This document shows, one piece after another, positions 1 through 64,000 of a stretch of DNA of 64,000 nucleotides. This stretch comes from an uncultured Desulfuromonadaceae bacterium (GTDB taxonomy: Bacteria; SDB-A), in assembly GCA_964397545.1 (NCBI GenBank), contig CAYNIW010000010.1:4687-68686 (forward strand), written 5' to 3'. Position 1 is the first letter of the stretch; every line of letters starts with the position of its first letter. The translations under genes were made by a program, and so were the position numbers. The notes beneath the pieces were generated by a model. The model saw only the letters and a program-made list of their open reading frames with translations. It was not told where the DNA came from and ran no database searches.

Positions 1-1049
1 ACAAGGTAAATTTCCGGGATATAAGAAAGGCTGTTGTTCTGAGAATAGGATATAGTCTTGGAGACGAAAGTCCAGGCTTCGGCTGAACTTACGACAGCGG
101 CCCTTCCCACGGACACATCAGGAAAAAGATCGAGGCTGTCGCCCGGTTCGCCGAATATGTTGTTAGAGTTGAAATCCCATGTTCCGTCGAGGTCGGAATA
201 ATACAAGTCGGTCGGAATGTCTTCCGTCAGGCTCTGCAGTGAAACCCTGCAGTATCTTCCGGGGACGTCTGACCATGAACCCAGCAAAAGAACGTATTGA
301 CATCCGTAATCGTCGTGCATTTTCTTTATGTAATTTCTTATCTTTTCCTGTGTATCTCTTCCCGGGAAAGAAGCGCTTATGGACTGAAGGGTCCCGACAG
401 CGGTGTTTATGCCTCTTTTATTGTGCCACCTTTTAAGAGAATCGGCTTGAGACGCATAACTTTGGGATGTGATTATCGCCATTACTGTGTCCTGCGGCGA
501 AGAAGCTCTTCTAAAGAGCGAAGAAGGAGTATATTGGATTTCTATCTCCATCTCTTCGGCGAAATGAGCGATTCCTTTCGAAGGATTTATCATGACAGGC
601 GAAATATACACAAAAAGAAGTTTTTCACCGAGAAAAGATCCCTGCTCCCAGGAGAGAAGAGGATCCGGCGGCATAAATTCATCTCTGGAGTAAACTTCAG
701 CGTCGGGTTCGATAAAAATTTTACCGGGATCAAAAGACATGGGATAAGTCCCCTGATTCGGAGTTATAAAAGAACCGCTCGTCAGCTGAGCGAACTCCGA
801 TGGATAAATTTTTACGTCAAGGACGTCGAAACCGTCTGGGACTTCGAATACTGCTATTTCAGAATAATTAAAGGGCAAACCTTTTTGAGAAATAACGGGG
901 CATCCGTCATTGTAAAAATAAACGGAACGCGTTCCGTCAAGCGACAAAAATTCTCCTGCCCGCGGGTTATCGAATCTGACAAAGTGATTTGCCGCTGATG
1001 AATTGAGGACTGCGGCGCATAAAATAAGAACTGCAAATGCGGTTTTCAC
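1..1049 (-). CDS. Peptidase C25 (gingipain/PorU)-like secreted protein, N-terminal ~349 aa only; the gene runs off the window start
   Basis: My own translation of the minus strand from GTG at 1049 gives a signal peptide (VKTAFAVLILCAAVLNSSAA), then a propeptide-like region, then CQYVLLLGSWSDVPGRY and IPTDLYYSDLDGTWDF. The frame is open to position 1 with no stop, and the track omits it because it is truncated. The plus-strand ORF 297..998 is its R/K-rich shadow. Confidence 0.45.
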   Translation of the reverse strand, partial: MKTAFAVLILCAAVLNSSAANHFVRFDNPRAGEFLSLDGTRSVYFYNDGCPVISQKGLPFNYSEIAVFEVPDGFDVLDVKIYPSEFAQLTSGSFITPNQGTYPMSFDPGKIFIEPDAEVYSRDEFMPPDPLLSWEQGSFLGEKLLFVYISPVMINPSKGIAHFAEEMEIEIQYTPSSLFRRASSPQDTVMAIITSQSYASQADSLKRWHNKRGINTAVGTLQSISASFPGRDTQEKIRNYIKKMHDDYGCQYVLLLGSWSDVPGRYCRVSLQSLTEDIPTDLYYSDLDGTWDFNSNNIFGEPGDSLDLFPDVSVGRAAVVSSAEAWTFVSKTISYSQNNSLSYIPEIYL

Positions 1050-1150
1050 TGGATCTCCTCTTTTTTTAATATAAAGATACGGAGTTTTTCCGTTTTCACA
1101 ACACTGCTATTCCAGTTGATAAAATCAACCTTAAATGATAGCATTTTTTT

Positions 1151-2080
1151 ATGTTTTTTACATTCATTCTTGTTTCAGCGCTGTATTTCGGCGACGCGGA
1201 TTGGACGGGAATGCCTGCTGACGCCGCCGGTATTGCCTGCGGCGCGACCGGAGCCGCATTAACTGACGATCCTGCTTTTTTCAATCCTGCTATGCTTCCG
1301 TTTGTCAAAACGCAATGGGCTAAGATTTCATATTACGGAATCAAGGAAGAAAGACCTTATGTTATGCCGCGATCGGGAGAATTTAGGGCTTACGGAGGCA
1401 AATATATAAATTCCCTGACGGCTGTCACCTCCGGGACAGCGTTTTTCTGGAGACTGCTCGGAGCTGAAACCGCCGATGAGGTAACCGGAAACACCCGGAC
1501 AATAGCCTCTTTGAGAGCCGAGGAAGCGGGAATGTCTTTCGCTATAAGAGATTCGGATTTTTATTCATTTTCGGCGGGAGCGTCGCTCAAATACTTTCAC
1601 GCTTCATACAGAGAACTGACAACCCCCGACACGGGTTCGTTTTCCGCCGATTCCGTCCGATACCGCGCTTTTCCGGCACACGGGTTATTTCTGGACGCTG
1701 GAATTGCTTATGCTTTGTCGAATTTAACTCTCGGAGTCAGCGCGAGAAATTTAGCCGGAAAAATATTCCACGACGAAATTTCACTCTCACGCTCATACAG
1801 AGCCGGCGCTTCACTTTCTGTAAAATACGCCGCTCTTTCATACGATTTCGAGTATTCCGAAGCCGATTATAAAATAACCCATCATTTCTGCGCGAGATCA
1901 TATTTAGGTCCGCTGAGCATATTTTTGGGATACGCCGAAAAGGAAGACGAAAAGACGGCGGCTTTCGGTTATTCTCTTTTCTACGACAGGTATTCAGTGT
2001 CTTTCTCCCTCTGGGGACCGGCTGAAAACCTTAAAAATGAATATCTGGATTATTATCTGTCAATAGGAGCCCATTTTTAA
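1151..2080 (+). CDS. Small outer-membrane beta-barrel protein with a FadL/PorV-like N-terminal motif
   Basis: It has a short signal peptide and the motif GATGAALTDDPAFFNPAML, which resembles the FadL/OmpP1 N-terminus. The composition is beta-strand-like and the C-terminal residue is Phe. Confidence 0.45.
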   Translation: MFFTFILVSALYFGDADWTGMPADAAGIACGATGAALTDDPAFFNPAMLPFVKTQWAKISYYGIKEERPYVMPRSGEFRAYGGKYINSLTAVTSGTAFFWRLLGAETADEVTGNTRTIASLRAEEAGMSFAIRDSDFYSFSAGASLKYFHASYRELTTPDTGSFSADSVRYRAFPAHGLFLDAGIAYALSNLTLGVSARNLAGKIFHDEISLSRSYRAGASLSVKYAALSYDFEYSEADYKITHHFCARSYLGPLSIFLGYAEKEDEKTAAFGYSLFYDRYSVSFSLWGPAENLKNEYLDYYLSIGAHF

Positions 2081-3130
2081 TTGGCGGGAAAACTCTCAAG
2101 ACAGATAAAAATCGGGTTCAGGCTTTTCCTGACGATTACAATTCTGACTCTTCTTGTCATTTTCTTCTTTTCTCTCAAAAACGCGACAAAAGAATCTATC
2201 CTTCAGGTTTTTAAGAACATAAACCCTGTTTTTCTTCTTTTGTCTCTTGGACTTTGGCTGTCGGCAATATTGCTCGACGCTTTCAGAACAAAACTTCTCG
2301 TGATAGGCGCGGGAGGAAGAATAAAACTCTGGACAGCGATAGAGGTAATCGTATCGGGGATATTTCTCGCAACAGTCACGCCTTTTCAGACCGGAGGCCT
2401 TCCCGTTCAGATGTATATTTTCCACAAAAAAAACATTTCGCCGGGAAAAGCGACCCTCGTCCTTCTCTTCAGGGGAATTTTACAGCTTGCCGTGACCATC
2501 CTGGCTATTCCTCTCGTAATCCCCTATTTCCCTAAAAACGCCATCACCGTCACGATGTTTTTCTGGGTGACTTCGGCTATAACCATTGGACTTACAGTTT
2601 CGTTTTTCATTGCTTTTAAACCCAAATACGCGAAAAATTTCTTTCACAGAATTGGCAAATTTATCTGGAAAAAGACAAAGAAAAAACCCCGGGTCTATTA
2701 CAAATTTATATGCAAGCTCTTCTCTGAAATCCATTTTTTTAAAGAAGGCCTTAAAAGCTACATGAAAACCGGAAAGACAATGCTTTTTTCCGCCTTTCTC
2801 TGCACGGCGTTGTTTCTCAGCATGTATTACCTCATTCCGGCTTTTCTGATGCTCGGGATGGGGCTTACAAATTTCCGCATACTGGAAACCATGGCATTGC
2901 AGATAATTCTCACATTCGTCTTTTTGTTCGCCCCGACCCCCGGCGGGAGCGGACTTGTCGAACTCGGTTTCAGCAGCACATTCAGCCATTTCATTCCTAA
3001 GGGATCCCCGGTTATAAGTCTGCTGACTCTCGCGTGGAGAATCATCACGTGTTACATACCTACAATTTTCGGAGCAATACTCGCCTTAAGAGTCCTGCAC
3101 ATTGAAAAACAAGACCTCGATTCCTATTGA
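2081..3130 (+). CDS. Flippase-like / lysylphosphatidylglycerol-synthase TM-domain family (UPF0104) integral membrane protein
   Basis: It is a polytopic membrane protein with the conserved PTPGGSGLVELGFS motif near the C-terminus. Confidence 0.6.
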   Translation: MAGKLSRQIKIGFRLFLTITILTLLVIFFFSLKNATKESILQVFKNINPVFLLLSLGLWLSAILLDAFRTKLLVIGAGGRIKLWTAIEVIVSGIFLATVTPFQTGGLPVQMYIFHKKNISPGKATLVLLFRGILQLAVTILAIPLVIPYFPKNAITVTMFFWVTSAITIGLTVSFFIAFKPKYAKNFFHRIGKFIWKKTKKKPRVYYKFICKLFSEIHFFKEGLKSYMKTGKTMLFSAFLCTALFLSMYYLIPAFLMLGMGLTNFRILETMALQIILTFVFLFAPTPGGSGLVELGFSSTFSHFIPKGSPVISLLTLAWRIITCYIPTIFGAILALRVLHIEKQDLDSY

Positions 3131-4214
3131 CGCGGACAAGATCCGCAAAGGCGCCGCCTTATTTGTTCTTCTCACTCTTATAGCATGGATACTTCTCATT
3201 CCTGCCGGAATTTCAGAAGAAGGCTCCTTCGCGCAGAGATGGCAGAGAGGTTTCGCTTCTCTGAAATCATCCTTGGGGGACGCCGACGCCTTTTTTATAT
3301 CCGGCGCTTTCTGTCTCGTCTTAATCCAGATGTTTTTGAGCGTTGTTAAAATGTCTCTTATCCTCAAAGCTCAGGACGTCTCTTTCTCTTTTGTTAAAAC
3401 AGCCCGTTTCACGCTGTGCCCTCTTTTTCTCTCGTCTATAACGCCCCTCCAGAGCGGCGGCATAGCGTATCAGCTCTATGTTCTCAAAAAATCGGGCCAC
3501 AACTTTTCAAAAAGCATCGCGCTGATAACTTTTAAGAGCGCATTAAACGGTCTTTTTCTCGTCATCGCTTTCCCTCTTCTTCTTATTTACGCAGGCAACG
3601 CCTTCAAAAGCGGTTTCTTTTCGGGACTTTCAAATTATGTCCTTTTTTTCTACCTTCTCGTCGCGATTTTCTTCTACTCGGTAATGTTCAGGAACAGGCA
3701 ATTAAAAAAGACAGCTGTCTTCGCCCTTCACGGCAAAAGGAGCAATCCTGTCGCCGGTTTTGTGTTCAAGCTTGCAATGAAGTTTCTCAATTCCGTTGAA
3801 AACCTGTCAAAAAATTACGAATCGTTTTTTTTCAAGCATCCTCTGAAGACAGCTTTAGCGGCATTGATAGCCATAGTTGAAATGGGAATGTATTTTCTCA
3901 TAACCCCGTGTCTTGCAATGGCTCTGAGTCCTGACAGAAATCTCGCAGGTCTTTACGCCACGGGAATGGCGATATCCTATATACTCGCCTATGCGCCTAC
4001 GCCCGGAGGATCGGGTATCGCGGAACTGTCAGGAATGGGTTTCGCTCTCAGCTGGAACGGACCCGTCACCGCTCTGATTCTCCTCTGGAGAATCGTCGCT
4101 CACTACTCTCCCGCCGTCTTTGGAGGTTTTCTCCTTATCTTCTCCGTCGGAAGGGACATCCCTCAGAAAAAGAGACCTGCGGTATTTGACGCCTGTCCAG
4201 ACGGAGAGAACTGA
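3102..4214 (+). CDS. Second UPF0104/flippase-like membrane protein, a tandem paralog
   Basis: It is multi-TM with the APTPGGSGIAELSG motif. It overlaps the upstream paralog by 29 nt. Confidence 0.6.
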   Translation: MKNKTSIPIDADKIRKGAALFVLLTLIAWILLIPAGISEEGSFAQRWQRGFASLKSSLGDADAFFISGAFCLVLIQMFLSVVKMSLILKAQDVSFSFVKTARFTLCPLFLSSITPLQSGGIAYQLYVLKKSGHNFSKSIALITFKSALNGLFLVIAFPLLLIYAGNAFKSGFFSGLSNYVLFFYLLVAIFFYSVMFRNRQLKKTAVFALHGKRSNPVAGFVFKLAMKFLNSVENLSKNYESFFFKHPLKTALAALIAIVEMGMYFLITPCLAMALSPDRNLAGLYATGMAISYILAYAPTPGGSGIAELSGMGFALSWNGPVTALILLWRIVAHYSPAVFGGFLLIFSVGRDIPQKKRPAVFDACPDGEN

Positions 4215-4323
4215 AATAAAAAACCCCGCGGCTACGTTGGTGTATTTATTCGGTCCGCCAATGACAAAGCCCGAACCCATTATCCAAAGCGATATATAAA
4301 AAAGAGCCCATGAAGTCCACATT

Positions 4324-4497
4324 TTATTTTCCTTTTTTTTCTTTTTCCCGCTTCGCTGCCCAGAAGAACTGAACAACGGACAGGACGAAAATAATTATTC
4401 CGAATGTTATGTTTGATTTATCGGCACTCGATCTGAAAAAAAGAGCGCTCGCGACAAGCCAAAGCCCAAGAAACGCCATCATAAAACTCTGAAACAT
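4324..4497 (-). CDS. Possible small two-TM membrane protein (57 aa)
   Basis: I translated ATG at 4497 myself: MFQSFMMAFLGLWLVASALFFRSSADKSNITFGIIIFVLSVVQFFWAAKREKEKKGK. It is below the track's 60-aa cutoff. An A8 homopolymer at 4331-4338 separates it from a +1-frame continuation (MWTSWALFYISLW...). Confidence 0.2.
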   Translation of the reverse strand: MFQSFMMAFLGLWLVASALFFRSSADKSNITFGIIIFVLSVVQFFWAAKREKEKKGK

Positions 4498-4509
4498 AAT
4501 CTCTCCGTT

Positions 4510-5244
4510 TCACTCAAAATACAGAATTCTGCCGCAGGACTCACAGATAGCGATATCCTGTTTCTTTTTAACCTCTTCGACGAGTTGAGAGGTTATCATG
4601 GAATTACATCCTCCGCAAATCCAGAAACTCTTCTTTGTTGACCCGCTGTCGTTTTCGGACATATACACGGGGGCGAGCGCGGAACCTCTCGCTGATTTAA
4701 TTTTTTCGTATTTTTTGAGCAATTTGGGTTCGATTAGAGCGAGTGAAGATTCTTTCTGTTTTTGGAGCTCTTTTATCATCTCAGCCCCTCTCACCTGCTC
4801 GGACTCGAGGTTTTTTTTCTCGTTTTCAAACCTTTCTTTTTCCGCCGAATGCCTTCTCTCAAGGTCTCCGAGTTCAGTTTTCATAGCGTCAATTTCGTCG
4901 AAGAGTTCAATTTCCCTTGTCTCAAGTTCGCTAATTTTATTTTTTGAAAATTCTATTTGAGCCTCCATGGCTTTGTATTCCTCGTTGGTCTTCACTTTCT
5001 GAAGCTGGATTTTGTAAGTGTTTATCTTATTCTCGAATTCTTCTATGTCGAGTTCGATTTTTTTTCTGCTGAACTCGCTGTTTTTGAGAGATTCTTTTTC
5101 TCTCTCTATTTCAGAAATGCGCTTTTGAAAATTTTCTTGGAGTTTCTGCAGTCTTTGAGGTATCGAATCAAGGCGGTCTGTTAATTTTTCTAATCTACGA
5201 TCGAGTTTGTGCAGTTCGCAGAGCTTGTCTATTACGTCCGTCAT
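4510..5244 (-). CDS. Zinc-ribbon domain protein with an N-terminal coiled coil (COG1579 / zf-RING_7 family)
   Basis: The N-terminal 200 aa are long coiled-coil heptads. The C-terminus has the C4 zinc ribbon CGGC...CESCGRILY. Confidence 0.65.
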   Translation of the reverse strand: MTDVIDKLCELHKLDRRLEKLTDRLDSIPQRLQKLQENFQKRISEIEREKESLKNSEFSRKKIELDIEEFENKINTYKIQLQKVKTNEEYKAMEAQIEFSKNKISELETREIELFDEIDAMKTELGDLERRHSAEKERFENEKKNLESEQVRGAEMIKELQKQKESSLALIEPKLLKKYEKIKSARGSALAPVYMSENDSGSTKKSFWICGGCNSMITSQLVEEVKKKQDIAICESCGRILYFE

Positions 5245-5260
5245 CGCGAACTCTCCGGGT

Positions 5261-5288
5261 AAAAAAAACGGGGATAGAGATCTATCCC
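5261..5288 (-). terminator. Rho-independent terminator downstream of the tRNA-Val/tRNA-Met pair
   Basis: On the minus strand the hairpin GGGATAGA-tc-TCTATCCC is followed by CG and T8. Confidence 0.6.
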
Positions 5289-5301
5289 GCTTAGGTATAA
5301 C

Positions 5302-5375
5302 TGGGCGAAAGAGGAATTGAACCTCTGACCTCCGGTATGTGAGACCGGCGCTCTAACCATCTGAGCCATTCGCCC
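5302..5375 (-). tRNA. tRNA-Val (anticodon CAC)
   Basis: The reverse complement GGGCGAATGGCTCAGATGGTTAGAGCGCCGGTCTCACATACCGGAGGTCAGAGGTTCAATTCCTCTTTCGCCCA folds as a cloverleaf. The anticodon loop is CTCACAT and the T-loop is TTCAATT. Confidence 0.85.
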
Positions 5376-5402
5376 TCATCTTTCCTTCCTTTTAATTGTC
5401 AA

Positions 5403-5476
5403 TGGGCCCGGTAGGACTCGAACCTACGACCACCTGATTATGAGTCAGATGCTCTAACCGACTGAGCTACGGACCC
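5403..5476 (-). tRNA. tRNA-Met (anticodon CAT); elongator Met or lysidine-Ile2, not initiator
   Basis: The reverse complement GGGTCCGTAGCTCAGTCGGTTAGAGCATCTGACTCATAATCAGGTGGTCGTAGGTTCGAGTCCTACCGGGCCCA folds as a cloverleaf with anticodon loop CTCATAA. The G1-C72 pair argues against an initiator. Confidence 0.8.
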
Positions 5477-5589
5477 AAGTTCGTCTAATTTTACAGGATT
5501 GAAAATCCGTGTCAAGAAAAAATGAACTAACCGCTTGTCTGGCGGCGGCTGATTTGATAAATTACTTAACTATAATTCGCGGAGGAGAA

Positions 5590-6429
5590 ATGACGGAAAA
5601 ATACCTTATCAGAGAATGCAGAAAAGAAGATATGCCGTATATTACGGACATATCAAAAAACACTTGGGGGGGATACGATTTTCTCGCAGACGTTTTCGAA
5701 GAATGGCTCGAAGACGGTAATTTCTGGGTTCTCGAACACAACGGCTCTGTAATAGGAACGGTCAAGATATCCCTATATCCCTGTAAAACCGCATGGCTTG
5801 AGGGCCTCAGAGTCCATAAAAATTTTCAAGGGCACGGCTTCGGAAGAGTTTTATACGATTTCACGGCGAAAAAAACCGCTGAAATTATCCAAAGCGGAAA
5901 AGCGGACAACGCCGAATTCGCGACTTATTACCTAAATGAAGAATCTCTCTCCCTCTCCACGAGAGACGGCTTCGACAGAGCCGAAACTTTCACTTCTCTG
6001 TCGGCTAAGTCTCAAAATTTCAAGCTCTGTCCGCAAAATCAAATAAAGCTTTCCGACAACTTCGAGTATTTCGCAGAAAATTGCTCCTATGAAAAACACA
6101 TACCCGTGGGATGGGAGTTCGTAAAAAAATGCCCGGATACGCCCTCATGGCTGAGAAAAAAGACTTTTCTCTACGACTTCGGAGGAAAATTTTTCATTCA
6201 GCCGAAGCACGCTTTCAAGGATATTTTTACTCCTCTTGAACCTTCGGAAGAATACGCTCTCGGCATCATTCCTGCTATCACCGAAAGAGCTGTAAATTCA
6301 AAAGAAGAATATATGAGCATTATGGTCCCCTCTTACTCAAAAGGAATGCTCGAAGCCCTCAGAAAAGAAGGGTTCGACACATGGCATGAAGGAAGAGAAG
6401 GGGACGTTCTCGTTATGAGAAAATACTGA
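5590..6429 (+). CDS. GNAT family N-acetyltransferase with a C-terminal extension
   Basis: It has the GNAT motif LRVHKNFQGHGFGRVL. I prefer the start at ATG 5590, which has the RBS GGAGGAG, because the track start at 5509 would overlap the tRNA promoter region. Confidence 0.6.
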   Translation: MTEKYLIRECRKEDMPYITDISKNTWGGYDFLADVFEEWLEDGNFWVLEHNGSVIGTVKISLYPCKTAWLEGLRVHKNFQGHGFGRVLYDFTAKKTAEIIQSGKADNAEFATYYLNEESLSLSTRDGFDRAETFTSLSAKSQNFKLCPQNQIKLSDNFEYFAENCSYEKHIPVGWEFVKKCPDTPSWLRKKTFLYDFGGKFFIQPKHAFKDIFTPLEPSEEYALGIIPAITERAVNSKEEYMSIMVPSYSKGMLEALRKEGFDTWHEGREGDVLVMRKY

Positions 6430-6431
6430 AT

Positions 6432-7436
6432 TCACCAGCCCGTTTCGTCCACGGGCGATTTTTTAGATGCATTTTCCCACCAGAGGCGGTTTTGTCTATA
6501 CCATTTCACGGTCGCGTCCAAACCTTCGTCGAATCCGGTGACAGGCTTCCAGCCGAGTTCTTTCTTTATCTTCGAGCTGTCGAGGAGATATCTTCTGTCG
6601 TGTCCCGGCCTGTCTTCTACATAGGTCTTTAAGCTTTCCGAGGAGGAAGTTGCCATCAAAAGAAGGGCGGCTATGTCTTCCACGCTTTTTTCAACTGAAC
6701 TTCCTATATTGTATGTATGACCTGGCATGCCTTTTTCAAGAACCAAATCCACGGCATGGCAGTGATCTTCGACGAAAAGCCATTCTCTTTTATTGAGGCT
6801 GTTTTTATAGATGGGGATTTTTTTGCCCCTGAAAATATTCGTCAGAAAAAGCGGTATCAGCTTTTCGGGGAACTGGTAGGGTCCGTAGTTATTGCAGCAT
6901 ACCGTTATGGTAGCGTTTAAGCCATAGACATTGTTATACGCCCTGACCGCGTGATCGGCGGAAGCTTTTGAAGCGTTGTAAACAGTTTTAGGCCTGTATG
7001 GAGAGTTTTCCGTGAAAGAATTCACTTCGTCCAAATCCATGTCGCCGTAAACTTCGCAAGTGGATATATGGTGAAACCTCGGGATATTCTCCTTTCTCGC
7101 GGATTCAAGAAGAGTCTGTGTTCCGATTACGTTTGTTCTGAAAAAAACGCCGGGGTCAATTACTGAATAACTGTTGTGGCTTTCCGCGGCGAAATTGATT
7201 ATCGCATCGGGGTTGAACTTTTTTAAGGTTTCACGGACTTTTTGGGCATCGCAGATGTCGCCTCTGACAAAACTGTATTTGAAATCCGAATTCTCTATGT
7301 CTTTGAGGTTTTCAATGTTTCCGGCGTATGTCAGAAGATCATAATTTAAGATTGAATCGGCGGGAAATTTTCTGAACCTGCATCTTATGTAGTTGGAACC
7401 GATGAATCCGGCTCCGCCTGCTACAAAAAGCTTCAT
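6432..7436 (-). CDS. rfbB: dTDP-glucose 4,6-dehydratase
   Basis: The N-terminus is MKLFVAGGAGFIGSN, a Rossmann fold. The catalytic YxxxK is present (YNASKASADH), and similarity to RmlB runs the full length. Confidence 0.85.
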   Translation of the reverse strand: MKLFVAGGAGFIGSNYIRCRFRKFPADSILNYDLLTYAGNIENLKDIENSDFKYSFVRGDICDAQKVRETLKKFNPDAIINFAAESHNSYSVIDPGVFFRTNVIGTQTLLESARKENIPRFHHISTCEVYGDMDLDEVNSFTENSPYRPKTVYNASKASADHAVRAYNNVYGLNATITVCCNNYGPYQFPEKLIPLFLTNIFRGKKIPIYKNSLNKREWLFVEDHCHAVDLVLEKGMPGHTYNIGSSVEKSVEDIAALLLMATSSSESLKTYVEDRPGHDRRYLLDSSKIKKELGWKPVTGFDEGLDATVKWYRQNRLWWENASKKSPVDETGW

Positions 7437-8809
7437 CTCGCCTCCTCTTCTAAAGAAAACAGCCATTTTCTCACTCTTCTGCCGACTCCGGGGTCATAAC
7501 CTTCCAAGACAATGCATTTTTCCGAGCGGATATCAAGACAAATAACAGCTGGAAAATTCAGCGGCGGATCCCAGAGCGTTTTTAAGCTTTCAGACTCAAG
7601 ACATAAAAGGATTTCCAGATCCGGTCCGTATATCATAAGTTCCGGGCATTCCTCTGATATCCCGTCGAGCATTCTCAGGATAGGTTCTGAATCTTTCTCT
7701 CCTGAAATTACGACGCACGGCGTCTCTAGACCGAGATTTGCAAGACAGACAAAAATCCTTTCCGGCAGATTTCTCGATATCGCAGATAATAAAATTTCAG
7801 GTGCGCCCGGCGTTATCGCTGTCGTTTCGCCGCTTTTCACTGAGAAATATAGAATTTCAACGGATGAGGAGCCCACATCGTCTCTCCTGCCGGCGACGAA
7901 AATATAATCTCCCTCGCCGAGAGACGCCACAAAACTTTCTCCTTCTTCCACGGGAAAATCGAAAAAATCGAGAGTTTTTAATCTGCCGTCGCAGATTAAG
8001 TTCAAGGAATAATCCGTTTTACCGTCTATCAGGTGAAGAGTGTTGATTACGAGGGTCCCGCAGGAAGCATATCTTTGTGTAAGGATTTCAAAGCCTGACG
8101 CTCCGAAGGCATAGACAAGACTCACTCCGAACTCGCGGTCAGGCAGGGTGAAATCTCCTGAAAAAGAAGGCGCCCACGGATAAAAAGGGACCCATGAGAC
8201 AGAGTCGAACACTTCTATCCACTCGCATGGTTCAGCTTTTTTTGTCCCGGAAGGGAGAAAAATCAGCCTTGAAGGAAATCCAAGCGATCTCAACGCGGCG
8301 GCGATAAAAATAATCTTTTCCCTTTTGGTCGCTTCCCTGCTTTCGAAGATTCGAAGAACAGATCTGCCCGGACCGAGAAGAGACAGGGATTCCTCTTTTA
8401 TGTGTCTTTCCGCCCAGCTGTTTAAGGAACAAGCCGTTGAAAGCGGCGATTCAAAAGATATATTTGAAAAATACTCTTCGAGTCGGGGTTTGTAAAGTGA
8501 AGGAGGTTCATGAAGTATTCTGTAGTCGAGAAGGTATTTGAGGAAAATTGAGTCGGGAATGTTTTTTTCAGCCAGATACGGCAGAGAATTATTCAGATTT
8601 TCCGTAAAGAGAGCAGAATCGAATTCCAGAAGGTCGATGGTCCCGAGTATGAGAAGAAGTTCAAGCGCTTTTTCCCTTTTGAGATCGTCTTGAATTGAAT
8701 TAACCGTTGATTCTATAAGAGCGGCTTTTTTACCGGCATTTTCAATTATTTCGGAACTGAGAACGCTTCCGAATAACGCATGGCAGAAAAAAAAAGCGAT
8801 GAATGTCAT
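7433..8809 (-). CDS. Transglutaminase-like fold protein with a degenerate catalytic triad (probable pseudoenzyme paralog)
   Basis: The core segment GPGRSVLRIFESREATKREKIIFIAAALRSLGFPSRLI...CEWIEVFDSVSW aligns to the TGase core of the upstream gene. The Cys is replaced by Ser, and the His and Asp are not conserved. Confidence 0.4.
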   Translation of the reverse strand: MTFIAFFFCHALFGSVLSSEIIENAGKKAALIESTVNSIQDDLKREKALELLLILGTIDLLEFDSALFTENLNNSLPYLAEKNIPDSIFLKYLLDYRILHEPPSLYKPRLEEYFSNISFESPLSTACSLNSWAERHIKEESLSLLGPGRSVLRIFESREATKREKIIFIAAALRSLGFPSRLIFLPSGTKKAEPCEWIEVFDSVSWVPFYPWAPSFSGDFTLPDREFGVSLVYAFGASGFEILTQRYASCGTLVINTLHLIDGKTDYSLNLICDGRLKTLDFFDFPVEEGESFVASLGEGDYIFVAGRRDDVGSSSVEILYFSVKSGETTAITPGAPEILLSAISRNLPERIFVCLANLGLETPCVVISGEKDSEPILRMLDGISEECPELMIYGPDLEILLCLESESLKTLWDPPLNFPAVICLDIRSEKCIVLEGYDPGVGRRVRKWLFSLEEEAR

Positions 8810-9867
8810 TGAACCCTCATGTAAAACGAAGTGTCGGGACGCAGGGATTCTGTCAGAGAAAGATGACAGACAAGGGTGTCGTCTTTAAGCGGGTCAAACA
8901 CACCGAAAGCCTTTTTTCCGTCTTTTTCAGCCAAAGCAAAAACACTGACGAGACCGCAGGTCAGATAAACCTTCCCGTCTTCTCCGGTTTTCAACCATAT
9001 CAATTCCCTCAATGCTCCCCAGTTGTAGGCGTAAACCGATACTTTTGAAGATTCAGCCGGTATATCGCCGTCTGTCACTGAAAAAAGCAATACACCGGAA
9101 GGAGCATACGCGCCTGTCCGGTTGATCAGGCAAGCATCCGAAAAACACCTCACTATCTCTTCTCCTTCAGGTCTCCCCGGAGCTATGGCGAGTATCAGAG
9201 CTGTTTTTTGGAGATATTCACTGAACCAGGTCTCGTCAAGGACAGCGCCTTCGTCTATGTAATGCCATTTTCCGTGGACATAAACTTCCGTCCAAGCGTG
9301 GTTGTTGTCGGTGAATGACCAGTATGGAACAAAAGCCTGTCTAGCCGGAATTCCAAATGTCCTGCAGACAGACGCTGAAAAAATCATTAGTTCTTCGCAT
9401 CTTCCGAATCCCGAATAATAAGTCTCCATGGGTCCCTGATCTCTTCTCGAAGTCTGCTTGAATTTTAATATTGACGAAGTCCACCGGAAAATTCTCTCCA
9501 CAGCCTCCCGGGCGCTGAGGCAATCATCAAGACTGTCTGCGAGGAGATTGAAGAAAAAAGGCCTGTAATCCTCTAGGGGTTCCTGTGAAAATCTCGGATA
9601 AAAAACGTATCTTCTTCGAATATCCTCAGGAAGGCTTTCCGCCCAGGAGAACCTTCGAAAGCTTTGGACAGGGTATTGAACGGAGTTAAAGACAGCCAGG
9701 CTCTCCTGAGAGTTCAGATTCTTCTCAAAGATGTTTTCGAATATCCATAGGTCATCTTCAGATATATCCTTTGCAAACCCAGCGGGTTCAAAAAAAACCG
9801 CAGATATAATAAAGGCGAATAAACCAAGTCCTAAAAATATCGCCGTTTTTTTCAGAACTGATACCAC
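8806..9867 (-). CDS. Transglutaminase-like cysteine protease domain protein, secreted or membrane-anchored
   Basis: It has an N-terminal TM/signal segment. The canonical core is GFGRCEELMIFSASVCRTFGIPARQAFVPYW...NNHAWTEVYVHGKWHYID, with the Cys-His-Asp triad intact. Confidence 0.7.
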   Translation of the reverse strand: MVSVLKKTAIFLGLGLFAFIISAVFFEPAGFAKDISEDDLWIFENIFEKNLNSQESLAVFNSVQYPVQSFRRFSWAESLPEDIRRRYVFYPRFSQEPLEDYRPFFFNLLADSLDDCLSAREAVERIFRWTSSILKFKQTSRRDQGPMETYYSGFGRCEELMIFSASVCRTFGIPARQAFVPYWSFTDNNHAWTEVYVHGKWHYIDEGAVLDETWFSEYLQKTALILAIAPGRPEGEEIVRCFSDACLINRTGAYAPSGVLLFSVTDGDIPAESSKVSVYAYNWGALRELIWLKTGEDGKVYLTCGLVSVFALAEKDGKKAFGVFDPLKDDTLVCHLSLTESLRPDTSFYMRVQ

Positions 9868-11198
9868 GCGGTCAATTTAGAGACAATGACAAAATTTTTG
9901 TCTCCGGATATATAATATGGAGAGTGATAAAGTATCATGTCGTCTATTGTGAAATTGATTTTCAGATCCTCGAGAATTGTTATTTCCCCTCCGAGCTCGA
10001 AAGACAGATCACTTTCGTATCTAGAACTCTTTTCTTCCGCCTTTCTGACGAGGTAAGAGCCGCTTTCGAAGAGGACATTGGATCTTTCTATTGTCTCAGA
10101 AATCCTTTTTATAGAATAATCTACGGAAGCGTGAGCTGAAAGCCATTTCCAAATGAGGAAATTCGCCGATATGTATATCTGCGGGAACGTGAATTCGTCT
10201 ATCGAAGCCTTGCCGGGCAGAGACCTTCTGATAGTGTCCGACGCGATTCCCGTCCAAACAGTGTCAACGGTAAAATCGTTCATAGTCTTGGAATAGAAAA
10301 AGTTGACCCCTACGCTGAAAGAATTCGGGATCCCCATGTCGTCGAACGCCGCGCCGGCGGTTATGGAATATTTTTTCCTGTCGTTTTCGGGATTGACCGT
10401 CATGCCGAGTTCTCTTGTTGAAAATTCCTCTCTTCCCGCATCATAGTTGAAAGAAAGACTCGGAAAAGTAAAATACCTGTATTGGCTAATCCAATTTTTA
10501 AACTGGAAATTGACATTTGCGTTGTAGTAGGAATTTGTCATTTGGACAAAACTGGTGTCGATCAAAGTGTCTATTATCCGAAAATCGGAGTTCCAGGACA
10601 GGTAGTCAAAACCGGCCGTGAAATAAATCTTTTTATTGTCCAGCCCGGCTATCGTGCCGAACGAATTGGAGTTGGGTTCGGCTTTTATACTGCTTTGGGT
10701 CAGAAAATAATCGTATTCGCTTTCATTTGAACTCGATCCGGCGTGGATATTAATTCCCGCACCTCCTCCGAACATCTTCCGGGATATTATAAAATCGGCA
10801 AGATAAGACGGAGGTTTCATCGAATCGAGCATATAAGGCAGGATATCCGGCGACTGAGACATTCTCGGCCTGAAGTAAGTCGTGTCAAAAGGATATCCCC
10901 CGAGATATTGTTTTCTATTCAATGCAATTCCCAAGTAATTATCGGCGAGGCGGTAATGAAAAAAACCCCATCTGTCGGTTCCGGGGAATCTCTCTCCGAA
11001 ATCCATACCTATAGCGTTTTTTTCGATAGCGACATGATAAGTATAGAGATAACCGGGATTATACCAAGCCGTTGTTATCTCGCATCCCTCTACACCCGAA
11101 AAACAGCCGAGACCGGGAATGCAGACACCGGCGGAAAGGTATGCGGGCAAGAGGATCAAAAAAACCGTTCCGACGAGCATAGGAAAGCCAACTCTCAT
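9852..11198 (-). CDS. Outer-membrane beta-barrel protein, FadL/PorV-like
   Basis: It has a signal peptide, an N-terminal AWYNPGYL motif (cf. FadL NPAGL), alternating beta-strand composition, and a C-terminal ...LTAWYQF. Confidence 0.5.
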   Translation of the reverse strand: MRVGFPMLVGTVFLILLPAYLSAGVCIPGLGCFSGVEGCEITTAWYNPGYLYTYHVAIEKNAIGMDFGERFPGTDRWGFFHYRLADNYLGIALNRKQYLGGYPFDTTYFRPRMSQSPDILPYMLDSMKPPSYLADFIISRKMFGGGAGINIHAGSSSNESEYDYFLTQSSIKAEPNSNSFGTIAGLDNKKIYFTAGFDYLSWNSDFRIIDTLIDTSFVQMTNSYYNANVNFQFKNWISQYRYFTFPSLSFNYDAGREEFSTRELGMTVNPENDRKKYSITAGAAFDDMGIPNSFSVGVNFFYSKTMNDFTVDTVWTGIASDTIRRSLPGKASIDEFTFPQIYISANFLIWKWLSAHASVDYSIKRISETIERSNVLFESGSYLVRKAEEKSSRYESDLSFELGGEITILEDLKINFTIDDMILYHSPYYISGDKNFVIVSKLTAWYQF

Positions 11199-11229
11199 TT
11201 TTTACCTCTTTTTGTTTTGGCGATTGAAT

Positions 11230-11258
11230 TTGCATTGCCGAGTTTTTTGTTATATAGT
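11230..11258 (+). promoter_or_regulatory. Candidate sigma70-type promoter for gatE
   Basis: TTGCAT, then 17 nt, then TATAGT, about 30 nt upstream of the gatE ATG. Confidence 0.3.
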
Positions 11259-11286
11259 CTGAAATCCTATACTAACAGTAATATTT

Positions 11287-13248
11287 ATGCAAGATTATTT
11301 CGACCGTGAAAAAAACGTAGAGAAGACTAAAAATCTCGTCGGCTTTGTCTCTTTTCAAGAGGCATCCGGAGATCTATATTCTTCTCTCGGTTTCAAATGC
11401 GGGCTCGAAGTTCACCAACAGCTTTTGACGGCTAAAAAGCTTTTCTGCCGCTGTCCTGCCGGGTTGTATTTTCAACCCAATGATTTTGATGCGGAAGTTA
11501 TCAGGCATATGCGGCCTACTCTGAGTGAGCTCGGAGAGTATGACGGAACCGCTCTTATGGAATTCAAGACAAAAAAAAGGATAATATACAGGATAAGGAA
11601 AGAGACCACATGCACATACGAGATAGACGACACTCCTCCTTTCAAGGTCAATCTTGAAGCCCTCGACATAGCGACTGAGATAGCTTGTCTCCTCAAGACA
11701 AACATCGTCGGCGAACTTCACATAACGAGAAAACAGTATCTCGACGGGAGCATACCGACAGGTTTTCAGAGGACAGCTATAGTCGGCATAGAGGGCAGTA
11801 TCCCGCTCAAAAACAAAGAAGTGAGAATAATCCAGCTCAGTCTTGAAGAGGACTCCTGCAGAGAGGTTTCTGATTTCAGGCACGACAGAGTTTTCACCAC
11901 CGACAGGCTCGGAATGCCGCTCGTTGAAACCGTCACATATCCTGACCTACTGAATCCTCTCGAAGTCGTCGAAGCCGGACAGTATATCAGATTTCTCACG
12001 AGAAGCACAGGCAGGGTCAGGACAGGCATAGGCGCGACAAGGCAGGATGTCAATGTCAGCATAACCGGCGGAACAAGAGTTGAACTCAAAGGGGTTCCGA
12101 AAATCAGCCTCTTTCCCTGGCTTGTCCACAACGAAGCATTCAGACAAAAAGCTCTTCTCGAGATGAGAAAAATCCTTCTTGAAAAATTCAAAGGAAAAGA
12201 CAACTGGCGCATGATGTCATGCAACTTCGATCCCGAACACCTCAACCTTCACCGTTCTCACACAATAGCCTACGGAAAAGAGCCCATTTCAGCCCGCGCT
12301 GTCCGCCTTCCCGGATTTGAAGGACTGCTTTCTTTTTTCACTTCACCCGGAAAATGTTTTTCAGATGAATTAAGCGACAGGCTTAAAGTCGTTGCAGGGC
12401 TCGAAAAACCCAATATTTTGCATTCGGAAGACGGCGTATTCTGCGAAAACAAAGGGGCTATAACTTTTCTCCAGTCGAAACTCGGCTTTGAAAAAGGCGA
12501 CGCTTTGCTCGTCCTCTGGGGGCCTGAGGAGGACATGGAAACCGCCCTTGAAACCATAAACGAGAGATGCCTCCTTCTTTTCGACGGAATCCCGAACGAG
12601 ACGAGGAAAGGTCTGCCCGACGGAACAACAGTATTTGAAAGAGTCCTTCCGGGACCGGACAGAATGTATCCCGACACTGATTCGGCTCCTATACCAATAG
12701 AAAAGGCTTACGTAGAAAAAATTGAGTCTAATCTGCCGGTATCTGTCAGTGAAAGGTTCTCCCAGCTCGATGACTGGGACGCTCCGCAAGACGTCAGAAC
12801 ATACATACTCAGGAAAAATCTCATGCCCATTCTCCAAGAACTCAGCCTTGCCTACGGTGCGGATCCGAAATTTTTATCATGTCTTTCCGGACATTACATA
12901 AAAAATCTCGAAGGAAAATCCGGCAAAGATTTTCCTTGGGGCAGGCTTTCAGAGATTTTCGGATATATGAAATCAGAATCCGTCAAATTCGAAAAAATCC
13001 ATGATGTCGCCAAAGTCCTGATTGAAAACCCGAATATGGAAATTGACTCGCTTTTCAGCCTCGCAGGATTCGTCAGAAGACAAAGAGATGAAGTATTATC
13101 CATGATACCCGAACTGAGAAAGAATTTTTCGAGAATAAGAAAATCAGAAAAAGAAGACGCCGAAAAAAGATGGCTCATGGGAAAATTAAAAGGCTTCGCT
13201 CTTGGAAACATTCCTCTCAGAGAACTCTACGGGGAGATAATACTTTAA
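11287..13248 (+). CDS. gatE: Glutamyl-tRNA(Gln) amidotransferase subunit E, archaeal type
   Basis: The N-terminus is SLGFKCGLEVHQQLLTAKKLFCRCP (the GatE/GatB cradle). Its 653-aa length matches GatE with a large insertion, not GatB (about 480 aa). It is followed directly by an asparaginase-like GatD. Confidence 0.75.
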   Translation: MQDYFDREKNVEKTKNLVGFVSFQEASGDLYSSLGFKCGLEVHQQLLTAKKLFCRCPAGLYFQPNDFDAEVIRHMRPTLSELGEYDGTALMEFKTKKRIIYRIRKETTCTYEIDDTPPFKVNLEALDIATEIACLLKTNIVGELHITRKQYLDGSIPTGFQRTAIVGIEGSIPLKNKEVRIIQLSLEEDSCREVSDFRHDRVFTTDRLGMPLVETVTYPDLLNPLEVVEAGQYIRFLTRSTGRVRTGIGATRQDVNVSITGGTRVELKGVPKISLFPWLVHNEAFRQKALLEMRKILLEKFKGKDNWRMMSCNFDPEHLNLHRSHTIAYGKEPISARAVRLPGFEGLLSFFTSPGKCFSDELSDRLKVVAGLEKPNILHSEDGVFCENKGAITFLQSKLGFEKGDALLVLWGPEEDMETALETINERCLLLFDGIPNETRKGLPDGTTVFERVLPGPDRMYPDTDSAPIPIEKAYVEKIESNLPVSVSERFSQLDDWDAPQDVRTYILRKNLMPILQELSLAYGADPKFLSCLSGHYIKNLEGKSGKDFPWGRLSEIFGYMKSESVKFEKIHDVAKVLIENPNMEIDSLFSLAGFVRRQRDEVLSMIPELRKNFSRIRKSEKEDAEKRWLMGKLKGFALGNIPLRELYGEIIL

Positions 13249-14627
13249 TGGATATATACAAAGGATACAAGGGACTTTCACTCGAAGTTCTGAAAAAATA
13301 CAACATTCCAGTTTGGACAGATGCTCTCGTTAAAACCGAAAAAGGCGATTTCAGGGGCATCATACTCCCCAGGTCTGTCAACGACGACGACAGACACATA
13401 GTTCTTAAAATACCCAACGGCTACAATATTGGAGTTTCAGCCGATTTAGTAACCTGCATTGAAGACATGGGATACAAGGAAGCGCACTATAAAATACCTG
13501 AAAAAGAATTCCCGTTTTCTCCCGATAAACCCGACATAAAGCTGTTCGGAACAGGCGGGACAATTGCTTCGAGACTCGACTACCGAACAGGGGCGGTAAT
13601 TCCCGCTTTCTCTCCGGGAGAACTTTACGGTGCAGTCCCCGAACTCGCGGATATCTGTAACCTCACGACTGAAAAGCTTTTCGCGGTTTTCAGTGAAAAC
13701 ATGGGTCCTCAGCAGTATAAGACTCTCGCCGTAGCGATAGGAGAGGAAATAAAAAAAGGAACCCAGGGAATAGTAATAGGACACGGGACGGACACAATGC
13801 ATCACACTGCGGCCGCACTCTCTTTCATGGTCCAGAATTCTCCTGTTCCCATCGTCATGGTAGGCTCGCAGAGATCTTCAGACAGACCTTCTTCAGACGC
13901 CGCGTTAAACCTGATACACGCGGTCAAGACGGCCGCAGAATCTGACATAGCCGAAGTCATGGTCTGCATGTTCGGCCCTACTTCGGATAAATTCGGGCTT
14001 CTGCACAGCGGGACGAGAGTTCGAAAAATGCATTCGTCTTACCGTTCGACTTTCCGAACCGTCGGTGACATACCCATAGCGGCCGTTGACAGAGATAAAA
14101 TTACTCCTATACGAAAACTCTACAAAAAAAGAAGGTCCGACAGAAACGTCGGAATCTTCCCGTATTTCGAAGAAAAAGTGGCAATGATATACTATTATCC
14201 CAACATGATGCCCGACATGATAGATTCCCTCGTCGAAAACGGATACAAGGGAATTATAATCATCGGAACGGGGTTAGGGCACGTTAACAAACCGCTTTAT
14301 CCCGCCATAAAAAGAGCCGCAGAAAAAAATGTGGCGATGTTCATGACCGTTCAGACGCTTTGGGGCTACACTCACATGTTTGTTTACGACACGGGAAGAG
14401 ACCTGATGAGCCTCGGAGTGGTCCCCGCAGAGAACATGCTCCCCGAAGTAGCCTACATTAAACTCGGATGGGCTCTCGGCAAGACAGACGACCCCGAAGA
14501 AGTAAAAAAGATAATGCTGACCCCTGTCTGCGACGAAATAACTGAAAGAGAACCCTACAACGGATACCTGATCTTTCAGGGCGGAATACCCGAAGTAGAG
14601 GATTTTCTAAGAAAAATACACAAATAA
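13248..14627 (+). CDS. gatD: Glutamyl-tRNA(Gln) amidotransferase subunit D (L-asparaginase-like)
   Basis: It has the asparaginase catalytic motifs FGTGGTIASRLD and GIVIGHGTDTMHHTAA, plus an N-terminal extra domain typical of GatD. The start at ATG 13248 overlaps the gatE stop (TAATG), which is preferred over the track's upstream start at 13170. Confidence 0.75.
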   Translation: MDIYKGYKGLSLEVLKKYNIPVWTDALVKTEKGDFRGIILPRSVNDDDRHIVLKIPNGYNIGVSADLVTCIEDMGYKEAHYKIPEKEFPFSPDKPDIKLFGTGGTIASRLDYRTGAVIPAFSPGELYGAVPELADICNLTTEKLFAVFSENMGPQQYKTLAVAIGEEIKKGTQGIVIGHGTDTMHHTAAALSFMVQNSPVPIVMVGSQRSSDRPSSDAALNLIHAVKTAAESDIAEVMVCMFGPTSDKFGLLHSGTRVRKMHSSYRSTFRTVGDIPIAAVDRDKITPIRKLYKKRRSDRNVGIFPYFEEKVAMIYYYPNMMPDMIDSLVENGYKGIIIIGTGLGHVNKPLYPAIKRAAEKNVAMFMTVQTLWGYTHMFVYDTGRDLMSLGVVPAENMLPEVAYIKLGWALGKTDDPEEVKKIMLTPVCDEITEREPYNGYLIFQGGIPEVEDFLRKIHK

Positions 14628-14637
14628 CGGAGCTTTT

Positions 14638-15939
14638 TTGCCGGATTTCAGCTATTACACGGCAATGGATCAAATCTATCACGCCGACTGGACCGCCGAG
14701 AAGTTTTCGCGTTTTGAGACAATGAAAGAGGTGATAAGCGAACTTTGGCCGCTAAAACACCCCTCAAAATTCGTTCAAATAGCCGGAACAAGCGGAAAAG
14801 GCTCGGTTTGCCGTTTTTTGGAAGCTTCTTTTTCGCTCAAATCAAGAACCGGGGCATTCACCAACCCTCATCTTTTCGACTTCAGGGAGAGATTTTCCAT
14901 ATCGGGTAAATCAGTTGATCAGTCTGAGATAACGGATGTTTGGGAAAATATTCTGCTCCCTCTCAGCGTCCGTCAATACAGAAAAAACCCCTCACTCGCC
15001 TTGTCTTTCAGTGAAATCTGTGTTCTTTTGGCTCTTATCTTTTTTCAAAAACACGAAATCGAATGGGCATTTCTCGAAACCGGCTGTGGAGGCAGATACG
15101 AAAGGCTCTCATGCCTTGAAGCACAAGCGGCTGTCATAACTTCAGTCGGTTACGACCACCCTCTGAGTCTTGGAGAACAAAAATGGCAGAGAGCTTGCGA
15201 AAAAGCCGGTATTATTAGAAAATCAAAACCTCTCTTCACCGGCGAGACTGACCCGGAGATTCTCGATATATTCAGGCACTTTTGCCAGAGGTCGGAATCC
15301 GAAATGATAGCGGTCAGCGAAGAAGACACGTCTTTGGTCAGCGACTTCATCGCGGGACAAAAGGTAAAACCCGTATTTCTTTCTCAGGGACACCAGATAA
15401 AAAATGCTTCGCTCGCCCTGAAAGTCTTTCGCCGGTTCTTCCCGGAAATAAATCCGACGGAACCTCTTTCGAAAATGATCGAAGTTTCCGTTTCAGGAAG
15501 ATTCGAAGAGATTTCGCCTGGTGTTTACATAGATATCGCGCACAATGAAGACAAAATCGAAGCTCTCTCCGGCCATCTGAGATCGAGTTTTCAAGGCAAA
15601 AAATTAATTCTCGTCATCGCGCTTTCAAACCTGCGTTCACCCGAAAGGGTTTTCAAGGGCATAGCTTCTCTCGCCAGTCACATAATAGTCACGAGGGCGT
15701 CTTACAGTTCAGTCGAACCCTCGGATATAGCAAGGGAGCTGAAAAACATGAACAAGAATGAAATTAGAGTAATCCAGGATCCGCGTGAAGCATACAAAAA
15801 AGCGTTGTCCATGAAAGACGGGACAAACATTGTCCTCCTGACGGGTTCAAATTACATGATAGATCAAGCTCTGAACACCGACAGGAAACTTGCCCACCTG
15901 AACAATACTTACGGGTGGAGATATAAAAAAGAGAACTGA
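14638..15939 (+). CDS. folC: Folylpolyglutamate synthase / dihydrofolate synthase (Mur ligase family)
   Basis: It has the P-loop IAGTSGKGS, the motifs TNPHL and ETGCGGR, and the size (433 aa) and domain order of FolC. Confidence 0.65.
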   Translation: MPDFSYYTAMDQIYHADWTAEKFSRFETMKEVISELWPLKHPSKFVQIAGTSGKGSVCRFLEASFSLKSRTGAFTNPHLFDFRERFSISGKSVDQSEITDVWENILLPLSVRQYRKNPSLALSFSEICVLLALIFFQKHEIEWAFLETGCGGRYERLSCLEAQAAVITSVGYDHPLSLGEQKWQRACEKAGIIRKSKPLFTGETDPEILDIFRHFCQRSESEMIAVSEEDTSLVSDFIAGQKVKPVFLSQGHQIKNASLALKVFRRFFPEINPTEPLSKMIEVSVSGRFEEISPGVYIDIAHNEDKIEALSGHLRSSFQGKKLILVIALSNLRSPERVFKGIASLASHIIVTRASYSSVEPSDIARELKNMNKNEIRVIQDPREAYKKALSMKDGTNIVLLTGSNYMIDQALNTDRKLAHLNNTYGWRYKKEN

Positions 15940-15943
15940 AAAA

Positions 15944-17383
15944 TCAGCAGGAGATATCTATTCTGTTTTTACCTTTGGATTTAGCTCTGTAAAGAGCCTG
16001 ATCGGATCTTTTAAGCAAATTTGAGAAACTGTCGGTCGAGGAATCTTTTTCGGCGACGCCTATGCTCAGAGTCACTTTCAGGGCGTTGTCTTCGAATCTG
16101 ATTTCGTTTTTTTCGACTTCTCTGTGAATTTTTTTTGCCAGCTCTATCGCGCCCTGTATGTGTGTTTTCGGCATCAATACTACGAATTCGTCTCCTCCGT
16201 ATCTCGCGAGTATGTCGTAATTCCTTATCTGGGTCTGAAATATTTCTGAAACATTTTCCAACACTGCGTCGCCGGCGCAGTGGCCGAAGATATCGTTTAT
16301 TGACTTGAAATCGTCGAGGTCTATCATCATCATAGAGAGAAATTCGTTGAATTTTATCGCCTTGAAATACTCCTTATCCGCCAACGTAAAAAAGAGCCGT
16401 CTGTTGAAAAGACCCGTCAGTTCATCTGTAATAGACAAATGGTGAAGCTGATTGAAAATGTGTGAATTCTCTAAGGAAACCGCCGCCTGATTTGCTATCT
16501 GTCTTAGGACGTCAATGTGATGTTTTTTGTAATATGACTCTTGTGGATGATGAAGTGTCAGGACGCCGAGGATTTGATCCCTTCTTATCATGGGCACGCA
16601 GGCGACCGATTTCAAATCAGGCCCCTTCCATTTCATTTTATACCATCTCGGATCTGTGTCTGTATTGTCTATTATCCCGGGTTCTTTTTTTTCAAACACC
16701 CATCCTGCCAGGCCTCTGTGCATTATTTTGTCCACTATCACCGACTGCTGAAGAGGCGAAGGATAGTTATTGGACAGTATCTGTTTAATCACATTGCCTC
16801 TCGAATCTGTCAGAAAAACGGTTCCGGAATGTGATTTAGTGGCTTCGACGGTAAGTTTGAGGACTTGTTCCATTATCAAGTCTATGTCGAGCGTTGAATT
16901 GAATATGTTTGATGCTTCAAAAAGAAAACGGGTTTCACCTGCGCTTTCGGAAAGAGAGCCGAAGGATAGCGAAAATGACAGGAGATTTTTAACGCGCGGT
17001 ATGAATTCTTTCTCGAATTTGCCGGTTTCCAGGTATTCGCTCGCTCCGAGCGAAAAACAATCTTCAACTGGAAATTCCCCGTTGTCTGAAAGGACAATGA
17101 GAGGGAAATTTTCCTTAGGCTTTTCCGCCCTGATAGCAGATATCATTTCTGCAACTTCTCCGCTGAACTCATCAGCTATTATCAGAGCGGCTTCGGCTTT
17201 TTTCCCTGCACCGAGTTTATCGAGCGCGTCAAACACATTGTCGCAGAGAAGAGGCTCAAATCCGTTCTCATCCAGATAGGACTTGATTTTCGAGTTTTTT
17301 TCTTTGCGCGCATCGAGCACCAATATTATCACTGGATTTCCTGCCGGTAATATTGAGCCCGGGTTCTTTTCGGAATTGTTCAT
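15944..17383 (-). CDS. Diguanylate cyclase with N-terminal receiver-like and GAF domains (REC-GAF-GGDEF)
   Basis: The GGDEF domain includes the active-site RYGGDEF and upstream LTGLFNRR. A central GAF-like segment and an N-terminal CheY-like fold are also present. Confidence 0.8.
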   Translation of the reverse strand: MNNSEKNPGSILPAGNPVIILVLDARKEKNSKIKSYLDENGFEPLLCDNVFDALDKLGAGKKAEAALIIADEFSGEVAEMISAIRAEKPKENFPLIVLSDNGEFPVEDCFSLGASEYLETGKFEKEFIPRVKNLLSFSLSFGSLSESAGETRFLFEASNIFNSTLDIDLIMEQVLKLTVEATKSHSGTVFLTDSRGNVIKQILSNNYPSPLQQSVIVDKIMHRGLAGWVFEKKEPGIIDNTDTDPRWYKMKWKGPDLKSVACVPMIRRDQILGVLTLHHPQESYYKKHHIDVLRQIANQAAVSLENSHIFNQLHHLSITDELTGLFNRRLFFTLADKEYFKAIKFNEFLSMMMIDLDDFKSINDIFGHCAGDAVLENVSEIFQTQIRNYDILARYGGDEFVVLMPKTHIQGAIELAKKIHREVEKNEIRFEDNALKVTLSIGVAEKDSSTDSFSNLLKRSDQALYRAKSKGKNRIDISC

Positions 17384-17467
17384 TTTTTTATCTTAGGGTT
17401 AAACTTAGTCCGAATTATAAAGTATAATTTCAGATAAATCACCCAGATTGTCCGGGGGTATATAGAG

Positions 17468-17932
17468 TTGAAAAAATATCTTATAGTTGACGGATACAAT
17501 GTCATCGGCAGAAGAAGTGCCGTTTTTTATTCGGAAGAGAACAGGGAAAAACTCATACGTGACATAGTAAATTTCTCTGTTTGTGAAAAATACCTTCCCA
17601 TAATAGTATTCGACGGCAAAGGCAGAACAGGGAACAGAGAAAAACGGCCGGGTGTCGAAGTGATTTTTTCCGGGGAGAAAGATAAAGCCGACGATTTAAT
17701 AGTGAATCTGATTGAAAACGGGAAAAAAGGCGACTCTTATACAGTTTTGACTTCGGACAGGGAACTTTCTTCGAGGTGCGCGGCGCTGGGAGCGGCTGTG
17801 GCTCAGACACATCAATCTATTGGTAAAAAAAAGAAGAAAACGAAGAATTTTAGTGATAAAATGCCCCAAAATCGAACAGTGGATTTCTGGCTGAAATACT
17901 TTAACGAAAAAGGAGGCTCAGATGAAGTATGA
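17468..17932 (+). CDS. NYN-domain protein, YacP/Rae1-like predicted RNase
   Basis: The N-terminus MKKYLIVDGYNVIG is the YacP signature. Acidic residues are spaced as in the PIN/NYN fold. Confidence 0.65.
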   Translation: MKKYLIVDGYNVIGRRSAVFYSEENREKLIRDIVNFSVCEKYLPIIVFDGKGRTGNREKRPGVEVIFSGEKDKADDLIVNLIENGKKGDSYTVLTSDRELSSRCAALGAAVAQTHQSIGKKKKKTKNFSDKMPQNRTVDFWLKYFNEKGGSDEV

Positions 17933-18611
17933 AATTCTCTACCAGCCCAGTTATTCTGTGGCGAAAATTCATCTTGAAAAAGACGAATCCCTGACCGGTG
18001 AATCCGGCGCGATGGTCAGCATGACGCCTAACATAGAAATCAAATCTGAAATGGGAGGCGGTAAAAAAGGCATAGGCGGTTTTATGAAAGCCGCGGCGCG
18101 TTCTTTTGTCGGAGAGAGCTTTTTCCAGACAAAATACACAGCTCTCAACGGACCCGGTGAAATAATTCTTGCTCCGGCGGGTGTCGGAGACATAACGGCG
18201 ATAGAGCTTAAAGAACAGCCGTTCATGGTCCAGTCCGGTTCATATCTCGCTTCTACCCCCGGTCTTCAGATAGACACAAAGTTCACTGGAGGAAAAAGCT
18301 TTTTCGCCAGAGAAGGGCTTTTTATGATGAAGATAACGGGAACAGGCACGCTCATCGTATCAAGCTTCGGAGCTATTCACGAAGTCAACATACAGCCTGG
18401 AGAAGAATATGTCGTTGACAACGGACATATAGTCGCCTTCGACGCTAACATCCCTTATACGATAGAGAAAGCCGCGAAGGGATTCATCTCTTCGGTGACT
18501 TCAGGAGAAGGTTTTGTCTGTAAATACAAAGGACCGGGCAAGATATACCTTCAGACCCGACAGATTGAAGGTCTCGCCGGGCTGATAATACCTTTCCTGC
18601 CTAAAAAATGA
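17922..18611 (+). CDS. AIM24 family protein (TIGR00266/DUF124)
   Basis: It is about 225 aa with a Gly-rich beta pattern (GESGAM...GGGKKGIGGF...FFQTKYTA..GPGEIILA) typical of AIM24-like proteins. Confidence 0.55.
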   Translation: MKYEILYQPSYSVAKIHLEKDESLTGESGAMVSMTPNIEIKSEMGGGKKGIGGFMKAAARSFVGESFFQTKYTALNGPGEIILAPAGVGDITAIELKEQPFMVQSGSYLASTPGLQIDTKFTGGKSFFAREGLFMMKITGTGTLIVSSFGAIHEVNIQPGEEYVVDNGHIVAFDANIPYTIEKAAKGFISSVTSGEGFVCKYKGPGKIYLQTRQIEGLAGLIIPFLPKK

Positions 18612-20305
18612 CTCTTCCCGCCTCGAGAGAGGAAATCAGAGCCCGGTATAAAAACGGCTACGATGTCCTTCTCCTGACAGGCGACGCTTACATAGATCAC
18701 CCGTCGTTCGGAGTCTCGCTCATAGCGAGGCTCCTTGAACGCTCGGGATATAAAACCGCGGTCTTTTCACAGCCCGCTAAAGAGGATCTGAAAAAAATTC
18801 CTTGCCCAAATCTTTTTGTCGGCGTCACCGCCGGCAATCTCGATTCAATTGTTTCAAATTACACCGGGAACAGAAAGATAAGGACGGATGACAAATATTC
18901 CTCCAGAGGCGAACCGTTCAGGACTGACGGGACAAAAAAAAGACCTGACAGGGCTTCAATCGTCTATTCGAACTGGGTCAAGGAAATTTTCAAAGGAATT
19001 CCGCTGGTTCTCGGCGGGCTTGAAGCGTCTCTGAGACGGGCGGCTCATTATGATTTTTACAGCGACAACGTCAGAAAATCAGTTCTCGCGGATTCAAAGG
19101 CGGATATTCTCGTCTTTGGAATGGGGGAACTGCAGATAATCGAAATTGCGAAAAGAATACAAAAAGGCGATTTCGACAGGAAAAACATCCCGGGGACATG
19201 TTATATTTCGAGCGAACCCTCGGGAGAAGAAATCCCTTCTTTCGATGAGGTTTCGACCGACCTCTGTTCTTTTAAGAAATCGCACGTTCTGCTTTCAAAA
19301 AATTCACACCCCGTGTTCGGCGAGACCCTCTGCCAGAGGCAGGACAGCCGTTTTATCGTTTTCAATCCGCCTGCGATGCCTGTGGAAAGCGAATTTCTCG
19401 ATTCTCTATATTCTCTTCCCTATTCGAGAAAAGCTCACGCGTCATGCAGATCAGTTCCGGCTCTTGAAATGATAGCCAATTCAGTCACTTCCCACAGGGG
19501 ATGCCTCGGCTCCTGTTCATTCTGCTCCATACAAATTCACCAGGGGAAAAAAATCGTCTCAAGATCTGAGGATTCAATAATAGATGAAATCGAACGGATA
19601 GCCAGAAATCCCCTTTTCAGAGGCCACATCACGGATGTAGGGGGACCTAGCGCCGACATGTATGGAAGCCGATGTCTGAAGTATCCCGCTGCCGGATGCA
19701 ACGACAGAGAATGTCTCTATCCTGACAAGTGCCCTCACTTGTTATCTTCTCCTGAAAGATACATGTCTCTCCTCGACAGAATCTCATCAATGAAAGCGGT
19801 CAAAAAAGTCAGCGTCGGTTCCGGTTTCAGGCTCGATATAGCCCTTTCCGATGATGCGATCCTGAAAGAAATTTGCCTCAAATACACGAGCGGCATGCTC
19901 AAAGTCGCTCCTGAGCACGTCAGTAAAAATGTCCTCGACCTTATTAAAAAATACAAAACCGGTGTTTTTGAAGATTTCATCACAAGGTTCGAGAGAATCA
20001 AAAGGCAATTCGGACTCCGTGTGGAACTCGTCCCTTATTTCATCCTGTCTCATCCCGGCGAAGGCGAAGCTGAATTCGCTGAACTGCTCCAATTCACAAA
20101 AAAAAGAAATGTTTTCAACAAAGCTTTTCAGGATTTTACGCCTACCCCGATGACGGACTCAACCTGCGCGTATCACACCGGGATAGATCCCTTTCAGGAT
20201 AAAAAGATAAAGACGGAAAAAAGCGGTTCCCTGAGAAACAAAAAAAGAAAATCTTTTTCCAGAAGCGGATTTTTCAGAAAATCAGACGAACCTCATCAGC
20301 TCTAA
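18608..20305 (+). CDS. ygiQ: YgiQ family radical SAM protein (UPF0313)
   Basis: The N-terminus is LLLTGDAYIDHPSFGVSLIARLLE. The radical SAM cluster motif CLGSCSFC (CxxxCxxC) is present and the length is about 565 aa. Confidence 0.8.
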   Translation: MTLPASREEIRARYKNGYDVLLLTGDAYIDHPSFGVSLIARLLERSGYKTAVFSQPAKEDLKKIPCPNLFVGVTAGNLDSIVSNYTGNRKIRTDDKYSSRGEPFRTDGTKKRPDRASIVYSNWVKEIFKGIPLVLGGLEASLRRAAHYDFYSDNVRKSVLADSKADILVFGMGELQIIEIAKRIQKGDFDRKNIPGTCYISSEPSGEEIPSFDEVSTDLCSFKKSHVLLSKNSHPVFGETLCQRQDSRFIVFNPPAMPVESEFLDSLYSLPYSRKAHASCRSVPALEMIANSVTSHRGCLGSCSFCSIQIHQGKKIVSRSEDSIIDEIERIARNPLFRGHITDVGGPSADMYGSRCLKYPAAGCNDRECLYPDKCPHLLSSPERYMSLLDRISSMKAVKKVSVGSGFRLDIALSDDAILKEICLKYTSGMLKVAPEHVSKNVLDLIKKYKTGVFEDFITRFERIKRQFGLRVELVPYFILSHPGEGEAEFAELLQFTKKRNVFNKAFQDFTPTPMTDSTCAYHTGIDPFQDKKIKTEKSGSLRNKKRKSFSRSGFFRKSDEPHQL

Positions 20306-20620
20306 AGTGTTCCCCGCCGGATCAGCGGCATAGAAGTGATAGACTCCATGTTTGGCGCTCTCTTTGGGTTCTGTAATGGCGTATCCAGCTTCCTTGAATT
20401 TCAGATACAGCCCGTCCACATCCTCGACGTCGAATGACACGAGACACCCCCCGGAAGCCGTGTCCTCTCCCTGTGCCCTGCAGTATCCTAGTCCAGAAAT
20501 TCCGGAGTCATCGAGAAATATCTCGCAATTCCCGCTTTTTTTGAAAGAGACAAAGCCGAGGATTTTTGACGCGAACTCACAGCATTTTTCAAATTCGTCA
20601 ACTTTGAAATATACTATCAT
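20282..20620 (-). CDS. VOC (glyoxalase/bleomycin-resistance) family protein
   Basis: It has a small betaalphabetabetabeta module. I prefer the start MIVYFKV because the track start overlaps the upstream gene. Confidence 0.5.
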   Translation of the reverse strand: MIVYFKVDEFEKCCEFASKILGFVSFKKSGNCEIFLDDSGISGLGYCRAQGEDTASGGCLVSFDVEDVDGLYLKFKEAGYAITEPKESAKHGVYHFYAADPAGNTLELMRFV

Positions 20621-21026
20621 CTTTTTGGTTTTCATCGGAAACACTCCTCTGAGATGCGCTTTGCGCCTTGATCCCGTATAATACGCTTATTACCGCTCCG
20701 GCTATCAGAAGTGACCATTCGAAAACCCTCAGCGAACCCCAGAGAGGTATCGGTGGAGCGTTTTCGAGCCCCTGATACATAGCCGCTCTCGCCGCCGAGA
20801 CATCCGCGATCACGTGGAAGACATAGACGACAAGCGCTGATGCGAAACCGAGAAATATATACAGAGCCGATAAAACCTTATTTTTTTGAGGACTTTGTTC
20901 TTTTTTAGCCTTTAACAATCTCACCGCTCCCCACACTGCTCCCGCCAGAAGAATAACTAAATAGACAGTTTCTCTCCACGTCACTACTTTTCCGAACCAC
21001 CACATGGGCTTCCTCCTTGTCTCCAA
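20598..21026 (-). CDS. Integral membrane protein, function unknown
   Basis: It has four predicted TM helices and no recognisable motif. Confidence 0.4.
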   Translation of the reverse strand: METRRKPMWWFGKVVTWRETVYLVILLAGAVWGAVRLLKAKKEQSPQKNKVLSALYIFLGFASALVVYVFHVIADVSAARAAMYQGLENAPPIPLWGSLRVFEWSLLIAGAVISVLYGIKAQSASQRSVSDENQKDDSIFQS

Positions 21027-21652
21027 CCTCTTATTCCTATCAAAGGAACAAAAACACAGCCGAATTTTCTGTTGACATGATAACCTTCTTTTTTCTTCGT
21101 AACAACGACTAATTCCTGAAAGCCTATAGATCCAACCGGTATCACGAGTCTTCCGTTCTCTTTCAACTGAACGAGCAAAGCCTCCGGTATGTCCGGACAG
21201 CCGGCGGTGACAATTACTCCGTCAAAAGGACCCATCTCTGGCCAACCTACCGAACCGTCGCCGACTCTGACGTTTATATTTTTGTAACCGAGTTCTTCGA
21301 ATCTTCTTTTGGCGTCTTCGGCTAGTTCAGGAATACGCTCTATAGTATATACCTTGTCGACGAGTTCCGCCAGAACAGCCGCCTGATAGCCGCTTCCTGT
21401 TCCGATTTCAAGGACTACGCTGTTTTTCTGAGGTTCGAGAAGCTCTGTCATCTTCGCCACCATGTAAGGCTGGGATATTGTTTGATTCTTGCCTATCGGA
21501 AGAGGGCTGTCATCGTATGCTCTAGGCCTGAAATCATCTCCGACAAAAAAATGCCGGGGAACATTGAGCATCGCCCTCAATACTTCAGGATTTTTTACGG
21601 GGTCTTCTTTTTTCTGCAGTAATTTCACCATAGTCTCTCTCGAAATTCTCAA
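20984..21652 (-). CDS. pcm: Protein-L-isoaspartate O-methyltransferase
   Basis: It has TISQPYMVA and the SAM-binding VLEIGTGSGYQAA, and it lies immediately downstream of surE. Confidence 0.85.
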   Translation of the reverse strand: MRISRETMVKLLQKKEDPVKNPEVLRAMLNVPRHFFVGDDFRPRAYDDSPLPIGKNQTISQPYMVAKMTELLEPQKNSVVLEIGTGSGYQAAVLAELVDKVYTIERIPELAEDAKRRFEELGYKNINVRVGDGSVGWPEMGPFDGVIVTAGCPDIPEALLVQLKENGRLVIPVGSIGFQELVVVTKKKEGYHVNRKFGCVFVPLIGIRGWRQGGSPCGGSEK

Positions 21653-22389
21653 TTTGCATCTCCGGCGATAATTCTTTCCATTTTTGACGCCAGATCGGAA
21701 TCGAAAAGATTTCCTACCTTAAATGGCGTAAGAGACGGACTCCCCGACTCGACGGCGCATATATCGCTTCCTTCCTCGAAATCCCAAAGCGGTTTGTCTC
21801 CGGAAAGCCAGTAATACGGCCTTCCCATGGGATCATACCTCGGCTCTATTGTGCCGTTGTATTTTCTGTGCCCCATAAAAGTTATCTTTATCCTGTCCGA
21901 ACTCGGCCCGTTCGGGACATTCAAATTCCAAAGGCCTCCGAGCCCGAATATTTTGGGTATGATTTTTTTTGCGACATCTCCGCTGACGAGAAAATTTTCA
22001 TAATCTTTAGTATATTCATTAGACACTGCAAGAGAAGGTATTCCCGACAGGGAAGCTTCGGCGGCGGCCGCAAATGTCCCCGAATAGAGGATGTCCTCGC
22101 CTATATTGTATCCCGCATTTATTCCCGATACAACTATATCCGGTTCAGGACAAAGTCCCGCCCTGAGAGCGAGGACTATGCAGTCGGTAGGAGTCCCTGA
22201 GACGGAATATATGTTTTTCCCTTTTTTTCTGACGAGGACAGGTTTTCTCAGAGTGATACCGTGGCTTGAGGCGCTCTGCTCCTCTTCCGGCGCGACAACA
22301 GTCAATTCCCCGAAATTTTCCAAAGATTTCATAAGAGCGGAAAGCCCCGGGGCGTCAATGCCGTCGTCGTTAGTCAAGAGTATTTTCAT
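21649..22389 (-). CDS. surE: 5'/3'-nucleotidase SurE
   Basis: The N-terminus is MKILLTNDDGIDAPGL and the SurE fold runs throughout. surE-pcm synteny supports the call. Confidence 0.9.
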   Translation of the reverse strand: MKILLTNDDGIDAPGLSALMKSLENFGELTVVAPEEEQSASSHGITLRKPVLVRKKGKNIYSVSGTPTDCIVLALRAGLCPEPDIVVSGINAGYNIGEDILYSGTFAAAAEASLSGIPSLAVSNEYTKDYENFLVSGDVAKKIIPKIFGLGGLWNLNVPNGPSSDRIKITFMGHRKYNGTIEPRYDPMGRPYYWLSGDKPLWDFEEGSDICAVESGSPSLTPFKVGNLFDSDLASKMERIIAGDAN

Positions 22390-23106
22390 TCAGCTCTCTG
22401 CAATAAACATTGTTATGAGTTTAAGGAATCTCAACGTGTCCACTGCCGGGTTGATATGACTGACCTCATCGCCGTAGTGAGTTGAGACATCTACTTCCCT
22501 TATTTCCGATTTTTTTCTCGCTGACCTTATGAGGATTTCGGTTTCCGCCTGAAATCTCCGGGTTTTGATGCGAATTTCTTTGAATATGCCGCATGATAGA
22601 TATCTAAACCCGCATTGAGAATCTTTTATTCTCTTTTTTGAAAGTATTGAACACACGAGGGAGGTTGATCTGTTGGAAAAAATTCTCGGCAGAGGCATGT
22701 CCTTCAAGCAGAATTTTCTGACTCCGATGATGACACAGTCAAAGTTTTTTCCAAGTGCTTTGAGAAAAACGGATATTTCATCGGGAATATGCTGTCCGTC
22801 CCCGTCCATCAAAAGGGCTCCTTTAAAACCTTCAGCCGCCGCCCAGTTCATCCCTCTGATAATTGAAGCTCCTTTTCCCATGTTTTTTTCAGACCTCAGA
22901 ACAACAGCGCCTTGTTCTTTCGCCTTGGATGAAGTCAAATCCGTCGAAGCGTCGTCAACAACACACACCGTTAAATTGTAGAGATCCCTTACTCTCCTCA
23001 CTATGCCGCCTATTGCGGCTTCTTCGTTAAAGGCCGGAATTACGACCGCCACTTCACGCGAAAAATCTTCTGTAAAAATACCATTGCTCAGGGTATTTTC
23101 TGACAT
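22390..23106 (-). CDS. GT2 family glycosyltransferase (dolichyl-phosphate mannosyltransferase-like)
   Basis: It has VVIPAFNEE, the DxD region VVDDASTD, and MDGDGQH. I chose the start at Met8 to limit overlap with the downstream gene. Confidence 0.7.
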   Translation of the reverse strand: MSENTLSNGIFTEDFSREVAVVIPAFNEEAAIGGIVRRVRDLYNLTVCVVDDASTDLTSSKAKEQGAVVLRSEKNMGKGASIIRGMNWAAAEGFKGALLMDGDGQHIPDEISVFLKALGKNFDCVIIGVRKFCLKDMPLPRIFSNRSTSLVCSILSKKRIKDSQCGFRYLSCGIFKEIRIKTRRFQAETEILIRSARKKSEIREVDVSTHYGDEVSHINPAVDTLRFLKLITMFIAES

Positions 23107-23908
23107 AATATTCGTAGATCCGGGCATAAATGTTCAAAAGCTCTCTCTCTGCATCGCTGCATTCATTTAACTCTTTTGTATTAAACGGTCCGTGAACATA
23201 GACAATATATTTACCATTTTCCCCTTTCAAAGCAAAAGGAAAAACTGCCCAATCGAAGAATCTCAGCGCGAGCTTGAAAGTAGTTCCGGAAAGAAAAACG
23301 TCTTTATCAAACATTGTTGTCCTGACTGGTTTTCCGAAAGAACTCCTGTCGGCGAGGACTGCGAGAATCCCCGGTGAAGGATTGTTTTTCAGAAAGTATA
23401 ATACTTTTTCCGGAAAAATGCTTTCTACTCCGTTTTGAGCTCTTTTGGCTATGAAGTATTCAGTGTCTCCTCTTAAAAAATGCTTTGCGGCGACAGCTCT
23501 TGTGGGGTGACCGAGAACCGTTCCGAATTTTCCGAGAAGTTCCCAGTTGCCTATATGGCCGCTGAGAGCCGCCACGCTTTCTCCCCTTTCGAGCAGTCTT
23601 CGGACCGCATCTAAACCTTCGCCCTCCGCGTCAATGAAAAGTTCCGGGACTTTATTTGTGTTCATAAGAAATCCTGTCAGATTATCCGCGAAATTATAAA
23701 AGTTTATTTCCGCTATCTCCTTGATACGGCGGTCCCAAGAATTCCCCCCTAAAACTTGGGAAAGATTTTCCAGGAGACAGTTTAAATTACCGCGCATGAA
23801 AAAGCGGAAAGCTGCGGCGGTTTTTTCCTCAGCCATCCTGGATTTTTCTGGGGCCGTGGACAAGAGCATTTCAGCCCAGCGGTAAAGAGATATTTTCATT
23901 CGACTCAC
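23054..23908 (-). CDS. Lipid A biosynthesis (Kdo2-lipid IVA) acyltransferase, LpxL/HtrB family
   Basis: It carries the LPLAT HxxxxD/E-type motif LSGHIGNWEL, and its size and hydrophobic N-terminus fit LpxL. Confidence 0.6.
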   Translation of the reverse strand: MSRMKISLYRWAEMLLSTAPEKSRMAEEKTAAAFRFFMRGNLNCLLENLSQVLGGNSWDRRIKEIAEINFYNFADNLTGFLMNTNKVPELFIDAEGEGLDAVRRLLERGESVAALSGHIGNWELLGKFGTVLGHPTRAVAAKHFLRGDTEYFIAKRAQNGVESIFPEKVLYFLKNNPSPGILAVLADRSSFGKPVRTTMFDKDVFLSGTTFKLALRFFDWAVFPFALKGENGKYIVYVHGPFNTKELNECSDAERELLNIYARIYEYYVRKYPEQWYFYRRFFA

Positions 23909-23982
23909 AGTTTGATTCCCTGAACATTGAGGTTGACATTTATAGATTATGACATAACATCAACCAAATTTGGAGAAAGTAT

Positions 23983-25386
23983 ATGGAAAAAAAGAGGACA
24001 AAACAGAGCGCTTCCATAGTGAAGATATCCTTCTCCGAGGGCGTGTTCGCCCAGATATTCTCTTCCCTATCCGCTCCCGGCAGTATTTTTATAACAAAGT
24101 TTGCAATATTTCTCGGCGCGGGACCATTCTATTTCGGGCTTCTGACAGCGATAGGACAAATTTCACAGCTCTTTCAGCCTATCGGCTATATTTTGACGAG
24201 AAAACTGACGACGAGAAAGGCTGTCCTCGTAAAAATGCTGTTATTCAGCAGAGCTTCTTGTCTTCTTTTTGCCGTCCTGCCTTTTGTATTCTCCGGCGTT
24301 GAGGCGAGAATAGTTTTCGCCCTCTTGTTTTTCGCCGTCACTGCCGTTCAAGCCGCCGCGGGTAATATATGGATTTCATGGATAGCCGACCTAATACCCG
24401 AGAGAATCAGGGGAAGATTTTTTTCTTACAGAACGCAATTTCTGATGGTTACCGCTCTTTTGACAGGTTTTGTCTTCAGTATTTTTTTCGATATGTTCGA
24501 ATCACAGGATGTTGTTTTCGAATCTTTCAGAAAAAATTTATTTTTTCTCTCTTTCTTCAGAAAAGAAAATCTAACAGCGGCTTTCGCCGTAATATTCTCC
24601 CTTTCCGCTTTTTCGGGTATCGCCAGCGCTATAATATTATCCAAGCAGTTGGAAAAACCGAAAAAACTTTACGGGGAAAAGCTTAAAGAAACCCTCGCCT
24701 CGCCGTTTCGTGATTCTAACTTTATCAAACTCGTCATTTTCGCGACATGGTTCACTCTCGCCATCGGCATCGGGTCGCCTTTCTGGGCGCCTTTCATGAT
24801 CCAGAAACTCAAAATGAATCTTTTTCTCATACAGATATACGGAACCGTCAGTGTTTTAGCTTCGGTTATATCTCTGAGATATTGGGGCCGTTTTATTGAC
24901 AGATTCGGCAACAAAACTACCATGAGGATAACTATTATTTTGGGCGGCATTAATCCTTTTGTCTGGGTTTTTCTCAACCAAAACAATTTCTGGATCGTCT
25001 ATTTCGAAGGAATTACATCCGGCATAATGTGGTCGGCGACGAACGTAATATTCACAAATTTCGTTTTGTCTATATCACCACAGGGCAAAAACCAGATTTA
25101 TTCGGGGATTTTCGGAGCTTTCACAGCCGCGGGAATAGTGGTCAGCGCGCTTCTCTCTGGAATTTTCATGCCACCGGCGATCAAAAACGCTTTTGTTCAA
25201 ATAGAACCTGAGCAGATACTTTTCGCCGCGACAGGTTTTTTGAGGTGGACGGCTGAAATCCCCCTCTCGTGGGTAAAAGAACCCCGCTCTAAACCCCTTG
25301 GTTTCGCTTTGCTGTATATGATGTCTTCTATTAAGATGAAAATAATCAACATGGGTCTTCTTTTGAGGACATTCGCCTCGAGATAA
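23983..25386 (+). CDS. MFS transporter
   Basis: It has twelve predicted TM helices with a two-times-six organisation. Confidence 0.6.
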   Translation: MEKKRTKQSASIVKISFSEGVFAQIFSSLSAPGSIFITKFAIFLGAGPFYFGLLTAIGQISQLFQPIGYILTRKLTTRKAVLVKMLLFSRASCLLFAVLPFVFSGVEARIVFALLFFAVTAVQAAAGNIWISWIADLIPERIRGRFFSYRTQFLMVTALLTGFVFSIFFDMFESQDVVFESFRKNLFFLSFFRKENLTAAFAVIFSLSAFSGIASAIILSKQLEKPKKLYGEKLKETLASPFRDSNFIKLVIFATWFTLAIGIGSPFWAPFMIQKLKMNLFLIQIYGTVSVLASVISLRYWGRFIDRFGNKTTMRITIILGGINPFVWVFLNQNNFWIVYFEGITSGIMWSATNVIFTNFVLSISPQGKNQIYSGIFGAFTAAGIVVSALLSGIFMPPAIKNAFVQIEPEQILFAATGFLRWTAEIPLSWVKEPRSKPLGFALLYMMSSIKMKIINMGLLLRTFASR

Positions 25387-25432
25387 TTTTATACCCCCCC
25401 TTTATGGGTTCGAACCAATTAATATAAAGAAT

Positions 25433-25462
25433 TTGACATAAAATCCTGTCTTTCTGTATTAT
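25433..25462 (+). promoter_or_regulatory. Candidate strong sigma70-type promoter
   Basis: TTGACA, then an 18-nt spacer, then TATTAT. About 20 nt downstream are the RBS AAGGAGG and ATG 25485. Confidence 0.35.
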
Positions 25463-25484
25463 ATAAGGTAAAAAAGGAGGACAA

Positions 25485-26540
25485 ATGATTCGAAAAAGCC
25501 TTTTATGTTTTTTGTTGGCATTTATAACAATACTGCCGCTGTCGGGAGCTATCCGCAAACCTCTTTTAGAAATCCACAGCGGAGCCAATTGAGGGGGCTG
25601 TGCCTCATCTGCAGGTCTGCAGAACACTTTCATAGTTAACAACTAGGACAGCCTTTCCGCCCTGAAATATTACCTGTATTCCACAGAACCTCTTTACAGC
25701 CCGGACGGCTGGGGCAGGTTCCAGTTCTACGGCGGAACAGTCATACCGAGAGCAAACATGGATGGCGGTGCGATGTTCTCGCCTACATCCATTACAGCCT
25801 TAAATTCAGCCTATGTTTCCGCTATGGCGGTTCCATGCCATGTCGAAATCCTTCTTCAGGGGACGGCTGAACCCGACCTGATGTCAGGGACTCTCGGCGT
25901 GACTGTAATTGCAGAGCAGGAGCCGGGAGCGAGTCCATATTACCTTTATGTAGCCGCTTGTTCACACCTCGTCCCTTACGGTTACAGTAATTTTTCTGAA
26001 TTTCACTATCCTCTGAGAAAAATGTATCCCAACTTCAACGGGACGCTCGTCACTTTCTCGGGGGTATATCCGGAAACCCTGGAGTTTAATATTCCTTTCA
26101 CCTTCAGCGCTTCATGGTGGCACCTCGAACCGGACGACATCTATTTTGCCGTATGGCTCCAGACAAACAAAACGGGAGACAAACAGATTCACCAGAGCGA
26201 GAACATCGAGATAACAACATTCAATTCTGTCGAGGAAACGCCTTCTCCCGTCGTCTCTTCGGGGGTTTTCGCCCTTGGAATTCCTTATCCGAATCCGTTC
26301 ACCTCTGTTTCATTCGTTCCGGTTTTCGTTGAAAAACCAGCTGTGATGTCCTTAAAAATCTTCGACCTCACAGGCAGAGCCGTAAGAGAGCTGTCTTTGG
26401 GATCTCTCGTCGAAAACGACCTTGTTTTAGAATGGGACGGCAAAGACGACTCCGGCGCCGAACTCAATGCCGGCATTTACAGGATAGAACTCACAGGCGA
26501 TGGGTTCAAAGACTCCAAAACAGTCATAAAAATAAAATAA
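25485..26540 (+). pseudogene. T9SS C-terminal-domain cargo protein gene interrupted by two in-frame stop codons
   Basis: The signal-peptide ORF MIRKSLLCFLLAFITILPLSGAIRKPLLEIHSGAN ends at TGA 25590-25592. The same frame continues through GGCASSAGLQNTFIVNN, then TAG 25644-25646, then DSLSALKYYLYSTEPLYSPDGWGRFQFYGG... into the track ORF 25758..26540. That ORF has no signal peptide of its own and ends in a Por_Secre_tail-like CTD (LKIFDLTGRAVREL...GIYRIEL...KIK). Confidence 0.45.
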
Positions 26541-26549
26541 GATTCAAAA

Positions 26550-26590
26550 GGGGAGTTGAAAAAACTCCCCACTTTCATAAAAATTTTTCA
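26550..26590 (+). terminator. Intrinsic terminator after the T9SS cargo gene
   Basis: A GGGGAGTT-gaaaaa-AACTCCCC hairpin is followed by a T-rich tract. Confidence 0.45.
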
Positions 26591-26608
26591 AAAAAAACTT
26601 GACATTTT

Positions 26609-26637
26609 TAGATTTTCGTTCAATTATCCTCAGTTAA
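26609..26637 (+). promoter_or_regulatory. Candidate promoter for the ABC exporter operon, with a leader of about 135 nt
   Basis: TTGACA, then 17 nt, then AATTAT. Between this promoter and ATG 26774 lies a structured-looking leader with hairpins. Confidence 0.3.
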
Positions 26638-26773
26638 CTCAATCGGTGAGGTGAAGATGATTTTGACCATAAATACTGCTTTATAGCTTCCAGAGTCGTT
26701 CCCGCTCAGGCGGAGGGCAGTTTCCAACAAAAATAAAAACGATGCGACGCGTTGATGCAGAGGGTTATATATT

Positions 26774-28630
26774 ATGTTCACGAGATTGAGACAGACAAAC
26801 GAAATACTAAAAGGCCACCGCCTAACTTTCGCCTTATCAATATTCTGTATGTCGGCGGCGGCTTTTTTCGGATTTATTTCGCCCCTGATTATAAGATATG
26901 TCATTGACTCTGTAATAGAGGGAAAAGCTCCCGGCTTTCCTTTCAATGTATTTATTTTTTCGAGCCAAAAAGATTCTTTGGGAGAAAGCTTGTTCACAGC
27001 AGGAGCTCTGCTCGTAGGAGTTACTTTTCTGCAGGGCGTCTTCACTCTTCTCAAAGGAGCTCTCTCTTCGAGGTCTTCCGAGGGCGCTACAAGAGATCTC
27101 AGAAACAGGCTCTACAATCACATACAGCACCTGCCTTTTTCCTATCACACTCAAGTCAAAACAGGAGACCTGATTCAGCGGTGCACTTCCGATGTCGAGA
27201 CAATCAGAAGGTTTTTTTCAGTCCAGTTCATCGAGATTGGCAGGGCGATTATCATGCTCTGCCTTGTCATACCGATTATGATAAAACTGAACGCCGCCAT
27301 GACTTTTTACTCGATGTTGATAATACCCTTTATCTTCGCTTTTTCAGTTTTTTTCTTCATCAGGGTTAAAAAGGCGTTTAAGAAATCCGATGAATCCGAG
27401 GGAAGGCTCTCTGCGATGCTTCAGGAAAACCTCACAGGAATTCGTGTCGTCCGGGCGTTCGCGAGGCAGGATTTCGAGATGAAAAAGTTTGACCTGAAAA
27501 ACAAAGATTTCAGGGACTTGACATACAAACTCATTATACTGCTGTCACTTTACTGGTCTTCATCCGACTTTCTCTGCCTGGCTCAGATAGCCCTGATAAC
27601 AGTTATAGGAGTAAAAATGGCACTCGCCGGAAATTTGTCAATAGGAACTCTTGTTGTCTTTCTGTCCTACGAAAACCTTCTCCTCTGGCCTGTCAGGCAA
27701 ATGGGAAGGATTATAACAGACATGGGCAAGACATTCGTTTCGGTGGAGAGGGTCAACGAGATACTCTCGGAGAAAACTGAATACAGGCTTTACGAAAGGG
27801 GCTCGGTTATCCCCGAAAGCCGACTCCTCAAAGGTTTCAACATAAAAGGAAAAATTCAATTCAGGGACGTCTGGTATTTTTTCCCGAATACAACGGAACC
27901 TGCTCTCAAAGGCATAAACCTCACGGTTAGAGAGGGACAGACTGCAGCTCTTATGGGCCCTACTGGCTCGGGAAAAACAGCTTTAGTAAGCGTTCTGCCT
28001 CGACTGAACGAATACTCCAAGGGATCCGTCCTCATAGACGACGTGGAATTGAATACAATAGACCCTCATTTTATAAGAAAAAATATCGGAATAGTGCTTC
28101 AGGAACCTTTTTTGTTTTCAAAGACAATCAAGGAAAACCTGATGATGGGCAAAAAAATCTCTTCAGAAGATGAGATTCAGACCGTATCTGAAATTTCCGC
28201 GGTCCACGACTCGATATTGTCTTTTGAAAAAGGCTACGATACTCTCGTCGGCGAAAAAGGCGTGACACTTTCAGGGGGACAGAAGCAGAGGATTGCGATC
28301 GCCAGAACTCTTCTCAAAGATCCCCCTCTTTTGATTTTCGACGATTCTTTCAGCTCGCTTGATTCAGAAACAGACATCAGGATAAGAAACGCCCTCAGGA
28401 AGAGAGAAGGCAGAAGGACTACGATTTTGATATCTCACAGGATATCCTCCATCTCACACGCTGACGTAATCTTCGTCATGGAGAACGGAGAGATAACCCA
28501 GTCCGGAGACCATGAAAGCCTTATAAGAGAAGAGGGTCTATACAAAAGAATATGGGGAATACAGTCAGAATTCGAAAGAGAAACTGAAGAGGCCGGAATA
28601 GAGGCCGAAAAAGAGGCAATACATGAATGA
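26774..28630 (+). CDS. ABC transporter permease/ATP-binding protein (type I exporter, subunit 1)
   Basis: It has six N-terminal TM helices. The NBD has Walker A GPTGSGKT, the signature LSGGQKQR, and Walker B LLIFDDSFS. Confidence 0.85.
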   Translation: MFTRLRQTNEILKGHRLTFALSIFCMSAAAFFGFISPLIIRYVIDSVIEGKAPGFPFNVFIFSSQKDSLGESLFTAGALLVGVTFLQGVFTLLKGALSSRSSEGATRDLRNRLYNHIQHLPFSYHTQVKTGDLIQRCTSDVETIRRFFSVQFIEIGRAIIMLCLVIPIMIKLNAAMTFYSMLIIPFIFAFSVFFFIRVKKAFKKSDESEGRLSAMLQENLTGIRVVRAFARQDFEMKKFDLKNKDFRDLTYKLIILLSLYWSSSDFLCLAQIALITVIGVKMALAGNLSIGTLVVFLSYENLLLWPVRQMGRIITDMGKTFVSVERVNEILSEKTEYRLYERGSVIPESRLLKGFNIKGKIQFRDVWYFFPNTTEPALKGINLTVREGQTAALMGPTGSGKTALVSVLPRLNEYSKGSVLIDDVELNTIDPHFIRKNIGIVLQEPFLFSKTIKENLMMGKKISSEDEIQTVSEISAVHDSILSFEKGYDTLVGEKGVTLSGGQKQRIAIARTLLKDPPLLIFDDSFSSLDSETDIRIRNALRKREGRRTTILISHRISSISHADVIFVMENGEITQSGDHESLIREEGLYKRIWGIQSEFERETEEAGIEAEKEAIHE

Positions 28631-30431
28631 ACAATATTTCAAGGAAGAAGAGTTCACCAAGACTTTCAGGCCAGATCTTTGGAAAAAGGTTATTAGTTTT
28701 GCCAGGCCTTATACGAAATTCGTCGTTTTTCTCTTCGCGGTCATGATCTCAGTCGCTGTGATAGACGCGATTTTTCCTATTATGACAAAATACGCGATAG
28801 ACAGGCTGATAATTGACAAGAACCCCGCTTTCTTGATGAAGTTTGTCGGAGTATTTGCCCTGCTTATAATCCTCCAGAGCGCAAACGTCTTTTTGCTCAT
28901 AGCTCTCGCCGGAAAAATCGACATGTGGATGTGCTATGACATAAGAAAAGCCGCCTTCGCCAATTTGCAGTCGCTCTCATTTTCGTATTTCGACAAAACT
29001 CCAGTGGGATGGATTATGGCGAGGATGACATCCGACACGGAGAGAATAGCAGACACATTCGCATGGGGTTTCGTCGATCTAATCTGGGGTTTTACAATGA
29101 TGGCCGCCATAAGCGGTATCATGTTCTATCTAAATCCCAAGATCGCGGCGGCTGTCCTAATTACAGTCCCTCTGCTCGTTTTTGTCAGCTTTAAGTTTCA
29201 GAAACTGATCCTAAAAAGCTACAGGATTGTCAGAAAGGTCAATTCCAGGGTTACAGGCTCTTACAACGAAGGAATTATGGGCGCCAAGACGACAAAGACG
29301 CTCGTCAGGGAATCGGAAAACCTGTCCGAATTCAAGCATCTGACCCGAAAGATGTTCAAAGCGTCTTTCACCGCCGCCCTTCAGTCTTCGATCTACCTTC
29401 CGATTGTTCTTCTTCTGTCGAGTGTCGGGACCGCCATAGCTGTTATTTACGGCGGTTTTTCAGTCACCGCAGGTTTAATGACTTTCGGAACAATGGTCGC
29501 TTTTATTTCTTATTCTGTCAGGTTCTTCGAACCGGTTCAGGAACTTGCGAGAATATTCGCTGAATTTCAAAACGCGCAGGCTTCCGCAGAAAGGGTGATG
29601 TCTCTCATAAGTGTGGAACCTGAGATAAAAGACCTGCCTTCCCTGCTGTTATTGAACAGGTCCGGAAAAGTTCAGATTCAAGGAGACATTGAATTCAAAG
29701 ACGTATCCTTCAGATACGGCAACGGCCCATGGATTATTAAAAATTTTGATTTCAAAGTCAGAGAAGGCGAAAGCGTCGCTCTCGTCGGAGAAACTGGATC
29801 CGGCAAGACAACCATTGTCAGTCTGATTTGCAGGTTTTACGAACCTCTTAAAGGAAAAATTCTCATAGACGGCGAAGATTATAAAAATATACCGCTTCAC
29901 ACCCTGCAGTCGGCTGTCGGAATGATGCTTCAGACACCACACCTTTTCAGCGGAACTGTCCTTGAAAACATAAGATACGGAGATCTCGAAGCTACTGAAA
30001 ACGACATAACCGCGGCTGCTGAAAATGTCTATGCGGATAGATTTATAAAAAAACTCGAGAAAGGATACGAAACCGAGGTAGGAGAAGGAGGAGGCTTCCT
30101 GTCGTTAGGCCAGAGACAGCTCATTTCTCTCGCGAGAGCTCTTCTGAGTGATCCAAAAATCCTTATTCTCGACGAAGCGACATCTTCAGTTGACACCGAA
30201 ACTGAAAAACTTATCCAGACGGGAATTAAAAAACTCATGAAAGGCAGGACAAGCATTGTCATAGCTCACAGGCTTTCGACGATTACTTCAGTTGACAGAA
30301 TTGTCTTTTTAGAAGACGGCGCTATAATCGAACAGGGATCGCACAGAAAACTGATGAGAGAAAAAGGAAGATATTTCAAATTGTATAAAAATCAGTTCAT
30401 ACACGAAAAAGAACTCGCATATCTGGGATAA
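28623..30431 (+). CDS. ABC transporter permease/ATP-binding protein (type I exporter, subunit 2; heterodimer partner)
   Basis: It has a TMD plus an NBD with GETGSGKT and LSLGQRQ (a slightly degenerate signature, typical of heterodimeric exporters). It overlaps the upstream gene by 8 nt. Confidence 0.85.
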   Translation: MNEQYFKEEEFTKTFRPDLWKKVISFARPYTKFVVFLFAVMISVAVIDAIFPIMTKYAIDRLIIDKNPAFLMKFVGVFALLIILQSANVFLLIALAGKIDMWMCYDIRKAAFANLQSLSFSYFDKTPVGWIMARMTSDTERIADTFAWGFVDLIWGFTMMAAISGIMFYLNPKIAAAVLITVPLLVFVSFKFQKLILKSYRIVRKVNSRVTGSYNEGIMGAKTTKTLVRESENLSEFKHLTRKMFKASFTAALQSSIYLPIVLLLSSVGTAIAVIYGGFSVTAGLMTFGTMVAFISYSVRFFEPVQELARIFAEFQNAQASAERVMSLISVEPEIKDLPSLLLLNRSGKVQIQGDIEFKDVSFRYGNGPWIIKNFDFKVREGESVALVGETGSGKTTIVSLICRFYEPLKGKILIDGEDYKNIPLHTLQSAVGMMLQTPHLFSGTVLENIRYGDLEATENDITAAAENVYADRFIKKLEKGYETEVGEGGGFLSLGQRQLISLARALLSDPKILILDEATSSVDTETEKLIQTGIKKLMKGRTSIVIAHRLSTITSVDRIVFLEDGAIIEQGSHRKLMREKGRYFKLYKNQFIHEKELAYLG

Positions 30432-30457
30432 AACGGGCGAAATCTATAAATCAATAT

Positions 30458-30943
30458 TCAGAGCGGTTTTATACTCTCTATAAAAAGCTCGATGTCATCG
30501 TCGTAATCATCAACAGAGTCTTGTTCGCCAGCACCAAAAATAATCAGCCCTGTTTCCTCGTCCACGAAAAGCAGAAAATATGCTATTAAAAACTCCTCAT
30601 CCTCAGTTTGACCCTCACCGTAAACCGCCCTCATTCCGTTGAAATTTTCCTCTGAAGTTTCGTCAAATACTGCCTTACCGGCTTTCATTTCAAATTCACT
30701 GACTATCACTCTAAAATCGTCGAAGATTTCTTCAGGGGAAGAAGGGAAAAAACCTATGACTATGCATTCTTCCTCAGGAAAAACAACCAGTCCTCTCTCG
30801 TCGCGTTCGATTTCCCATGAATCCGGGAGGTAAAATGACACGCCTCCTTCGGGAAAATCAATCTGTTCTCCGAAAAGATTCGAAAGACAGAAAAATCCTG
30901 CTGTCAGCAAAAACAAAAAAATTTTAGACATGTTCATTTTCAT
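30458..30943 (-). CDS. Secreted acidic protein, unknown function
   Basis: It has the signal peptide MKMNMSKIFLFLLTAGFFCLS and an Asp/Glu-rich C-terminus. Confidence 0.4.
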   Translation of the reverse strand: MKMNMSKIFLFLLTAGFFCLSNLFGEQIDFPEGGVSFYLPDSWEIERDERGLVVFPEEECIVIGFFPSSPEEIFDDFRVIVSEFEMKAGKAVFDETSEENFNGMRAVYGEGQTEDEEFLIAYFLLFVDEETGLIIFGAGEQDSVDDYDDDIELFIESIKPL

Positions 30944-31316
30944 TCCTTTGCTGTGTTTCCTGAGCCGGACTCTTTTTGTAAAGAATCTTGAAAATTCTCG
31001 CTACATTGTGTTTTTCCGAGACTTTCTTGTCGCCGAAAAAACCTATAATAACAAGAAGAACCGACATTAAAATTCCGGGCACCGTTATGAACAGAAGAGT
31101 TTTGTCGCTGAAATTTATTATTGAAAAATAAGTTATGACAAGAAGGGATACTACACCGAGAAAGATAATCGTCCTGTAGATTATATTTTCAAATGTTTTC
31201 GAAGATCCGTCCCACTTGATTGTGTCCTCGATAAAGACTTCATCTTTTTTAGTAAGAGCGGATTTTACAATGTCAGGACAATCCGTATGAACACTTTGAT
31301 TTTGTTCCTCGTTCAT
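30924..31316 (-). CDS. Small membrane protein with two TM helices, unknown function
   Basis: The N-terminal soluble part starts MNEEQNQ and is followed by two hydrophobic helices. It overlaps its neighbours in the 5' direction. Confidence 0.35.
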   Translation of the reverse strand: MNEEQNQSVHTDCPDIVKSALTKKDEVFIEDTIKWDGSSKTFENIIYRTIIFLGVVSLLVITYFSIINFSDKTLLFITVPGILMSVLLVIIGFFGDKKVSEKHNVARIFKILYKKSPAQETQQRNENEHV

Positions 31317-31363
31317 CAATCCTCCTTTCAAGCACATCGCGTATGGACATATAATATACCATT

Positions 31364-31807
31364 TCATGAAGAAATCTGAAGTAGTTCGCAGGAATTTTTA
31401 GTCAGGCTCTCGGTTAAAATATAAAAAAATCTGTCAACCCGTTTCTGATCTCCCGACTTTATTTCAACCTCCACGCATGATTCAAAATAGTCCGTATTCA
31501 GATGAGCCGAGACGAACACGTCAGGTTTCAAAAAGATATGAATTCTTTTTGTGGCTTGATTTTTTGATCTGTAGTTTGCTATGCAGAAAAAAGAGCCGTC
31601 CGACGAGACGCTGAACTTCAATGTCTCTCCGTCCGAACGGATGGCAACTTTCGCTCTGTAATCCCGAACGTATTTTTCATATATCTCTTTGAATATCTCC
31701 TCGAGTCTTTCTATTCCGCAAGATTCAGAAAAGACGAGTTTTTCGCAAAACCTCGTATTCTCAGCTGATTTTTCAGCCGCGAGACTCTTAATTTCATTTT
31801 CAGTCAT
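31364..31807 (-). CDS. Hypothetical cytoplasmic protein
   Basis: It has no recognisable motif. Its stop overlaps the downstream start in ATGA. Confidence 0.35.
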   Translation of the reverse strand: MTENEIKSLAAEKSAENTRFCEKLVFSESCGIERLEEIFKEIYEKYVRDYRAKVAIRSDGETLKFSVSSDGSFFCIANYRSKNQATKRIHIFLKPDVFVSAHLNTDYFESCVEVEIKSGDQKRVDRFFYILTESLTKNSCELLQISS

Positions 31808-32984
31808 CTTTTTCTTCCTCTTTCAGGGCGGACGAAGAAACATTGACAGCCGGATCATGGGGTCTAATTTTCTCGAACTCGCCGATGAGTTTTGAAATTT
31901 TCAAACCCTGAGGGCATTTAGTTTCGCAAATTCCGCATGCCGTGCATTTGTCCGCTCTTTTCTCCTCGGGTATGAAACGGTAGCGGTTTTTAATGTTTTC
32001 AGGTGCGTCAAACATTAAAAGGTCTGAATACAAAGCGAGAATTCCGGGTATAAAAACACCGGACGGGCAGGGAAGGCAGTATGAACAGCCCGTGCAGTTG
32101 AAATGCTTCATTGAGAGGTATGCATTTTTTACATCTTCAAAAAGAGATATTTCTTCATCGCTGAGACAGCCGGGTTTTGAAATGTCCGCAGTTTGCGAGT
32201 TTTGTATTACATGTTCCGGTGTGTTCATTCCGCTCAGTATCAGAGAGACCTCTTTTTTATTCCAGAGCCACATAAGAGCCCATTCGGCCTGCTTTCTTTT
32301 CACCTGCGCTTTTTGCCAGATATCTTCAACTTTCTTCGGGGGACAAGCAAGATTTCCTCCGAGGAGGGGCTCCATGACAATAACCGGTATATTTTTGGAA
32401 GCGGCTAAATTCAGGCCCCTTGTTCCGGCTTGGAAATTTTCATTCATGAAATTATACTGAATCTGGCAGAAATCCCAATCGTCTCTGTAATTTAAAATTT
32501 CTTCGAAAACACCGTAACTGTCGTGGAAGGAAAATCCGACGAAACCGATTTTTCCCCTTTTTTTGGCTTCAAACGCTTTTTCAGGGACACCCAGTTCCTT
32601 CATTTTTTCCCATGTATTGGCAGAGAGTGAATGAAGAAGATAAAAATCAATGAAGTCGGTCTTAAGTTTCTTCATCTGTTCTGATAGAAAAGAATCGAAA
32701 TCCTCGGTCTTCTCGACTTTCCAAACAGGAAGTTTTGTAGCGAGGTTGACTTTTTTGCGCAGTTCTTTTCCGAGAAATTCGCCAAGAAAAGCTTCACTGT
32801 TGCCTCCGTGATACGGATACGCTGTGTCAAAATAGTTGATACCTTCATGAAATGCCTTTTCGAGGACTTTACCCGCTTCTGGGTAGTCAATTTCGCTGTA
32901 TGAGCCTTTCACGGGAAGTCTCATACAGCCGAGACCGAGAACCGAAATGTCCCTCCCCGTTTTTCCGAACCGGACATATCTCAT
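31800..32984 (-). CDS. Aldo/keto reductase fused to a 4Fe-4S ferredoxin domain (COG1453-like)
   Basis: The AKR N-terminus is MRYVRFGKTGRDISVLGLGCMRL. The C-terminus has the Cys clusters CTGCSYCLPC and CTACGICETKCP. Confidence 0.8.
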   Translation of the reverse strand: MRYVRFGKTGRDISVLGLGCMRLPVKGSYSEIDYPEAGKVLEKAFHEGINYFDTAYPYHGGNSEAFLGEFLGKELRKKVNLATKLPVWKVEKTEDFDSFLSEQMKKLKTDFIDFYLLHSLSANTWEKMKELGVPEKAFEAKKRGKIGFVGFSFHDSYGVFEEILNYRDDWDFCQIQYNFMNENFQAGTRGLNLAASKNIPVIVMEPLLGGNLACPPKKVEDIWQKAQVKRKQAEWALMWLWNKKEVSLILSGMNTPEHVIQNSQTADISKPGCLSDEEISLFEDVKNAYLSMKHFNCTGCSYCLPCPSGVFIPGILALYSDLLMFDAPENIKNRYRFIPEEKRADKCTACGICETKCPQGLKISKLIGEFEKIRPHDPAVNVSSSALKEEEKDD

Positions 32985-35701
32985 TTCCGACCCCCCCCGG
33001 TGACTTCTGAAAGTTTTCTCGACAGAACACTGAGATTATAAGGCTTCTGAATGAATCCGCTTATGTTCATACCAGAGAATTTTTTTGATATGTCGTGCTC
33101 GTCGTATCCGCTTGAAATAATAACTTTTGCGTCGGATTTAATTTCTCTTATTTTAGACATGCATTCTTCTCCGTCCATTTTCGGCATGGTCAAATCGAGG
33201 ATGACACAATCGAAAGCATCTGGGTTGGTAAAAAATATCTTTAATCCTTGGACTCCGTCTTTTGCGGGGATGACCTTATAACCGAGAGTCTCAATCATCT
33301 TCGTGCAGATGTCTCGGACTAATTTTTCGTCGTCGATGAGAAGGACAGTCCCTTTTCCCTTTTTAAGTTCTGCTTCCGCCGGCAATGAATTGTTTTTCTT
33401 GTCAATCCTTCTGCCTGCAGGAAGGAAAATTCTGAATGTAGAACCCCTCGCTTTCTCAGACATCACTTTAACTGCTCCGCGGTGAGCCTTGACTATCCCG
33501 AGAACAGCAGCGAGACCGAGTCCCCTGCCGGTGAATTTCGTGGAAAAAAACGGTTCGAATATTTTTGATTTCGTTTCATCATCCATTCCGGTTCCACTGT
33601 CGGTTACTTCTATGAAAACGTAGTTTTCCTCTTCGGTCAATTCTCCAATCATATCTTCGCCGATTTCCGGGAAAAATCCTTTTAAGGCGTTTGTCCTGAC
33701 TATTATCAGTCCGTGTTTATCCGACAGAGATTCCGAGGCGTTTATGACAAGATTCATGACTACCTGCCTTATCTGCGACGCATCGCCTGAAACAGAAGGA
33801 ATGTCTTGTGTAAGTTTGTATTTGATCGTCGCTTTTTTAGATACGGACATCTGAAGTATCGGAGCCATCTCTCGTATCATTTCGTTGACGTCAATTTCCT
33901 CAATCTCGAGTTTTCCTCTGCCGGAGTATGACAGCAGTTGGTGAGTCAGTTCTGAGGCATTTTTTGAAGCCTGAAGTATTTCAGATACATGGCTTTTTTC
34001 AACTGTTCCTTCTTTTAATTTCGAAAGCAGAAGATCCGCGTTGCCCATTATACCCATCAAAAGGTTGTTGAAATCGTGAGCTACTCCGCCTGCGAGGACA
34101 CCGAGGCTTTCAAGTTTCTGAGCTTGGAGCATCTGCTGTTCAATTTTAGCTTTGTTTTCATCATTTTTAACTGCATCTGTGACGTCCACTATGGCTTCAA
34201 GAACCTGAAAGTCAGTTCTCTGTTCATTAGGAATGATAAAAGTTCTGCTGTTATACCATCTTTCGATTACTTTGCTGAACCTTACTTCATTCTGGTTTTT
34301 CTCTGTCCGGAAAGTATTTGCGACAGGACACTTTTCGCATACTACCTGTTTGCCGACAAAATGATCGTGGCACTTCTTACCCACCGGATCGCCTAACGGA
34401 AACATTTTTTTTATAAATTCATTTACCCAGAGAACTCTCATGCCCCTGTCATACATTGTCAAACCTATTTCAAGAGAGGATAGAATTTTCCCCATGAGTT
34501 CTTTTTCCTCTTTAACCTTCTCTTCAGCTATCGTCTCTGAGGTAATATCTCTCTGTATCCCCCACACGTGCGAAATTTTTCCCTCTGCCACATTACCTAT
34601 GAGGCTGTTGCTGAATATCCTTCTTTTTCCGAGAGAATCTTTTTCAACGGTTTTTTCATCTTTGAGCCTGTATCCGGAAGAAATAAACTTTCTGAAATAC
34701 GAAATGTTTTCCGGATCATCCGGTTTCATGAACTCTTCGGGTTTTTTTCCTATCACCTCGGATGCTTTTTTGAAACCGTACATTCTCGCGTAGGCATCGT
34801 TGCATTCGGCGAGAAACGCATTTTCGTAGAATATCCTTATTTGTTCTTCTTCAGGAATATCCACTGAAATGGAGACTTGACTTTCAAATCTCATTATCCC
34901 GTCACCGCTCTCTCTCACAAAAAATTTATATTTTTCTTCGCTCTGGACGAGAGACTTGTTGACGGATATATAGTCAGTGATATTCTTTACAGTTCCGAGA
35001 ACTTTCTCCTCCGAAAGTTGAACGTGGCTTGCGGCAAAATATTTCTTTTCCCCTTTAATCTCAAGATCGTATTCAAAGACTGTATTTTCACCTGTTTTCA
35101 GTGTTTCTCTGACCGCCTCGAGCGATTTAAGAGCCACTTCTTTCGGAAGCAATTCCTTTATGTTTTTTCCAAGGATCATTTCTCTGGGCACATACAGGTC
35201 TTCATCGTTGTTGGCGATAACTTCATGAAAAAAACCCTTTCGGTCTATTACAAATATCATTTCGGGAATAATTTTAAATATCGCCTCGTATGTTTTCAGC
35301 TCTCCGGAGAGTTTCTTTTCGTAATCGTTCATCTTCAGGACTCTCTCGTAAAATCTTTTCACATAGACTGCTCCCAACAGCATGAAGACGCTTACTGCGT
35401 AAACGGAAGTCTGGCGTATCTGTTCATTTAGATAATAGACTTCATAGAAACCTTTTTTAGTGAAATAATCCAGAAGAATGAAAAAAGCGGAGAATGGAAA
35501 AATCAGTGAAAGTATGAACAGGACAGTGTTCCATTTCCTCTTTAATACTATGACGGCGATTATAAAAGCGGAGAGTCTCATTCCTGCGGATATGAAAATC
35601 GCAGAGAGCCCGTTTAAGAAACAAATGACTCCGAGAGCTGTGAAAATAAGAAAGAATGCCGTAAATATAAACGCGTTTTTCTTTTTTTTCATTATAATCA
35701 T
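32981..35701 (-). CDS. Hybrid sensor histidine kinase/response regulator with TM region and PAS domains
   Basis: It has the HisKA H-box GGVAHDFNNLLMGIMG, HATPase motifs (DSGTGMD, GRGLGLA), and a C-terminal REC domain (LLIDDE...ILDLTMPKMDG). I prefer the start at MIIMKKKK so that it does not overlap the epimerase. Confidence 0.8.
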   Translation of the reverse strand: MIIMKKKKNAFIFTAFFLIFTALGVICFLNGLSAIFISAGMRLSAFIIAVIVLKRKWNTVLFILSLIFPFSAFFILLDYFTKKGFYEVYYLNEQIRQTSVYAVSVFMLLGAVYVKRFYERVLKMNDYEKKLSGELKTYEAIFKIIPEMIFVIDRKGFFHEVIANNDEDLYVPREMILGKNIKELLPKEVALKSLEAVRETLKTGENTVFEYDLEIKGEKKYFAASHVQLSEEKVLGTVKNITDYISVNKSLVQSEEKYKFFVRESGDGIMRFESQVSISVDIPEEEQIRIFYENAFLAECNDAYARMYGFKKASEVIGKKPEEFMKPDDPENISYFRKFISSGYRLKDEKTVEKDSLGKRRIFSNSLIGNVAEGKISHVWGIQRDITSETIAEEKVKEEKELMGKILSSLEIGLTMYDRGMRVLWVNEFIKKMFPLGDPVGKKCHDHFVGKQVVCEKCPVANTFRTEKNQNEVRFSKVIERWYNSRTFIIPNEQRTDFQVLEAIVDVTDAVKNDENKAKIEQQMLQAQKLESLGVLAGGVAHDFNNLLMGIMGNADLLLSKLKEGTVEKSHVSEILQASKNASELTHQLLSYSGRGKLEIEEIDVNEMIREMAPILQMSVSKKATIKYKLTQDIPSVSGDASQIRQVVMNLVINASESLSDKHGLIIVRTNALKGFFPEIGEDMIGELTEEENYVFIEVTDSGTGMDDETKSKIFEPFFSTKFTGRGLGLAAVLGIVKAHRGAVKVMSEKARGSTFRIFLPAGRRIDKKNNSLPAEAELKKGKGTVLLIDDEKLVRDICTKMIETLGYKVIPAKDGVQGLKIFFTNPDAFDCVILDLTMPKMDGEECMSKIREIKSDAKVIISSGYDEHDISKKFSGMNISGFIQKPYNLSVLSRKLSEVTGGGRK

Positions 35702-35757
35702 TAACTCCCGTAGATAACCATTATACAGGAGTTCAAGTAAAATCACAAAAAGAGGTT

Positions 35758-36792
35758 TTAAAAAGCAAGCTTTGCGAGTTTTAGTATGCCCTGACTCCAC
35801 GGGACTCTGTGAGAAACGCCTGTTTTGACGAACGATGAGGTGTTTTCCCTATACCACCTGAAATTTCTCAGCAAAGCGTCTTTGTTGGAGAAAAGCGGCT
35901 TATATCCGATTTTTGATTCTGCTTTCTCTATGCTGACAAAAGAATCTTTGCTCGCAGTCTCATAGACCCACATGTAAAGAGGAGAGATCCCTAAAAATTC
36001 GAGAACTTTCAACGCGGCTACAGCCGGTTTGTCGGGCAAAGTTACTATTTTTTTCCCGTGACCTGCATCATCGAGGACCGCCTGGTAGTCTTCTTTCATC
36101 GTGCCGAACTCCTTAGCTCCGATGTTGAAAGTGTCATTGACCTCATCTTTGGGTCGAACCATGCAAAGATATATCGCTTCACAGAAATCTTCCACATCGA
36201 GTAGCTGATATCTGTTTTTTCCGTCTCCAAGGAGAGGAAAATTTCTTCCGTCGAGAGCCCAGTCGTATAAAAGAGTGAATACTCCGAGTCTTTCAGGCCC
36301 TATAAACGATTTGGGCCTGAGTATCGGAGCGCACATTCCCTTGCCTCGGAACTCAAGGCAGACTTTTTCCGCCAGTATTTTGGCCTTTCCGTAATCTCCG
36401 ACGCCTGAAAGCCTGTCGTCCTCAAAAATGGGATGGTGATCCGGAACTCCGTAAACCGCTGTAGTCGAGATATGTATAAACCTTTCTATACCGCTTTTTT
36501 CGGCTTGCTCGAGCATCACTCTCGTCCCGTCGACGTCAGTAGAGTAAATATCGCTTTTTTTGTAAAGAGGCAGAGCCGCGGCGCAGTGAATGACCATGTC
36601 CACGCCTTCATAAGATCTCGACACGGCATCAGGGTCTCTTATGTCTCCGGTGACTGCTTTGACAATGTCTTTTTCGGGATAAAGGAAAGGTTCTATGTCC
36701 AGAGAGACAATATCTTTAATATCTTTCCGGATAAGTTTTCTTATCATATTTATACCTAAAAAACCCGACCCTCCGGTAACCAGAATCCTCAT
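35758..36792 (-). CDS. NAD-dependent epimerase/dehydratase (extended SDR)
   Basis: The N-terminus is MRILVTGGSGFLG. YxxxK is present (YGKAK). Confidence 0.75.
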   Translation of the reverse strand: MRILVTGGSGFLGINMIRKLIRKDIKDIVSLDIEPFLYPEKDIVKAVTGDIRDPDAVSRSYEGVDMVIHCAAALPLYKKSDIYSTDVDGTRVMLEQAEKSGIERFIHISTTAVYGVPDHHPIFEDDRLSGVGDYGKAKILAEKVCLEFRGKGMCAPILRPKSFIGPERLGVFTLLYDWALDGRNFPLLGDGKNRYQLLDVEDFCEAIYLCMVRPKDEVNDTFNIGAKEFGTMKEDYQAVLDDAGHGKKIVTLPDKPAVAALKVLEFLGISPLYMWVYETASKDSFVSIEKAESKIGYKPLFSNKDALLRNFRWYRENTSSFVKTGVSHRVPWSQGILKLAKLAF

Positions 36793-36834
36793 TTTTTCTC
36801 CTTTTGCCTTAGGGATATTTTTTCATGTTCTATG

Positions 36835-38799
36835 TCAATTATCAAACAAGAGTATTTTCTCAGTCAAGGGTTTCATCCCGCTAAAAGAGACCGATACAAA
36901 ATAGATTCCGCTCGAAAATCTATCCGTCCTTAGTCTTTCGCTGTGCTGACCCGAAGAAAAAGATTTTTTTTCCTTTTCCAGAACTTTTCTGCCCGCGGCG
37001 TCAAATAAGGTAAATCCGACTTCTTCCGGAAACAAGAGTTGAAAATCGATTTGAATCACGCCGGGGAGACAGGACACAAAAAAAATCTTCGGGGGTTCAG
37101 GATCTTTGAGTTCTTCTGTTCCCGTCCCTTCGATGATTTCGATATCTTCTGTGAACGGCATGCTGTCAGAGTATGAGTAGGCCGTGAAAAAATACCACAT
37201 CCTGAGAAGGTATGAACCGGCACTAAGTCCGGAGGTGTTGAAAAGGCAAAGCTCGCCGTTGACAACCGGATTAGACGCGAACGGAGATACTTCAAAAAAC
37301 TCAAAAGTGTCTGACAGAGGTGCGTATTCGATGCGGTAACCCGCAAAATTGAATGGAGAAAGCGGTGCTCTGACGCAGTAAGCACTGCCGGGTATAGTAA
37401 CAGTATCGTTTGAACAGCACGGGTCCGGAGGATAAAATCCGGCGATCAATACCGCCCCGGAATCTTCCGCAAAAGGAGCAGTTGAATGGACCGTGTTGTA
37501 ACTTACGGCTAACGACCTGTCCTCGGCTATCACCCTGCCGTAAAAGAAATTGGCATTATAAAAAAGGGTTAAGGATTTTCCTTCGAGAAGCGCGTCGGTG
37601 TAGAAACTTGAAAGAGCGCAGATGAGAAAAGAAGAATCCGCGTTTCCTATATGACCCCCGGAACCGTCGCAGATTACGTTGCTCAAAAAGGCGATTGAGC
37701 TGTCTCCTAAGAGAAATTCGCCGAAAATCGAGTTTTTGAGCGTCACGTCGTGCCTCCCCCAGAAATAGAAATTCCAGGACTCAACACTCGTGTTGACAAG
37801 CCTGTAATACCTTCCCGGGAAAGGTGCCGTGAAATCTGCATAATGGGTGTTGTCAACAAAACCGGAAAATGTATCGCTCACCTGTCCTATGAAAAGGGAG
37901 CCTGCCGCCCTGAGATCGACGTCGTAAACAGTAACGTTCGTGCTGTCACATGCCATTGTCGCTAAAAACAGCGCAAATACACTGTCTATCTCCACGGAAT
38001 AATTTATCCCTGAACAGGAAGTATCCGGATACCTGAAATGCTCTATGAACATCGAAGGGGAATGAGGTCCCCTTACGGTTCCAAATGAATTTTTCGGAAA
38101 TCCGAGCCATACGAGGACAGAATCGGAATTTTTTATCCTGAGTTCAGCGGAATCCTCAGTGAACAGTACGAATTCGCCGGCTTTGTCAGAATCCATTATT
38201 TCGATCGAAGATTTGCCGGTCAATGCGAAAGTGATGAATGATTTGTCCATGCGCACAGAGTCGAAAACGGCGGATGAACTGTCAAAAAGGGAAAATCCAA
38301 AAGGTCTTGAATTGGACCTAAGGGTTGAATGTTCTGCCTCAAAAGATGAATTCCCGTATGAATTTACTGAATACTGATACACGTATGATTCGTCGAGAAA
38401 AAAAACGGCATTATCGAGCTTCATCATACCTTCGTCATATAGTGCTATGTCTCCTCTCATTCTGAGCGAACACGAATTGACAGCAAGCAGACCGTTTTGA
38501 AAAATTATTATGTCCTCGTTTATTGAAGTGTCACTCGTTATTACAAGAGTGTCATTGAGATAATAGGTTTCGGGAGCTTTTAAAGAAAACGTTTCTTCAC
38601 TCAATGCGATCTGATCGAAAGTTGATGCATTAAATCCGCTGGGTATCTGTGGTATGCCTATGGATGCCTCGCCGGTATTTATTCCGGCTTTCAGAAATCT
38701 GCATCTGTTCAAAGCCTCTGAAAACAAGTCATGCAGAAAAAATTCGCCCTTGTATCCGGCAGAAAGCAATAGAAATAAAATAATGAATTGCATTTTCAT
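36835..38799 (-). CDS. Large secreted protein with a T9SS C-terminal sorting domain
   Basis: It has the signal peptide MKMQFIILFLLLSAGYKG, a beta-rich body, and a C-terminal roughly 80-aa CTD-like segment (FTLFDAAGRKV...GIYFVSVSF...KILLFDN). Confidence 0.55.
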   Translation of the reverse strand: MKMQFIILFLLLSAGYKGEFFLHDLFSEALNRCRFLKAGINTGEASIGIPQIPSGFNASTFDQIALSEETFSLKAPETYYLNDTLVITSDTSINEDIIIFQNGLLAVNSCSLRMRGDIALYDEGMMKLDNAVFFLDESYVYQYSVNSYGNSSFEAEHSTLRSNSRPFGFSLFDSSSAVFDSVRMDKSFITFALTGKSSIEIMDSDKAGEFVLFTEDSAELRIKNSDSVLVWLGFPKNSFGTVRGPHSPSMFIEHFRYPDTSCSGINYSVEIDSVFALFLATMACDSTNVTVYDVDLRAAGSLFIGQVSDTFSGFVDNTHYADFTAPFPGRYYRLVNTSVESWNFYFWGRHDVTLKNSIFGEFLLGDSSIAFLSNVICDGSGGHIGNADSSFLICALSSFYTDALLEGKSLTLFYNANFFYGRVIAEDRSLAVSYNTVHSTAPFAEDSGAVLIAGFYPPDPCCSNDTVTIPGSAYCVRAPLSPFNFAGYRIEYAPLSDTFEFFEVSPFASNPVVNGELCLFNTSGLSAGSYLLRMWYFFTAYSYSDSMPFTEDIEIIEGTGTEELKDPEPPKIFFVSCLPGVIQIDFQLLFPEEVGFTLFDAAGRKVLEKEKKSFSSGQHSERLRTDRFSSGIYFVSVSFSGMKPLTEKILLFDN

Positions 38800-38804
38800 C
38801 TCCT

Positions 38805-39821
38805 TTATTTCAAGAGTTCATAAAGATAATGATTGTCGAATGACATTGAGTTCACCAAAGGTATTTCGGTCATTTCGGCGCATTCCTCGAGGTGAACAGG
38901 AGAACCGGAAACCACTCCCGAAATTAAATTCGGTTTTAGGCCGTATTCTTTTGTCAAAATTTCAACTCCTCCATGGACTCCCAAGGGATCAAGAGCGCAA
39001 TAAATAAGTCTGTGTATCCTTTCCCTGACGGTTTCATTGCGCAAGAGAATAGAGGTCTCTCTCTGCAATATGCCGTCTGCCGTCTCGACCACCCAGTAAT
39101 TCTCCCTATTGTTGGCGTATTTCAAATCGAAGGAGTTGAAAATTTTCAAAAGCTCTTCTTCGCCGAGCAGATAGGTGGAAGGGTAACCGAGAAAACTGAA
39201 ATCCGCAAATCTCCTGGCTCCGGAATCGTTCATAAGAAGAATATCTTTGAGCCCCGCGGTTCCGGTTATCTTTGAAGCTCTGACGCTTTTTCCGGATTTT
39301 GAAAGAGCCGTGCAGCACGCCGCCGCCGCAGTAGTTTTTCCCGAGTTCATCGAAGATCCGCATACAAGTATCATTTTAGCTCTCGGGTATTTTTTGACGC
39401 TGGATCTGGGGTTTATCAGAGAGAAATCAGCTGTATTTAATGTCTTTCCTGAATTGTCAGAGATATATCCCAGACATTTCACTTCCGTGGGAAAAATCAC
39501 TTTGGAACTCTTTTTTCTCGCGACACCAATAATTCCTGATCTCGACATAACATGCGCCTTTTCAGGCATCGTTAGAGGGACAATCCCTTCGTAGTAATCA
39601 GCCGCGTATCTGTTACCGAAAACACAGACTATCTCCATCCCTTCTCTGAGTCTGTGTATCCTTCCGGATTTGTTTTCTATCTGAGTGTGCTGGCCGATTT
39701 TATCCACAATGCAGTAAACAAGATCTCCTGAGGACGGTTTTTTCAAAGTCCGTGAAACAGATTTGATCATGTTTTTACTCACCGTGTAAGCGGCGCTGGG
39801 TATTAAAATGTTTTTTTCCAT
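38805..39821 (-). CDS. P-loop NTPase-like protein, possibly DUF1611 family
   Basis: It has the Walker A-like motif VCGSSMNSGKTT in the C-terminal half. The roughly 340-aa two-domain layout resembles DUF1611. No firm assignment is possible. Confidence 0.35.
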   Translation of the reverse strand: MEKNILIPSAAYTVSKNMIKSVSRTLKKPSSGDLVYCIVDKIGQHTQIENKSGRIHRLREGMEIVCVFGNRYAADYYEGIVPLTMPEKAHVMSRSGIIGVARKKSSKVIFPTEVKCLGYISDNSGKTLNTADFSLINPRSSVKKYPRAKMILVCGSSMNSGKTTAAAACCTALSKSGKSVRASKITGTAGLKDILLMNDSGARRFADFSFLGYPSTYLLGEEELLKIFNSFDLKYANNRENYWVVETADGILQRETSILLRNETVRERIHRLIYCALDPLGVHGGVEILTKEYGLKPNLISGVVSGSPVHLEECAEMTEIPLVNSMSFDNHYLYELLK

Positions 39822-39852
39822 TCTGAATTTCGTTTTTATGCGGATTTATTTT

Positions 39853-40944
39853 TTACTGTTTTCGGCTCTCCGTTTTGAAAACCTCTATGCTGTTTAATTT
39901 TGATTTCATAATCGCCTTTCTCAGAAATGAAGTAAACATAAAAGGAGATTTAGCTATTTTTCCCGCGATATTCAGTGAAATCTCTCTTGAATTTTTTATG
40001 TATCTTTCTGAAAAACCGTATATTCCGTTATCTAAACTCTTGGCGAGATTCAGAGCGCTCCAGAACGCGTAACTTAAGCCTTCAGCTGAACTAGGACTTA
40101 TCAACCCTCCGGCTTCGCCTACAAGAGCGGTTCTGCCTCTTGCAAAAGCGAGTTCGGAAATACTCATAGGTCTTTCAAGGTAGCATCCCCGAGCCAAGAA
40201 GCGGTCATTGAATCTGAATCCGTGTTTTCGGAGTTTTTCTTTCAATGATCTTAAAATAAAAAAAACATCTGAATAATTTTTCAGTGCAGAACCGAGAATA
40301 AGATAGCCGTTTTTCGGTATCGTCCATGAATAAAAATCCGTTGTTTGGCTGTCAAAAACCGAAGAAAAATATGGCGTCGTCTCGCCCGTCTCGTGCCATT
40401 CCTGAACTGACAGGTATCTTCTCAGCGATTTAAACGGAAAAGTTCTTCTCCTGACGGCTGAATTCGCGCCGTCTGCTCCGACTACGGCTTTTACTCTGAT
40501 TTTCTTTATTTTTCCGCCTTTTCTGTATGACACATCGCAGTGTTCACCGCTGTCTGTATGAAAAAGATAGAAAGAATTAGGCTCATACTGTATTCTTCCT
40601 ATTGCCAAAGAGAGAAGCCATGCGTCGAATTTCTGCCTGTCAATATTGATGTAATGCCTTTGGTAATGCCGCTCCAGTCCGGTTCCCAGATCAATCGCCT
40701 TTACCGAGAAAAGCTGGGGTTCGGCGAGTATTTTTGACGGAAGCCCCAAGCTGAATTTTGCGAGCATTTTTTGAGCGTCGGGAGCGAGAAGTCCGCCGCA
40801 GTTTTTTCCCTGAGGAAACGCTTCCGATGCCGTAGAACTGAGGTCTTTCTTGTCAAGAACCACGACATTGAATTTTTCACAAATCAGCCTCGCCAGCGTG
40901 GAACCCGCCGGACCAGCTCCGATCACCGCGACGTCAAAATCCAT
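39853..40944 (-). CDS. FAD-dependent oxidoreductase, geranylgeranyl reductase family
   Basis: It has the N-terminal dinucleotide-binding motif DVAVIGAGPAGS and a second motif VVGADGANSAVRR. Confidence 0.65.
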   Translation of the reverse strand: MDFDVAVIGAGPAGSTLARLICEKFNVVVLDKKDLSSTASEAFPQGKNCGGLLAPDAQKMLAKFSLGLPSKILAEPQLFSVKAIDLGTGLERHYQRHYINIDRQKFDAWLLSLAIGRIQYEPNSFYLFHTDSGEHCDVSYRKGGKIKKIRVKAVVGADGANSAVRRRTFPFKSLRRYLSVQEWHETGETTPYFSSVFDSQTTDFYSWTIPKNGYLILGSALKNYSDVFFILRSLKEKLRKHGFRFNDRFLARGCYLERPMSISELAFARGRTALVGEAGGLISPSSAEGLSYAFWSALNLAKSLDNGIYGFSERYIKNSREISLNIAGKIAKSPFMFTSFLRKAIMKSKLNSIEVFKTESRKQ

Positions 40945-41441
40945 TAACTCTTCGACATCATCATTTCATAGTCTTCGACCAGCGCCTGAAGGTCCTCTTC
41001 ATGTTCGACTTCATCCTGCAGAATCTGCAAAACGAGATTGTATGTCACGGGATCTTTGTCTTTCGTCAGGTCAAGTATATCGGAGTAAGTGTCTATGGCG
41101 CATCTTTCTCCTTTGACATTCTGATCGAGAACAGTTCTCACGTATGGGTCTTCCGGAGCGTCGTATCCGCAGTTTGTATGCTTATACCAGTCTTCAGGAT
41201 TGAGAACAGGAGTTCCTCCGAGCTGGACTATCCTCAGAGACAGCATGTCCGCGTGTCTCAGTTCGTCAGCCGCATGCTGAACCAGTTCGGCAATGACAGC
41301 TTCTTTCATAGGTCCTTTGACCACTTTTGAACCGATCCAATACTGGTAATAAGCCAGCCATTCATCTGAAAATGCCTTGTTGAGAATTTTCAACAGTTGA
41401 TCTACGTTGATCTTCAGTATCTGGATTCCTCTCTCGCCCAT
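40944..41441 (-). CDS. Dps/ferritin-like protein
   Basis: It has the ferritin-like four-helix pattern with HAADELRHADMLSLRIVQLGGTP and a C-terminal EVEHEED metal ligand region. Confidence 0.55.
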   Translation of the reverse strand: MGERGIQILKINVDQLLKILNKAFSDEWLAYYQYWIGSKVVKGPMKEAVIAELVQHAADELRHADMLSLRIVQLGGTPVLNPEDWYKHTNCGYDAPEDPYVRTVLDQNVKGERCAIDTYSDILDLTKDKDPVTYNLVLQILQDEVEHEEDLQALVEDYEMMMSKS

Positions 41442-41453
41442 TTTTCCTCCTTT

Positions 41454-42128
41454 TCAGTTATTTTTATTCCTGAGCTCCTGCATTATCTCTTTAAGCAAAG
41501 AGTTGCTTTCCTCGTTTAAGAGCAGTGATCTTTCAGCTATCTCAAGCGATCTCTTGGTGGACTTTTCCGCAAATTCCATGTAAGACTTGTTTTTTTTCTG
41601 CATTATAGCAATTACTGCTATTACTATCATCAGAATCCCCAAAACCACAGCTACAGGAAATAATGAGTTTATTAGCGACATAATATTTATCAAGGGTTTT
41701 AACTGTGTCTCGTAGGGGTCGTAATCAAGATCAAGGTTTCTGTATAAAACCCATTTTTCAGTTGCTTCGTTAAAATAAAGATAATTCCCTCTTTGCCATA
41801 TTGAATAACTGTAATAATATTTATCGTAGAAATCATCATTGACTCCGATAAGTTCCGTCTCGATACAGCCTATCCTGTATCCGCCATTTTGATAGGCTTC
41901 ATCGTCTATAACTACATTTAAGACTTTTAGGGTTCCTTCAAAAGGGAAAAGCTCTGTTTTGAAATCGTAAGTCAAATCCGACACAGGTCTTAAATAAACA
42001 GTTGTTCCGTCATTTCTTAGATTCTCTTCCCAAGCGGACAAAAGATTTTTCTGTTCATGAGTCAGGGCAGTAATATTCAAACACAGAAAAATGCCTGACA
42101 GTATTAATAGCGTTTTAGGTGAATTCAT
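41454..42128 (-). CDS. Secreted, C-terminally membrane-anchored protein of unknown function
   Basis: It has a signal peptide, a Tyr/Asp-rich ectodomain, one C-terminal TM helix and a coiled-coil tail. Confidence 0.4.
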   Translation of the reverse strand: MNSPKTLLILSGIFLCLNITALTHEQKNLLSAWEENLRNDGTTVYLRPVSDLTYDFKTELFPFEGTLKVLNVVIDDEAYQNGGYRIGCIETELIGVNDDFYDKYYYSYSIWQRGNYLYFNEATEKWVLYRNLDLDYDPYETQLKPLINIMSLINSLFPVAVVLGILMIVIAVIAIMQKKNKSYMEFAEKSTKRSLEIAERSLLLNEESNSLLKEIMQELRNKNN

Positions 42129-42130
42129 CT

Positions 42131-42667
42131 TTATCCTTTCAAAAGATGTTCAAAGAGTATTTTCACTCCAATCAGGATTAAAATCAAACCCCCTGTCAAC
42201 TCCGCTTTTTTGCCTGCGAACTTTCCGAATTTTTTACCTATGTAAAACCCGCAATAAGACATAGCGAATGTTATTGCGCCAATTACTGCAACGACCTTAA
42301 AAACATCCAATATAAAATATGAAAACGTCAATCCCACTGCAAAAGCGTCTATGCTCGTAGCTATCGCGAGTAAAAGTATGTAACCTTTCTTTGTTTCTCT
42401 TTCTTTTTCTTTTCCGAAAGATTCCCAAATCATTTTCACTCCGACAGCGGTTAATATAAAAAAAGCGGCCCAGTGGTCAATACCCGAAATCATTGATAGA
42501 AGATATTTTCCTATCTGCCAGCCGGCAAGAGGCATAACAGCCTGAAACAAGCCGAAATAGAAACCGAGCTTAAGAGGCAGGTGCTTTCCTTTGTATTTCC
42601 CGGATAAACCCATTCCCACCGATACGGCAAAAGCGTCGGAAGCCAAAGCCAGTGAAAGCGCTGTCAA
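42131..42667 (-). CDS. mntP: Manganese efflux pump MntP (DUF204)
   Basis: The DUF204 half-repeat N-terminus is LALASDAFAVSVG, and the second repeat is IATSIDAFAVG. The start is probably TTG. Confidence 0.8.
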   Translation of the reverse strand: MTALSLALASDAFAVSVGMGLSGKYKGKHLPLKLGFYFGLFQAVMPLAGWQIGKYLLSMISGIDHWAAFFILTAVGVKMIWESFGKEKERETKKGYILLLAIATSIDAFAVGLTFSYFILDVFKVVAVIGAITFAMSYCGFYIGKKFGKFAGKKAELTGGLILILIGVKILFEHLLKG

Positions 42668-42793
42668 AGTTAAATAATTCAGATTTATTCCTTTTAGGGG
42701 TTATTATACCTGCGTAAATCATACAGGGCAAAGACCGAATGGCAGATCACATGCTGTTTACCCTTGACAAATAATTTAATTTATGAAAATATT

Positions 42794-42808
42794 ACCTATA
42801 CCATAGGT
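42794..42808 (+). promoter_or_regulatory. Candidate CsoR operator (inverted repeat ACCTAT-acc-ATAGGT) between the promoter and the csoR RBS
   Basis: It is a perfect 6-3-6 palindrome immediately upstream of GGTGGAGG and ATG 42819. A TTGACA -35-like hexamer sits at 42764. Confidence 0.4.
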
Positions 42809-42818
42809 GGAGGTTTAT

Positions 42819-43091
42819 ATGAGAGAAGAAAAACAAAAAATAATTCTGAATCTGAAAAAAGCGCGAACTCACATTGAAAAAATTATCCAAATGGTCGAAG
42901 ACGGCGAGGAATGTATTTTTCTCATGCAGCAAAACCTCGCTGTCATAGGACTTTTAAGATCCTCGCACGAAATGATGCTCAGGCGGCACTTGAACAGGTG
43001 TTTCAGCAGGGCTTTCAGTTCAGGAAGTGAAAAGACAAAAAAAGAGATGATAGAAGACGTCATAACCGTTTCAAAGCTCTTCAAAAGGTAA
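42819..43091 (+). CDS. csoR: CsoR/RcnR family metal-sensing transcriptional repressor
   Basis: It has the DUF156 pattern KKARTHIEKIIQMVEDGEECIFLMQQ...LRRHL with the Cys and His ligands present. It lies immediately upstream of copA. Confidence 0.7.
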   Translation: MREEKQKIILNLKKARTHIEKIIQMVEDGEECIFLMQQNLAVIGLLRSSHEMMLRRHLNRCFSRAFSSGSEKTKKEMIEDVITVSKLFKR

Positions 43092-43094
43092 CTT

Positions 43095-45320
43095 ATGAAT
43101 AGCGCACTCACTCTCAATATTGGCGGGATGACCTGCGCTTCCTGCGCTTCGGGGATAGAAAAATTTCTCTCTTCAAAAAAAGGTATAAAGACCGCATCCG
43201 TCAACATTGCCACAGGGACAGGTTTTTTCGAATATGATTCTGATGCCCTTTCCGAAAAAGATATCATCTCATGGATAAACCTTCTCGGTTATAAAGCTGA
43301 AAAAGCTGGAAGAAAGTCTTTATCGGTTTCCGGAAACGAAAAAAACAAAGCCGAAGTCAAAAGACTTTTCAACGGGTTTCTACTTTCGTTTTTACTCGGG
43401 CTTCCTCTTCTTTATTTTTCCATGGGACCCATGTTAGGCATGCCCGTTTTCAATATGGGAAGTCTCCAAAATTCCATGATACAATTTGTTTTGACTACCG
43501 CCATAATGGCGGTCAACTGGAACATTTACGCGTCCGGACTTAAAAAACTTATATTGAGAAATCCGAATATGGATTCGCTCGTGGAAATTGGAACACTCGC
43601 GGCTTATTTTTACTCCTTGGCTCTGACCCTCCAGTCTCTTTTAGATAAAAATCCTCACACAGAGCATCTTTACTACGAAAGCGCCGGGTTTATTCTTGTA
43701 TTTATATCTCTCGGAAAATTTCTCGAAAGCCTGGCGAAAAAGAAAACTCACGACTCGGTTCGAAAACTCCTCGACCTTCAGCCGAAAAAAGCTGTCGTCG
43801 AAATAGACGGCAAGGAAAAAGAAATCCAAACTCATTTAGTTAAACCGGGGGATATAGTAGTCGTCCGTCCGGGGACGACTATTCCCACAGACGGAATTAT
43901 ACTCAGCGGGAGTTCTTTCATTGACGAGAAGGCGATAACCGGAGAGAGTCTGCCAATCGAAAAAAATGAAGGAGATCAGGTAATAGGCGGAACAGTGAAT
44001 TTGAACGGTTATGTGAAATTTACCGCTTCAAAAGACAGCGAAGACACTGTTCTTTCTCAGATAATAAAAACCGTTTATAACGCGCTGAACACAAAAGCTC
44101 CGATACAGCTCTTCGCCGACAGAATTTCATTTTATTTCGTTCCCGCGGTTCTCATGATCGCCATAATATCATTCGCGGCTTGGACTTTGGCGGGAAAGCC
44201 TTTTGTCTTCGCCTTGACTTCATTCGTGTCAGTTCTCATAATCGCCTGTCCCTGTTCTTTGGGTCTGGCGACTCCGACGGCGGTAATGATGGGAATGGGC
44301 ATTGCCGCCAGAAAGAACATCCTCGTGAAAAAAAGCGAAGCTCTCGAACAGGCATGTAAAATAGACGTTATTGTGTTCGATAAGACAGGAACTCTCACGC
44401 AGGGTAAAATTTCCGTCAGCAGAACCCAATATCTCAACGGATATTCTGAAACTGAAATTCTTCCCCTCGCCTACTCCCTCGAATCCAAATCCGAACATCC
44501 CATAGCAAAATCCCTGGCGGATTTTGCGTCGGCGAAAAAAGCCCAACTCAAAGAAGTTCTCGATATTTCTGTTACTCCCGGCAAGGGCATCAAAGGTATG
44601 ATAGACGGCATTGAAGTGGCAATCGGGACTCTCAAATACCACGGCGAATCCTTGAAAGATTTCAGCACTATCGAAAAACTCCTGGAAGTGGCAGGCAAAA
44701 ACGGGGAGACTTCTGTTTTAATGACGGTTTCCGGGAAACCTGCCGCGATATTCTCTTTTTGGGACCCCATCAGAAAAGAAGCTCCTGAAGTCGCCGGAAA
44801 ATTAACAAAGATGGGTCTGAAAGTTGTAATGATAACCGGAGACAGCGCTCTTGTCGCGTCTTCGATAGCCGGAAAAACCGGCATCAAGAATTATATAGCC
44901 GAAGTTCTTCCCAACGAAAAAGCAGTCAAAATCGAAGAGATTAAAAGATCAGGACAAAAAGTCGCTATGGTCGGAGACGGAATAAACGACGCGCCGGCGC
45001 TTGCATCCGCCGACGTGGGAATAGCTCTCGGCGGCGGGACCGACATAGCGATAGAAACCGGCGACATAGTCCTCGTCAAAGACGACCTCAATGACGTTCT
45101 GGGAGTCCTTGAACTCTCAAGGTTCACTATGAAAAAAATCAAGCAGAATCTGTTCTGGGCTTTTTTCTACAACACTCTCGGCATACCGGTAGCCGCCGGA
45201 GCTTTTTACTGGCTTACCGGCTGGCTGTTGAACCCAATATTCGCGGCCGCGGCTATGTCACTTTCATCAGTGAGTGTCGTATTAAATTCTCTGTCTATGA
45301 AATTTTACGGAGGGCGCTGA
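43095..45320 (+). CDS. copA: Copper-translocating P1B-type ATPase
   Basis: It has the N-terminal HMA GMTCASCASGIEKF, TM CPC (IIACPCSLGLATP), the phosphorylation site DKTGTLT, and the hinge GDGINDAPAL. Confidence 0.9.
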   Translation: MNSALTLNIGGMTCASCASGIEKFLSSKKGIKTASVNIATGTGFFEYDSDALSEKDIISWINLLGYKAEKAGRKSLSVSGNEKNKAEVKRLFNGFLLSFLLGLPLLYFSMGPMLGMPVFNMGSLQNSMIQFVLTTAIMAVNWNIYASGLKKLILRNPNMDSLVEIGTLAAYFYSLALTLQSLLDKNPHTEHLYYESAGFILVFISLGKFLESLAKKKTHDSVRKLLDLQPKKAVVEIDGKEKEIQTHLVKPGDIVVVRPGTTIPTDGIILSGSSFIDEKAITGESLPIEKNEGDQVIGGTVNLNGYVKFTASKDSEDTVLSQIIKTVYNALNTKAPIQLFADRISFYFVPAVLMIAIISFAAWTLAGKPFVFALTSFVSVLIIACPCSLGLATPTAVMMGMGIAARKNILVKKSEALEQACKIDVIVFDKTGTLTQGKISVSRTQYLNGYSETEILPLAYSLESKSEHPIAKSLADFASAKKAQLKEVLDISVTPGKGIKGMIDGIEVAIGTLKYHGESLKDFSTIEKLLEVAGKNGETSVLMTVSGKPAAIFSFWDPIRKEAPEVAGKLTKMGLKVVMITGDSALVASSIAGKTGIKNYIAEVLPNEKAVKIEEIKRSGQKVAMVGDGINDAPALASADVGIALGGGTDIAIETGDIVLVKDDLNDVLGVLELSRFTMKKIKQNLFWAFFYNTLGIPVAAGAFYWLTGWLLNPIFAAAAMSLSSVSVVLNSLSMKFYGGR

Positions 45321-45336
45321 GACGCCCTCCTTTTTT

Positions 45337-46539
45337 TCAATAAATGACTCTGAGTTTCAGCGGCAAAACAAGGTCATCGTCGCTGAGCATCAAGATATAC
45401 TCGCCCTGAGCGACAGAGGTTCCGCTGTCATCGGTCAGATCCCAGAAAAATGATCTTACATCTTCTGTTCTGCCTGAAAACACTTCTCTGACAAGCCTTC
45501 CGTCCAGCGCGTAGATGCCAAAGGTAAAACTCCCGGGTGCCATATATGATATCTCAATCCCCCCTCTGCCCGAAAGAGAAGGGCAATAAAGAAGGTATCC
45601 TTCAGGTAAAGCGGGTGATTGAATTTCCTCGACCACGTGAACCGTTCCGTTTGTCTGTCCCCATGTCTGTGTTTTATCGAAAAGAGACACCCCTCCACCC
45701 GAACTTACCCAATTATATCCGTCGTGAGGTCCGCTGCCGTCGGGAACGCGCTGATACGTGGAATCGTTATAGTCGTTATACCAGCCAAGTTGATCGACTC
45801 TCTGTGTGTCAGGCATGAAAAAGTAGCAGTTATCTACATTTGAAAAATTTATGCCGCCGAAGTCGGCTGAATCCAGGACAAGATAGCCGTATGCCGGAAC
45901 TATTTTTGACCCTGTAATGGGTTGGAAATCGTCGCCATCGCAGAGGAACCATCCGCTGACGTCAACTGGCGAGGAAGTCGAGTTGTAGAGTTCAACTGAA
46001 TCGTATGCGGGTTTCTCCCCGTAAGGATCAATTTCATTCACGCACACAAGAGCGTTGAGAGGAGCCGGGGCAGCGTCGTTGGCGGCATTGGGCGTTGGAG
46101 TCCCGTCGATGTTGAAATCCATTCCGTTGTTGCGAGAAGTAAAATAACCGTCGGTAATTCTCGCCGTGCTCCACGCCGGATTATTACTGTTGTAAATTCC
46201 AATAGGAGCAGGACCGGAATAACCGTAACCTACAAGATCTACAGTGTCGCCGGATGTGTTGACGAGAAGTATGACGTCGCCGTCATTGGAGAGGTTGTTT
46301 GTCGAGAAAGTAAAAAGGAAATAACCGTTCCCCGGTATCGACCCTGAGAGGATGTTCGTGTCGCCTGGCATGTCTATCAGTGCCCATCCTGTAAGATTTA
46401 TCGAACCAGACGTCGTATTGTATAGCTCTATCCATTCCGGATTAGCTTTAGCCGCGAATTCGTTGATTACTACGTCAGGTGACTGCGCAGTTATAGCAAC
46501 GGCGAAAAGAGACACTAAAACCAATGACACAATTTTCAT
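45337..46539 (-). CDS. Secreted protein with two lamin-tail domains (LTD) and a T9SS C-terminal domain
   Basis: It has a signal peptide. The two LTDs are VVINEFAAKANPEWIELYN...LTGWAL and VCVNEIDPYG...SVELYN...VSGWFL. The C-terminal CTD is GIYALDGRLVREV...LKLRVIY. Confidence 0.6.
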   Translation of the reverse strand: MKIVSLVLVSLFAVAITAQSPDVVINEFAAKANPEWIELYNTTSGSINLTGWALIDMPGDTNILSGSIPGNGYFLFTFSTNNLSNDGDVILLVNTSGDTVDLVGYGYSGPAPIGIYNSNNPAWSTARITDGYFTSRNNGMDFNIDGTPTPNAANDAAPAPLNALVCVNEIDPYGEKPAYDSVELYNSTSSPVDVSGWFLCDGDDFQPITGSKIVPAYGYLVLDSADFGGINFSNVDNCYFFMPDTQRVDQLGWYNDYNDSTYQRVPDGSGPHDGYNWVSSGGGVSLFDKTQTWGQTNGTVHVVEEIQSPALPEGYLLYCPSLSGRGGIEISYMAPGSFTFGIYALDGRLVREVFSGRTEDVRSFFWDLTDDSGTSVAQGEYILMLSDDDLVLPLKLRVIY

Positions 46540-46559
46540 TTTTTCCTCCGTTTATGATT

Positions 46560-48494
46560 TTATTCCACTATGGAAATCTTTCGGGAAACATTTCCCGAAG
46601 CGCTCTCGAGCCTGCAGAAATAAACTCCGTTTGCAAGAAGAGAACCTTCATTGTTCTTGCCGTCAAAAGGTATATGCCTTATCCCCGGCTCCTCTTGTCT
46701 GTCCAAAAGGGTTCTGACCTCCCTTCCGGAGACGTCGTAAATCTTTATGACAACTCTGCCGTGAGAAGGAACTGCGTATGAAATCCATGATCCGGCGCCG
46801 AAAATAGCGTTTGAAAAATAGAGCTCCGGTGTCTCTATTGTAATTCCCTCTCCGATTTCCTCAACCACTCCGTTGAGATCCGCGAGTAAAGCCCTTACGC
46901 AGTATATTTCACTCGGCCAAATAGACCATCCTCCGTCATAATCCCATGCCCTGTCATTTACTGCTGTATAATAACCCCAAGAAGGCTGATTGACGCCGTC
47001 ATAGAATATTCCAACGACGAAATCTTCTCCGGCTTCTATCGTCATTCCCTGTTGAGTTACGTCCACCATATACCACTGCGGAGTTCCGAGCACAGGAAAA
47101 TTGACATTCTGGGTAAATTCTTCTGTTCCCGGTTCCGATCCTCCCCATCTGAATACTTTGCAGTCGAAAATATTTCCTCCGGTCGTAGCGTCGGAGAGCA
47201 TATATTTCGCGCCAATAAGCCTGAAAGGCCCCCGCAGAGAGGGAGCTGTGAGCCTCATAGCCGAACCTGACTCCGGAGTGTCCCAGTAGTAATATCCAGT
47301 CGCGGCGGCAGAATCGTAATAGACTTCTATTGTGTCGCCGAAAGGAAGGGTGTCGAGGATATAAAACACAGAATCGGTGGTGTCTGAAAAAAAATAGTCA
47401 TCACGGCTGAAAACCGATATCAGACAGGAATTGGAAGGATTCCTTGGAACTTCAAAAAGAAGCGGAGAAAGAACAGAATCTCCTATCATACCCCAGCCAA
47501 TGCCGCCGTTGAAACTCAGAAACAAGTCATAGGCGTCAGCATTTCCAGTCCAGGAAACCGAAACTGTATCGCCTGAAAAGAGCGTTTCACCTCCTGAAGG
47601 ATAGACCATTGATATAGCAGTAAATCCGTTGGGTTCTCCCCAAGTGGCGAAAGTGTCGAAAAGGGTCGTTCCTCCTCCTGAGGATATCCAGCTGTAACCG
47701 TCGTTAGGACCTGTTCCGTTCGGAATTCTCTGAATTGAATAATTATTGTAAGGTCCGACCCAACCGAGCTGGTCCCTTCTGGCAGTGTCAGGAGTAAAAA
47801 GATAACAGACATCCTGAGACGCGAAATCGAAGCCGAATTCCGATTCGTCCACAACAACGAAAGATCTCGGCAAGAGAATATGCGACCCGAGAGCCGAGAC
47901 GGCGTCGCCGTCGGACAAAAGCCAACCGTCAAGATCTACTGTGTCAGTCCATGACATGTTGACGAATTCAATCGAATCGTCACCGGAAGTCGGATATGGG
48001 TCTATCTCGTTGATTATAACATAGCCGTCGAGAGGAGCCGGGGCGGCGTCATTCGGAGAGCCCGGTGTCGGGGTCGCATCTATGTTGAAATCTCTTCCCA
48101 TACTGCCGGACCAGTATCCGTCGGTAATTCTCGACACGGACCATCCGACTATGGAGACCGGAGCCGGACCTGCATCGCCGAAAGCGACAACGTCAACAAG
48201 CGTGTCGCCCGGTCTGAATAGAAAAATTGAATCTCCGTCATTGTCCATTATCGCCACGGATATGCTGAAGTTCATGACGGAATTAGCGCCTATAATGCCT
48301 GAAAGCAGAAGTGAATCGCCGTCTATCGCGGATGTTATTTTCCAGCCCGTCAGATCTATCTGAGATGCCGTCGCATTGTATAATTCAACCCACTCCGTCC
48401 CTTTAGGCGCGAATTCGTTAATGACGACATCAGGAACCTGCGAGTTAAGGCACACAGCAACGGTTAAAAAAATGAATAACCCAAATATCCTCAT
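46560..48494 (-). CDS. Larger paralog: LTD-repeat secreted protein with a T9SS C-terminal domain
   Basis: It has a signal peptide. The two LTDs are VVINEFAPKGTEWVELYN...LTGWKI and VIINEIDPYPTSGDDSIEF...LDGWLL. It carries an extra beta-rich middle domain, and the CTD is IKIYDVSGREVRTL...GVYFCRL...ISIVE. Confidence 0.6.
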   Translation of the reverse strand: MRIFGLFIFLTVAVCLNSQVPDVVINEFAPKGTEWVELYNATASQIDLTGWKITSAIDGDSLLLSGIIGANSVMNFSISVAIMDNDGDSIFLFRPGDTLVDVVAFGDAGPAPVSIVGWSVSRITDGYWSGSMGRDFNIDATPTPGSPNDAAPAPLDGYVIINEIDPYPTSGDDSIEFVNMSWTDTVDLDGWLLSDGDAVSALGSHILLPRSFVVVDESEFGFDFASQDVCYLFTPDTARRDQLGWVGPYNNYSIQRIPNGTGPNDGYSWISSGGGTTLFDTFATWGEPNGFTAISMVYPSGGETLFSGDTVSVSWTGNADAYDLFLSFNGGIGWGMIGDSVLSPLLFEVPRNPSNSCLISVFSRDDYFFSDTTDSVFYILDTLPFGDTIEVYYDSAAATGYYYWDTPESGSAMRLTAPSLRGPFRLIGAKYMLSDATTGGNIFDCKVFRWGGSEPGTEEFTQNVNFPVLGTPQWYMVDVTQQGMTIEAGEDFVVGIFYDGVNQPSWGYYTAVNDRAWDYDGGWSIWPSEIYCVRALLADLNGVVEEIGEGITIETPELYFSNAIFGAGSWISYAVPSHGRVVIKIYDVSGREVRTLLDRQEEPGIRHIPFDGKNNEGSLLANGVYFCRLESASGNVSRKISIVE

Positions 48495-48556
48495 TCTGCC
48501 TCCTTTAATGAATTCATTAAAAATAAGACATCATAATTGTTAAAAAAAGATAAACT

Positions 48557-48967
48557 TCAGGGATTTTTTGATTCTGTTTCGGAAGCGCTCTTTTTCAGTT
48601 CATAAAGGTTTCCGTCTTTGTCCTTTACAAAAAGGACAGTCCTGTTTGAAGATCTGTGTCTGATGAACTCATATCCGAGTTTCTGCCCTCTGGCAACTAC
48701 TCCCGGAACGTCGTCTACCCGAAAACAGATGTGGGCAAAATTCTTTTCAGCTTTCCTGTAGCCTTTGAGAACGAATACTTCTATCCAGTCCTCCTTTGAC
48801 AGGTAAATATAAGCGTGAGTCGGCTCGGCGATTTCAAAAAGAGCCACGGAAGCCGAAGAATCCAAACCGTAGCTGTATAGATATTTGCACTTCATTACAT
48901 CTACGAAAAATTCTTTCGCTTTCTCTGCGGACGAAACAGTAATCGCGACGTGTGCAATCATATTCAT
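48557..48967 (-). CDS. VOC/glyoxalase family protein
   Basis: It has MNMIAHVAITVSSAEKAKEFF and HICFRVDD. I prefer the internal start because the track start runs into the divergent nudix start. Confidence 0.5.
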   Translation of the reverse strand: MNMIAHVAITVSSAEKAKEFFVDVMKCKYLYSYGLDSSASVALFEIAEPTHAYIYLSKEDWIEVFVLKGYRKAEKNFAHICFRVDDVPGVVARGQKLGYEFIRHRSSNRTVLFVKDKDGNLYELKKSASETESKNP

Positions 48968-49043
48968 TTTTCTACCAAATAAAATCAAAGAGGTAAACGG
49001 ATATTTTAAGCGCCGGTTTATTCCCCCTGCAAAAAATCTCTTC

Positions 49044-49616
49044 ATGTTATATAATTATGCTCTATATACAAAGGAGCAGACGCTGAAAGAGAAAAAAATA
49101 GAATCCCGCACTCTTTTTGAGGGAAAGATAATAACCGTTAAAAAAGACCTCGTCAGTTTAGGAGACGATAAAACGGCTACGAGAGAAATCGTCCTTCACA
49201 AAAAGGCGGTAGCCGTGGTGCCGGTCGTTGAAGAGGGATTTATCCTCATACGGCAATTCAGATATGCCGCGGATGAGATTCTCTGGGAAATCCCTGCCGG
49301 CATAATGGAAGACGGCGAGACTCCCGACGAGACAGCACAAAGAGAGCTCATAGAAGAGACGGGTTTCAGACCTGTAAAACTCGAACAACTCTGCCGTTTT
49401 TACACAACCCCGGGTTTTTCAAACGAAGAAGTGATAATTTATTATTCTCAAAATCTGACTCCCGACAGATCTTTCTCTCCGGACCCGGACGAAAACATCG
49501 AAATGAAGGTTTTTTCACACTCTGAAATCCGGGCTTCTCTTAAAAACGGTTTAATAAGGGATTCAAAGACAATTATTGGACTTCTCCTCGCACTCGAAAA
49601 AATTGAAAAAGCTTAA
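49044..49616 (+). CDS. NUDIX hydrolase (ADP-ribose pyrophosphatase-like)
   Basis: It has the Nudix box GIMEDGETPDETAQRELIEETG. Confidence 0.75.
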   Translation: MLYNYALYTKEQTLKEKKIESRTLFEGKIITVKKDLVSLGDDKTATREIVLHKKAVAVVPVVEEGFILIRQFRYAADEILWEIPAGIMEDGETPDETAQRELIEETGFRPVKLEQLCRFYTTPGFSNEEVIIYYSQNLTPDRSFSPDPDENIEMKVFSHSEIRASLKNGLIRDSKTIIGLLLALEKIEKA

Positions 49617-51354
49617 ACTTTCAGCAATAATTCTTGTATTCGCGGGTTGTTTTGCAATACAAGCAGAAGAAATAGTTTTAGATCCTGAAAAAACATCATT
49701 AATCATTGATATGACCGAAGAGCTAGGCATCGGTCTTCTCGACCTGAACTCATGCCCCGCCGAAAGCCTGCTTCTTTTGCCGTATATGGACTATGAAAAG
49801 GCTCTCATTATTATCAGGAACAGGCCTCATTTCTCCGTCGAAACAGCGCTATACGGAGCAGGTTTCTCCTTTTCTCAGATAGAGCTTTTGAAGAATTTTT
49901 TTTTCACAGGAGACAGGGCGAAAACAGCCGCTCCTTTTCATTACAATTTCAGAACATCTCTGTCTTACAAAGAATTCGACGACTCTCTGCACCGCCGCCA
50001 GCCTTTCGGCGACCTCAATTATGTAAAAATCGAAAGAGGGTCTCTGAGTTTTTCCCTCTCTGCCGGTTTGGACCCCGGAGAGAACGGTTATCCGGATTTT
50101 TTGAACGCTTGCGCAGTCCACTTCGGGAAAAATATAACCATCATAGCCGGAACCCAGAGAATACAGACCGGAGCCGGGCTCCTTTTTTCAGGCGCTTCTT
50201 TCGGGACTGCAGTCATCCCTTCTTCTCCATACAGAATTTCTCCTTACGCCGGATACGCGGAACTCGGCGTTCCAGCGGGATTGTCCGTGCAGATGGAAAA
50301 AGATAAATTCGCCATCGCCTGCCTTGCGGCTTTCAGATTTTACGACGCAGCGCTCGACTCGGCGGGAAACGCCTTGAGATTAGACGACGACGGATATCAT
50401 GCCTCGAGCCTCGAGAGAGAGAGAAAGAGAAATTTCAGGACGGCGGAGGCGGATCTTATAATATCATACGGCAGTATGGCGTCTGTCGTCTTTAACTACG
50501 CTTCTTTCAGCAGGCCTCTTGCTTTCGATGAGGACAGATTCAATAAAAACTTCAAAGCGATTGAACTCGTCATAGACAGAAAAACACATAAATCTTCAGT
50601 ATTTATTGACATATCCCGGTCAGAACCAGGAGATATCGGCGCTTATTTCGCCTTTTCAGGCTACACCGGCATACTCAAAACACAACTGGCGTTTTTCAGA
50701 TACGGAAAGGATTACAAGGTTTTGTTTTCAGCGCCTCCGTCGGAACTCGGGCCCGAGAATGAACAGGGTGTGATAACTTCCCTTTCCATGCCGTTTTCTT
50801 CGGCAAAAGCCGCGGCTTCATTCATGTATTTTCAGGAAATCGAAGCCGACAGCATAGAAAAGAAATTCAGAACCGAATTCGGCATTGATCTTGAAAACAG
50901 ATTCACAAAAGATATTTCTCTGTCTTTTTCTTCCAACATAAAGCGGCTCAACGGCAAATACAGCGGTTTTCCCGGAATAAACCCCAGAAAAGAGTCTTAT
51001 TCTTTTTCCCTCGATTTTTTAAGATCTTCCCTCGCCTATCATATCTGTATCGCCAGTGACAGCGCTTTCAGGGAAAAGGGCGAGGCTTTCTCCGTTAAAC
51101 TCGTCCTCCCTGTTTCCGACATGGAGTTTATACTGCACGCCTGTTCATACTCAACGCCTTCTTTCGCTTCGGTAATATACATCTATCAGCCTCAAAATCC
51201 GGGGTCATTCGGCTTTCTTAACGCATACGGCGAAGGCGAAGCCCTGAGGCTCATGGCGAGAAAGAAATCCGGACATTTTCATCTCTCCTTTTTCGCGGAC
51301 ATAACAGGAAAACACAAATCTCTCGGCGCTTATTTCGATGTCAAAATACCCTGA
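49603..51354 (+). CDS. Secreted protein with an N-terminal ComEA-like helix-hairpin-helix and a large C-terminal domain of unknown function
   Basis: It has the signal peptide KKLKLSAIILVFAGCFA and the HhH segment DLNSCPAESLLLLPYMDYEKALIIIRNRP. The start is uncertain (49576 or 49603). Confidence 0.4.
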   Translation: MKKLKLSAIILVFAGCFAIQAEEIVLDPEKTSLIIDMTEELGIGLLDLNSCPAESLLLLPYMDYEKALIIIRNRPHFSVETALYGAGFSFSQIELLKNFFFTGDRAKTAAPFHYNFRTSLSYKEFDDSLHRRQPFGDLNYVKIERGSLSFSLSAGLDPGENGYPDFLNACAVHFGKNITIIAGTQRIQTGAGLLFSGASFGTAVIPSSPYRISPYAGYAELGVPAGLSVQMEKDKFAIACLAAFRFYDAALDSAGNALRLDDDGYHASSLERERKRNFRTAEADLIISYGSMASVVFNYASFSRPLAFDEDRFNKNFKAIELVIDRKTHKSSVFIDISRSEPGDIGAYFAFSGYTGILKTQLAFFRYGKDYKVLFSAPPSELGPENEQGVITSLSMPFSSAKAAASFMYFQEIEADSIEKKFRTEFGIDLENRFTKDISLSFSSNIKRLNGKYSGFPGINPRKESYSFSLDFLRSSLAYHICIASDSAFREKGEAFSVKLVLPVSDMEFILHACSYSTPSFASVIYIYQPQNPGSFGFLNAYGEGEALRLMARKKSGHFHLSFFADITGKHKSLGAYFDVKIP

Positions 51355-53692
51355 TTACATAGATGTATTAATCCCAAAAAGAAGGATAATACTCACTTAT
51401 TCAATCCAAAACATGAATGACGCTGAACATGTTATCGGCAGGCTCGCTGAAGTTCCCCTAAGAAATGAAACTGCCGTGGGCTGTGTCCTCAGATTCTCAA
51501 GTGAAAAAGAACTGAATAAAATTCTCCCCATTAAAAGGTTAATCGGGCGGGAGTCTTTTATAGATGAGAATGGAATACAATTGGCGCATTTCATGAGTTC
51601 GTATTACGGATATCCTCTTGACGAATGTTTCATGAAAATTTTTCCTTCCGGTCTTTTCTCGTGTCTGAAAAAAAAAATTTCCGCGTCAAAAGAACTGCCA
51701 AAAGACAAACTCGCCAAATCGGGCATTGTCGGCGCTCTATTCAAAAAAGAGAGTATGAATTTCGAATATTTTTTGGAGAAAATAAAATCCGAGGGCAATC
51801 TGCGGCTATTCGGAGACCTCACTGAAAAGAAGCTTCTCGAAACCTCATACAGTCTTTCGCCCCCTACAGCCTTCAAATACACAGAGAGAATAATATCGCT
51901 TAAAGAGACAGTCTCCTTTGACGAAAAAGGTTTTGAAAAAACAATCGTGGATTTTCTCGTCTCAAGCGGAAATTCATGCGAGCTTACGAAAATTATAGGC
52001 GTTTTCGGCGAAAAAGGAGTCTTTGCAGTGGTGTCGCTTTTGAGAAAAAAAGTTTTGACGACCCAAAAAATTCAACCTCTCTCAGGCGGTTGTGAAAAAT
52101 TCAAACTCACTGCCGATCAGGAAATATGCTGTAAAAATATTGATCTCGACGAAAAAGGAGCTTTTCTTCTAAAAGGTGTCACCGGAAGCGGTAAAACATA
52201 TGTATATTCCAAATGCATTGAGAAAATACTCGAAAACGGCAGAGCCGCGTTATATCTCGTCCCAGAGATAGCGCTTATACCTCAGACAGTTCGTTTCTTT
52301 ACGAAATTTCTCCCCGGCGCCGTTATTATGACGTATCACAGCTCTATGTCCCCCAAAAAGAGGTTTGACACGTTCAGAAATGCGAGAGATGGAAAATGTT
52401 CTCTTCTTGTAGGGACGAGATCCGCAATTTTTCTGCCTCTTAAAAACACAGGCATCATAGTAGTTGACGAAGAACACTCTCAGCACTACAAAGAAGAAGA
52501 ATCCGGTCCTTTTTATTCAGCGAGGGATATAGCAGTCTGGAAAGGTAAAAATCTCCAAATACCTGTTATACTCGGAAGCGCGACACCCTCATCCGAATCC
52601 ATTTTCAACGCCAAAAAAGAAAAATACAGACTTATTGAGCTGAAAAAGAGGATTTCAGAGACGAAAATGCCCCAATGCGTTCTCACCCCTGTTTTCAAGT
52701 CGCGAAGAGACGCTATTTCAGATGAGCTTAAAAAAGAACTCGAGCTTAATTTCAAAAACGGCCAGCAGTCGGTTCTTTTCATAAACAGAAGAGGATTTTC
52801 TCATTTCGCCGTATGCCCGTCCTGTTCAAGTGTTATCAACTGCGGGCACTGCAATGTATCCATGACATATCATGAAAGCAAAGAAAAACTCGTATGCCAT
52901 TACTGCGGTAAAGAGAGGAAACTCCCCGATAAATGCCCTGTCTGTTCTCATCCAAAAATTCACCTGCACGGAGCGGGGACAGAAAGAATAGAAAAAGAAC
53001 TAAAAAAAATTCTTCCCCTGACGGAGATTCTAAGACTCGACACCGACGTTATTAAAAAAACAAAACACGGGCACGAGGACTTCTTCAGAGATTTTCATTC
53101 AGGAAGATATCCGGTCCTCGTAGGAACTCAGATGATTTCCAAGGGCCTTGACTTTCCGGGAGTTTCTCTTGTCGGAATAATTGACGCCGACAGCGCGCTT
53201 TCCTTTCCCGATTTCAGAGCTCAGGAGAACGCTTTTCAGCTCATAGTCCAGACGGCTGGCAGAGCGGGAAGGATTGGTCAGGACAGCAAAGTCCTCATAC
53301 AGACCTGTAACCCCTCAAATCCGGTTCTTTTTTTCGCGAAAAACCACGACTACGACGGATTTATTGCGACAGAGCTAAAATCGAGGCAGGAAGTGGGATA
53401 TCCGCCCTTCACGAGAATCGCGAGAGTCCTGATCTCCTCGCCTTTCAACGAAAAAGCCCTGAACACGGCAAAAAAAGCCAAAAAAATACTCCAAAAATCC
53501 CTGCCCGAAACGGAGATAATCGGACCTGCCCCCTGCCCTCTTGAGAAAATCCGGAACAGTTACAGGTGGCATTTTCTCGTAAAAGCTCCCAAAAATGTCT
53601 CCCTCGGAGAAAAAATTCTCCGCTCCGGTATATGGGAACTTAAAAAAGGGGTAAAAATCTACATTGATGTTGATCCTGTAAGAATGCTTTAA
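51338..53692 (+). CDS. priA: Primosomal protein N' (replication restart helicase)
   Basis: It has Walker A GVTGSGKT, the DEEH box, and the Cys4 zinc fingers CPSCSSVINCGHC and CHYCG...CPVCSH. Confidence 0.85.
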   Translation: MSKYPDYIDVLIPKRRIILTYSIQNMNDAEHVIGRLAEVPLRNETAVGCVLRFSSEKELNKILPIKRLIGRESFIDENGIQLAHFMSSYYGYPLDECFMKIFPSGLFSCLKKKISASKELPKDKLAKSGIVGALFKKESMNFEYFLEKIKSEGNLRLFGDLTEKKLLETSYSLSPPTAFKYTERIISLKETVSFDEKGFEKTIVDFLVSSGNSCELTKIIGVFGEKGVFAVVSLLRKKVLTTQKIQPLSGGCEKFKLTADQEICCKNIDLDEKGAFLLKGVTGSGKTYVYSKCIEKILENGRAALYLVPEIALIPQTVRFFTKFLPGAVIMTYHSSMSPKKRFDTFRNARDGKCSLLVGTRSAIFLPLKNTGIIVVDEEHSQHYKEEESGPFYSARDIAVWKGKNLQIPVILGSATPSSESIFNAKKEKYRLIELKKRISETKMPQCVLTPVFKSRRDAISDELKKELELNFKNGQQSVLFINRRGFSHFAVCPSCSSVINCGHCNVSMTYHESKEKLVCHYCGKERKLPDKCPVCSHPKIHLHGAGTERIEKELKKILPLTEILRLDTDVIKKTKHGHEDFFRDFHSGRYPVLVGTQMISKGLDFPGVSLVGIIDADSALSFPDFRAQENAFQLIVQTAGRAGRIGQDSKVLIQTCNPSNPVLFFAKNHDYDGFIATELKSRQEVGYPPFTRIARVLISSPFNEKALNTAKKAKKILQKSLPETEIIGPAPCPLEKIRNSYRWHFLVKAPKNVSLGEKILRSGIWELKKGVKIYIDVDPVRML

Positions 53693-53709
53693 GGAGATTT
53701 TTTACTTAA

Positions 53710-53784
<75 letters not shown>

Positions 53785-53820
53785 CGATCGTAAAGAATAT
53801 AGATAAAAACAAAACTTTTG

Positions 53821-54282
53821 TCAAGGAATGTCGTCTGAGAATAAATTGAGCTGAACTGAATCGGGTTCTCTGAATTTGACAGGGCTGTCTTCTCCTTTTT
53901 TATCGGAAAGCCTGTATAGTCCGGATTTTTTTAGTTCAGACCTTAATTCCTTCAGCGATTTTCTGACTTCTTTGATTATGATTTTCGTCTTCTGAGCCGA
54001 TGATAATTTAGCCGCTTTTGCTTTCGTGGAAAATCTCAATTCAAATTCCTGAAGAGCTCCTTCTATAGTGTATTTTTTATTGTAAAGAAGATCGACAATC
54101 GCCAAAGCGATATCGAGATCTTCCGGAGTATATCGTCTCCTTCCGGATTTGTCTTTTCTGGGTTTTAAAAAAGCCGAGAATTTCTCTTCCCAAAATCTCA
54201 AAACATAGGGATTCACGCCTGCTTTTTTAGATACGTCTCCGATGGAATAATAAACTCTCTTTTTGGAAAAGAATTTCTTCAA
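53821..54282 (-). CDS. MerR family transcriptional regulator
   Basis: It has the HTH YSIGDVSKKAGVNPYVLRFWE. Confidence 0.7.
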   Translation of the reverse strand: MKKFFSKKRVYYSIGDVSKKAGVNPYVLRFWEEKFSAFLKPRKDKSGRRRYTPEDLDIALAIVDLLYNKKYTIEGALQEFELRFSTKAKAAKLSSAQKTKIIIKEVRKSLKELRSELKKSGLYRLSDKKGEDSPVKFREPDSVQLNLFSDDIP

Positions 54283-55283
54283 TTCGGTATCTCCGGTTTG
54301 AGATCCCTCTCCATAAGTCTGTCAACAGCCTCTAAAGGCGTCAATTTCCCGTCCAATATGCCGACTACGGCGGAAGTTATGGGCATCTCAATGCCTTTTT
54401 CTTTTGATATCCTCTCGGCTATTCTCGCGGTCCTTTCTCCTTCGGCTACCATCAGCATTTCACTTTGAATATCGGAAAGACTCGCCCCCCTGCCAAGTTT
54501 TTCCCCCATTGTTCTGTTTCTGCTGTAGTTCGAAAAACAGGTTGTTATTAGGTCTCCGAAACCGGAAAGTCCTGAAAAAGTCTCTTTTTTAGCTCCGAGA
54601 GCCGTGCCGAGTTTTTCAATTTCGAATTGCCCTCTCGTCATAAGTGCGGCTTTCGCGTTTGTCCCGAGGTCCATTCCGTCTAAAATACCTGCGGCCAAAG
54701 CAATAATATTTTTCAAAGCTCCTCCGAGCTCCACGCCTTTGACGTCGTCTGAAGTATAAACCCTCAGTCTTTTGGAAGAGAGCGTCTTTTGTATTTTTGA
54801 CGCAAGATGCGGGTTGGACGAGGCTGCCACGCATGAAGCCGGCAGTCCTGCCGCAATTTCAGCCGCTATTGTCGGGCCCGACACCACGGCTATTTTATCT
54901 TCGGGAAAAAACTTTTTCATCGAATCGCTGAGAAGAAAAGAATCTTTACCTCCGAGCCCTTTTGTAAAATTCACAAAATCAGACCCGCTTTCTTTCAGAG
55001 GAGAAATGTTTTCGAGAGTTGTGTTGAAAAATTTTGAAGGAACAACGATGAATACCAGGTCAGCGTCCCTGCCTTCTTCTACGGGAGAGTCTATTATAAC
55101 GACTGAATCACCGAGCTTGAACCCGGGAAGAAACAGTTTGTTTTCCCTTTCTTCTTTCAATGCCCGCCGGCGTTCTTCCAGCGGTTCGAAAAGATATACC
55201 TTTGCTCCGAGTCTTTCAAGATAAAGCGCGAGAGTCGTCCCCCAATTTCCGGCGCCGACGATTTTTACCTGTTTTTTTTCCAA
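54279..55283 (-). CDS. gpsA: NAD(P)H-dependent glycerol-3-phosphate dehydrogenase
   Basis: The N-terminus is KIVGAGNWGTTLA and the C-terminal GpsA domain is present. Confidence 0.9.
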   Translation of the reverse strand: MEKKQVKIVGAGNWGTTLALYLERLGAKVYLFEPLEERRRALKEERENKLFLPGFKLGDSVVIIDSPVEEGRDADLVFIVVPSKFFNTTLENISPLKESGSDFVNFTKGLGGKDSFLLSDSMKKFFPEDKIAVVSGPTIAAEIAAGLPASCVAASSNPHLASKIQKTLSSKRLRVYTSDDVKGVELGGALKNIIALAAGILDGMDLGTNAKAALMTRGQFEIEKLGTALGAKKETFSGLSGFGDLITTCFSNYSRNRTMGEKLGRGASLSDIQSEMLMVAEGERTARIAERISKEKGIEMPITSAVVGILDGKLTPLEAVDRLMERDLKPEIPN

Positions 55284-55915
55284 TTCAGCTTTTTCTCCTC
55301 TCCTCTTAAAAGCCTGCTAATATTTTTTCTGTGCGTAAAAACCACAAAAAATGCCATCGTCAATCCGTAATAAAACTCTCCTTGAGTAAGGCTGACCGGG
55401 AGGCTCAAAAGCTTTACGACGAAAAGAAGCGCCGCGTAGCTGAAGGCGGAAATAATCGAACCAAGCGATACTATCCTGAAAAGGGTTAACAGAGACAAAA
55501 AAACGCAAAAAATGACAAGAGACAGAACCGGAGTCAGGATAATAACCGTCCCCAGTGCAGTTGCCACGCCTTTGCCTCCCTTAAAACCCAGATAAGGAGA
55601 AAAGACATGTCCAGCGACGGCGCAAATAGCGCATATTGAAGGCAAATATTCTACGGCAAAACCGCTGTCGGAAAAATACTTTCCGGCAATTATCTTCGCG
55701 GCGAGAACAGGCAAAAGACCTTTAAGGATATCGAATAGGAAAGTCGCCAGACCCGGTTTCAGCCCCACTGTCCTGATGACGTTGGTCGCCCCTATATTTC
55801 TGCTTCCTTCTTTTCTCGGGTCTTTTCCGTAACGTCTTGAAATTATAAGCCCGGTCGGAATTCCGCCGAGTAAAAAAGAACATAAAGAAAAAAGAAAGAC
55901 CGCGGCATAAATCAT
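55265..55915 (-). CDS. plsY: Glycerol-3-phosphate acyltransferase PlsY
   Basis: It has GSRNIGATNVIRTVG and membrane topology typical of PlsY. Confidence 0.9.
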   Translation of the reverse strand: MIYAAVFLFSLCSFLLGGIPTGLIISRRYGKDPRKEGSRNIGATNVIRTVGLKPGLATFLFDILKGLLPVLAAKIIAGKYFSDSGFAVEYLPSICAICAVAGHVFSPYLGFKGGKGVATALGTVIILTPVLSLVIFCVFLSLLTLFRIVSLGSIISAFSYAALLFVVKLLSLPVSLTQGEFYYGLTMAFFVVFTHRKNISRLLRGEEKKLNWKKNR

Positions 55916-57225
55916 TTTTTATTCTTTTTCTCGGGTCTGATTTTAACAACCACGCCTTCGAGTTCGAATTCCGATCTCATTGATTTTTCTATATACTTCA
56001 GATAAGGGTCAGAAATGCCTTCAGGTATGTTGGTTTTTGCCGTGATTATATGAGGGAGTTTTCTGACGAGTTCAAAAGAATAAATATTCACCCGTTTAGT
56101 CCCTATCATCGGAGGATGCTGTCTGACTGCCGCTTCGAGAAGAACGGAGTTCAGGCGGTCCGGTTCTATATCGGCTTCTCCGGTGTTGTATACCTGGTAT
56201 ATTTTTGCTACTAATTTGGGAACACCTGTCTTTCTCAGAGCCGAAACAAGCATAACGGGAATGAACGATCTCGATTTCATAGATAATTTAACTTTTTTAA
56301 GAAGGCTTTCCCGCATTTGAGGATCCACCAAATCTGTCTTGTTGAGACAGATAATAATCCCTCCCGCGGTCTGTTCAATCTCTTTCAAAACTCTCCAGTC
56401 TCCTCTGACAAAACCCTGGCTTAGGTCTGCGACCAACAGAGTTATTCCGCTTCCTCTGTATTCATCCCATGCTCTTTTAATGCTGTAATACTCGATGGAG
56501 CTTTCAACCCTCGCTAATCTTCTGTAACCCGCGGTATCTACAATCTGAAAATCAAGGCCGTGATACTTTATGCTTTCACTCACGGGGTCTCTCGTAGTGC
56601 CGGGTTCTGAATGAACTATGGATCTTATCCTGTTGAGGAAAGCATTCATGAGGGAGGATTTTCCGACATTGGGTCTTCCGGCTATCGTTATCTTTAAGGG
56701 TTTTTTTGATTCTTTCGGTATTACCCCTGCGGTTGTGTTTTTAACTGCATCGAGCAGTTCCCCTATTCCGAATCCCTGCGCCGCAGAAATTACCAATGGG
56801 TCTCCGAAACCGAGTTCATAAAAAGGGAAATCCATGCCGGAAGAAGAAGGATTGTCGGCTTTGTTGACTGTTAGAATAACTTTTATGCCTGATTTTCTTA
56901 ATATATCCGCTATGTCTTTGTCGCCGGGGGTCAGGCCGGATTTGCCGTCGACGAGAAAAACCACGGCAGAAGACTTTTCCAAAAGGTTTTTGAGTATTCT
57001 GGATATCTCTTCCATTATGCCGGCTTTTGAGTCGTAACCGAAAAGACCTCCAGTGTCGACGAAACTGAATATTTCCCCGCACCAATCGACGTCGCCGTAA
57101 TTGAAATCCCTCGTCACTCCGGGTTTTTCGTCAACTATGGCTTTTCTCTTTCCAAGCAGTCTGTTGAAAAGAGTTGATTTTCCGACATTCTGCCGGCCTA
57201 TTATGCTAATTAGAGGTTTTGCCAT
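55912..57225 (-). CDS. der: Ribosome biogenesis GTPase Der (EngA)
   Basis: It has two tandem GTPase domains (GRQNVGKSTL and GRPNVGKSSL) and a KH-like C-terminus. Confidence 0.9.
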   Translation of the reverse strand: MAKPLISIIGRQNVGKSTLFNRLLGKRKAIVDEKPGVTRDFNYGDVDWCGEIFSFVDTGGLFGYDSKAGIMEEISRILKNLLEKSSAVVFLVDGKSGLTPGDKDIADILRKSGIKVILTVNKADNPSSSGMDFPFYELGFGDPLVISAAQGFGIGELLDAVKNTTAGVIPKESKKPLKITIAGRPNVGKSSLMNAFLNRIRSIVHSEPGTTRDPVSESIKYHGLDFQIVDTAGYRRLARVESSIEYYSIKRAWDEYRGSGITLLVADLSQGFVRGDWRVLKEIEQTAGGIIICLNKTDLVDPQMRESLLKKVKLSMKSRSFIPVMLVSALRKTGVPKLVAKIYQVYNTGEADIEPDRLNSVLLEAAVRQHPPMIGTKRVNIYSFELVRKLPHIITAKTNIPEGISDPYLKYIEKSMRSEFELEGVVVKIRPEKKNKK

Positions 57226-58504
57226 GTTTTGATTTTATACTTCTTTCATGTAATTTATCAAGTTTGTTTAAAAATTGCCGCGGTCTTTCACTGCAAACAA
57301 AAACATTCCTTCCTGTTTTAAGGGCGATTTCTTCCGGTGTAATATCGTCTATAAACCTACCCTGATAGTTGAGAGCTCTCTGCGGTAGGGCTAATACTCC
57401 CTCTTCTAGCCTTTGTGAAATTTTAATGAAATCTTTCCCCGGCAAAAGACCGGCTGTAGTCACTTTTTTTCCGAAAAATGAATTGACAACCGGAATAACT
57501 TCCGGCTTTGATTTTCCGAAACTAATTTTTTCGGCAAGCTTCTGTGCAAAAGGAAACATAGCCTCTCCTGTCAGCAGGAAAAGAGGAAAACGGATTTTTA
57601 TTTTTTGCGCTTTTTTGTTTTCATCCAAAAAAAGCCTCAGCCCTCCGACACCGTTTTCCAACTGGGGGTAATCAGCGTAATAAGAGCTTTGGGGTATCTC
57701 GCGTCCCGCGGTTAAAAACATCTGATCAGTGCAGTAAACCGGCGTATCCTTGCCTCTTCCGGATGAAGACGCGAAAGTTGCTCTCTCTATGACATCAAGG
57801 GCTTCGGCTTTGGAGAGTTCTCTGATTGGAAACAGGTTTTTCCTTTGCTTTGTTAAACCTACAGGCACTACAGCCGTAGATGCGGCACGGGCTTTAGCGA
57901 GGTCGGCGAGAGTTTTTTGGAGAATATCTCCGTCGTTGACGCCGGGGACCACAACTATCTGAGTGTGAACTTTTATTCCTGACCCGGACAATTTTTTTAT
58001 GAGAGGTAAAACCGGGGCGGGCTTTTTCAATCCGAACATTTTTCCTCTTATATCAGGATCCGTTGCGTGGACGCTTATGTAAAGAGGAGAGAGCCTCATT
58101 AATATAATTTTTCTTATCTCTCTTTCAGAAAGATTGGTTCCGGTTATATATGCTCCTCTGAGAAACGAAAGCCTGTAGTCGTCATCCTTGAAATTGAGAG
58201 TCTGCCTGGCTTTAACCGGGTTCTGATCCACAAAACAGAAGATGCATCTGTTAGAACATCTTTTATACGCGAAAGGCTCCAGTTCGATTCCAAGGCGGGA
58301 AGGAGAAAAATCCTCAAGCTTTTTTCGGACTATTTTACCCCGTGTCTCCCAGACAATCTCTCCGCTCAAACTGGAAGTCCAGAAAGATAGGTCTAAAGAA
58401 TCTTCAATATTTTTTCCATCTACAGATATTATCATGTCGCCGGGTTTCAACCCCAAAACCCAGCCGAGCCCTTTTTTGTCTATTTTTAATATTTTTACGG
58501 GCAT
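57206..58504 (-). CDS. PDZ-domain radical SAM protein (DUF512 family)
   Basis: It has an N-terminal PDZ (LKPGDMIISVDG), the radical SAM motif CSNRCIFCF, and a C-terminal DUF512-like region. Confidence 0.55.
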   Translation of the reverse strand: MPVKILKIDKKGLGWVLGLKPGDMIISVDGKNIEDSLDLSFWTSSLSGEIVWETRGKIVRKKLEDFSPSRLGIELEPFAYKRCSNRCIFCFVDQNPVKARQTLNFKDDDYRLSFLRGAYITGTNLSEREIRKIILMRLSPLYISVHATDPDIRGKMFGLKKPAPVLPLIKKLSGSGIKVHTQIVVVPGVNDGDILQKTLADLAKARAASTAVVPVGLTKQRKNLFPIRELSKAEALDVIERATFASSSGRGKDTPVYCTDQMFLTAGREIPQSSYYADYPQLENGVGGLRLFLDENKKAQKIKIRFPLFLLTGEAMFPFAQKLAEKISFGKSKPEVIPVVNSFFGKKVTTAGLLPGKDFIKISQRLEEGVLALPQRALNYQGRFIDDITPEEIALKTGRNVFVCSERPRQFLNKLDKLHERSIKSKHGKTSN

Positions 58505-58513
58505 CGCGAAAAG

Positions 58514-59059
58514 TCAATTGCCTAAATATTCACAAAACAATTTCACTTTTTCAAGGGCCTCAGCGCCTGAAACATAATCGTTTCTATCCCCGGAGACGAA
58601 TCCGTTTTCGACTGCCCACTCCCAGCTGTCTGTGTAAATATCACCGGCATATCCCGGGGAGGATATTTCGTTGAATATCCTGAAAAATACTATGGCAAAC
58701 TGAAATTTTTTGACAGGATCGTTTGGGTAAAAACATTTATCGGGAAAAGAAGCCATAATATTTCGCTCGCTGACCCCTATTATTGAATTTCCCGCCCAGT
58801 GTTCGCTTATGTCTCTGGGCGAGTCGCTGTTTTTTATAGGAAAAAGAACGAGAATGCCCCTTGAAGACATTCTCGTTTCGAGAATATAAGCGAGTTCACC
58901 TCTCGAGACGGCATCAACCTCAAGCAGAAATGCCTCCTGATTTGAAGTTCTTACAATAACGGGCAGAAACCGGATCGTTTTTATTGCCCTTATCTCATCC
59001 GCGGTCGAACAGGAGAAAAAAAAGACGGCGAAAAAGACGGTGATAAAGCTTTTTTTCAT
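58514..59059 (-). CDS. Lipoprotein of unknown function (possible SLH-like repeats)
   Basis: I prefer the start MKKSFITVFFAVFFFSCS (a lipobox) over the Arg-rich track N-terminus. The HWAG and SWEWAVENGFVSG segments resemble SLH motifs. Confidence 0.35.
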   Translation of the reverse strand: MKKSFITVFFAVFFFSCSTADEIRAIKTIRFLPVIVRTSNQEAFLLEVDAVSRGELAYILETRMSSRGILVLFPIKNSDSPRDISEHWAGNSIIGVSERNIMASFPDKCFYPNDPVKKFQFAIVFFRIFNEISSPGYAGDIYTDSWEWAVENGFVSGDRNDYVSGAEALEKVKLFCEYLGN

Positions 59060-59403
59060 TCCCTTTCCACGGGCACCAGACAGATAAACCTGAATTTCCC
59101 GTTGCCGCCGTTGAGATACTGATGTTTTTCTCCAGCGGGGACGAAAACCGCAGAACCTTTCTTCAGTTTTTTTTCTCCATCTTCTGTCTTGATAATGCCC
59201 TCGCCATCGAGGACGTAATTGATGTGCTCCCACTGATGTTCGTGATAAGGCGTGTATCCTCCCTCTTCGAGCTCCATCACTCTTAAAGCCATGGAAGGTT
59301 CACCTTCCCTCGAGCCGATCATCAAATTTTTCGTCAGTCCTTTGATTTCCCCTTCGTTCATGACCGATACAAGAGATTCTTTTTCCGATACTATTTTTAT
59401 CAT
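59056..59403 (-). CDS. Cupin domain protein
   Basis: It has the cupin motifs YHEHQWEHINYVLDGEG and GSAVFVPAGEKH. Confidence 0.6.
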   Translation of the reverse strand: MIKIVSEKESLVSVMNEGEIKGLTKNLMIGSREGEPSMALRVMELEEGGYTPYHEHQWEHINYVLDGEGIIKTEDGEKKLKKGSAVFVPAGEKHQYLNGGNGKFRFICLVPVERE

Positions 59404-59416
59404 ATCTGTCTGCCTT

Positions 59417-60271
59417 TCAGTTTATACGGATGGTTCTGTAGCTGACGTAAGTCGCCGTCGGAAAGCAGTAATTCCCTATCAGAGTGTCTATGTTCCCGGG
59501 GGCGATTATCGTGTCGTAGAGCAGGATATTCCCCGAGACAGTGTCGAAATTGACCGCCTGAAAATATATTGTCATCGCCCCAGTGTTAAAATAATTCGCA
59601 GGTATGTCTATTTGGTTGAAAGTGTCGGGTCTCGGGACTGGTATTGGACCGAAAACAGAAGATCCCGTTATCTGTATAACAGCAAGAGAGGCTCTTATCA
59701 CGTTCGATTCGTGTGTCGTCGTCCACCTTAGCCTGAGGTATCCGGCGTTGTTGATACTCGCGAGCGAAATAACCGTGTCGGAAGCGGAAGGATACGTCAG
59801 GTCAATGTAGGGCATTGAAAGACTGCCAGTGGCGGTTCCTTCGTTTGTCTTAAACAAGAGCGAATAAGTCTTGCCTATAATGAAAGGATAGGCAATATCG
59901 GGGGGGTAAGCCGGCAGAGCCATCGTCGGGAAATAGAAACTGTCGAGATCGGTAAAGCATTTCAAAAAAGCCGAATCGCCTCCCTGCTCCTTGAAATAAA
60001 TGTGCAGACCGGTGACGTCTGAGTTGCCTCTCATGACTTTTGAAAGAGCCGTCCTCAGAAAATCATTCATTGGAAGCTGGTAGGGAATCCCGGGAAGATC
60101 AGACGGGAAAAACCCCATTAAAAAATAAATCTGAAGCCCCGAACCTCCCTGCGCCGGATCAGTGGGTTCCCATCTTTTGGGTTCCGGAACCGGAGAAGTA
60201 GGTTTTTTTGAGCATGAAGCAAAAGACAATGCCAATACGGCAAGTATGATTGTGACAGCAAACACGCGCAT
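59417..60271 (-). CDS. Lipoprotein of unknown function
   Basis: It has the signal peptide and lipobox ALSFASCS and a beta-rich body. Confidence 0.4.
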   Translation of the reverse strand: MRVFAVTIILAVLALSFASCSKKPTSPVPEPKRWEPTDPAQGGSGLQIYFLMGFFPSDLPGIPYQLPMNDFLRTALSKVMRGNSDVTGLHIYFKEQGGDSAFLKCFTDLDSFYFPTMALPAYPPDIAYPFIIGKTYSLLFKTNEGTATGSLSMPYIDLTYPSASDTVISLASINNAGYLRLRWTTTHESNVIRASLAVIQITGSSVFGPIPVPRPDTFNQIDIPANYFNTGAMTIYFQAVNFDTVSGNILLYDTIIAPGNIDTLIGNYCFPTATYVSYRTIRIN

Positions 60272-60279
60272 ATTTCCTC

Positions 60280-60762
60280 CTATTTAATAAATTCTATTGT
60301 ATCTCCGGGTCCGATATTTTTAGATGAAAACCAGCCCTCATTAACTTCGAGAGCGTAAAGAGCCCTGAATCCGGATCTCGTGTTATCAAGGGAAAAAGGC
60401 TCCATAGATTTGATCTCCCGAATAACCAGGTCTGAATCCAGAAATGCAATATCGAGAGCTATGGAAGTGTTTTTCATCCAGAAAGACAGATATGCAGGTT
60501 TCTCAAAGACAAAAAGCATCCCTTCGCCTTCCGTCAGTGAATCTCTGAACATCAAACCAGCAGTTCTTTTGTTGACGTCATCGGCTATTTCGACTGTCAG
60601 AGTTTCAGTTTTCAATGTGATAATAATTTTTTCGAGCTCTGTCTGATGTCCGTAATATATGGGTGAGTAATTTCCGTCCTCGCCGGATGTCTCATCAGCT
60701 GTCCTGCAGCCTATCAGAATAACCGCCAAAAAGGCACTGGCTAAAAACATTTCAGCTTTCAT
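60280..60762 (-). CDS. DUF192 (COG1430) domain lipoprotein
   Basis: It has the DUF192 core TAGLMFRDSLTEGEGMLFVF...ALDIAFLDSD. I prefer the start MKAEMFLASAFLAVILIGC. Confidence 0.55.
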   Translation of the reverse strand: MKAEMFLASAFLAVILIGCRTADETSGEDGNYSPIYYGHQTELEKIIITLKTETLTVEIADDVNKRTAGLMFRDSLTEGEGMLFVFEKPAYLSFWMKNTSIALDIAFLDSDLVIREIKSMEPFSLDNTRSGFRALYALEVNEGWFSSKNIGPGDTIEFIK

Positions 60763-60961
60763 TCTTTTTTTTGTCCTGTATGACCAGGGCGTCGAGAAGA
60801 ATGCCTTCATCGAGCCATCCTTCGTCCACGAGTATTTCGCCGATTTTTTTGTCCTCTCCGGTCTGTCTTTTCCTGTTTTGTATGTCGAGAGCTTCTTTAA
60901 GTTTTTCGCCGTCAATGAAGCCCTGCTCTAACAGAATTTCACCGATGAGGATATTCGACAT
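60752..60961 (-). CDS. Standalone MshEN/T2SSE_N-like domain protein (69 aa)
   Basis: It has two tandem 24-aa motifs, LIGEILLEQGFIDGEKLKEALDIQ and KIGEILVDEGWLDEGILLDALVIQ. These match the MshEN consensus xLGxxLLxxGxIxxxxLxxALxxQ except that the leading Arg is replaced by Leu or Lys. Confidence 0.5.
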   Translation of the reverse strand: MSNILIGEILLEQGFIDGEKLKEALDIQNRKRQTGEDKKIGEILVDEGWLDEGILLDALVIQDKKKNES

Positions 60962-60970
60962 AAATACCTC

Positions 60971-61858
60971 CTAATTATTAAGACCCAGTCTGGAAATTTT
61001 AACAGAATCGTCTTTCCAATTCTTCATCAATTTTACGCTTAAATCGAGAAAGACATCCCGCTGGAGATAATTTTTAATTTTTTCCCTCGACAAAGCTCCA
61101 AGTTTTTTTATCATCTGCCCGTTTCGGCCTATCACAATCGCCTTTTGTGATTCTCTCTCCACGTAAAGGACGGCTTTTATGTAATGCTTTTTTCCTCCAT
61201 ACCTTTCCTTAAAATCCTCCACTACAACGGAAATGGAATAAGGGACTTCCTTTTTGAAAAGGTCGTAACATGATTCTCTTATTATTTCAGAGGTGTAAAA
61301 TCTATCTGATCTGTCCGTCAGCGCGTCTCCGTCGAAATACCTCGGCCCGGGCTTAAGCATTTCCAGGACAGAGGGAACGACTTTTTCCGTGTTCTCCCCT
61401 CTCAGGGCTGATATCAGGATTATTTCCTTAAAATCCTTTTTCTTCCGCCATTCGTCTATAACTGGGAGCAGGGGCCTTTTGTCCTTTAACCTGTCTGTTT
61501 TATTAACGCATAAAATCAGAGGGACTGTTATGGAATCTGCCGTCGAGATATCCTTTTGAGAAGGCATGACCGGATCAGTGACGTAAATTCCGGCATCGCA
61601 GTCTCTGGCGGCTTTTGATATCTCTTCGCTCATATGTTTCTGAAGTTTGTATTTCGGCTCCAGAAAACCCGGAGTATCGACAAAGATTATTTGATAATGG
61701 CTGTCGTTGAGTATGCCCAAAATCCTGTTTCTCGTCATCTGAGGTTTTTTTGAAACCGGAGAGAGATCGAAATCAATAATTCTGTTCAGCAAAGTTGATT
61801 TTCCAGCGTTCGGTAATCCGAAAATACCTACATATCCGCTTTTAAATGATTTTTTCAT
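60971..61858 (-). CDS. era: GTPase Era
   Basis: It has GLPNAGKSTLLN, DTPG, NKTD and a C-terminal KH domain. Confidence 0.9.
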   Translation of the reverse strand: MKKSFKSGYVGIFGLPNAGKSTLLNRIIDFDLSPVSKKPQMTRNRILGILNDSHYQIIFVDTPGFLEPKYKLQKHMSEEISKAARDCDAGIYVTDPVMPSQKDISTADSITVPLILCVNKTDRLKDKRPLLPVIDEWRKKKDFKEIILISALRGENTEKVVPSVLEMLKPGPRYFDGDALTDRSDRFYTSEIIRESCYDLFKKEVPYSISVVVEDFKERYGGKKHYIKAVLYVERESQKAIVIGRNGQMIKKLGALSREKIKNYLQRDVFLDLSVKLMKNWKDDSVKISRLGLNN

Positions 61859-62035
61859 GACATATCATCTCAATTCTCACCCCATATTGTCAAGCTGCCG
61901 CACATATTTTGTGCTTATAATTCTCAGAGAAAAAACCCGGGTAAATATTACATGCGTCTTTATGTGATTTAGAATTTTTAATGTTATAAGGCATAAATAT
62001 TGCATAGAATAAGTTGGTTGAATAAAGGAGGAAAA

Positions 62036-63940
62036 ATGAAAATATTTGCTGGAATTCTTTTAGTCCTGTTTCCCGCATTAATCTTTTCCGGACAACTGCC
62101 GGCGAGAATGAGCGTGGTCTCCGGCGAAGTGATAATCCGGAAATCCTACTCGGAAAATGACGAATACGGAATAGTGAATCTTCCGGTCGAAGCGGGAGAT
62201 TCTATTTATGTCAGAAGCGGTTATGTGGAAATCGACATTGAAGACGGCTCGACTCTCAGAATCGGAGAAAACTCTTCATGCATAATAATTCACACAGGTA
62301 ATAGCGAAGCCGACAATTCAATATCTACGAGGGTTTACGCCAATTTCGGAGAATTCGAGTTATTTTCATCCACGAAAGCGAATTCAAAAAGCTATCTCGA
62401 TCTTGAGACGGATGTCGGTATAGTGACTTCTTTCCCTTCCGGAGTAATCCGCGTAAAAGTCAACAATACCGGTGAGATTGAAGCTGAAGTCATAAAAGGG
62501 ACAGGCGCTTACAAGACAAAAAGGGAGGAAAAGCTTCTCAACGCGGGAGACTTCGCGACAATAAATTCGACAGGCATTGGTTCTATTGTATCAAGGCCTG
62601 TTCCCGAAAACTCTTCCATAACTCAGAGGTCTTATAAACCTTCCACTTACGAAACTCAAAATTCTCCGAGCAGGGCATACGTGCCAAAAAACATAGAAAA
62701 CAGTTCCCAGACTCTCGACGAAAACGGAACATGGATTTACGTGTCTTCGCACGGATACTGCTGGAAGCCGAAAGTCGTTATCGTCGACTGGAAACCTTAT
62801 TACGATGGTGAATGGGTCTGGACCGCGGGGTGGGGTTGGACATGGGTTTCCTATGAACCCTGGGGCTGGTGGACTTACCATTACGGGCATTGGGTTTATT
62901 CAGGAAGATGGGGCTGGGTCTGGGTGCCCGGTTCGAGATGGTATCCGGCAAGAGTCGTGTGGTATTGGGGACCCGGCTGGATAGCATGGTATCCTTATCC
63001 TTATTATTACTGGTATCCCTGGTTTTACGATCCATGGTGGATATGCGTCTCCACGGAATCTTTTTACAGGCCGAGATACAGGTATCATGATCCCCGTTAC
63101 GGTTTCGTCGGAGACAAACCAACCAGGACATACGACCCCGTTGATGTCCCTGATATAACTAGCGGATCTATGGTTCGTTCGCCGGATCAGCCCGAAAACA
63201 CGGACAGAAACCTGACTGCAGACAACAGGCTGACCAATCAAAATCCTTCTCAGCCCGTCAGGGAGACTCCGGACCTTAACAGCGGCAGGATAGAACCCGT
63301 CAGAAGAGAAATAGAGACAAGGTCTCCTGATTTCAACAATGAAATCACGACAAGATCGGGCGAAGGTCTGACAACGAGAAACAGCGTAGGTCTAACTTCG
63401 TCAAGACCCGTCTACGAGAGGACGCCTACTGTAAATTCAAACATGACTCCCCCCAGACAAAGCGAAGTCACTACGAGGACGCCTTCTCAGGAGACAAACA
63501 CAAGAGTAACTGCTACACAGCCGACGACGAGGACAAACCCGCCTACAAACAGCAACAACAGGCCGGAGACCAACAACGACACGAGAAATTACAATCCTCC
63601 TACAAACAGCAGCACCAGGCCGGAGACCAACAACGACACAAGAGACAACAATCCCCCTACAAACAGCAACAGGTCAAACGAAAACGAAAGGTCATATACG
63701 CCTCCCACGAACAGCAACACGAGACCCGAGACCAACAACGACACGAGAACCAACAATCCTCCTACAAACAACAACAGATCAAACGAAAACGAAAGGTCAT
63801 ATACGCCTCCCACGAACAGCAATACGAGACCGCAGAACGAGAACAGGAATCAAAATCCTCCTCAGAATCAAAGACCTCCTGAAAACGAAAGGGAGGAAAG
63901 AAGGCAAAATTCCGAGAGGGATTCAAACAGAGAAAGATAA
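62036..63940 (+). CDS. Secreted FecR-domain protein with an extremely Trp-rich segment and an N/T/P-rich tandem-repeat tail
   Basis: The RBS AAGGAGG precedes ATG 62036. It has a signal peptide, a FecR-like beta domain (VVSGEVIIRK...GDSIYVRSG...STLRIGENSS), about 90 aa containing more than 25 Trp (WGWTWVSYEPWGWWTYHYGHWVYSGRWGWVWVP...), and repeated PPTNSNxRPETNNDTR units. Confidence 0.5.
   Translation: MKIFAGILLVLFPALIFSGQLPARMSVVSGEVIIRKSYSENDEYGIVNLPVEAGDSIYVRSGYVEIDIEDGSTLRIGENSSCIIIHTGNSEADNSISTRVYANFGEFELFSSTKANSKSYLDLETDVGIVTSFPSGVIRVKVNNTGEIEAEVIKGTGAYKTKREEKLLNAGDFATINSTGIGSIVSRPVPENSSITQRSYKPSTYETQNSPSRAYVPKNIENSSQTLDENGTWIYVSSHGYCWKPKVVIVDWKPYYDGEWVWTAGWGWTWVSYEPWGWWTYHYGHWVYSGRWGWVWVPGSRWYPARVVWYWGPGWIAWYPYPYYYWYPWFYDPWWICVSTESFYRPRYRYHDPRYGFVGDKPTRTYDPVDVPDITSGSMVRSPDQPENTDRNLTADNRLTNQNPSQPVRETPDLNSGRIEPVRREIETRSPDFNNEITTRSGEGLTTRNSVGLTSSRPVYERTPTVNSNMTPPRQSEVTTRTPSQETNTRVTATQPTTRTNPPTNSNNRPETNNDTRNYNPPTNSSTRPETNNDTRDNNPPTNSNRSNENERSYTPPTNSNTRPETNNDTRTNNPPTNNNRSNENERSYTPPTNSNTRPQNENRNQNPPQNQRPPENEREERRQNSERDSNRER
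63540..63870 (+). repeat. Imperfect in-frame tandem DNA repeats (units of about 57 and about 105 nt) encoding PPTNSN-RPETNNDTR / RSNENERSYT repeats
   Basis: cctacaaacagcaacaacaggccggagaccaacaacgacac... recurs four to five times with point differences. Confidence 0.6.
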
Positions 63941-63961
63941 AAATATTTGAGCTCGATCGGT

Positions 63962-63992
63962 AAAAAACCCCTCCCCAGCGGAGGGGTTTTTC
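63962..63992 (+). terminator. Rho-independent terminator
   Basis: The hairpin CCCCTCC-ccagc-GGAGGGG is followed by TTTTT, and an A-run precedes it. Confidence 0.6.
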
Positions 63993-64000
63993 GTTAAAAT

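What the first reader, a model, noticed from the sequence alone, without database searches (positions are those of the whole stretch)
11287..14627. Archaeal-type GatDE Glu-tRNA(Gln) amidotransferase in a bacterial, T9SS-bearing genome
Genes 11287..13248 and 13248..14627 encode a 653-aa GatE-like protein and an asparaginase-like GatD, with the gatE stop and gatD start overlapping in TAATG. The GatE N-terminus is GFKCGLEVHQQL...KLFCRCP. GatD has the catalytic motifs GTGGTIAS and HGTDT plus the N-terminal extra domain. From established knowledge, GatDE is regarded as an archaeal signature, whereas bacteria use GatCAB or GlnRS. The flanking genes (FadL-like outer-membrane protein, folC, GGDEF) are clearly bacterial and the promoter is sigma70-like, so this looks like a horizontally acquired or lineage-specific tRNA-dependent amidotransferase. 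The gene order (E then D) is reversed compared with archaeal operons, which list D before E.
Basis: partly seen in the sequence, partly recalled or inferred. Interest (0 to 1): 0.75.

Follow-up and report, generated by a model that had tools for sequence, protein, structure and literature searches.

The report
Archaeal-type GatDE amidotransferase in bacteria
A bacterium of the candidate phylum WOR-3 carries an intact, strongly conserved two-gene operon for GatDE, the enzyme that archaea use to make glutamine directly on its tRNA and that reviews still call archaea-only. It belongs to a large bacterial branch of this family, present in at least about 600 bacterial species, that I could not find described in the literature.

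Summary
Positions 11287-13248 encode a 653-aa GatE and 13248-14627 a 459-aa GatD, overlapping in TAATG. Both pass NCBIfam GatE/GatD equivalog models; GatB models fail. All known catalytic residues are present. The contig is bacterial and not chimeric: it carries lipid-A acyltransferase, PriA, Der, Era, FolC and T9SS cargo, the same arrangement occurs in at least 23 independent contigs plus a syntenic WOR-3 MAG, and GC/GC3 are uniform. dN/dS is 0.03-0.09.

The pair is not a lineage oddity. A pattern specific to this branch hits at least 593 GTDB species genomes: Bacteroidales, Ignavibacteria, Cloacimonadota, Zixibacteria, Aminicenantes, Omnitrophota and Clostridia, including two cultured isolates. 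Order is gatE then gatD in 74 of 80 loci, with no other conserved neighbour.

Bacterial GatD forms one shallow clade (median 76% identity; archaeal pairs 38%) that sits next to Asgard GatD. Asgard loci share the E-then-D order; Pyrococcus has D-then-E.

Most likely this is a working Glu-tRNA(Gln) amidotransferase, acquired once from an Asgard-like archaeon and then spread among anaerobic bacteria. Its tRNA-binding domains are strongly diverged. NCBI already annotates the proteins, but a 2022 review still states GatDE occurs only in archaea. I could not test whether the hosts lack GatCAB or GlnRS.

The parts
11229..11258 (+). Promoter-like site (TTTGCA-18-TATAGT) 29 nt upstream of the gatE start. 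Weak evidence only.
   Evidence: 9 of 12 consensus matches. The count of such sites in the region equals the shuffle expectation.
11287..13248 (+). gatE: the tRNA-dependent kinase/transamidase subunit, 653 aa.
   Evidence: TIGR00134 passes its cut-off. Full-length alignment to M. thermautotrophicus GatE. The Mg ligands H43/E187/E214 (Mth H15/E157/E184) are present. The AF2 model best matches GatE chains 1zq1_C and 2d6f_C/D.
11287..11376 (+). N-terminal extension of GatE (aa 1-30), specific to the bacterial clade. Clade consensus: NYxxTKKxVGYVPRKEA.
   Evidence: 76% gaps in archaeal sequences over this stretch. It is conserved within the clade and predicted helical with pLDDT about 90.
11377..12186 (+). 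GatE catalytic cradle, first part (aa 31-300).
   Evidence: 46-48% identical to archaeal GatE and 74-77% within the bacterial clade. Pfam GatB_N.
12187..12546 (+). GatE insertion domain (aa 301-420), at the position of the AspRS-like/GAD insertion of archaeal GatE. Strongly diverged.
   Evidence: it interrupts the GatB_N match. It aligns to Mth GatE but is only 11-26% identical. Pfam GAD is not detected. Foldseek gives weak AspRS hits.
12547..12726 (+). GatE catalytic cradle, second part (aa 421-480).
   Evidence: 43% identical to archaeal GatE. Invariant motif PNETRK...PDTDSAP.
12727..13245 (+). GatE C-terminal helical and tail region (aa 481-653), the presumed tRNA D-loop reader. Strongly diverged.
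   Evidence: 13-18% identical to archaeal GatE; all-helical, pLDDT about 90; a profile of this region hits the Mth GatE tail only weakly (E 0.0015) and GatB at E 0.46.
13246..13250 (+). TAATG stop/start overlap, indicating translational coupling of gatE and gatD.
   Evidence: The same arrangement occurs in the WOR-3 relative L001. Other phyla mostly have gaps of 17-90 nt.
13248..14627 (+). gatD: the asparaginase-type glutaminase subunit, 459 aa.
   Evidence: TIGR02153 and NF003217 pass. T102/T105, T181, D182 and K260 are present. Identity to the bacterial-clade GatD of other phyla is 67-80%, and 97% to the WOR-3 relative L001.
13329..13445 (+). GatD_N domain, the GatD-specific N-terminal domain.
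   Evidence: PF18195, 45.7 bits (cut-off 25.7), residues 28-66.
13536..14516 (+). Asparaginase N- and C-terminal domains of GatD.
   Evidence: PF00710 over residues 97-287 and PF17763 over residues 310-423.

Best explanation
This is a functional gatE-gatD operon encoding an archaeal-type, heterodimeric (in archaea alpha2-beta2) tRNA-dependent amidotransferase in a WOR-3 (Caldifarciminota) bacterium. The mechanism follows established GatDE biochemistry. A non-discriminating GluRS loads Glu onto tRNA(Gln). GatE binds Glu-tRNA(Gln) and uses ATP and Mg2+ (ligands H43, E187, E214) to make gamma-phosphoryl-Glu-tRNA(Gln). GatD hydrolyses Gln or Asn through its Thr nucleophile and Thr-Asp-Lys triad (T102/T105, T181, D182, K260). 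The released ammonia travels through an internal tunnel to GatE and yields Gln-tRNA(Gln). Shown here: family membership of both subunits, an intact catalytic inventory, full-length GatE architecture, operon linkage, strong purifying selection, a bacterial chromosomal context, and membership of a large monophyletic bacterial clade. Inferred: enzymatic activity; tRNA(Gln) as the substrate; and an origin by a single transfer of an E-then-D operon from an Asgard-related archaeon, followed by vertical descent with occasional transfers among anaerobic bacteria. Also inferred: the diverged insertion and tail domains were re-tuned to bacterial tRNA(Gln), which has U1-A72 instead of the archaeal A1-U72.
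For: Family assignment. The structure model best matches GatE chains (E about 1e-30) and GatB chains far less well (1e-15 or worse). Catalytic residues are invariant in the aligned bacterial-core sequences (16 GatE, 14 of 15 GatD, one gapped) and the motifs are present in most of the 79 GatE and 71 GatD ORFs from the loci. The Mg-ligand roles come from PMC2330236. Purifying selection between two WOR-3 species: dN/dS 0.088 for gatE and 0.031 for gatD. GC and GC3 equal those of the neighbouring genes. Bacterial context and independent assemblies; synteny with MAG JAFGIG01, including the tRNA-Met gene. Distribution: at least 593 GTDB species genomes, found with peptide patterns that occur in 120 of 120 bacterial-clade and 0 of 240 archaeal GatE sequences. 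gatE-then-gatD adjacency in 74 of 80 loci and no other conserved neighbour. This fits a self-contained housekeeping module. Phylogeny: bacterial GatD forms a clade at 97-99% bootstrap. In 97.5% of bootstraps the smallest clade holding all bacterial sequences plus Sigynarchaeota GatD has at most 26 of 144 leaves. Bacterial GatE is split from the sampled archaeal GatE at 99%. Bacterial-core GatD is 71-97% identical (median 76%), whereas archaeal pairs have a median of 38%. E-then-D order is shared with Asgard loci L084 and L091 but not with P. abyssi L090.
Against: No activity or tRNA data exist. The window (64 kb) holds no gltX, glnS, gatCAB or tRNA(Gln) gene, so the need for an indirect Gln pathway in this organism is untested. 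Many host groups, such as Bacteroidales and Clostridia, ordinarily have GlnRS and/or GatCAB (from general knowledge, not tested), so the enzyme could be redundant or have another substrate. Pfam does not recognise the GAD and YqeY domains in this protein. The tail is only 13-18% identical to archaeal tails, so tRNA recognition may differ. NF003107 is missed by 7.5 bits. The trees are neighbour-joining only. The exact bacteria-plus-Asgard node has 45-51% bootstrap, and the sampled GatE set does not resolve the placement.
Confidence: 0.74

Rival explanations
1. Same enzyme chemistry but a different or broader tRNA substrate. The bacterial GatDE would amidate Asp-tRNA(Asn), or both Glu-tRNA(Gln) and Asp-tRNA(Asn), and so take over the role of bacterial GatCAB.
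For: Archaeal GatDE rejects tRNA(Asn) by reading the first base pair and D-loop positions 19/20, not the amino acid (PMC2330236). In bacteria both tRNA(Gln) and tRNA(Asn) start with U1-A72 (general knowledge). The tRNA-reading insertion and tail domains are the most diverged parts of the protein. A related sub-branch is genomically linked to asparagine synthetase AsnA.
Against: There is no direct evidence. The catalytic pocket is 43-48% identical to Glu-specific archaeal GatE. The AsnA-linked sub-branch is catalytically degenerate and distinct from the clade that contains the window genes.
Confidence: 0.12
2. A redundant or accessory copy with a role outside translation, for example a regulated asparaginase/glutaminase or a kinase acting on something other than aminoacyl-tRNA.
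For: The hosts may already have GlnRS or GatCAB (untested). Neither a tRNA or aaRS neighbour nor a T-box leader links the operon to translation.
Against: Both subunits are always co-encoded and both keep every catalytic residue. Conservation is at housekeeping level: GatD is 71-80% identical across phyla and dN/dS is 0.03. Archaeal GatD is glutaminase-inactive without Glu-tRNA(Gln) (PMC2330236). The full tRNA-binding architecture is retained.
Confidence: 0.05
3. Origin rival: the bacterial clade is an ancient, vertically inherited bacterial GatDE (present in LUCA and lost from most bacteria) rather than a transfer from archaea.
For: Sheppard and Soll proposed that both amidotransferases were present in LUCA (cited in PMC9499178). 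In the GatE tree the bacterial sequences form a clan separate from the sampled archaea.
Against: The bacterial core is very shallow compared with archaeal diversity. The distribution is patchy: at least 593 hits among 185,579 species genomes. In the GatD tree rooted on asparaginases the bacteria nest inside the archaeal sequences next to Asgard. The E-then-D order is shared with Asgard. Mixed-phylum subclades have 100% support.
Confidence: 0.08
4. Assembly or binning artefact: archaeal DNA joined to a bacterial contig.
For: None found.
Against: GC and GC3 are uniform. Bacterial genes lie on both sides on one contig. The identical arrangement is seen in at least 23 contigs from independent runs, and a syntenic region occurs in a different WOR-3 MAG at 92-97% protein identity. 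The sequences belong to a clade found only in bacterial contexts, including isolates and complete chromosomes.
Confidence: 0.01

Closest known systems
Archaeal GatDE (M. thermautotrophicus 2D6F, P. abyssi 1ZQ1)
   Same: Two subunits, GatE (cradle, insertion, helical/tail) and GatD (GatD_N plus asparaginase fold). All catalytic residues match. The alignments are full length.
   Different: The host is bacterial. GatE is only about 30% identical (GatD about 46%). GatE has a clade-specific 30-aa N-terminal extension. The insertion and tail domains have diverged beyond Pfam detection. Gene order is E-then-D here and D-then-E in Pyrococcus.
Asgard archaeal GatDE (Sigynarchaeota L084, Promethearchaeota L091)
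   Same: gatE-then-gatD order and adjacency. These are the closest identified archaeal GatD (47-50% identity) and GatE (33%). They are nearest neighbours of the bacterial clade in the GatD tree.
   Different: The Asgard proteins keep Pfam-recognisable GAD and GatB_Yqey domains. Their contexts are archaeal (Pelota/eRF1, Arf-like GTPases).
Bacterial GatCAB (GatB subunit)
   Same: GatE and GatB are paralogs that share the kinase/transamidase cradle and a YqeY-like tail. Both serve the indirect pathway to Gln-tRNA(Gln).
   Different: GatB models score about 100 bits against cut-offs of at least 315. No GatA or GatC gene is adjacent. The glutaminase partner is asparaginase-type GatD, not amidase-type GatA. 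The tail profile does not resemble GatB (E 0.46).
Type I L-asparaginase (AnsA/TIGR00519)
   Same: GatD shares the fold and the catalytic Thr/Thr-Asp-Lys residues. It passes the subfamily model (375 bits against 260.5).
   Different: The GatD-specific equivalogs score higher (about 497-499 bits). A GatD_N domain is present and the gene is coupled to gatE. Free asparaginases in the PDB score at most 134 bits.

Membership tests
GatDE, subunit E (GatE) | Curated equivalog model score above cut-off | tested here: met
   TIGR00134 scores 389.4 bits against 319.55. NF003107 scores 448.5 against 456, narrowly below.
GatDE, subunit E (GatE) | Kinase-site Mg2+ ligands (Mth His15, Glu157, Glu184) | tested here: met
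   H43, E187 and E214 are aligned and invariant in 16 of 16 bacterial-core and 20 of 20 archaeal sequences. Their roles are given in PMC2330236.
GatDE, subunit E (GatE) | GatE-specific AspRS-like (GAD) insertion within the cradle domain, absent from GatB | tested here: met
   The Pfam GatB_N match spans residues 37-477 for a 277-position model, so an insertion of about 165 residues is present. This stretch aligns to Mth GatE. Foldseek aligns 521-537 columns to GatE chains and gives weak AspRS hits. Caveat: Pfam GAD itself is not detected, and identity over the insertion is 11-26%.
GatDE, subunit E (GatE) | C-terminal helical plus YqeY-like tail domain that reads the tRNA D-loop | tested here: inconclusive
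   An all-helical C-terminal region of the right size is predicted with pLDDT about 90. It is only 13-18% identical to archaeal tails. Its profile hits the Mth tail at E 0.0015. PF02637 is found in a few clade members but not in the window protein.
GatDE, subunit D (GatD) | Curated equivalog model scores above cut-off | tested here: met
   TIGR02153 scores 496.5 against 324. NF003217 scores 499.4 against 310.
GatDE, subunit D (GatD) | Asparaginase-type Thr nucleophile and Thr-Asp-Lys triad, plus the GatD_N domain | tested here: met
   T102/T105, T181, D182 and K260 are present. The motifs occur in 70 of 71 bacterial GatD ORFs. PF18195 scores 45.7 bits.
GatDE holoenzyme | The two subunits are co-encoded and form a complex | tested here: met
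   Co-encoding only: TAATG overlap and gatE-then-gatD adjacency in 74 of 80 loci. A physical alpha2-beta2 complex cannot be tested with these tools.
GatDE holoenzyme | ATP- and amide-dependent conversion of Glu-tRNA(Gln) to Gln-tRNA(Gln) | not testable with these tools
   This needs biochemistry. It is inferred from intact catalytic residues and purifying selection.
GatDE holoenzyme | Host uses the indirect pathway: ND-GluRS present, GlnRS absent | not testable with these tools
   Only 64 kb of the genome is available. It holds no gltX, glnS, gatCAB or tRNA(Gln) gene.
GatDE as 'archaeal signature protein' | Restricted to Archaea | tested here: not met
   The window and 80 of 80 retrieved loci are bacterial. 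This contradicts the distribution rule, not the enzyme family assignment.
GatCAB, subunit B (GatB) | GatB equivalog score above cut-off, with adjacent gatA/gatC | tested here: not met
   The best GatB model scores 100.5 bits against 314.8. The downstream partner is GatD, not GatA or GatC.

The most novel reading that the evidence does not exclude
An unrecognised bacterial branch of GatDE, acquired once as an E-then-D operon from an Asgard-related archaeon, now serves as the Gln-tRNA(Gln) amidotransferase (possibly also Asn-tRNA(Asn)) in hundreds of anaerobic bacterial species. There it replaces or backs up GatCAB or GlnRS, and its insertion and tail domains have been re-tuned to bacterial tRNA identity elements (U1-A72). 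This would overturn the 'archaeal signature' status of GatDE. It would also give a natural experiment on why archaea keep two amidotransferases while bacteria use one.
Probability: 0.35. Interest if true: 0.75.

Novelty: new member of a known kind. Interest (0 to 1): 0.58.

Why it matters
Reviews treat GatDE as an archaeal signature protein. [quoted passage not shown] That status feeds arguments about LUCA, about the co-evolution of archaeal tRNA(Gln) with GatDE, and about why GlnRS never entered archaea. A conserved bacterial clade changes this picture. It is under strong purifying selection, is present in at least about 600 species, and includes culturable Clostridia. Three questions become directly testable. 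Can GatDE read bacterial tRNA(Gln)? Does it displace GatCAB or GlnRS? Did it come from Asgard-like archaea? For genome annotation, the result means that gatD/gatE in a bin is not evidence of archaeal contamination.

Tried and rejected
1. Chimeric contig: rejected. GC and GC3 are uniform, bacterial genes flank the operon on both sides, at least 23 independent contigs show the same arrangement, and a second WOR-3 MAG is syntenic.

2. 'GatB plus an unrelated asparaginase': rejected by model scores and architecture.

3. Conserved gene neighbourhood as a functional clue: none beyond gatE-gatD. The next most frequent neighbour cluster is in 12 of 80 loci and reflects Bacteroidales envelope-gene synteny. 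The neighbours in Clostridia are an MCP, a LysM protein, MatE and DegV.

4. tRNA(Gln) or any tRNA linked to the operon: none.

5. T-box or another known riboswitch upstream of gatE in the Clostridia loci: none at gathering scores or at E <= 1, despite intergenic regions of 416-440 nt.

6. Plasmid carriage as a transfer vehicle: no bacterial-clade copy in PLSDB. The only hits were a Bacteroides ansB and a haloarchaeal replicon.

7. Swap of the GatE tail for a GatB-type tail: no support (E 0.46 to GatB).

8. Literature on bacterial GatDE: seven full-text searches found none. Sheppard and Soll 2008 is not held. Absence from this library does not prove that it is unpublished.

9. gatCAB, glnS or gltX in the same genome: absent from the window, and the rest of the genome could not be reached.

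10. The GatE tree, with only Asgard, Thermococcales and Methanothermobacter as archaeal samples, cannot place the bacterial clade within archaea.

11. The fragments upstream of gatD in L086 and L089 could not be identified as GatE C-termini.


Full report
OBSERVATION

gatE is 11287..13248 (+, 653 aa). gatD starts at the ATG at 13248 inside ORF 13170..14627 and is 459 aa. The stop TAA (13246-13248) and the start ATG (13248-13250) overlap as TAATG. The quoted motifs are all present.

NCBIfam puts GatE above the TIGR00134 cut-off (389.4 bits against 319.55) and just under NF003107 (448.5 against 456). GatB models reach only about 100 bits against cut-offs of at least 315. GatD passes TIGR02153 (496.5 against 324) and NF003217 (499.4 against 310).

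Pfam finds GatB_N over residues 37-477, so the catalytic fold is interrupted by a large insertion as in GatE. It also finds GatD_N, Asparaginase and Asparaginase_C. Among solved structures the best matches are the archaeal GatDE subunits 2d6f and 1zq1. GatB scores about 50 bits and free asparaginases at most 134 bits.

An AlphaFold2 model of GatE (pLDDT 74, pTM 0.66) best matches GatE chains 1zq1_C and 2d6f_C/D (E 1e-27 to 1e-30, TM-score normalised to the target 0.62-0.66). GatB chains follow at E 1e-15 to 5e-9.

IS THE CONTIG BACTERIAL AND REAL?

The window carries bacterial hallmarks: lipid-A acyltransferase, SurE, PCMT, a YacP/NYN protein, GGDEF, FolC (TIGR01499 passes), PriA, Der/EngA, Era, PlsY and GpsA. 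Three proteins have T9SS type-A sorting domains.

GC is flat across the region. GC3 of gatE (0.48) and gatD (0.52) falls inside the range of the neighbouring genes, 0.44-0.51. The exact GatE protein is recorded on 28 contigs, and 23 were read with the same arrangement.

A different WOR-3 MAG (JAFGIG01, locus L001) has the same genes at 92% (GatE) and 97% (GatD) protein identity. It also has the same spacing to the upstream tRNA-Met gene. NCBI names these proteins GatE and GatD of 'candidate division WOR-3 bacterium', which NCBI taxonomy now calls Caldifarciminota. A chimera is excluded.

Between the two WOR-3 species dN/dS is 0.088 for gatE and 0.031 for gatD. The genes are therefore resident and under strong purifying selection.

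HOW WIDESPREAD IS IT?

A protein search returned the maximum of 8000 scored candidates. Apart from the window's own cluster (100%) and one WOR-3 relative (75%), the 120 listed are 53-57% identical to the window GatE. The named ones come from bacterial MAGs.

The best 80 loci are all bacterial: many Bacteroidales and other Bacteroidota, Ignavibacteria, Cloacimonadota, Zixibacteria, Aminicenantes, Omnitrophota, Chloroflexia and Clostridia. They include two complete MAG chromosomes and two cultured isolates, Clostridium tagluense A121 and Clostridiales bacterium oral taxon 876 F0540.

The two peptide patterns used for that scan occur in 120 of 120 bacterial-clade GatE sequences and in 0 of 240 archaeal GatE sequences. 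The 593 is therefore a credible lower bound for this clade.

In 74 of 80 loci gatD follows gatE on the same strand, usually 17-90 nt downstream. No other gene is conserved next to the pair: the next best cluster is in 12 of 80 loci and consists of Bacteroidales envelope genes. No tRNA gene accompanies it. No copy was found on PLSDB plasmids.

The pair is thus a self-contained two-gene module sitting in ordinary chromosomal neighbourhoods.

CATALYTIC INVENTORY AND DOMAIN DIVERGENCE

Three Mg2+ ligands are essential for kinase and transamidase activity in M. thermautotrophicus GatE: His15, Glu157 and Glu184 (PMC2330236). They align with H43, E187 and E214, which are invariant in all 16 sampled bacterial-core and all 20 archaeal sequences.

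The GatD nucleophile and triad positions (T102/T105, T181, D182, K260) are conserved, and the motifs occur in 70 of 71 bacterial GatD ORFs.

Identity to archaeal GatE is uneven along the protein. It is 43-48% in the catalytic cradle, 11-26% in the insertion domain and 13-18% in the C-terminal helical/tail region. The bacterial clade also has its own N-terminal extension of about 30 residues.

Pfam recognises GAD, GatB_Yqey and YqeY in archaeal GatE, but usually only GatB_N in the bacterial clade. A profile of the bacterial C-terminal region finds the M. thermautotrophicus tail only weakly (E 0.0015) and GatB not significantly (E 0.46). The tail is therefore diverged rather than swapped.

In archaeal GatDE the tRNA is contacted at the acceptor stem, the T-stem/loop and the D-loop. 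In the M. thermautotrophicus complex, as I recall it, these contacts are made largely by the insertion and tail domains. Their divergence here fits re-tuning to bacterial tRNA, but that is an inference.

EVOLUTION

A HMMER search of 1.84 billion cluster representatives with GatD gave 453 representatives at E <= 1e-30.

In neighbour-joining trees rooted on two archaeal asparaginases, the bacterial core plus three divergent bacterial-context branches form one clade with 97-99% bootstrap. The sequences next to this clade are Sigynarchaeota P0250, Promethearchaeota L091 and three unlabelled representatives. The exact node has only 45-51% support. However, in 97.5% of bootstraps the smallest clade holding all bacterial sequences plus the Sigynarchaeota sequence has at most 26 of 144 leaves.

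Bacterial-core GatD sequences are 71-97% identical (median 76%) even between Bacillota and Bacteroidota. Archaeal GatD pairs have a median of 38%. The bacterial radiation is therefore shallow.

In the GatE tree the bacterial core has 100% support. The split between all bacterial-context sequences and the archaeal sequences has 99% support. With only Asgard, Thermococcales and Methanothermobacter sampled, placement within archaea is not resolved.

Gene order adds an independent character. Pyrococcus abyssi has gatD then gatE. An unidentified archaeal contig has gatD alone. Both Asgard loci have gatE then gatD, like the bacteria.

Inside the bacterial clade many subclades follow taxonomy. Some mixed-phylum pairs nevertheless have 100% support: Omnitrophota with Clostridia, Zixibacteria with Ignavibacteria, and Aminicenantes with 'Eubacteriales'. 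This suggests occasional transfers, although MAG labels may be wrong.

The most economical reading is one transfer of an E-then-D operon from an Asgard-related archaeon into bacteria, followed by mostly vertical descent with some lateral spread among anaerobes. The alternative is an ancient bacterial lineage lost almost everywhere. It is disfavoured by the shallow depth, the patchy distribution and the nested position, but NJ trees do not exclude it.

MECHANISM

The chemistry established for archaeal GatDE (PMC2330236 and PMC9499178) most likely applies here. GatE phosphorylates Glu-tRNA(Gln). GatD releases ammonia from Gln or Asn. The ammonia is channelled to GatE and gives Gln-tRNA(Gln).

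Shown here: family membership, an intact set of catalytic residues, the domain architecture, operon coupling and selective constraint.

Inferred: enzymatic activity, the identity of the tRNA, and dependence on a non-discriminating GluRS.

Not testable here: whether this bacterium or the other hosts lack GatCAB or GlnRS. The 64-kb window holds none of gatCAB, glnS, gltX, asnS or tRNA(Gln).

Bacterial tRNA(Gln) and tRNA(Asn) both begin with U1-A72 (general knowledge), and GatDE discriminates by tRNA features. A broadened or shifted specificity is therefore a live alternative. I give it about 0.12.

COMPARISON WITH THE LITERATURE, AND NOVELTY

The enzyme family is well known, and NCBI's pipeline already labels these bacterial proteins GatE and GatD. 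Seven full-text searches found no paper describing GatDE in bacteria. [quoted passage not shown]

I rate the finding a new member of a known kind: a bacterial branch of GatDE. I cannot exclude a description outside the searchable library. Interest is moderate to high, because the finding contradicts a textbook distribution rule and culturable hosts make it experimentally tractable. The enzyme type itself is not new.

The identification was right and the refutation criteria were not met. Four points need correction. The pair is not specific to this lineage. The gene-order contrast holds only against some archaea. The promoter argument is not above chance. The 'FadL-like' label is unsupported.

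Noticed in passing
L086 502-1932 and 2699-3829; L087 2614-4560, 6943-8355 and 8466-9599: A divergent sub-branch of the bacterial GatDE-like clade has lost catalytic residues in both subunits. In the GatD-like protein T102 is A/G, T181 is V/R, D182 is A and K260 is K/Q. In the GatE-like protein H43 is R and E187 is G. In both loci the gatD-like gene is followed by an AsnA (aspartate-ammonia ligase) gene. This may be a pseudo-enzyme or tRNA-binding scaffold linked to asparagine synthesis.
   Followed up: partly
L085 9301-12132: A single 943-aa protein fuses the N-terminal part of GatE (about 490 aa) to a complete GatD (56% identical to the window GatD). There is no separate GatE tail. The context looks bacterial (Ser/Thr kinase, PIN/TRAM, rhodanese).
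   Followed up: no
L020 5543-5982; L040 5603-6018: In the two cultured Clostridia the region upstream of gatE is an unusually long intergenic stretch (416-440 nt). It has no match to any Rfam family, T-box included, even at E <= 1.
   Followed up: partly
L018 vs L003; L011 vs L009; L002/L004 group vs L012/L044/L066/L071: Several GatE/GatD pairs from differently labelled phyla are much more similar to each other than the clade median (GatE 79% and 72% against 58%). They form mixed-phylum clades with 100% support. This reflects either inter-phylum transfer or mislabelled MAGs.
   Followed up: partly
window 25758-26540 (+), 36835-38799 (-), 46560-48494 (-): Three predicted secreted proteins carry a C-terminal T9SS type-A sorting domain (TIGR04183 above its cut-off). 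Two of them also have LTD or FlgD-Ig-like domains.
   Followed up: partly
window 2081-3130 and 3102-4214 (+): Two overlapping tandem genes each encode only the transmembrane (flippase-like) LPG_synthase_TM domain of MprF-type proteins. No aminoacyl-tRNA-dependent synthase domain was detected.
   Followed up: no
   Followed up: no
window 5302-5375, 5402-5477 and 53710-53787 (-): tRNA-Val(CAC), tRNA-Met(CAT) and tRNA-Pro(GGG) genes. The tRNA-Met gene is syntenic with the related WOR-3 MAG L001.
   Followed up: yes

What the first reader, a model, noticed from the sequence alone, without database searches (positions are those of the whole stretch)
25433..26540. T9SS cargo gene split by two in-frame stop codons (TGA and TAG) downstream of a strong promoter and signal-peptide exon
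A near-consensus promoter (TTGACA, 18 nt, TATTAT) and an RBS drive the 35-codon ORF MIRKSLLCFLLAFITILPLSGAIRKPLLEIHSGAN, which is a classic Sec signal peptide. That ORF ends at TGA 25590. The same reading frame continues for 16 codons, hits TAG 25644, then continues as protein-like sequence (PDGWGRFQFYGGTV...) into the 260-aa ORF. That ORF ends in a T9SS C-terminal sorting domain but has no signal peptide of its own, although T9SS cargo require Sec export. So this is one gene carrying two nonsense codons. It could be a recent pseudogene, a homopolymer- or assembly-independent sequencing error, strain heterogeneity, or (less likely) translational readthrough. A perfect palindrome CTGCAGgtCTGCAG lies just 3' of the TGA.
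Basis: seen in the sequence. Interest (0 to 1): 0.55.

Follow-up and report, generated by a model that had tools for sequence, protein, structure and literature searches.

The report
Secreted selenoprotein gene with one nonsense mutation
The two in-frame "stops" differ: the TGA is a conserved selenocysteine codon in the active site of a secreted thioredoxin-like surface protein that every public annotation truncates, while the TAG is a nonsense mutation found only in this strain and probably inactivates the gene.

Summary
One reading frame runs 25485-26540, interrupted by TGA 25590 and TAG 25644. It sits behind a near-consensus promoter, an RBS and a signal peptide, and ends in a T9SS sorting domain.

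The two stops have different explanations.
- **TGA.** It is conserved as TGA in all 8 distinct relatives found (WOR-3-type MAGs and metagenomes, 60-86% aa identity). It aligns with the first Cys of the CxxC motif in Cys-containing homologs, giving U-G-G-C here. A hairpin, UCUGCA-GGUC-UGCAGA at 25608-25623, follows 15 nt later. Its stem is invariant even at synonymous sites, and 12 nt of its apex are identical to the E. coli fdhF SECIS. This fits a selenocysteine codon in an Omp28-related, thioredoxin-fold T9SS cargo. The closest solved fold is P. gingivalis HBP35.
- **TAG.** It is Trp (TGG) in 5 relatives, including the closest one, and Gln (CAG) in 2. It is therefore a TGG>TAG change specific to this lineage. 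It recurs in two independent assemblies, and the rest of the gene shows no decay (dN/dS 0.14). It is most likely a recent loss-of-function allele.

NCBIfam already curates an "Omp28-related selenoprotein" family, but this clade does not match that model. I rate it a new member of a known kind. Sec machinery could not be checked.

The parts
25433..25462 (+). Sigma-70-like promoter: TTGACA (25433-25438), 18-nt spacer, TATTAT (25457-25462)
   Evidence: Consensus scan gives 11 of 12 matches, the best site in 25300-26800. Function is inferred.
25475..25480 (+). Ribosome-binding site AGGAGG, 4 nt upstream of the ATG
   Evidence: Read directly from the sequence.
25485..26540 (+). Whole gene of 351 codons plus stop: signal peptide, thioredoxin-like UxxC domain, beta-sandwich and T9SS C-terminal domain. 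It is interrupted in this strain by TAG at codon 54.
   Evidence: Translation. Homologs are co-linear over the full length. hhalign of the Sec clade against Cys homologs gives probability 100 and E 2.8e-40.
25485..25550 (+). Sec-type signal peptide (MIRKSLLCFLLAFITILPLSGA)
   Evidence: It has a basic N-terminus, a hydrophobic core and a small-x-small end. An equivalent segment is present in all homologs, Sec and Cys forms alike. No signal-peptide predictor was available.
25590..25592 (+). TGA, proposed selenocysteine codon and first position of the U-G-G-C redox motif (25590-25601)
   Evidence: It is TGA in all 8 distinct family members. It aligns with the first Cys of CxxC in P0009-P0032. In the AF2 model of Cys homolog P0009 that Cys sits at the N-terminus of helix alpha1 of a thioredoxin fold.
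25608..25623 (+). SECIS-like hairpin UCUGCA-[GGUC]-UGCAGA, starting 15 nt after the TGA.
   Evidence: The stem is invariant in 8 sequences; the loop is GGUC, GGAC, AGUU or GGUG with an invariant G at loop position 2. Only 4 of 71 invariant 4/6-fold-degenerate residues keep a single codon, and 2 of those are TCT-GCA, the 5' arm. The 12 nt TGCAGGTCTGCA are identical to the apex of the E. coli fdhF SECIS. dG is -7.3 to -11.6 kcal/mol.
25644..25646 (+). TAG, a lineage-specific nonsense codon at codon 54
   Evidence: Homologs have TGG (L009/L017, L006/L016, L010, L011/L014, L020) or CAG (L002, L003). The same TAG is in Logan assemblies L007 and L008. The column is variable (W/Q/R/H/A/E/N) in Cys homologs.
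25551..26237 (+). Mature catalytic part: thioredoxin-like domain followed by an Omp28-like beta-sandwich
   Evidence: phmmer of 25647-26237 found 87 relatives. Cys relatives hit Pfam Omp28 and NCBIfam Omp28_seleno weakly. The AF2 model has pLDDT 93.5 and its best solved match is HBP35, PDB 5y1a, E 1.7e-15.
26286..26531 (+). T9SS type A C-terminal sorting domain (FlgD-Ig-like)
   Evidence: TIGR04183 scores 29.4 bits against a cutoff of 23; PF13860 scores 35.3 against 27.
26550..26570 (.). GC-rich hairpin GGGGAGTT-N5-AACTCCCC after the stop codon, terminator-like
   Evidence: Terminator scan. It was scored on the minus strand, and the T-run on the plus strand is weak.

Best explanation
Window 25485-26540 is a single gene for an exported, T9SS-sorted, Omp28-related thioredoxin-fold protein.

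**How the TGA is read.** The active-site motif is U-x-x-C. TGA 25590 is decoded as selenocysteine, directed by the hairpin at 25608-25623, which acts as the bacterial SECIS element bound by SelB. The step that SelB binds this hairpin is inferred.

**What the protein does.** The signal peptide takes the protein through the Sec translocon, and the C-terminal domain hands it to the type IX secretion system for display on the cell surface. There the selenol/thiol pair would act as a thiol-disulfide oxidoreductase. This is by analogy with P. gingivalis HBP35, a T9SS cargo with measured thioredoxin activity, and it is inferred.

**What the TAG does.** In this strain a single G>A change turned the Trp codon TGG into TAG at codon 54. 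Translation should stop 18 codons after the Sec codon, leaving a 53-residue product. The allele is therefore most likely a recent loss-of-function mutation. The downstream 260-aa ORF that annotators call is a gene-calling artefact without a signal peptide or active site.
For: **TGA as Sec**
- TGA is conserved in all 8 distinct orthologs, although synonymous divergence between subclades is at or near saturation: Nei-Gojobori dS between subclades was above about 2 or not computable.
- It aligns with the first Cys of CxxC in Cys homologs.
- In the high-confidence model of Cys homolog P0009 (pLDDT 93.5), that Cys sits at the N-terminus of helix alpha1 of a beta-alpha-beta-alpha-beta-beta-alpha thioredoxin fold.
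- TGA is otherwise the commonest true stop in the window (33 of 54 ORFs), so this is not a genome-wide reassignment.

**SECIS**
- The hairpin is at a fixed distance from TGA in all 8 sequences, with an invariant stem and an invariant loop G.
- Synonymous sites are conserved at the 5' arm: 2 of only 4 invariant codons among 71 eligible columns.
- The loop-closing position shows G:C to A:U covariation in 2 sequences.
- The apex is identical over 12 nt to the E. coli fdhF SECIS, one codon further from the UGA.

**One gene**
- Window versus L009 shows 5 synonymous and 2 replacement codons between TGA and TAG, and 12 versus 1 between TAG and the first ATG.

**Family and fold**
- hhalign probability 100, E 2.8e-40.
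- Cys relatives hit NCBIfam NF045500 'Omp28-related selenoprotein', Pfam Omp28 and thioredoxin.
- Top Foldseek hit is HBP35 5y1a, E 1.7e-15. HBP35 thioredoxin activity and T9SS secretion are reported in PMC2907840 and PMC3120885.

**TAG as a private nonsense mutation**
- Relatives have TGG or CAG.
- The TAG recurs in two independent assemblies.
- TAG ends 4 other ORFs in the window.
- No other TAG-split gene is present in the window.
Against: - No selA, selB, selD or tRNA-Sec was found in the 64-kb window. The rest of the genome could not be searched, so the Sec-decoding trait of the organism is unproven.
- Rfam has no match for the hairpin.
- The hairpin stem never varies, so apart from one loop-closing pair there is no compensatory covariation. 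L020 breaks that pair with loop GGUG.
- The hairpin lacks the bulged U of the E. coli element and lies 3 nt further from UGA.
- On the pseudogene part, the window lineage shows no relaxed constraint. It has 11 mostly conservative changes against 20 on the sister branch, and dN/dS is 0.14. That fits a very recent mutation, but it also fits a tolerated or read-through stop.
- Read-level polymorphism could not be examined.
- The structural model is of a 40%-identical Cys homolog, not of the window protein.
Confidence: 0.68

Rival explanations
1. The TAG is also decoded, by near-cognate readthrough, a suppressor tRNA or another recoding event. The strain would then still make a full-length selenoprotein with two recoded stops 18 codons apart.
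For: - The window branch shows no sign of decay: dN/dS is 0.14, with fewer amino-acid changes than the sister branch.
- The allele is present in the window and in both of the other assemblies examined. The downstream ORF is recorded on 28 contigs, but only those two could be read upstream, so the TAG is confirmed in three sequences.
- TAG is the rarest stop in the window, 4 of 54.
- The position tolerates many residues in homologs.
Against: - TAG terminates four ordinary ORFs in the window.
- No other gene in the window is split by TAG.
- No relative has TAG at this site.
- No conserved structure specific to the TAG was seen.
- Absence of decay is also what a very recent mutation predicts.
Confidence: 0.09
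2. The TAG is not the true or dominant sequence of the population. It would be a consensus or assembly artefact or a minority strain variant, and the real gene has TGG and is intact.
For: - It is a single-base difference from the closest relative (TGG in L009).
- The rest of the gene is perfectly intact.
- No reads could be inspected.
Against: - The same TAG is present in the window and in two assemblies made from different sequencing runs, ERR4539747 and ERR4519277.
- A G>A substitution outside a homopolymer is not a typical systematic error.
Confidence: 0.1
3. Both stops are inactivating mutations and the whole locus is a decaying pseudogene.
For: There are two in-frame stops within 57 nt, and all databases annotate only the downstream ORF.
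Against: - The TGA is conserved in 8 lineages whose synonymous sites are at or near saturation between subclades, with purifying selection on both sides of it.
- It aligns with an active-site Cys.
- A conserved hairpin follows it.
Confidence: 0.02
4. The TGA is read through without selenocysteine, for example by Trp or Cys insertion through near-cognate decoding. On this view the hairpin is only a by-product of the conserved peptide S-A-G-L-Q-N.
For: - Sec machinery has not been demonstrated for this organism.
- The stem shows almost no covariation.
- Part of the hairpin conservation could come from amino-acid conservation.
Against: - Codon-level invariance of TCT and GCA goes beyond what the amino acids require: 2 of only 4 invariant codons among 71 columns.
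- The apex is identical to a proven SelB-binding element.
- The position is the nucleophilic Cys of a CxxC motif, the classic site of Sec/Cys exchange.
- A related curated family is already named as a selenoprotein (NF045500).
Confidence: 0.06
5. These are two separate genes: a 35-codon leader or small ORF ending at TGA, and an independent downstream protein with its own start.
For: Gene callers start the downstream gene at ATG 25758 or 25773.
Against: - No in-frame ATG, GTG or TTG exists between the TGA and 25758.
- The intervening 54 codons are conserved as protein.
- Cys homologs are continuous from signal peptide to C-terminal domain.
- The downstream ORF alone would lack a signal peptide and half of the thioredoxin fold.
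Confidence: 0.01

Closest known systems
NCBIfam NF045500 'Omp28-related selenoprotein' and the Omp28 superfamily (Pfam PF11551, NCBIfam NF033782)
   Same: Cys homologs of the window protein (P0015, P0027, P0032 and others) hit NF045500 at E 1e-2 to 9e-21, and also hit Pfam Omp28. They are linked to the window clade by hhalign probability 100. The architecture is the same: signal peptide, CxxC/UxxC thioredoxin-like domain, beta-sandwich, often a T9SS tail. The curated family name shows that Sec-containing Omp28 relatives are already recognised.
   Different: The window clade gives no hit to NF045500 even at E<=10 and no Pfam Omp28 hit. Every homolog tested is far below the 200-bit cutoff. It is a separate, uncurated branch, and it is annotated as a truncated 255-275 aa protein in all public records.
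HBP35 of Porphyromonas gingivalis (PDB 5y1a)
   Same: It is the best solved structural match to the model of the Cys homolog: Foldseek E 1.7e-15, TM 0.54/0.59. It is a T9SS cargo with an N-terminal thioredoxin-like CxxC domain and a C-terminal sorting domain. Thioredoxin activity and T9SS-dependent secretion were shown experimentally (PMC2907840, PMC3120885).
   Different: HBP35 uses Cys, not Sec. Sequence identity is about 11%. Hemin binding has not been examined for the window family. HBP35 comes from Bacteroidota, not WOR-3.
E. coli fdhF SECIS element (SelB-binding hairpin)
   Same: The apical stem-loop shares the 12 nt UGCA-GGUC-UGCA. It lies immediately 3' of the UGA inside the coding region, as in all bacterial SECIS elements (established knowledge).
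   Different: It lies 3 nt (one codon) further from the UGA. It has no bulged U below the apical stem. The lower part of the structure is not conserved among the orthologs. SelB binding has not been tested.
Thioredoxin-fold bacterial selenoproteins with a Sec/Cys redox motif (thioredoxin-, DsbA- and Prx-like families described by comparative genomics; own knowledge)
   Same: Sec replaces one Cys of a CxxC motif at the N-terminus of helix alpha1. Cys-containing homologs exist, including an apparent paralog in the same MAG label.
   Different: Here the protein is exported and carries a T9SS sorting domain, so the selenol would work outside the cytoplasm. The library holds no paper linking selenoproteins with Omp28, and the single paper that mentions both selenoprotein and type IX secretion is unrelated.

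Membership tests
Bacterial selenoprotein gene (UGA-Sec recoding) | In-frame UGA conserved among orthologs, with coding sequence conserved on both sides | tested here: met
   TGA is present in all 8 distinct members. Both flanks are under purifying selection.
Bacterial selenoprotein gene (UGA-Sec recoding) | Homologs with Cys aligned to the UGA position | tested here: met
   The first Cys of CxxC in P0009-P0011, P0015, P0016, P0019, P0027-P0029 and P0032 aligns with the UGA.
Bacterial selenoprotein gene (UGA-Sec recoding) | SECIS hairpin shortly 3' of the UGA, with a conserved G in a small apical loop | tested here: met
   The hairpin at 25608-25623 has a loop starting 21 nt after the UGA. Loop position 2 is an invariant G, dG is -7.3 to -11.6 kcal/mol, and synonymous sites are conserved. 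The apex is identical to fdhF. No Rfam SECIS match.
Bacterial selenoprotein gene (UGA-Sec recoding) | selA, selB, selC (tRNA-Sec) and selD present in the genome | not testable with these tools
   None was found in the window: ARAGORN and Rfam found no tRNA-Sec, and 20 ORFs scanned with NCBIfam gave no Sel protein.
Bacterial selenoprotein gene (UGA-Sec recoding) | Selenium demonstrated in the protein | not testable with these tools
   This needs 75Se labelling or mass spectrometry.
NCBIfam NF045500 Omp28-related selenoprotein | Score at or above the curated 200-bit cutoff | tested here: not met
   Five Sec-clade proteins, with U written as C, gave no hit at E<=10. Related Cys proteins score 15-75 bits.
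Omp28 superfamily (PF11551 / NF033782) | Detectable homology to Omp28-type domains | tested here: inconclusive
   There is no direct Pfam hit for the window protein. There is a transitive link: phmmer from the window reaches P0015 (E 1.6e-11) and P0032, which hit PF11551 (P0032 scores 39.5 bits against a cutoff of 34.9). hhalign gives probability 100.
Thioredoxin-fold CxxC oxidoreductase | beta-alpha-beta-alpha-beta-beta-alpha fold with the motif at the N-terminus of helix alpha1, and a conserved (cis-)Pro loop | tested here: met
   In the AF2 model of Cys homolog P0009 (pLDDT 93.5), C34/C37 precede helix 35-54. The Pro of I-P (P88) is invariant in the Sec clade. A profile of Cys homologs hits PDB thioredoxins at E about 1e-3. 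The window protein itself could not be modelled because the tool refuses stop codons.
T9SS type A cargo | C-terminal sorting domain above the curated cutoff | tested here: met
   TIGR04183 scores 29.4 bits against 23. PF18962 is below cutoff at 17.8 against 27, and PF13860 scores 35.3 against 27.
T9SS type A cargo | N-terminal Sec signal peptide | tested here: met
   It exists only when the TGA is read through: MIRKSLLCFLLAFITILPLSGA, with equivalents in all homologs. It was judged by eye, without a predictor.
T9SS type A cargo | T9SS machinery (PorK/L/M/N, Sov, PorU/V) in the genome | not tested
   Neighbouring genes with Por_Secre_tail domains in L006 suggest the system is in use in the lineage.
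Pyrrolysine (UAG) recoding | UAG conserved among orthologs | tested here: not met
   All relatives have TGG or CAG at this codon. pylTSBCD could not be searched.

The most novel reading that the evidence does not exclude
Both stops are decoded in this strain: UGA as selenocysteine and, 18 codons later, UAG by programmed or tolerated readthrough. An apparently dead allele would then still deliver a full-length extracellular selenoenzyme. A weaker variant is that the 53-codon product, after signal-peptide cleavage, is a roughly 31-residue exported U-x-x-C selenopeptide with its own role. Apart from the TAG question, the family would be a T9SS-exported cell-surface selenoprotein clade in WOR-3 that all current annotation misses.
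Probability: 0.08. Interest if true: 0.7.

Novelty: new member of a known kind. Interest (0 to 1): 0.38.

Why it matters
**Annotation.** Every public record of this family that I found calls a 255-275 aa ORF, such as MBN2363960.1 'T9SS type A sorting domain-containing protein'. Those ORFs lack the signal peptide and the active site. The true product is a roughly 350-aa selenoprotein.

**Biology.** If confirmed, the family places selenocysteine use in WOR-3-type bacteria. It also adds an exported, surface-displayed thioredoxin-fold selenoprotein to the list of bacterial selenoproteins. A second branch of the superfamily (L026) also carries TGA at the same motif position. Together with the curated NF045500 family, this points to repeated Sec/Cys exchange in this superfamily.

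**Method.** Of two in-frame stops 54 nt apart, one is programmed and one is a mutation. Only comparison with orthologs separates them.

**This strain.** The result is ordinary: a probably recent loss-of-function allele.

Tried and rejected
- **Rfam.** A permissive search of 25400-25800 gave no SECIS or other meaningful family. A whole-window search at gathering threshold found only three tRNAs.
- **Restricted inputs.** I therefore searched with the exact post-TAG segment and modelled a Cys homolog instead.
- **First structure model.** The AF2 run with a 12-sequence alignment was poor (pLDDT 55.6) and was discarded. A 118-sequence alignment gave pLDDT 93.5.
- **Whole-fragment folding.** The MFE of the 61-63 nt after the TGA is not better than shuffles (z -0.6 to -0.8). 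Only the short apical hairpin is conserved. The lower stems proposed by RNAalifold are not supported.
- **Pattern scans.** Genome and metagenome scans with the TGA-hairpin pattern gave 13 loci, of which only 4 were true family members (L014, L016, L017, L020). The rest were chance matches.
- **More selenoprotein genes in the window.** No second copy of the hairpin core and no other TGA-split gene was found.
- **Sec machinery in the window.** None was found among the 20 ORFs scanned.
- **Functional link to neighbours.** The conserved neighbouring ABC exporter pair is generically MsbA-like and not specifically CydDC, so I claim no redox link.
- **Literature.** No paper links Omp28, T9SS or WOR-3 with selenoproteins.
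- **Rejected readings.** A leader-peptide reading, a reassigned genetic code (TGA is the commonest true stop) and pyrrolysine (UAG is not conserved).
Full report
**1. Observation**

The frame opening at ATG 25485 encodes MIRKSLLCFLLAFITILPLSGAIRKPLLEIHSGAN. It meets TGA at 25590-25592 and continues for 17 codons (GGCASSAGLQNTFIVNN). It meets TAG at 25644-25646 and then stays open to TAA 26538-26540. The other two forward frames are full of stops.

The promoter TTGACA-18-TATTAT at 25433-25462 matches 11 of 12 consensus positions. AGGAGG lies 4 nt before the ATG. The C-terminus passes the NCBIfam T9SS type A sorting-domain cutoff (29.4 against 23 bits) and Pfam FlgD_ig. The palindrome CTGCAGgtCTGCAG is at 25609-25622.

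**2. Homologs are all annotated as truncated**

A search with the conceptual protein returned only seven clusters (60-100% identity). All are 255-275 aa and cover only the C-terminal 73-78% of the query. I fetched their contigs and translated upstream. Every one has the same layout: signal peptide, '…EI[HFY]SGAx', an in-frame stop, 'xxCA[ST]SA[GS]LQN…', and then the called ORF.

The stop is TGA in every case. Pattern scans of GTDB species genomes and JGI metagenomes added one more distinct member (L020) and gave organism labels:
- two 'candidate division WOR-3' MAGs;
- 'Desulfuromonas sp. SDB' (LKUE01);
- one 'Desulfuromonadaceae' bin.

From memory, the SDB MAG is the namesake of the GTDB WOR-3 class SDB-A; I did not verify this. 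Synteny (GT2, lipid-A acyltransferase-like, MFS, this gene, two ABC exporters) is shared by the window and several homolog loci.

**3. The TGA is a selenocysteine codon, not a mutation**

- *Conservation.* TGA is kept in 8 distinct sequences. Synonymous sites between subclades are at or near saturation (dS above about 2 or not computable), while dN/dS is 0.06-0.23 across computable pairs.
- *The region is coding.* Window versus L009 shows 5 synonymous-only and 2 replacement codons between TGA and TAG, and 12 versus 1 between TAG and the first ATG.
- *Cys homologs.* An exhaustive phmmer search with the exact post-TAG segment found 87 relatives. The full-length ones have a signal peptide followed by CxxC (CINC, CGPC, CSFC, CGYC, CSYC, CPPC, CGSC). 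The TGA aligns with the first Cys, giving U-G-G-C here. Profile-profile comparison of the Sec clade with these Cys proteins gives probability 100 and E 2.8e-40.
- *Genetic code.* TGA is the commonest genuine stop in the window (33 of 54 ORFs; TAA 17, TAG 4). The code is therefore standard and the recoding is local.

**4. The palindrome is a SECIS-like hairpin**

UCUGCA-[GGUC]-UGCAGA (25608-25623) starts 15 nt after the TGA in all eight sequences. The stem never changes. The loop is GGUC, GGAC, AGUU or GGUG, with an invariant G at its second position. dG is -7.3 to -11.6 kcal/mol.

The stem encodes Ser-Ala…Leu-Gln-Asn, so I tested whether its conservation exceeds what the protein requires. Of 71 columns with an invariant 4- or 6-fold-degenerate residue, only 4 keep a single codon in all seven full-length sequences. 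Two of those four are the adjacent TCT-GCA codons that form the 5' arm.

The E. coli fdhF gene, fetched from MG1655, contains the identical 12-mer TGCAGGTCTGCA as the apex of its SECIS, one codon closer to its TGA.

Caveats:
- There is almost no compensatory covariation.
- The hairpin has no bulged U.
- Rfam gives no hit.
- The longer fragment does not fold better than shuffles.

**5. What the protein is**

The window protein has no Pfam or NCBIfam hit for its N-terminal 250 residues. Its Cys relatives hit NCBIfam NF045500 'Omp28-related selenoprotein' (15-75 bits against a cutoff of 200), NF033782/PF11551 Omp28, and thioredoxin weakly. Their profile finds PDB thioredoxins, the DUF1223 protein 2axo and HBP35.

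An AlphaFold2 model of the closest Cys homolog (P0009, 40% identity), built with a 118-sequence alignment, has pLDDT 93.5. It shows:
- beta1 (25-30), CxxC (34-37), alpha1 (35-54), beta2, alpha2, beta3, beta4, alpha3, which is a thioredoxin fold with the motif at the helix N-terminus;
- a beta-sandwich (118-238);
- the sorting domain (256-344).

Foldseek's best solved match is P. gingivalis HBP35 (5y1a, E 1.7e-15). HBP35 is a T9SS cargo with demonstrated thioredoxin activity (PMC2907840, PMC3120885).

The inferred mechanism is Sec-translocon export, T9SS surface display, and a selenol/thiol redox centre in which Sec takes the position of the nucleophilic first Cys. The catalytic role is inferred.

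**6. The TAG is private to this lineage**

At codon 54 the closest relative (L009/L017, 86% aa identity over the N-terminal 251 residues) and four others have TGG. L002 and L003 have CAG. Cys homologs have R, H, A, E or N there, so the position is variable.

The window's TAG is therefore a single G>A change. It is also present in two Logan assemblies from different runs (L007 from ERR4539747, L008 from ERR4519277), which makes random error unlikely.

By parsimony with five outgroups, the window branch has 11 amino-acid changes, all conservative apart from the W-to-stop change itself, against 20 on the L009 branch. Pairwise dN/dS is 0.14. There is no decay, so the mutation is recent or the stop is tolerated.

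TAG terminates four other ORFs in the window, and no other gene is split by TAG. I therefore favour a recent loss-of-function allele. I give about 0.1 each to readthrough and to a consensus or heterogeneity artefact. The called 260-aa ORF would lack both signal peptide and active site.

**7. What could not be tested**

Sec machinery is the main gap. The window has no tRNA-Sec, and 20 of its larger ORFs show no SelA, SelB or SelD. The rest of the genome is out of reach, and so are the reads.

**8. Comparison with what is known, and novelty**

Thioredoxin-fold UxxC/CxxU selenoproteins with Cys homologs and a coding-region SECIS are the standard kind of bacterial selenoprotein (own knowledge). 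NCBI already curates an 'Omp28-related selenoprotein' family. The window clade fails that model's cutoff outright. I found no paper linking Omp28, T9SS or WOR-3 with selenoproteins.

I rate it a new member of a known kind: a small, uncurated, consistently mis-annotated WOR-3 clade. Interest is modest at 0.38. The Sec assignment and the fdhF-identical SECIS apex are neat, and the result matters for annotation. The strain-specific TAG is ordinary.

Noticed in passing
window 11287-13248 (+) and 13170-14627 (+): This is an adjacent GatE/GatD pair, the archaeal-type Glu-tRNA(Gln) amidotransferase, on what looks like a bacterial WOR-3 contig. GatE scores 389 bits on TIGR00134 (cutoff 319.55). GatD scores 499 bits on NF003217 (cutoff 310). 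From memory, GatDE is regarded as archaeal.
   Followed up: partly
L026 1423-1425 (JGI Ga0172362_10000021; called gene P0202 at 1501-2325): A different, Fermentibacteria-like branch of the same superfamily also has an in-frame TGA at the first Cys of the motif ('RFTNSG*SGCYSSEP'). It follows a signal peptide, and the gene is again annotated as truncated. No window-type hairpin follows it. P0201 and P0203 have the same truncated length and may be further cases.
   Followed up: partly
P0009 (Cys paralog) and L016 (Sec form), both labelled 'Desulfuromonas sp. SDB' (LKUE01): The same MAG label carries both a Cys version (CINC, 345 aa, 40% identical) and the Sec version of the protein. The Desulfuromonas and Desulfuromonadaceae labels sit oddly with T9SS cargo and WOR-3 relatives, and they may be taxonomic misnomers.
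   Followed up: no
window 26599-26627 (+): A second near-consensus sigma-70-like promoter (TTGACA, 17 nt, AATTAT; 10 of 12) lies ahead of the conserved pair of MsbA-like ABC exporter genes (26774-30431). The pair shows no specific CydDC signature.
   Followed up: partly
window, 54 ORFs of 120 aa or more: Stop-codon usage is strongly skewed: TGA 33, TAA 17, TAG 4, at 44% G+C.
   Followed up: no
window 7433-11198 (-), 36835-39821 (-), 46560-48494 (-), 49576-51354 (+), 62000-63940 (+): Several large ORFs (338-654 aa) have no NCBIfam match: seven at E<=1e-5 and one (49576-51354) screened only at E<=1e-20.
   Followed up: no
window 25578-25583 (CAGCGG, within codons His-Ser-Gly just 5' of the TGA): The Ser codon AGC four codons before the TGA is one of only four invariant codons among 71 eligible columns. 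CAGCGG is invariant in all sequences. It may be a further RNA-level constraint around the recoding site. RNAalifold pairs it with the TGY region, but support is weak.
   Followed up: partly
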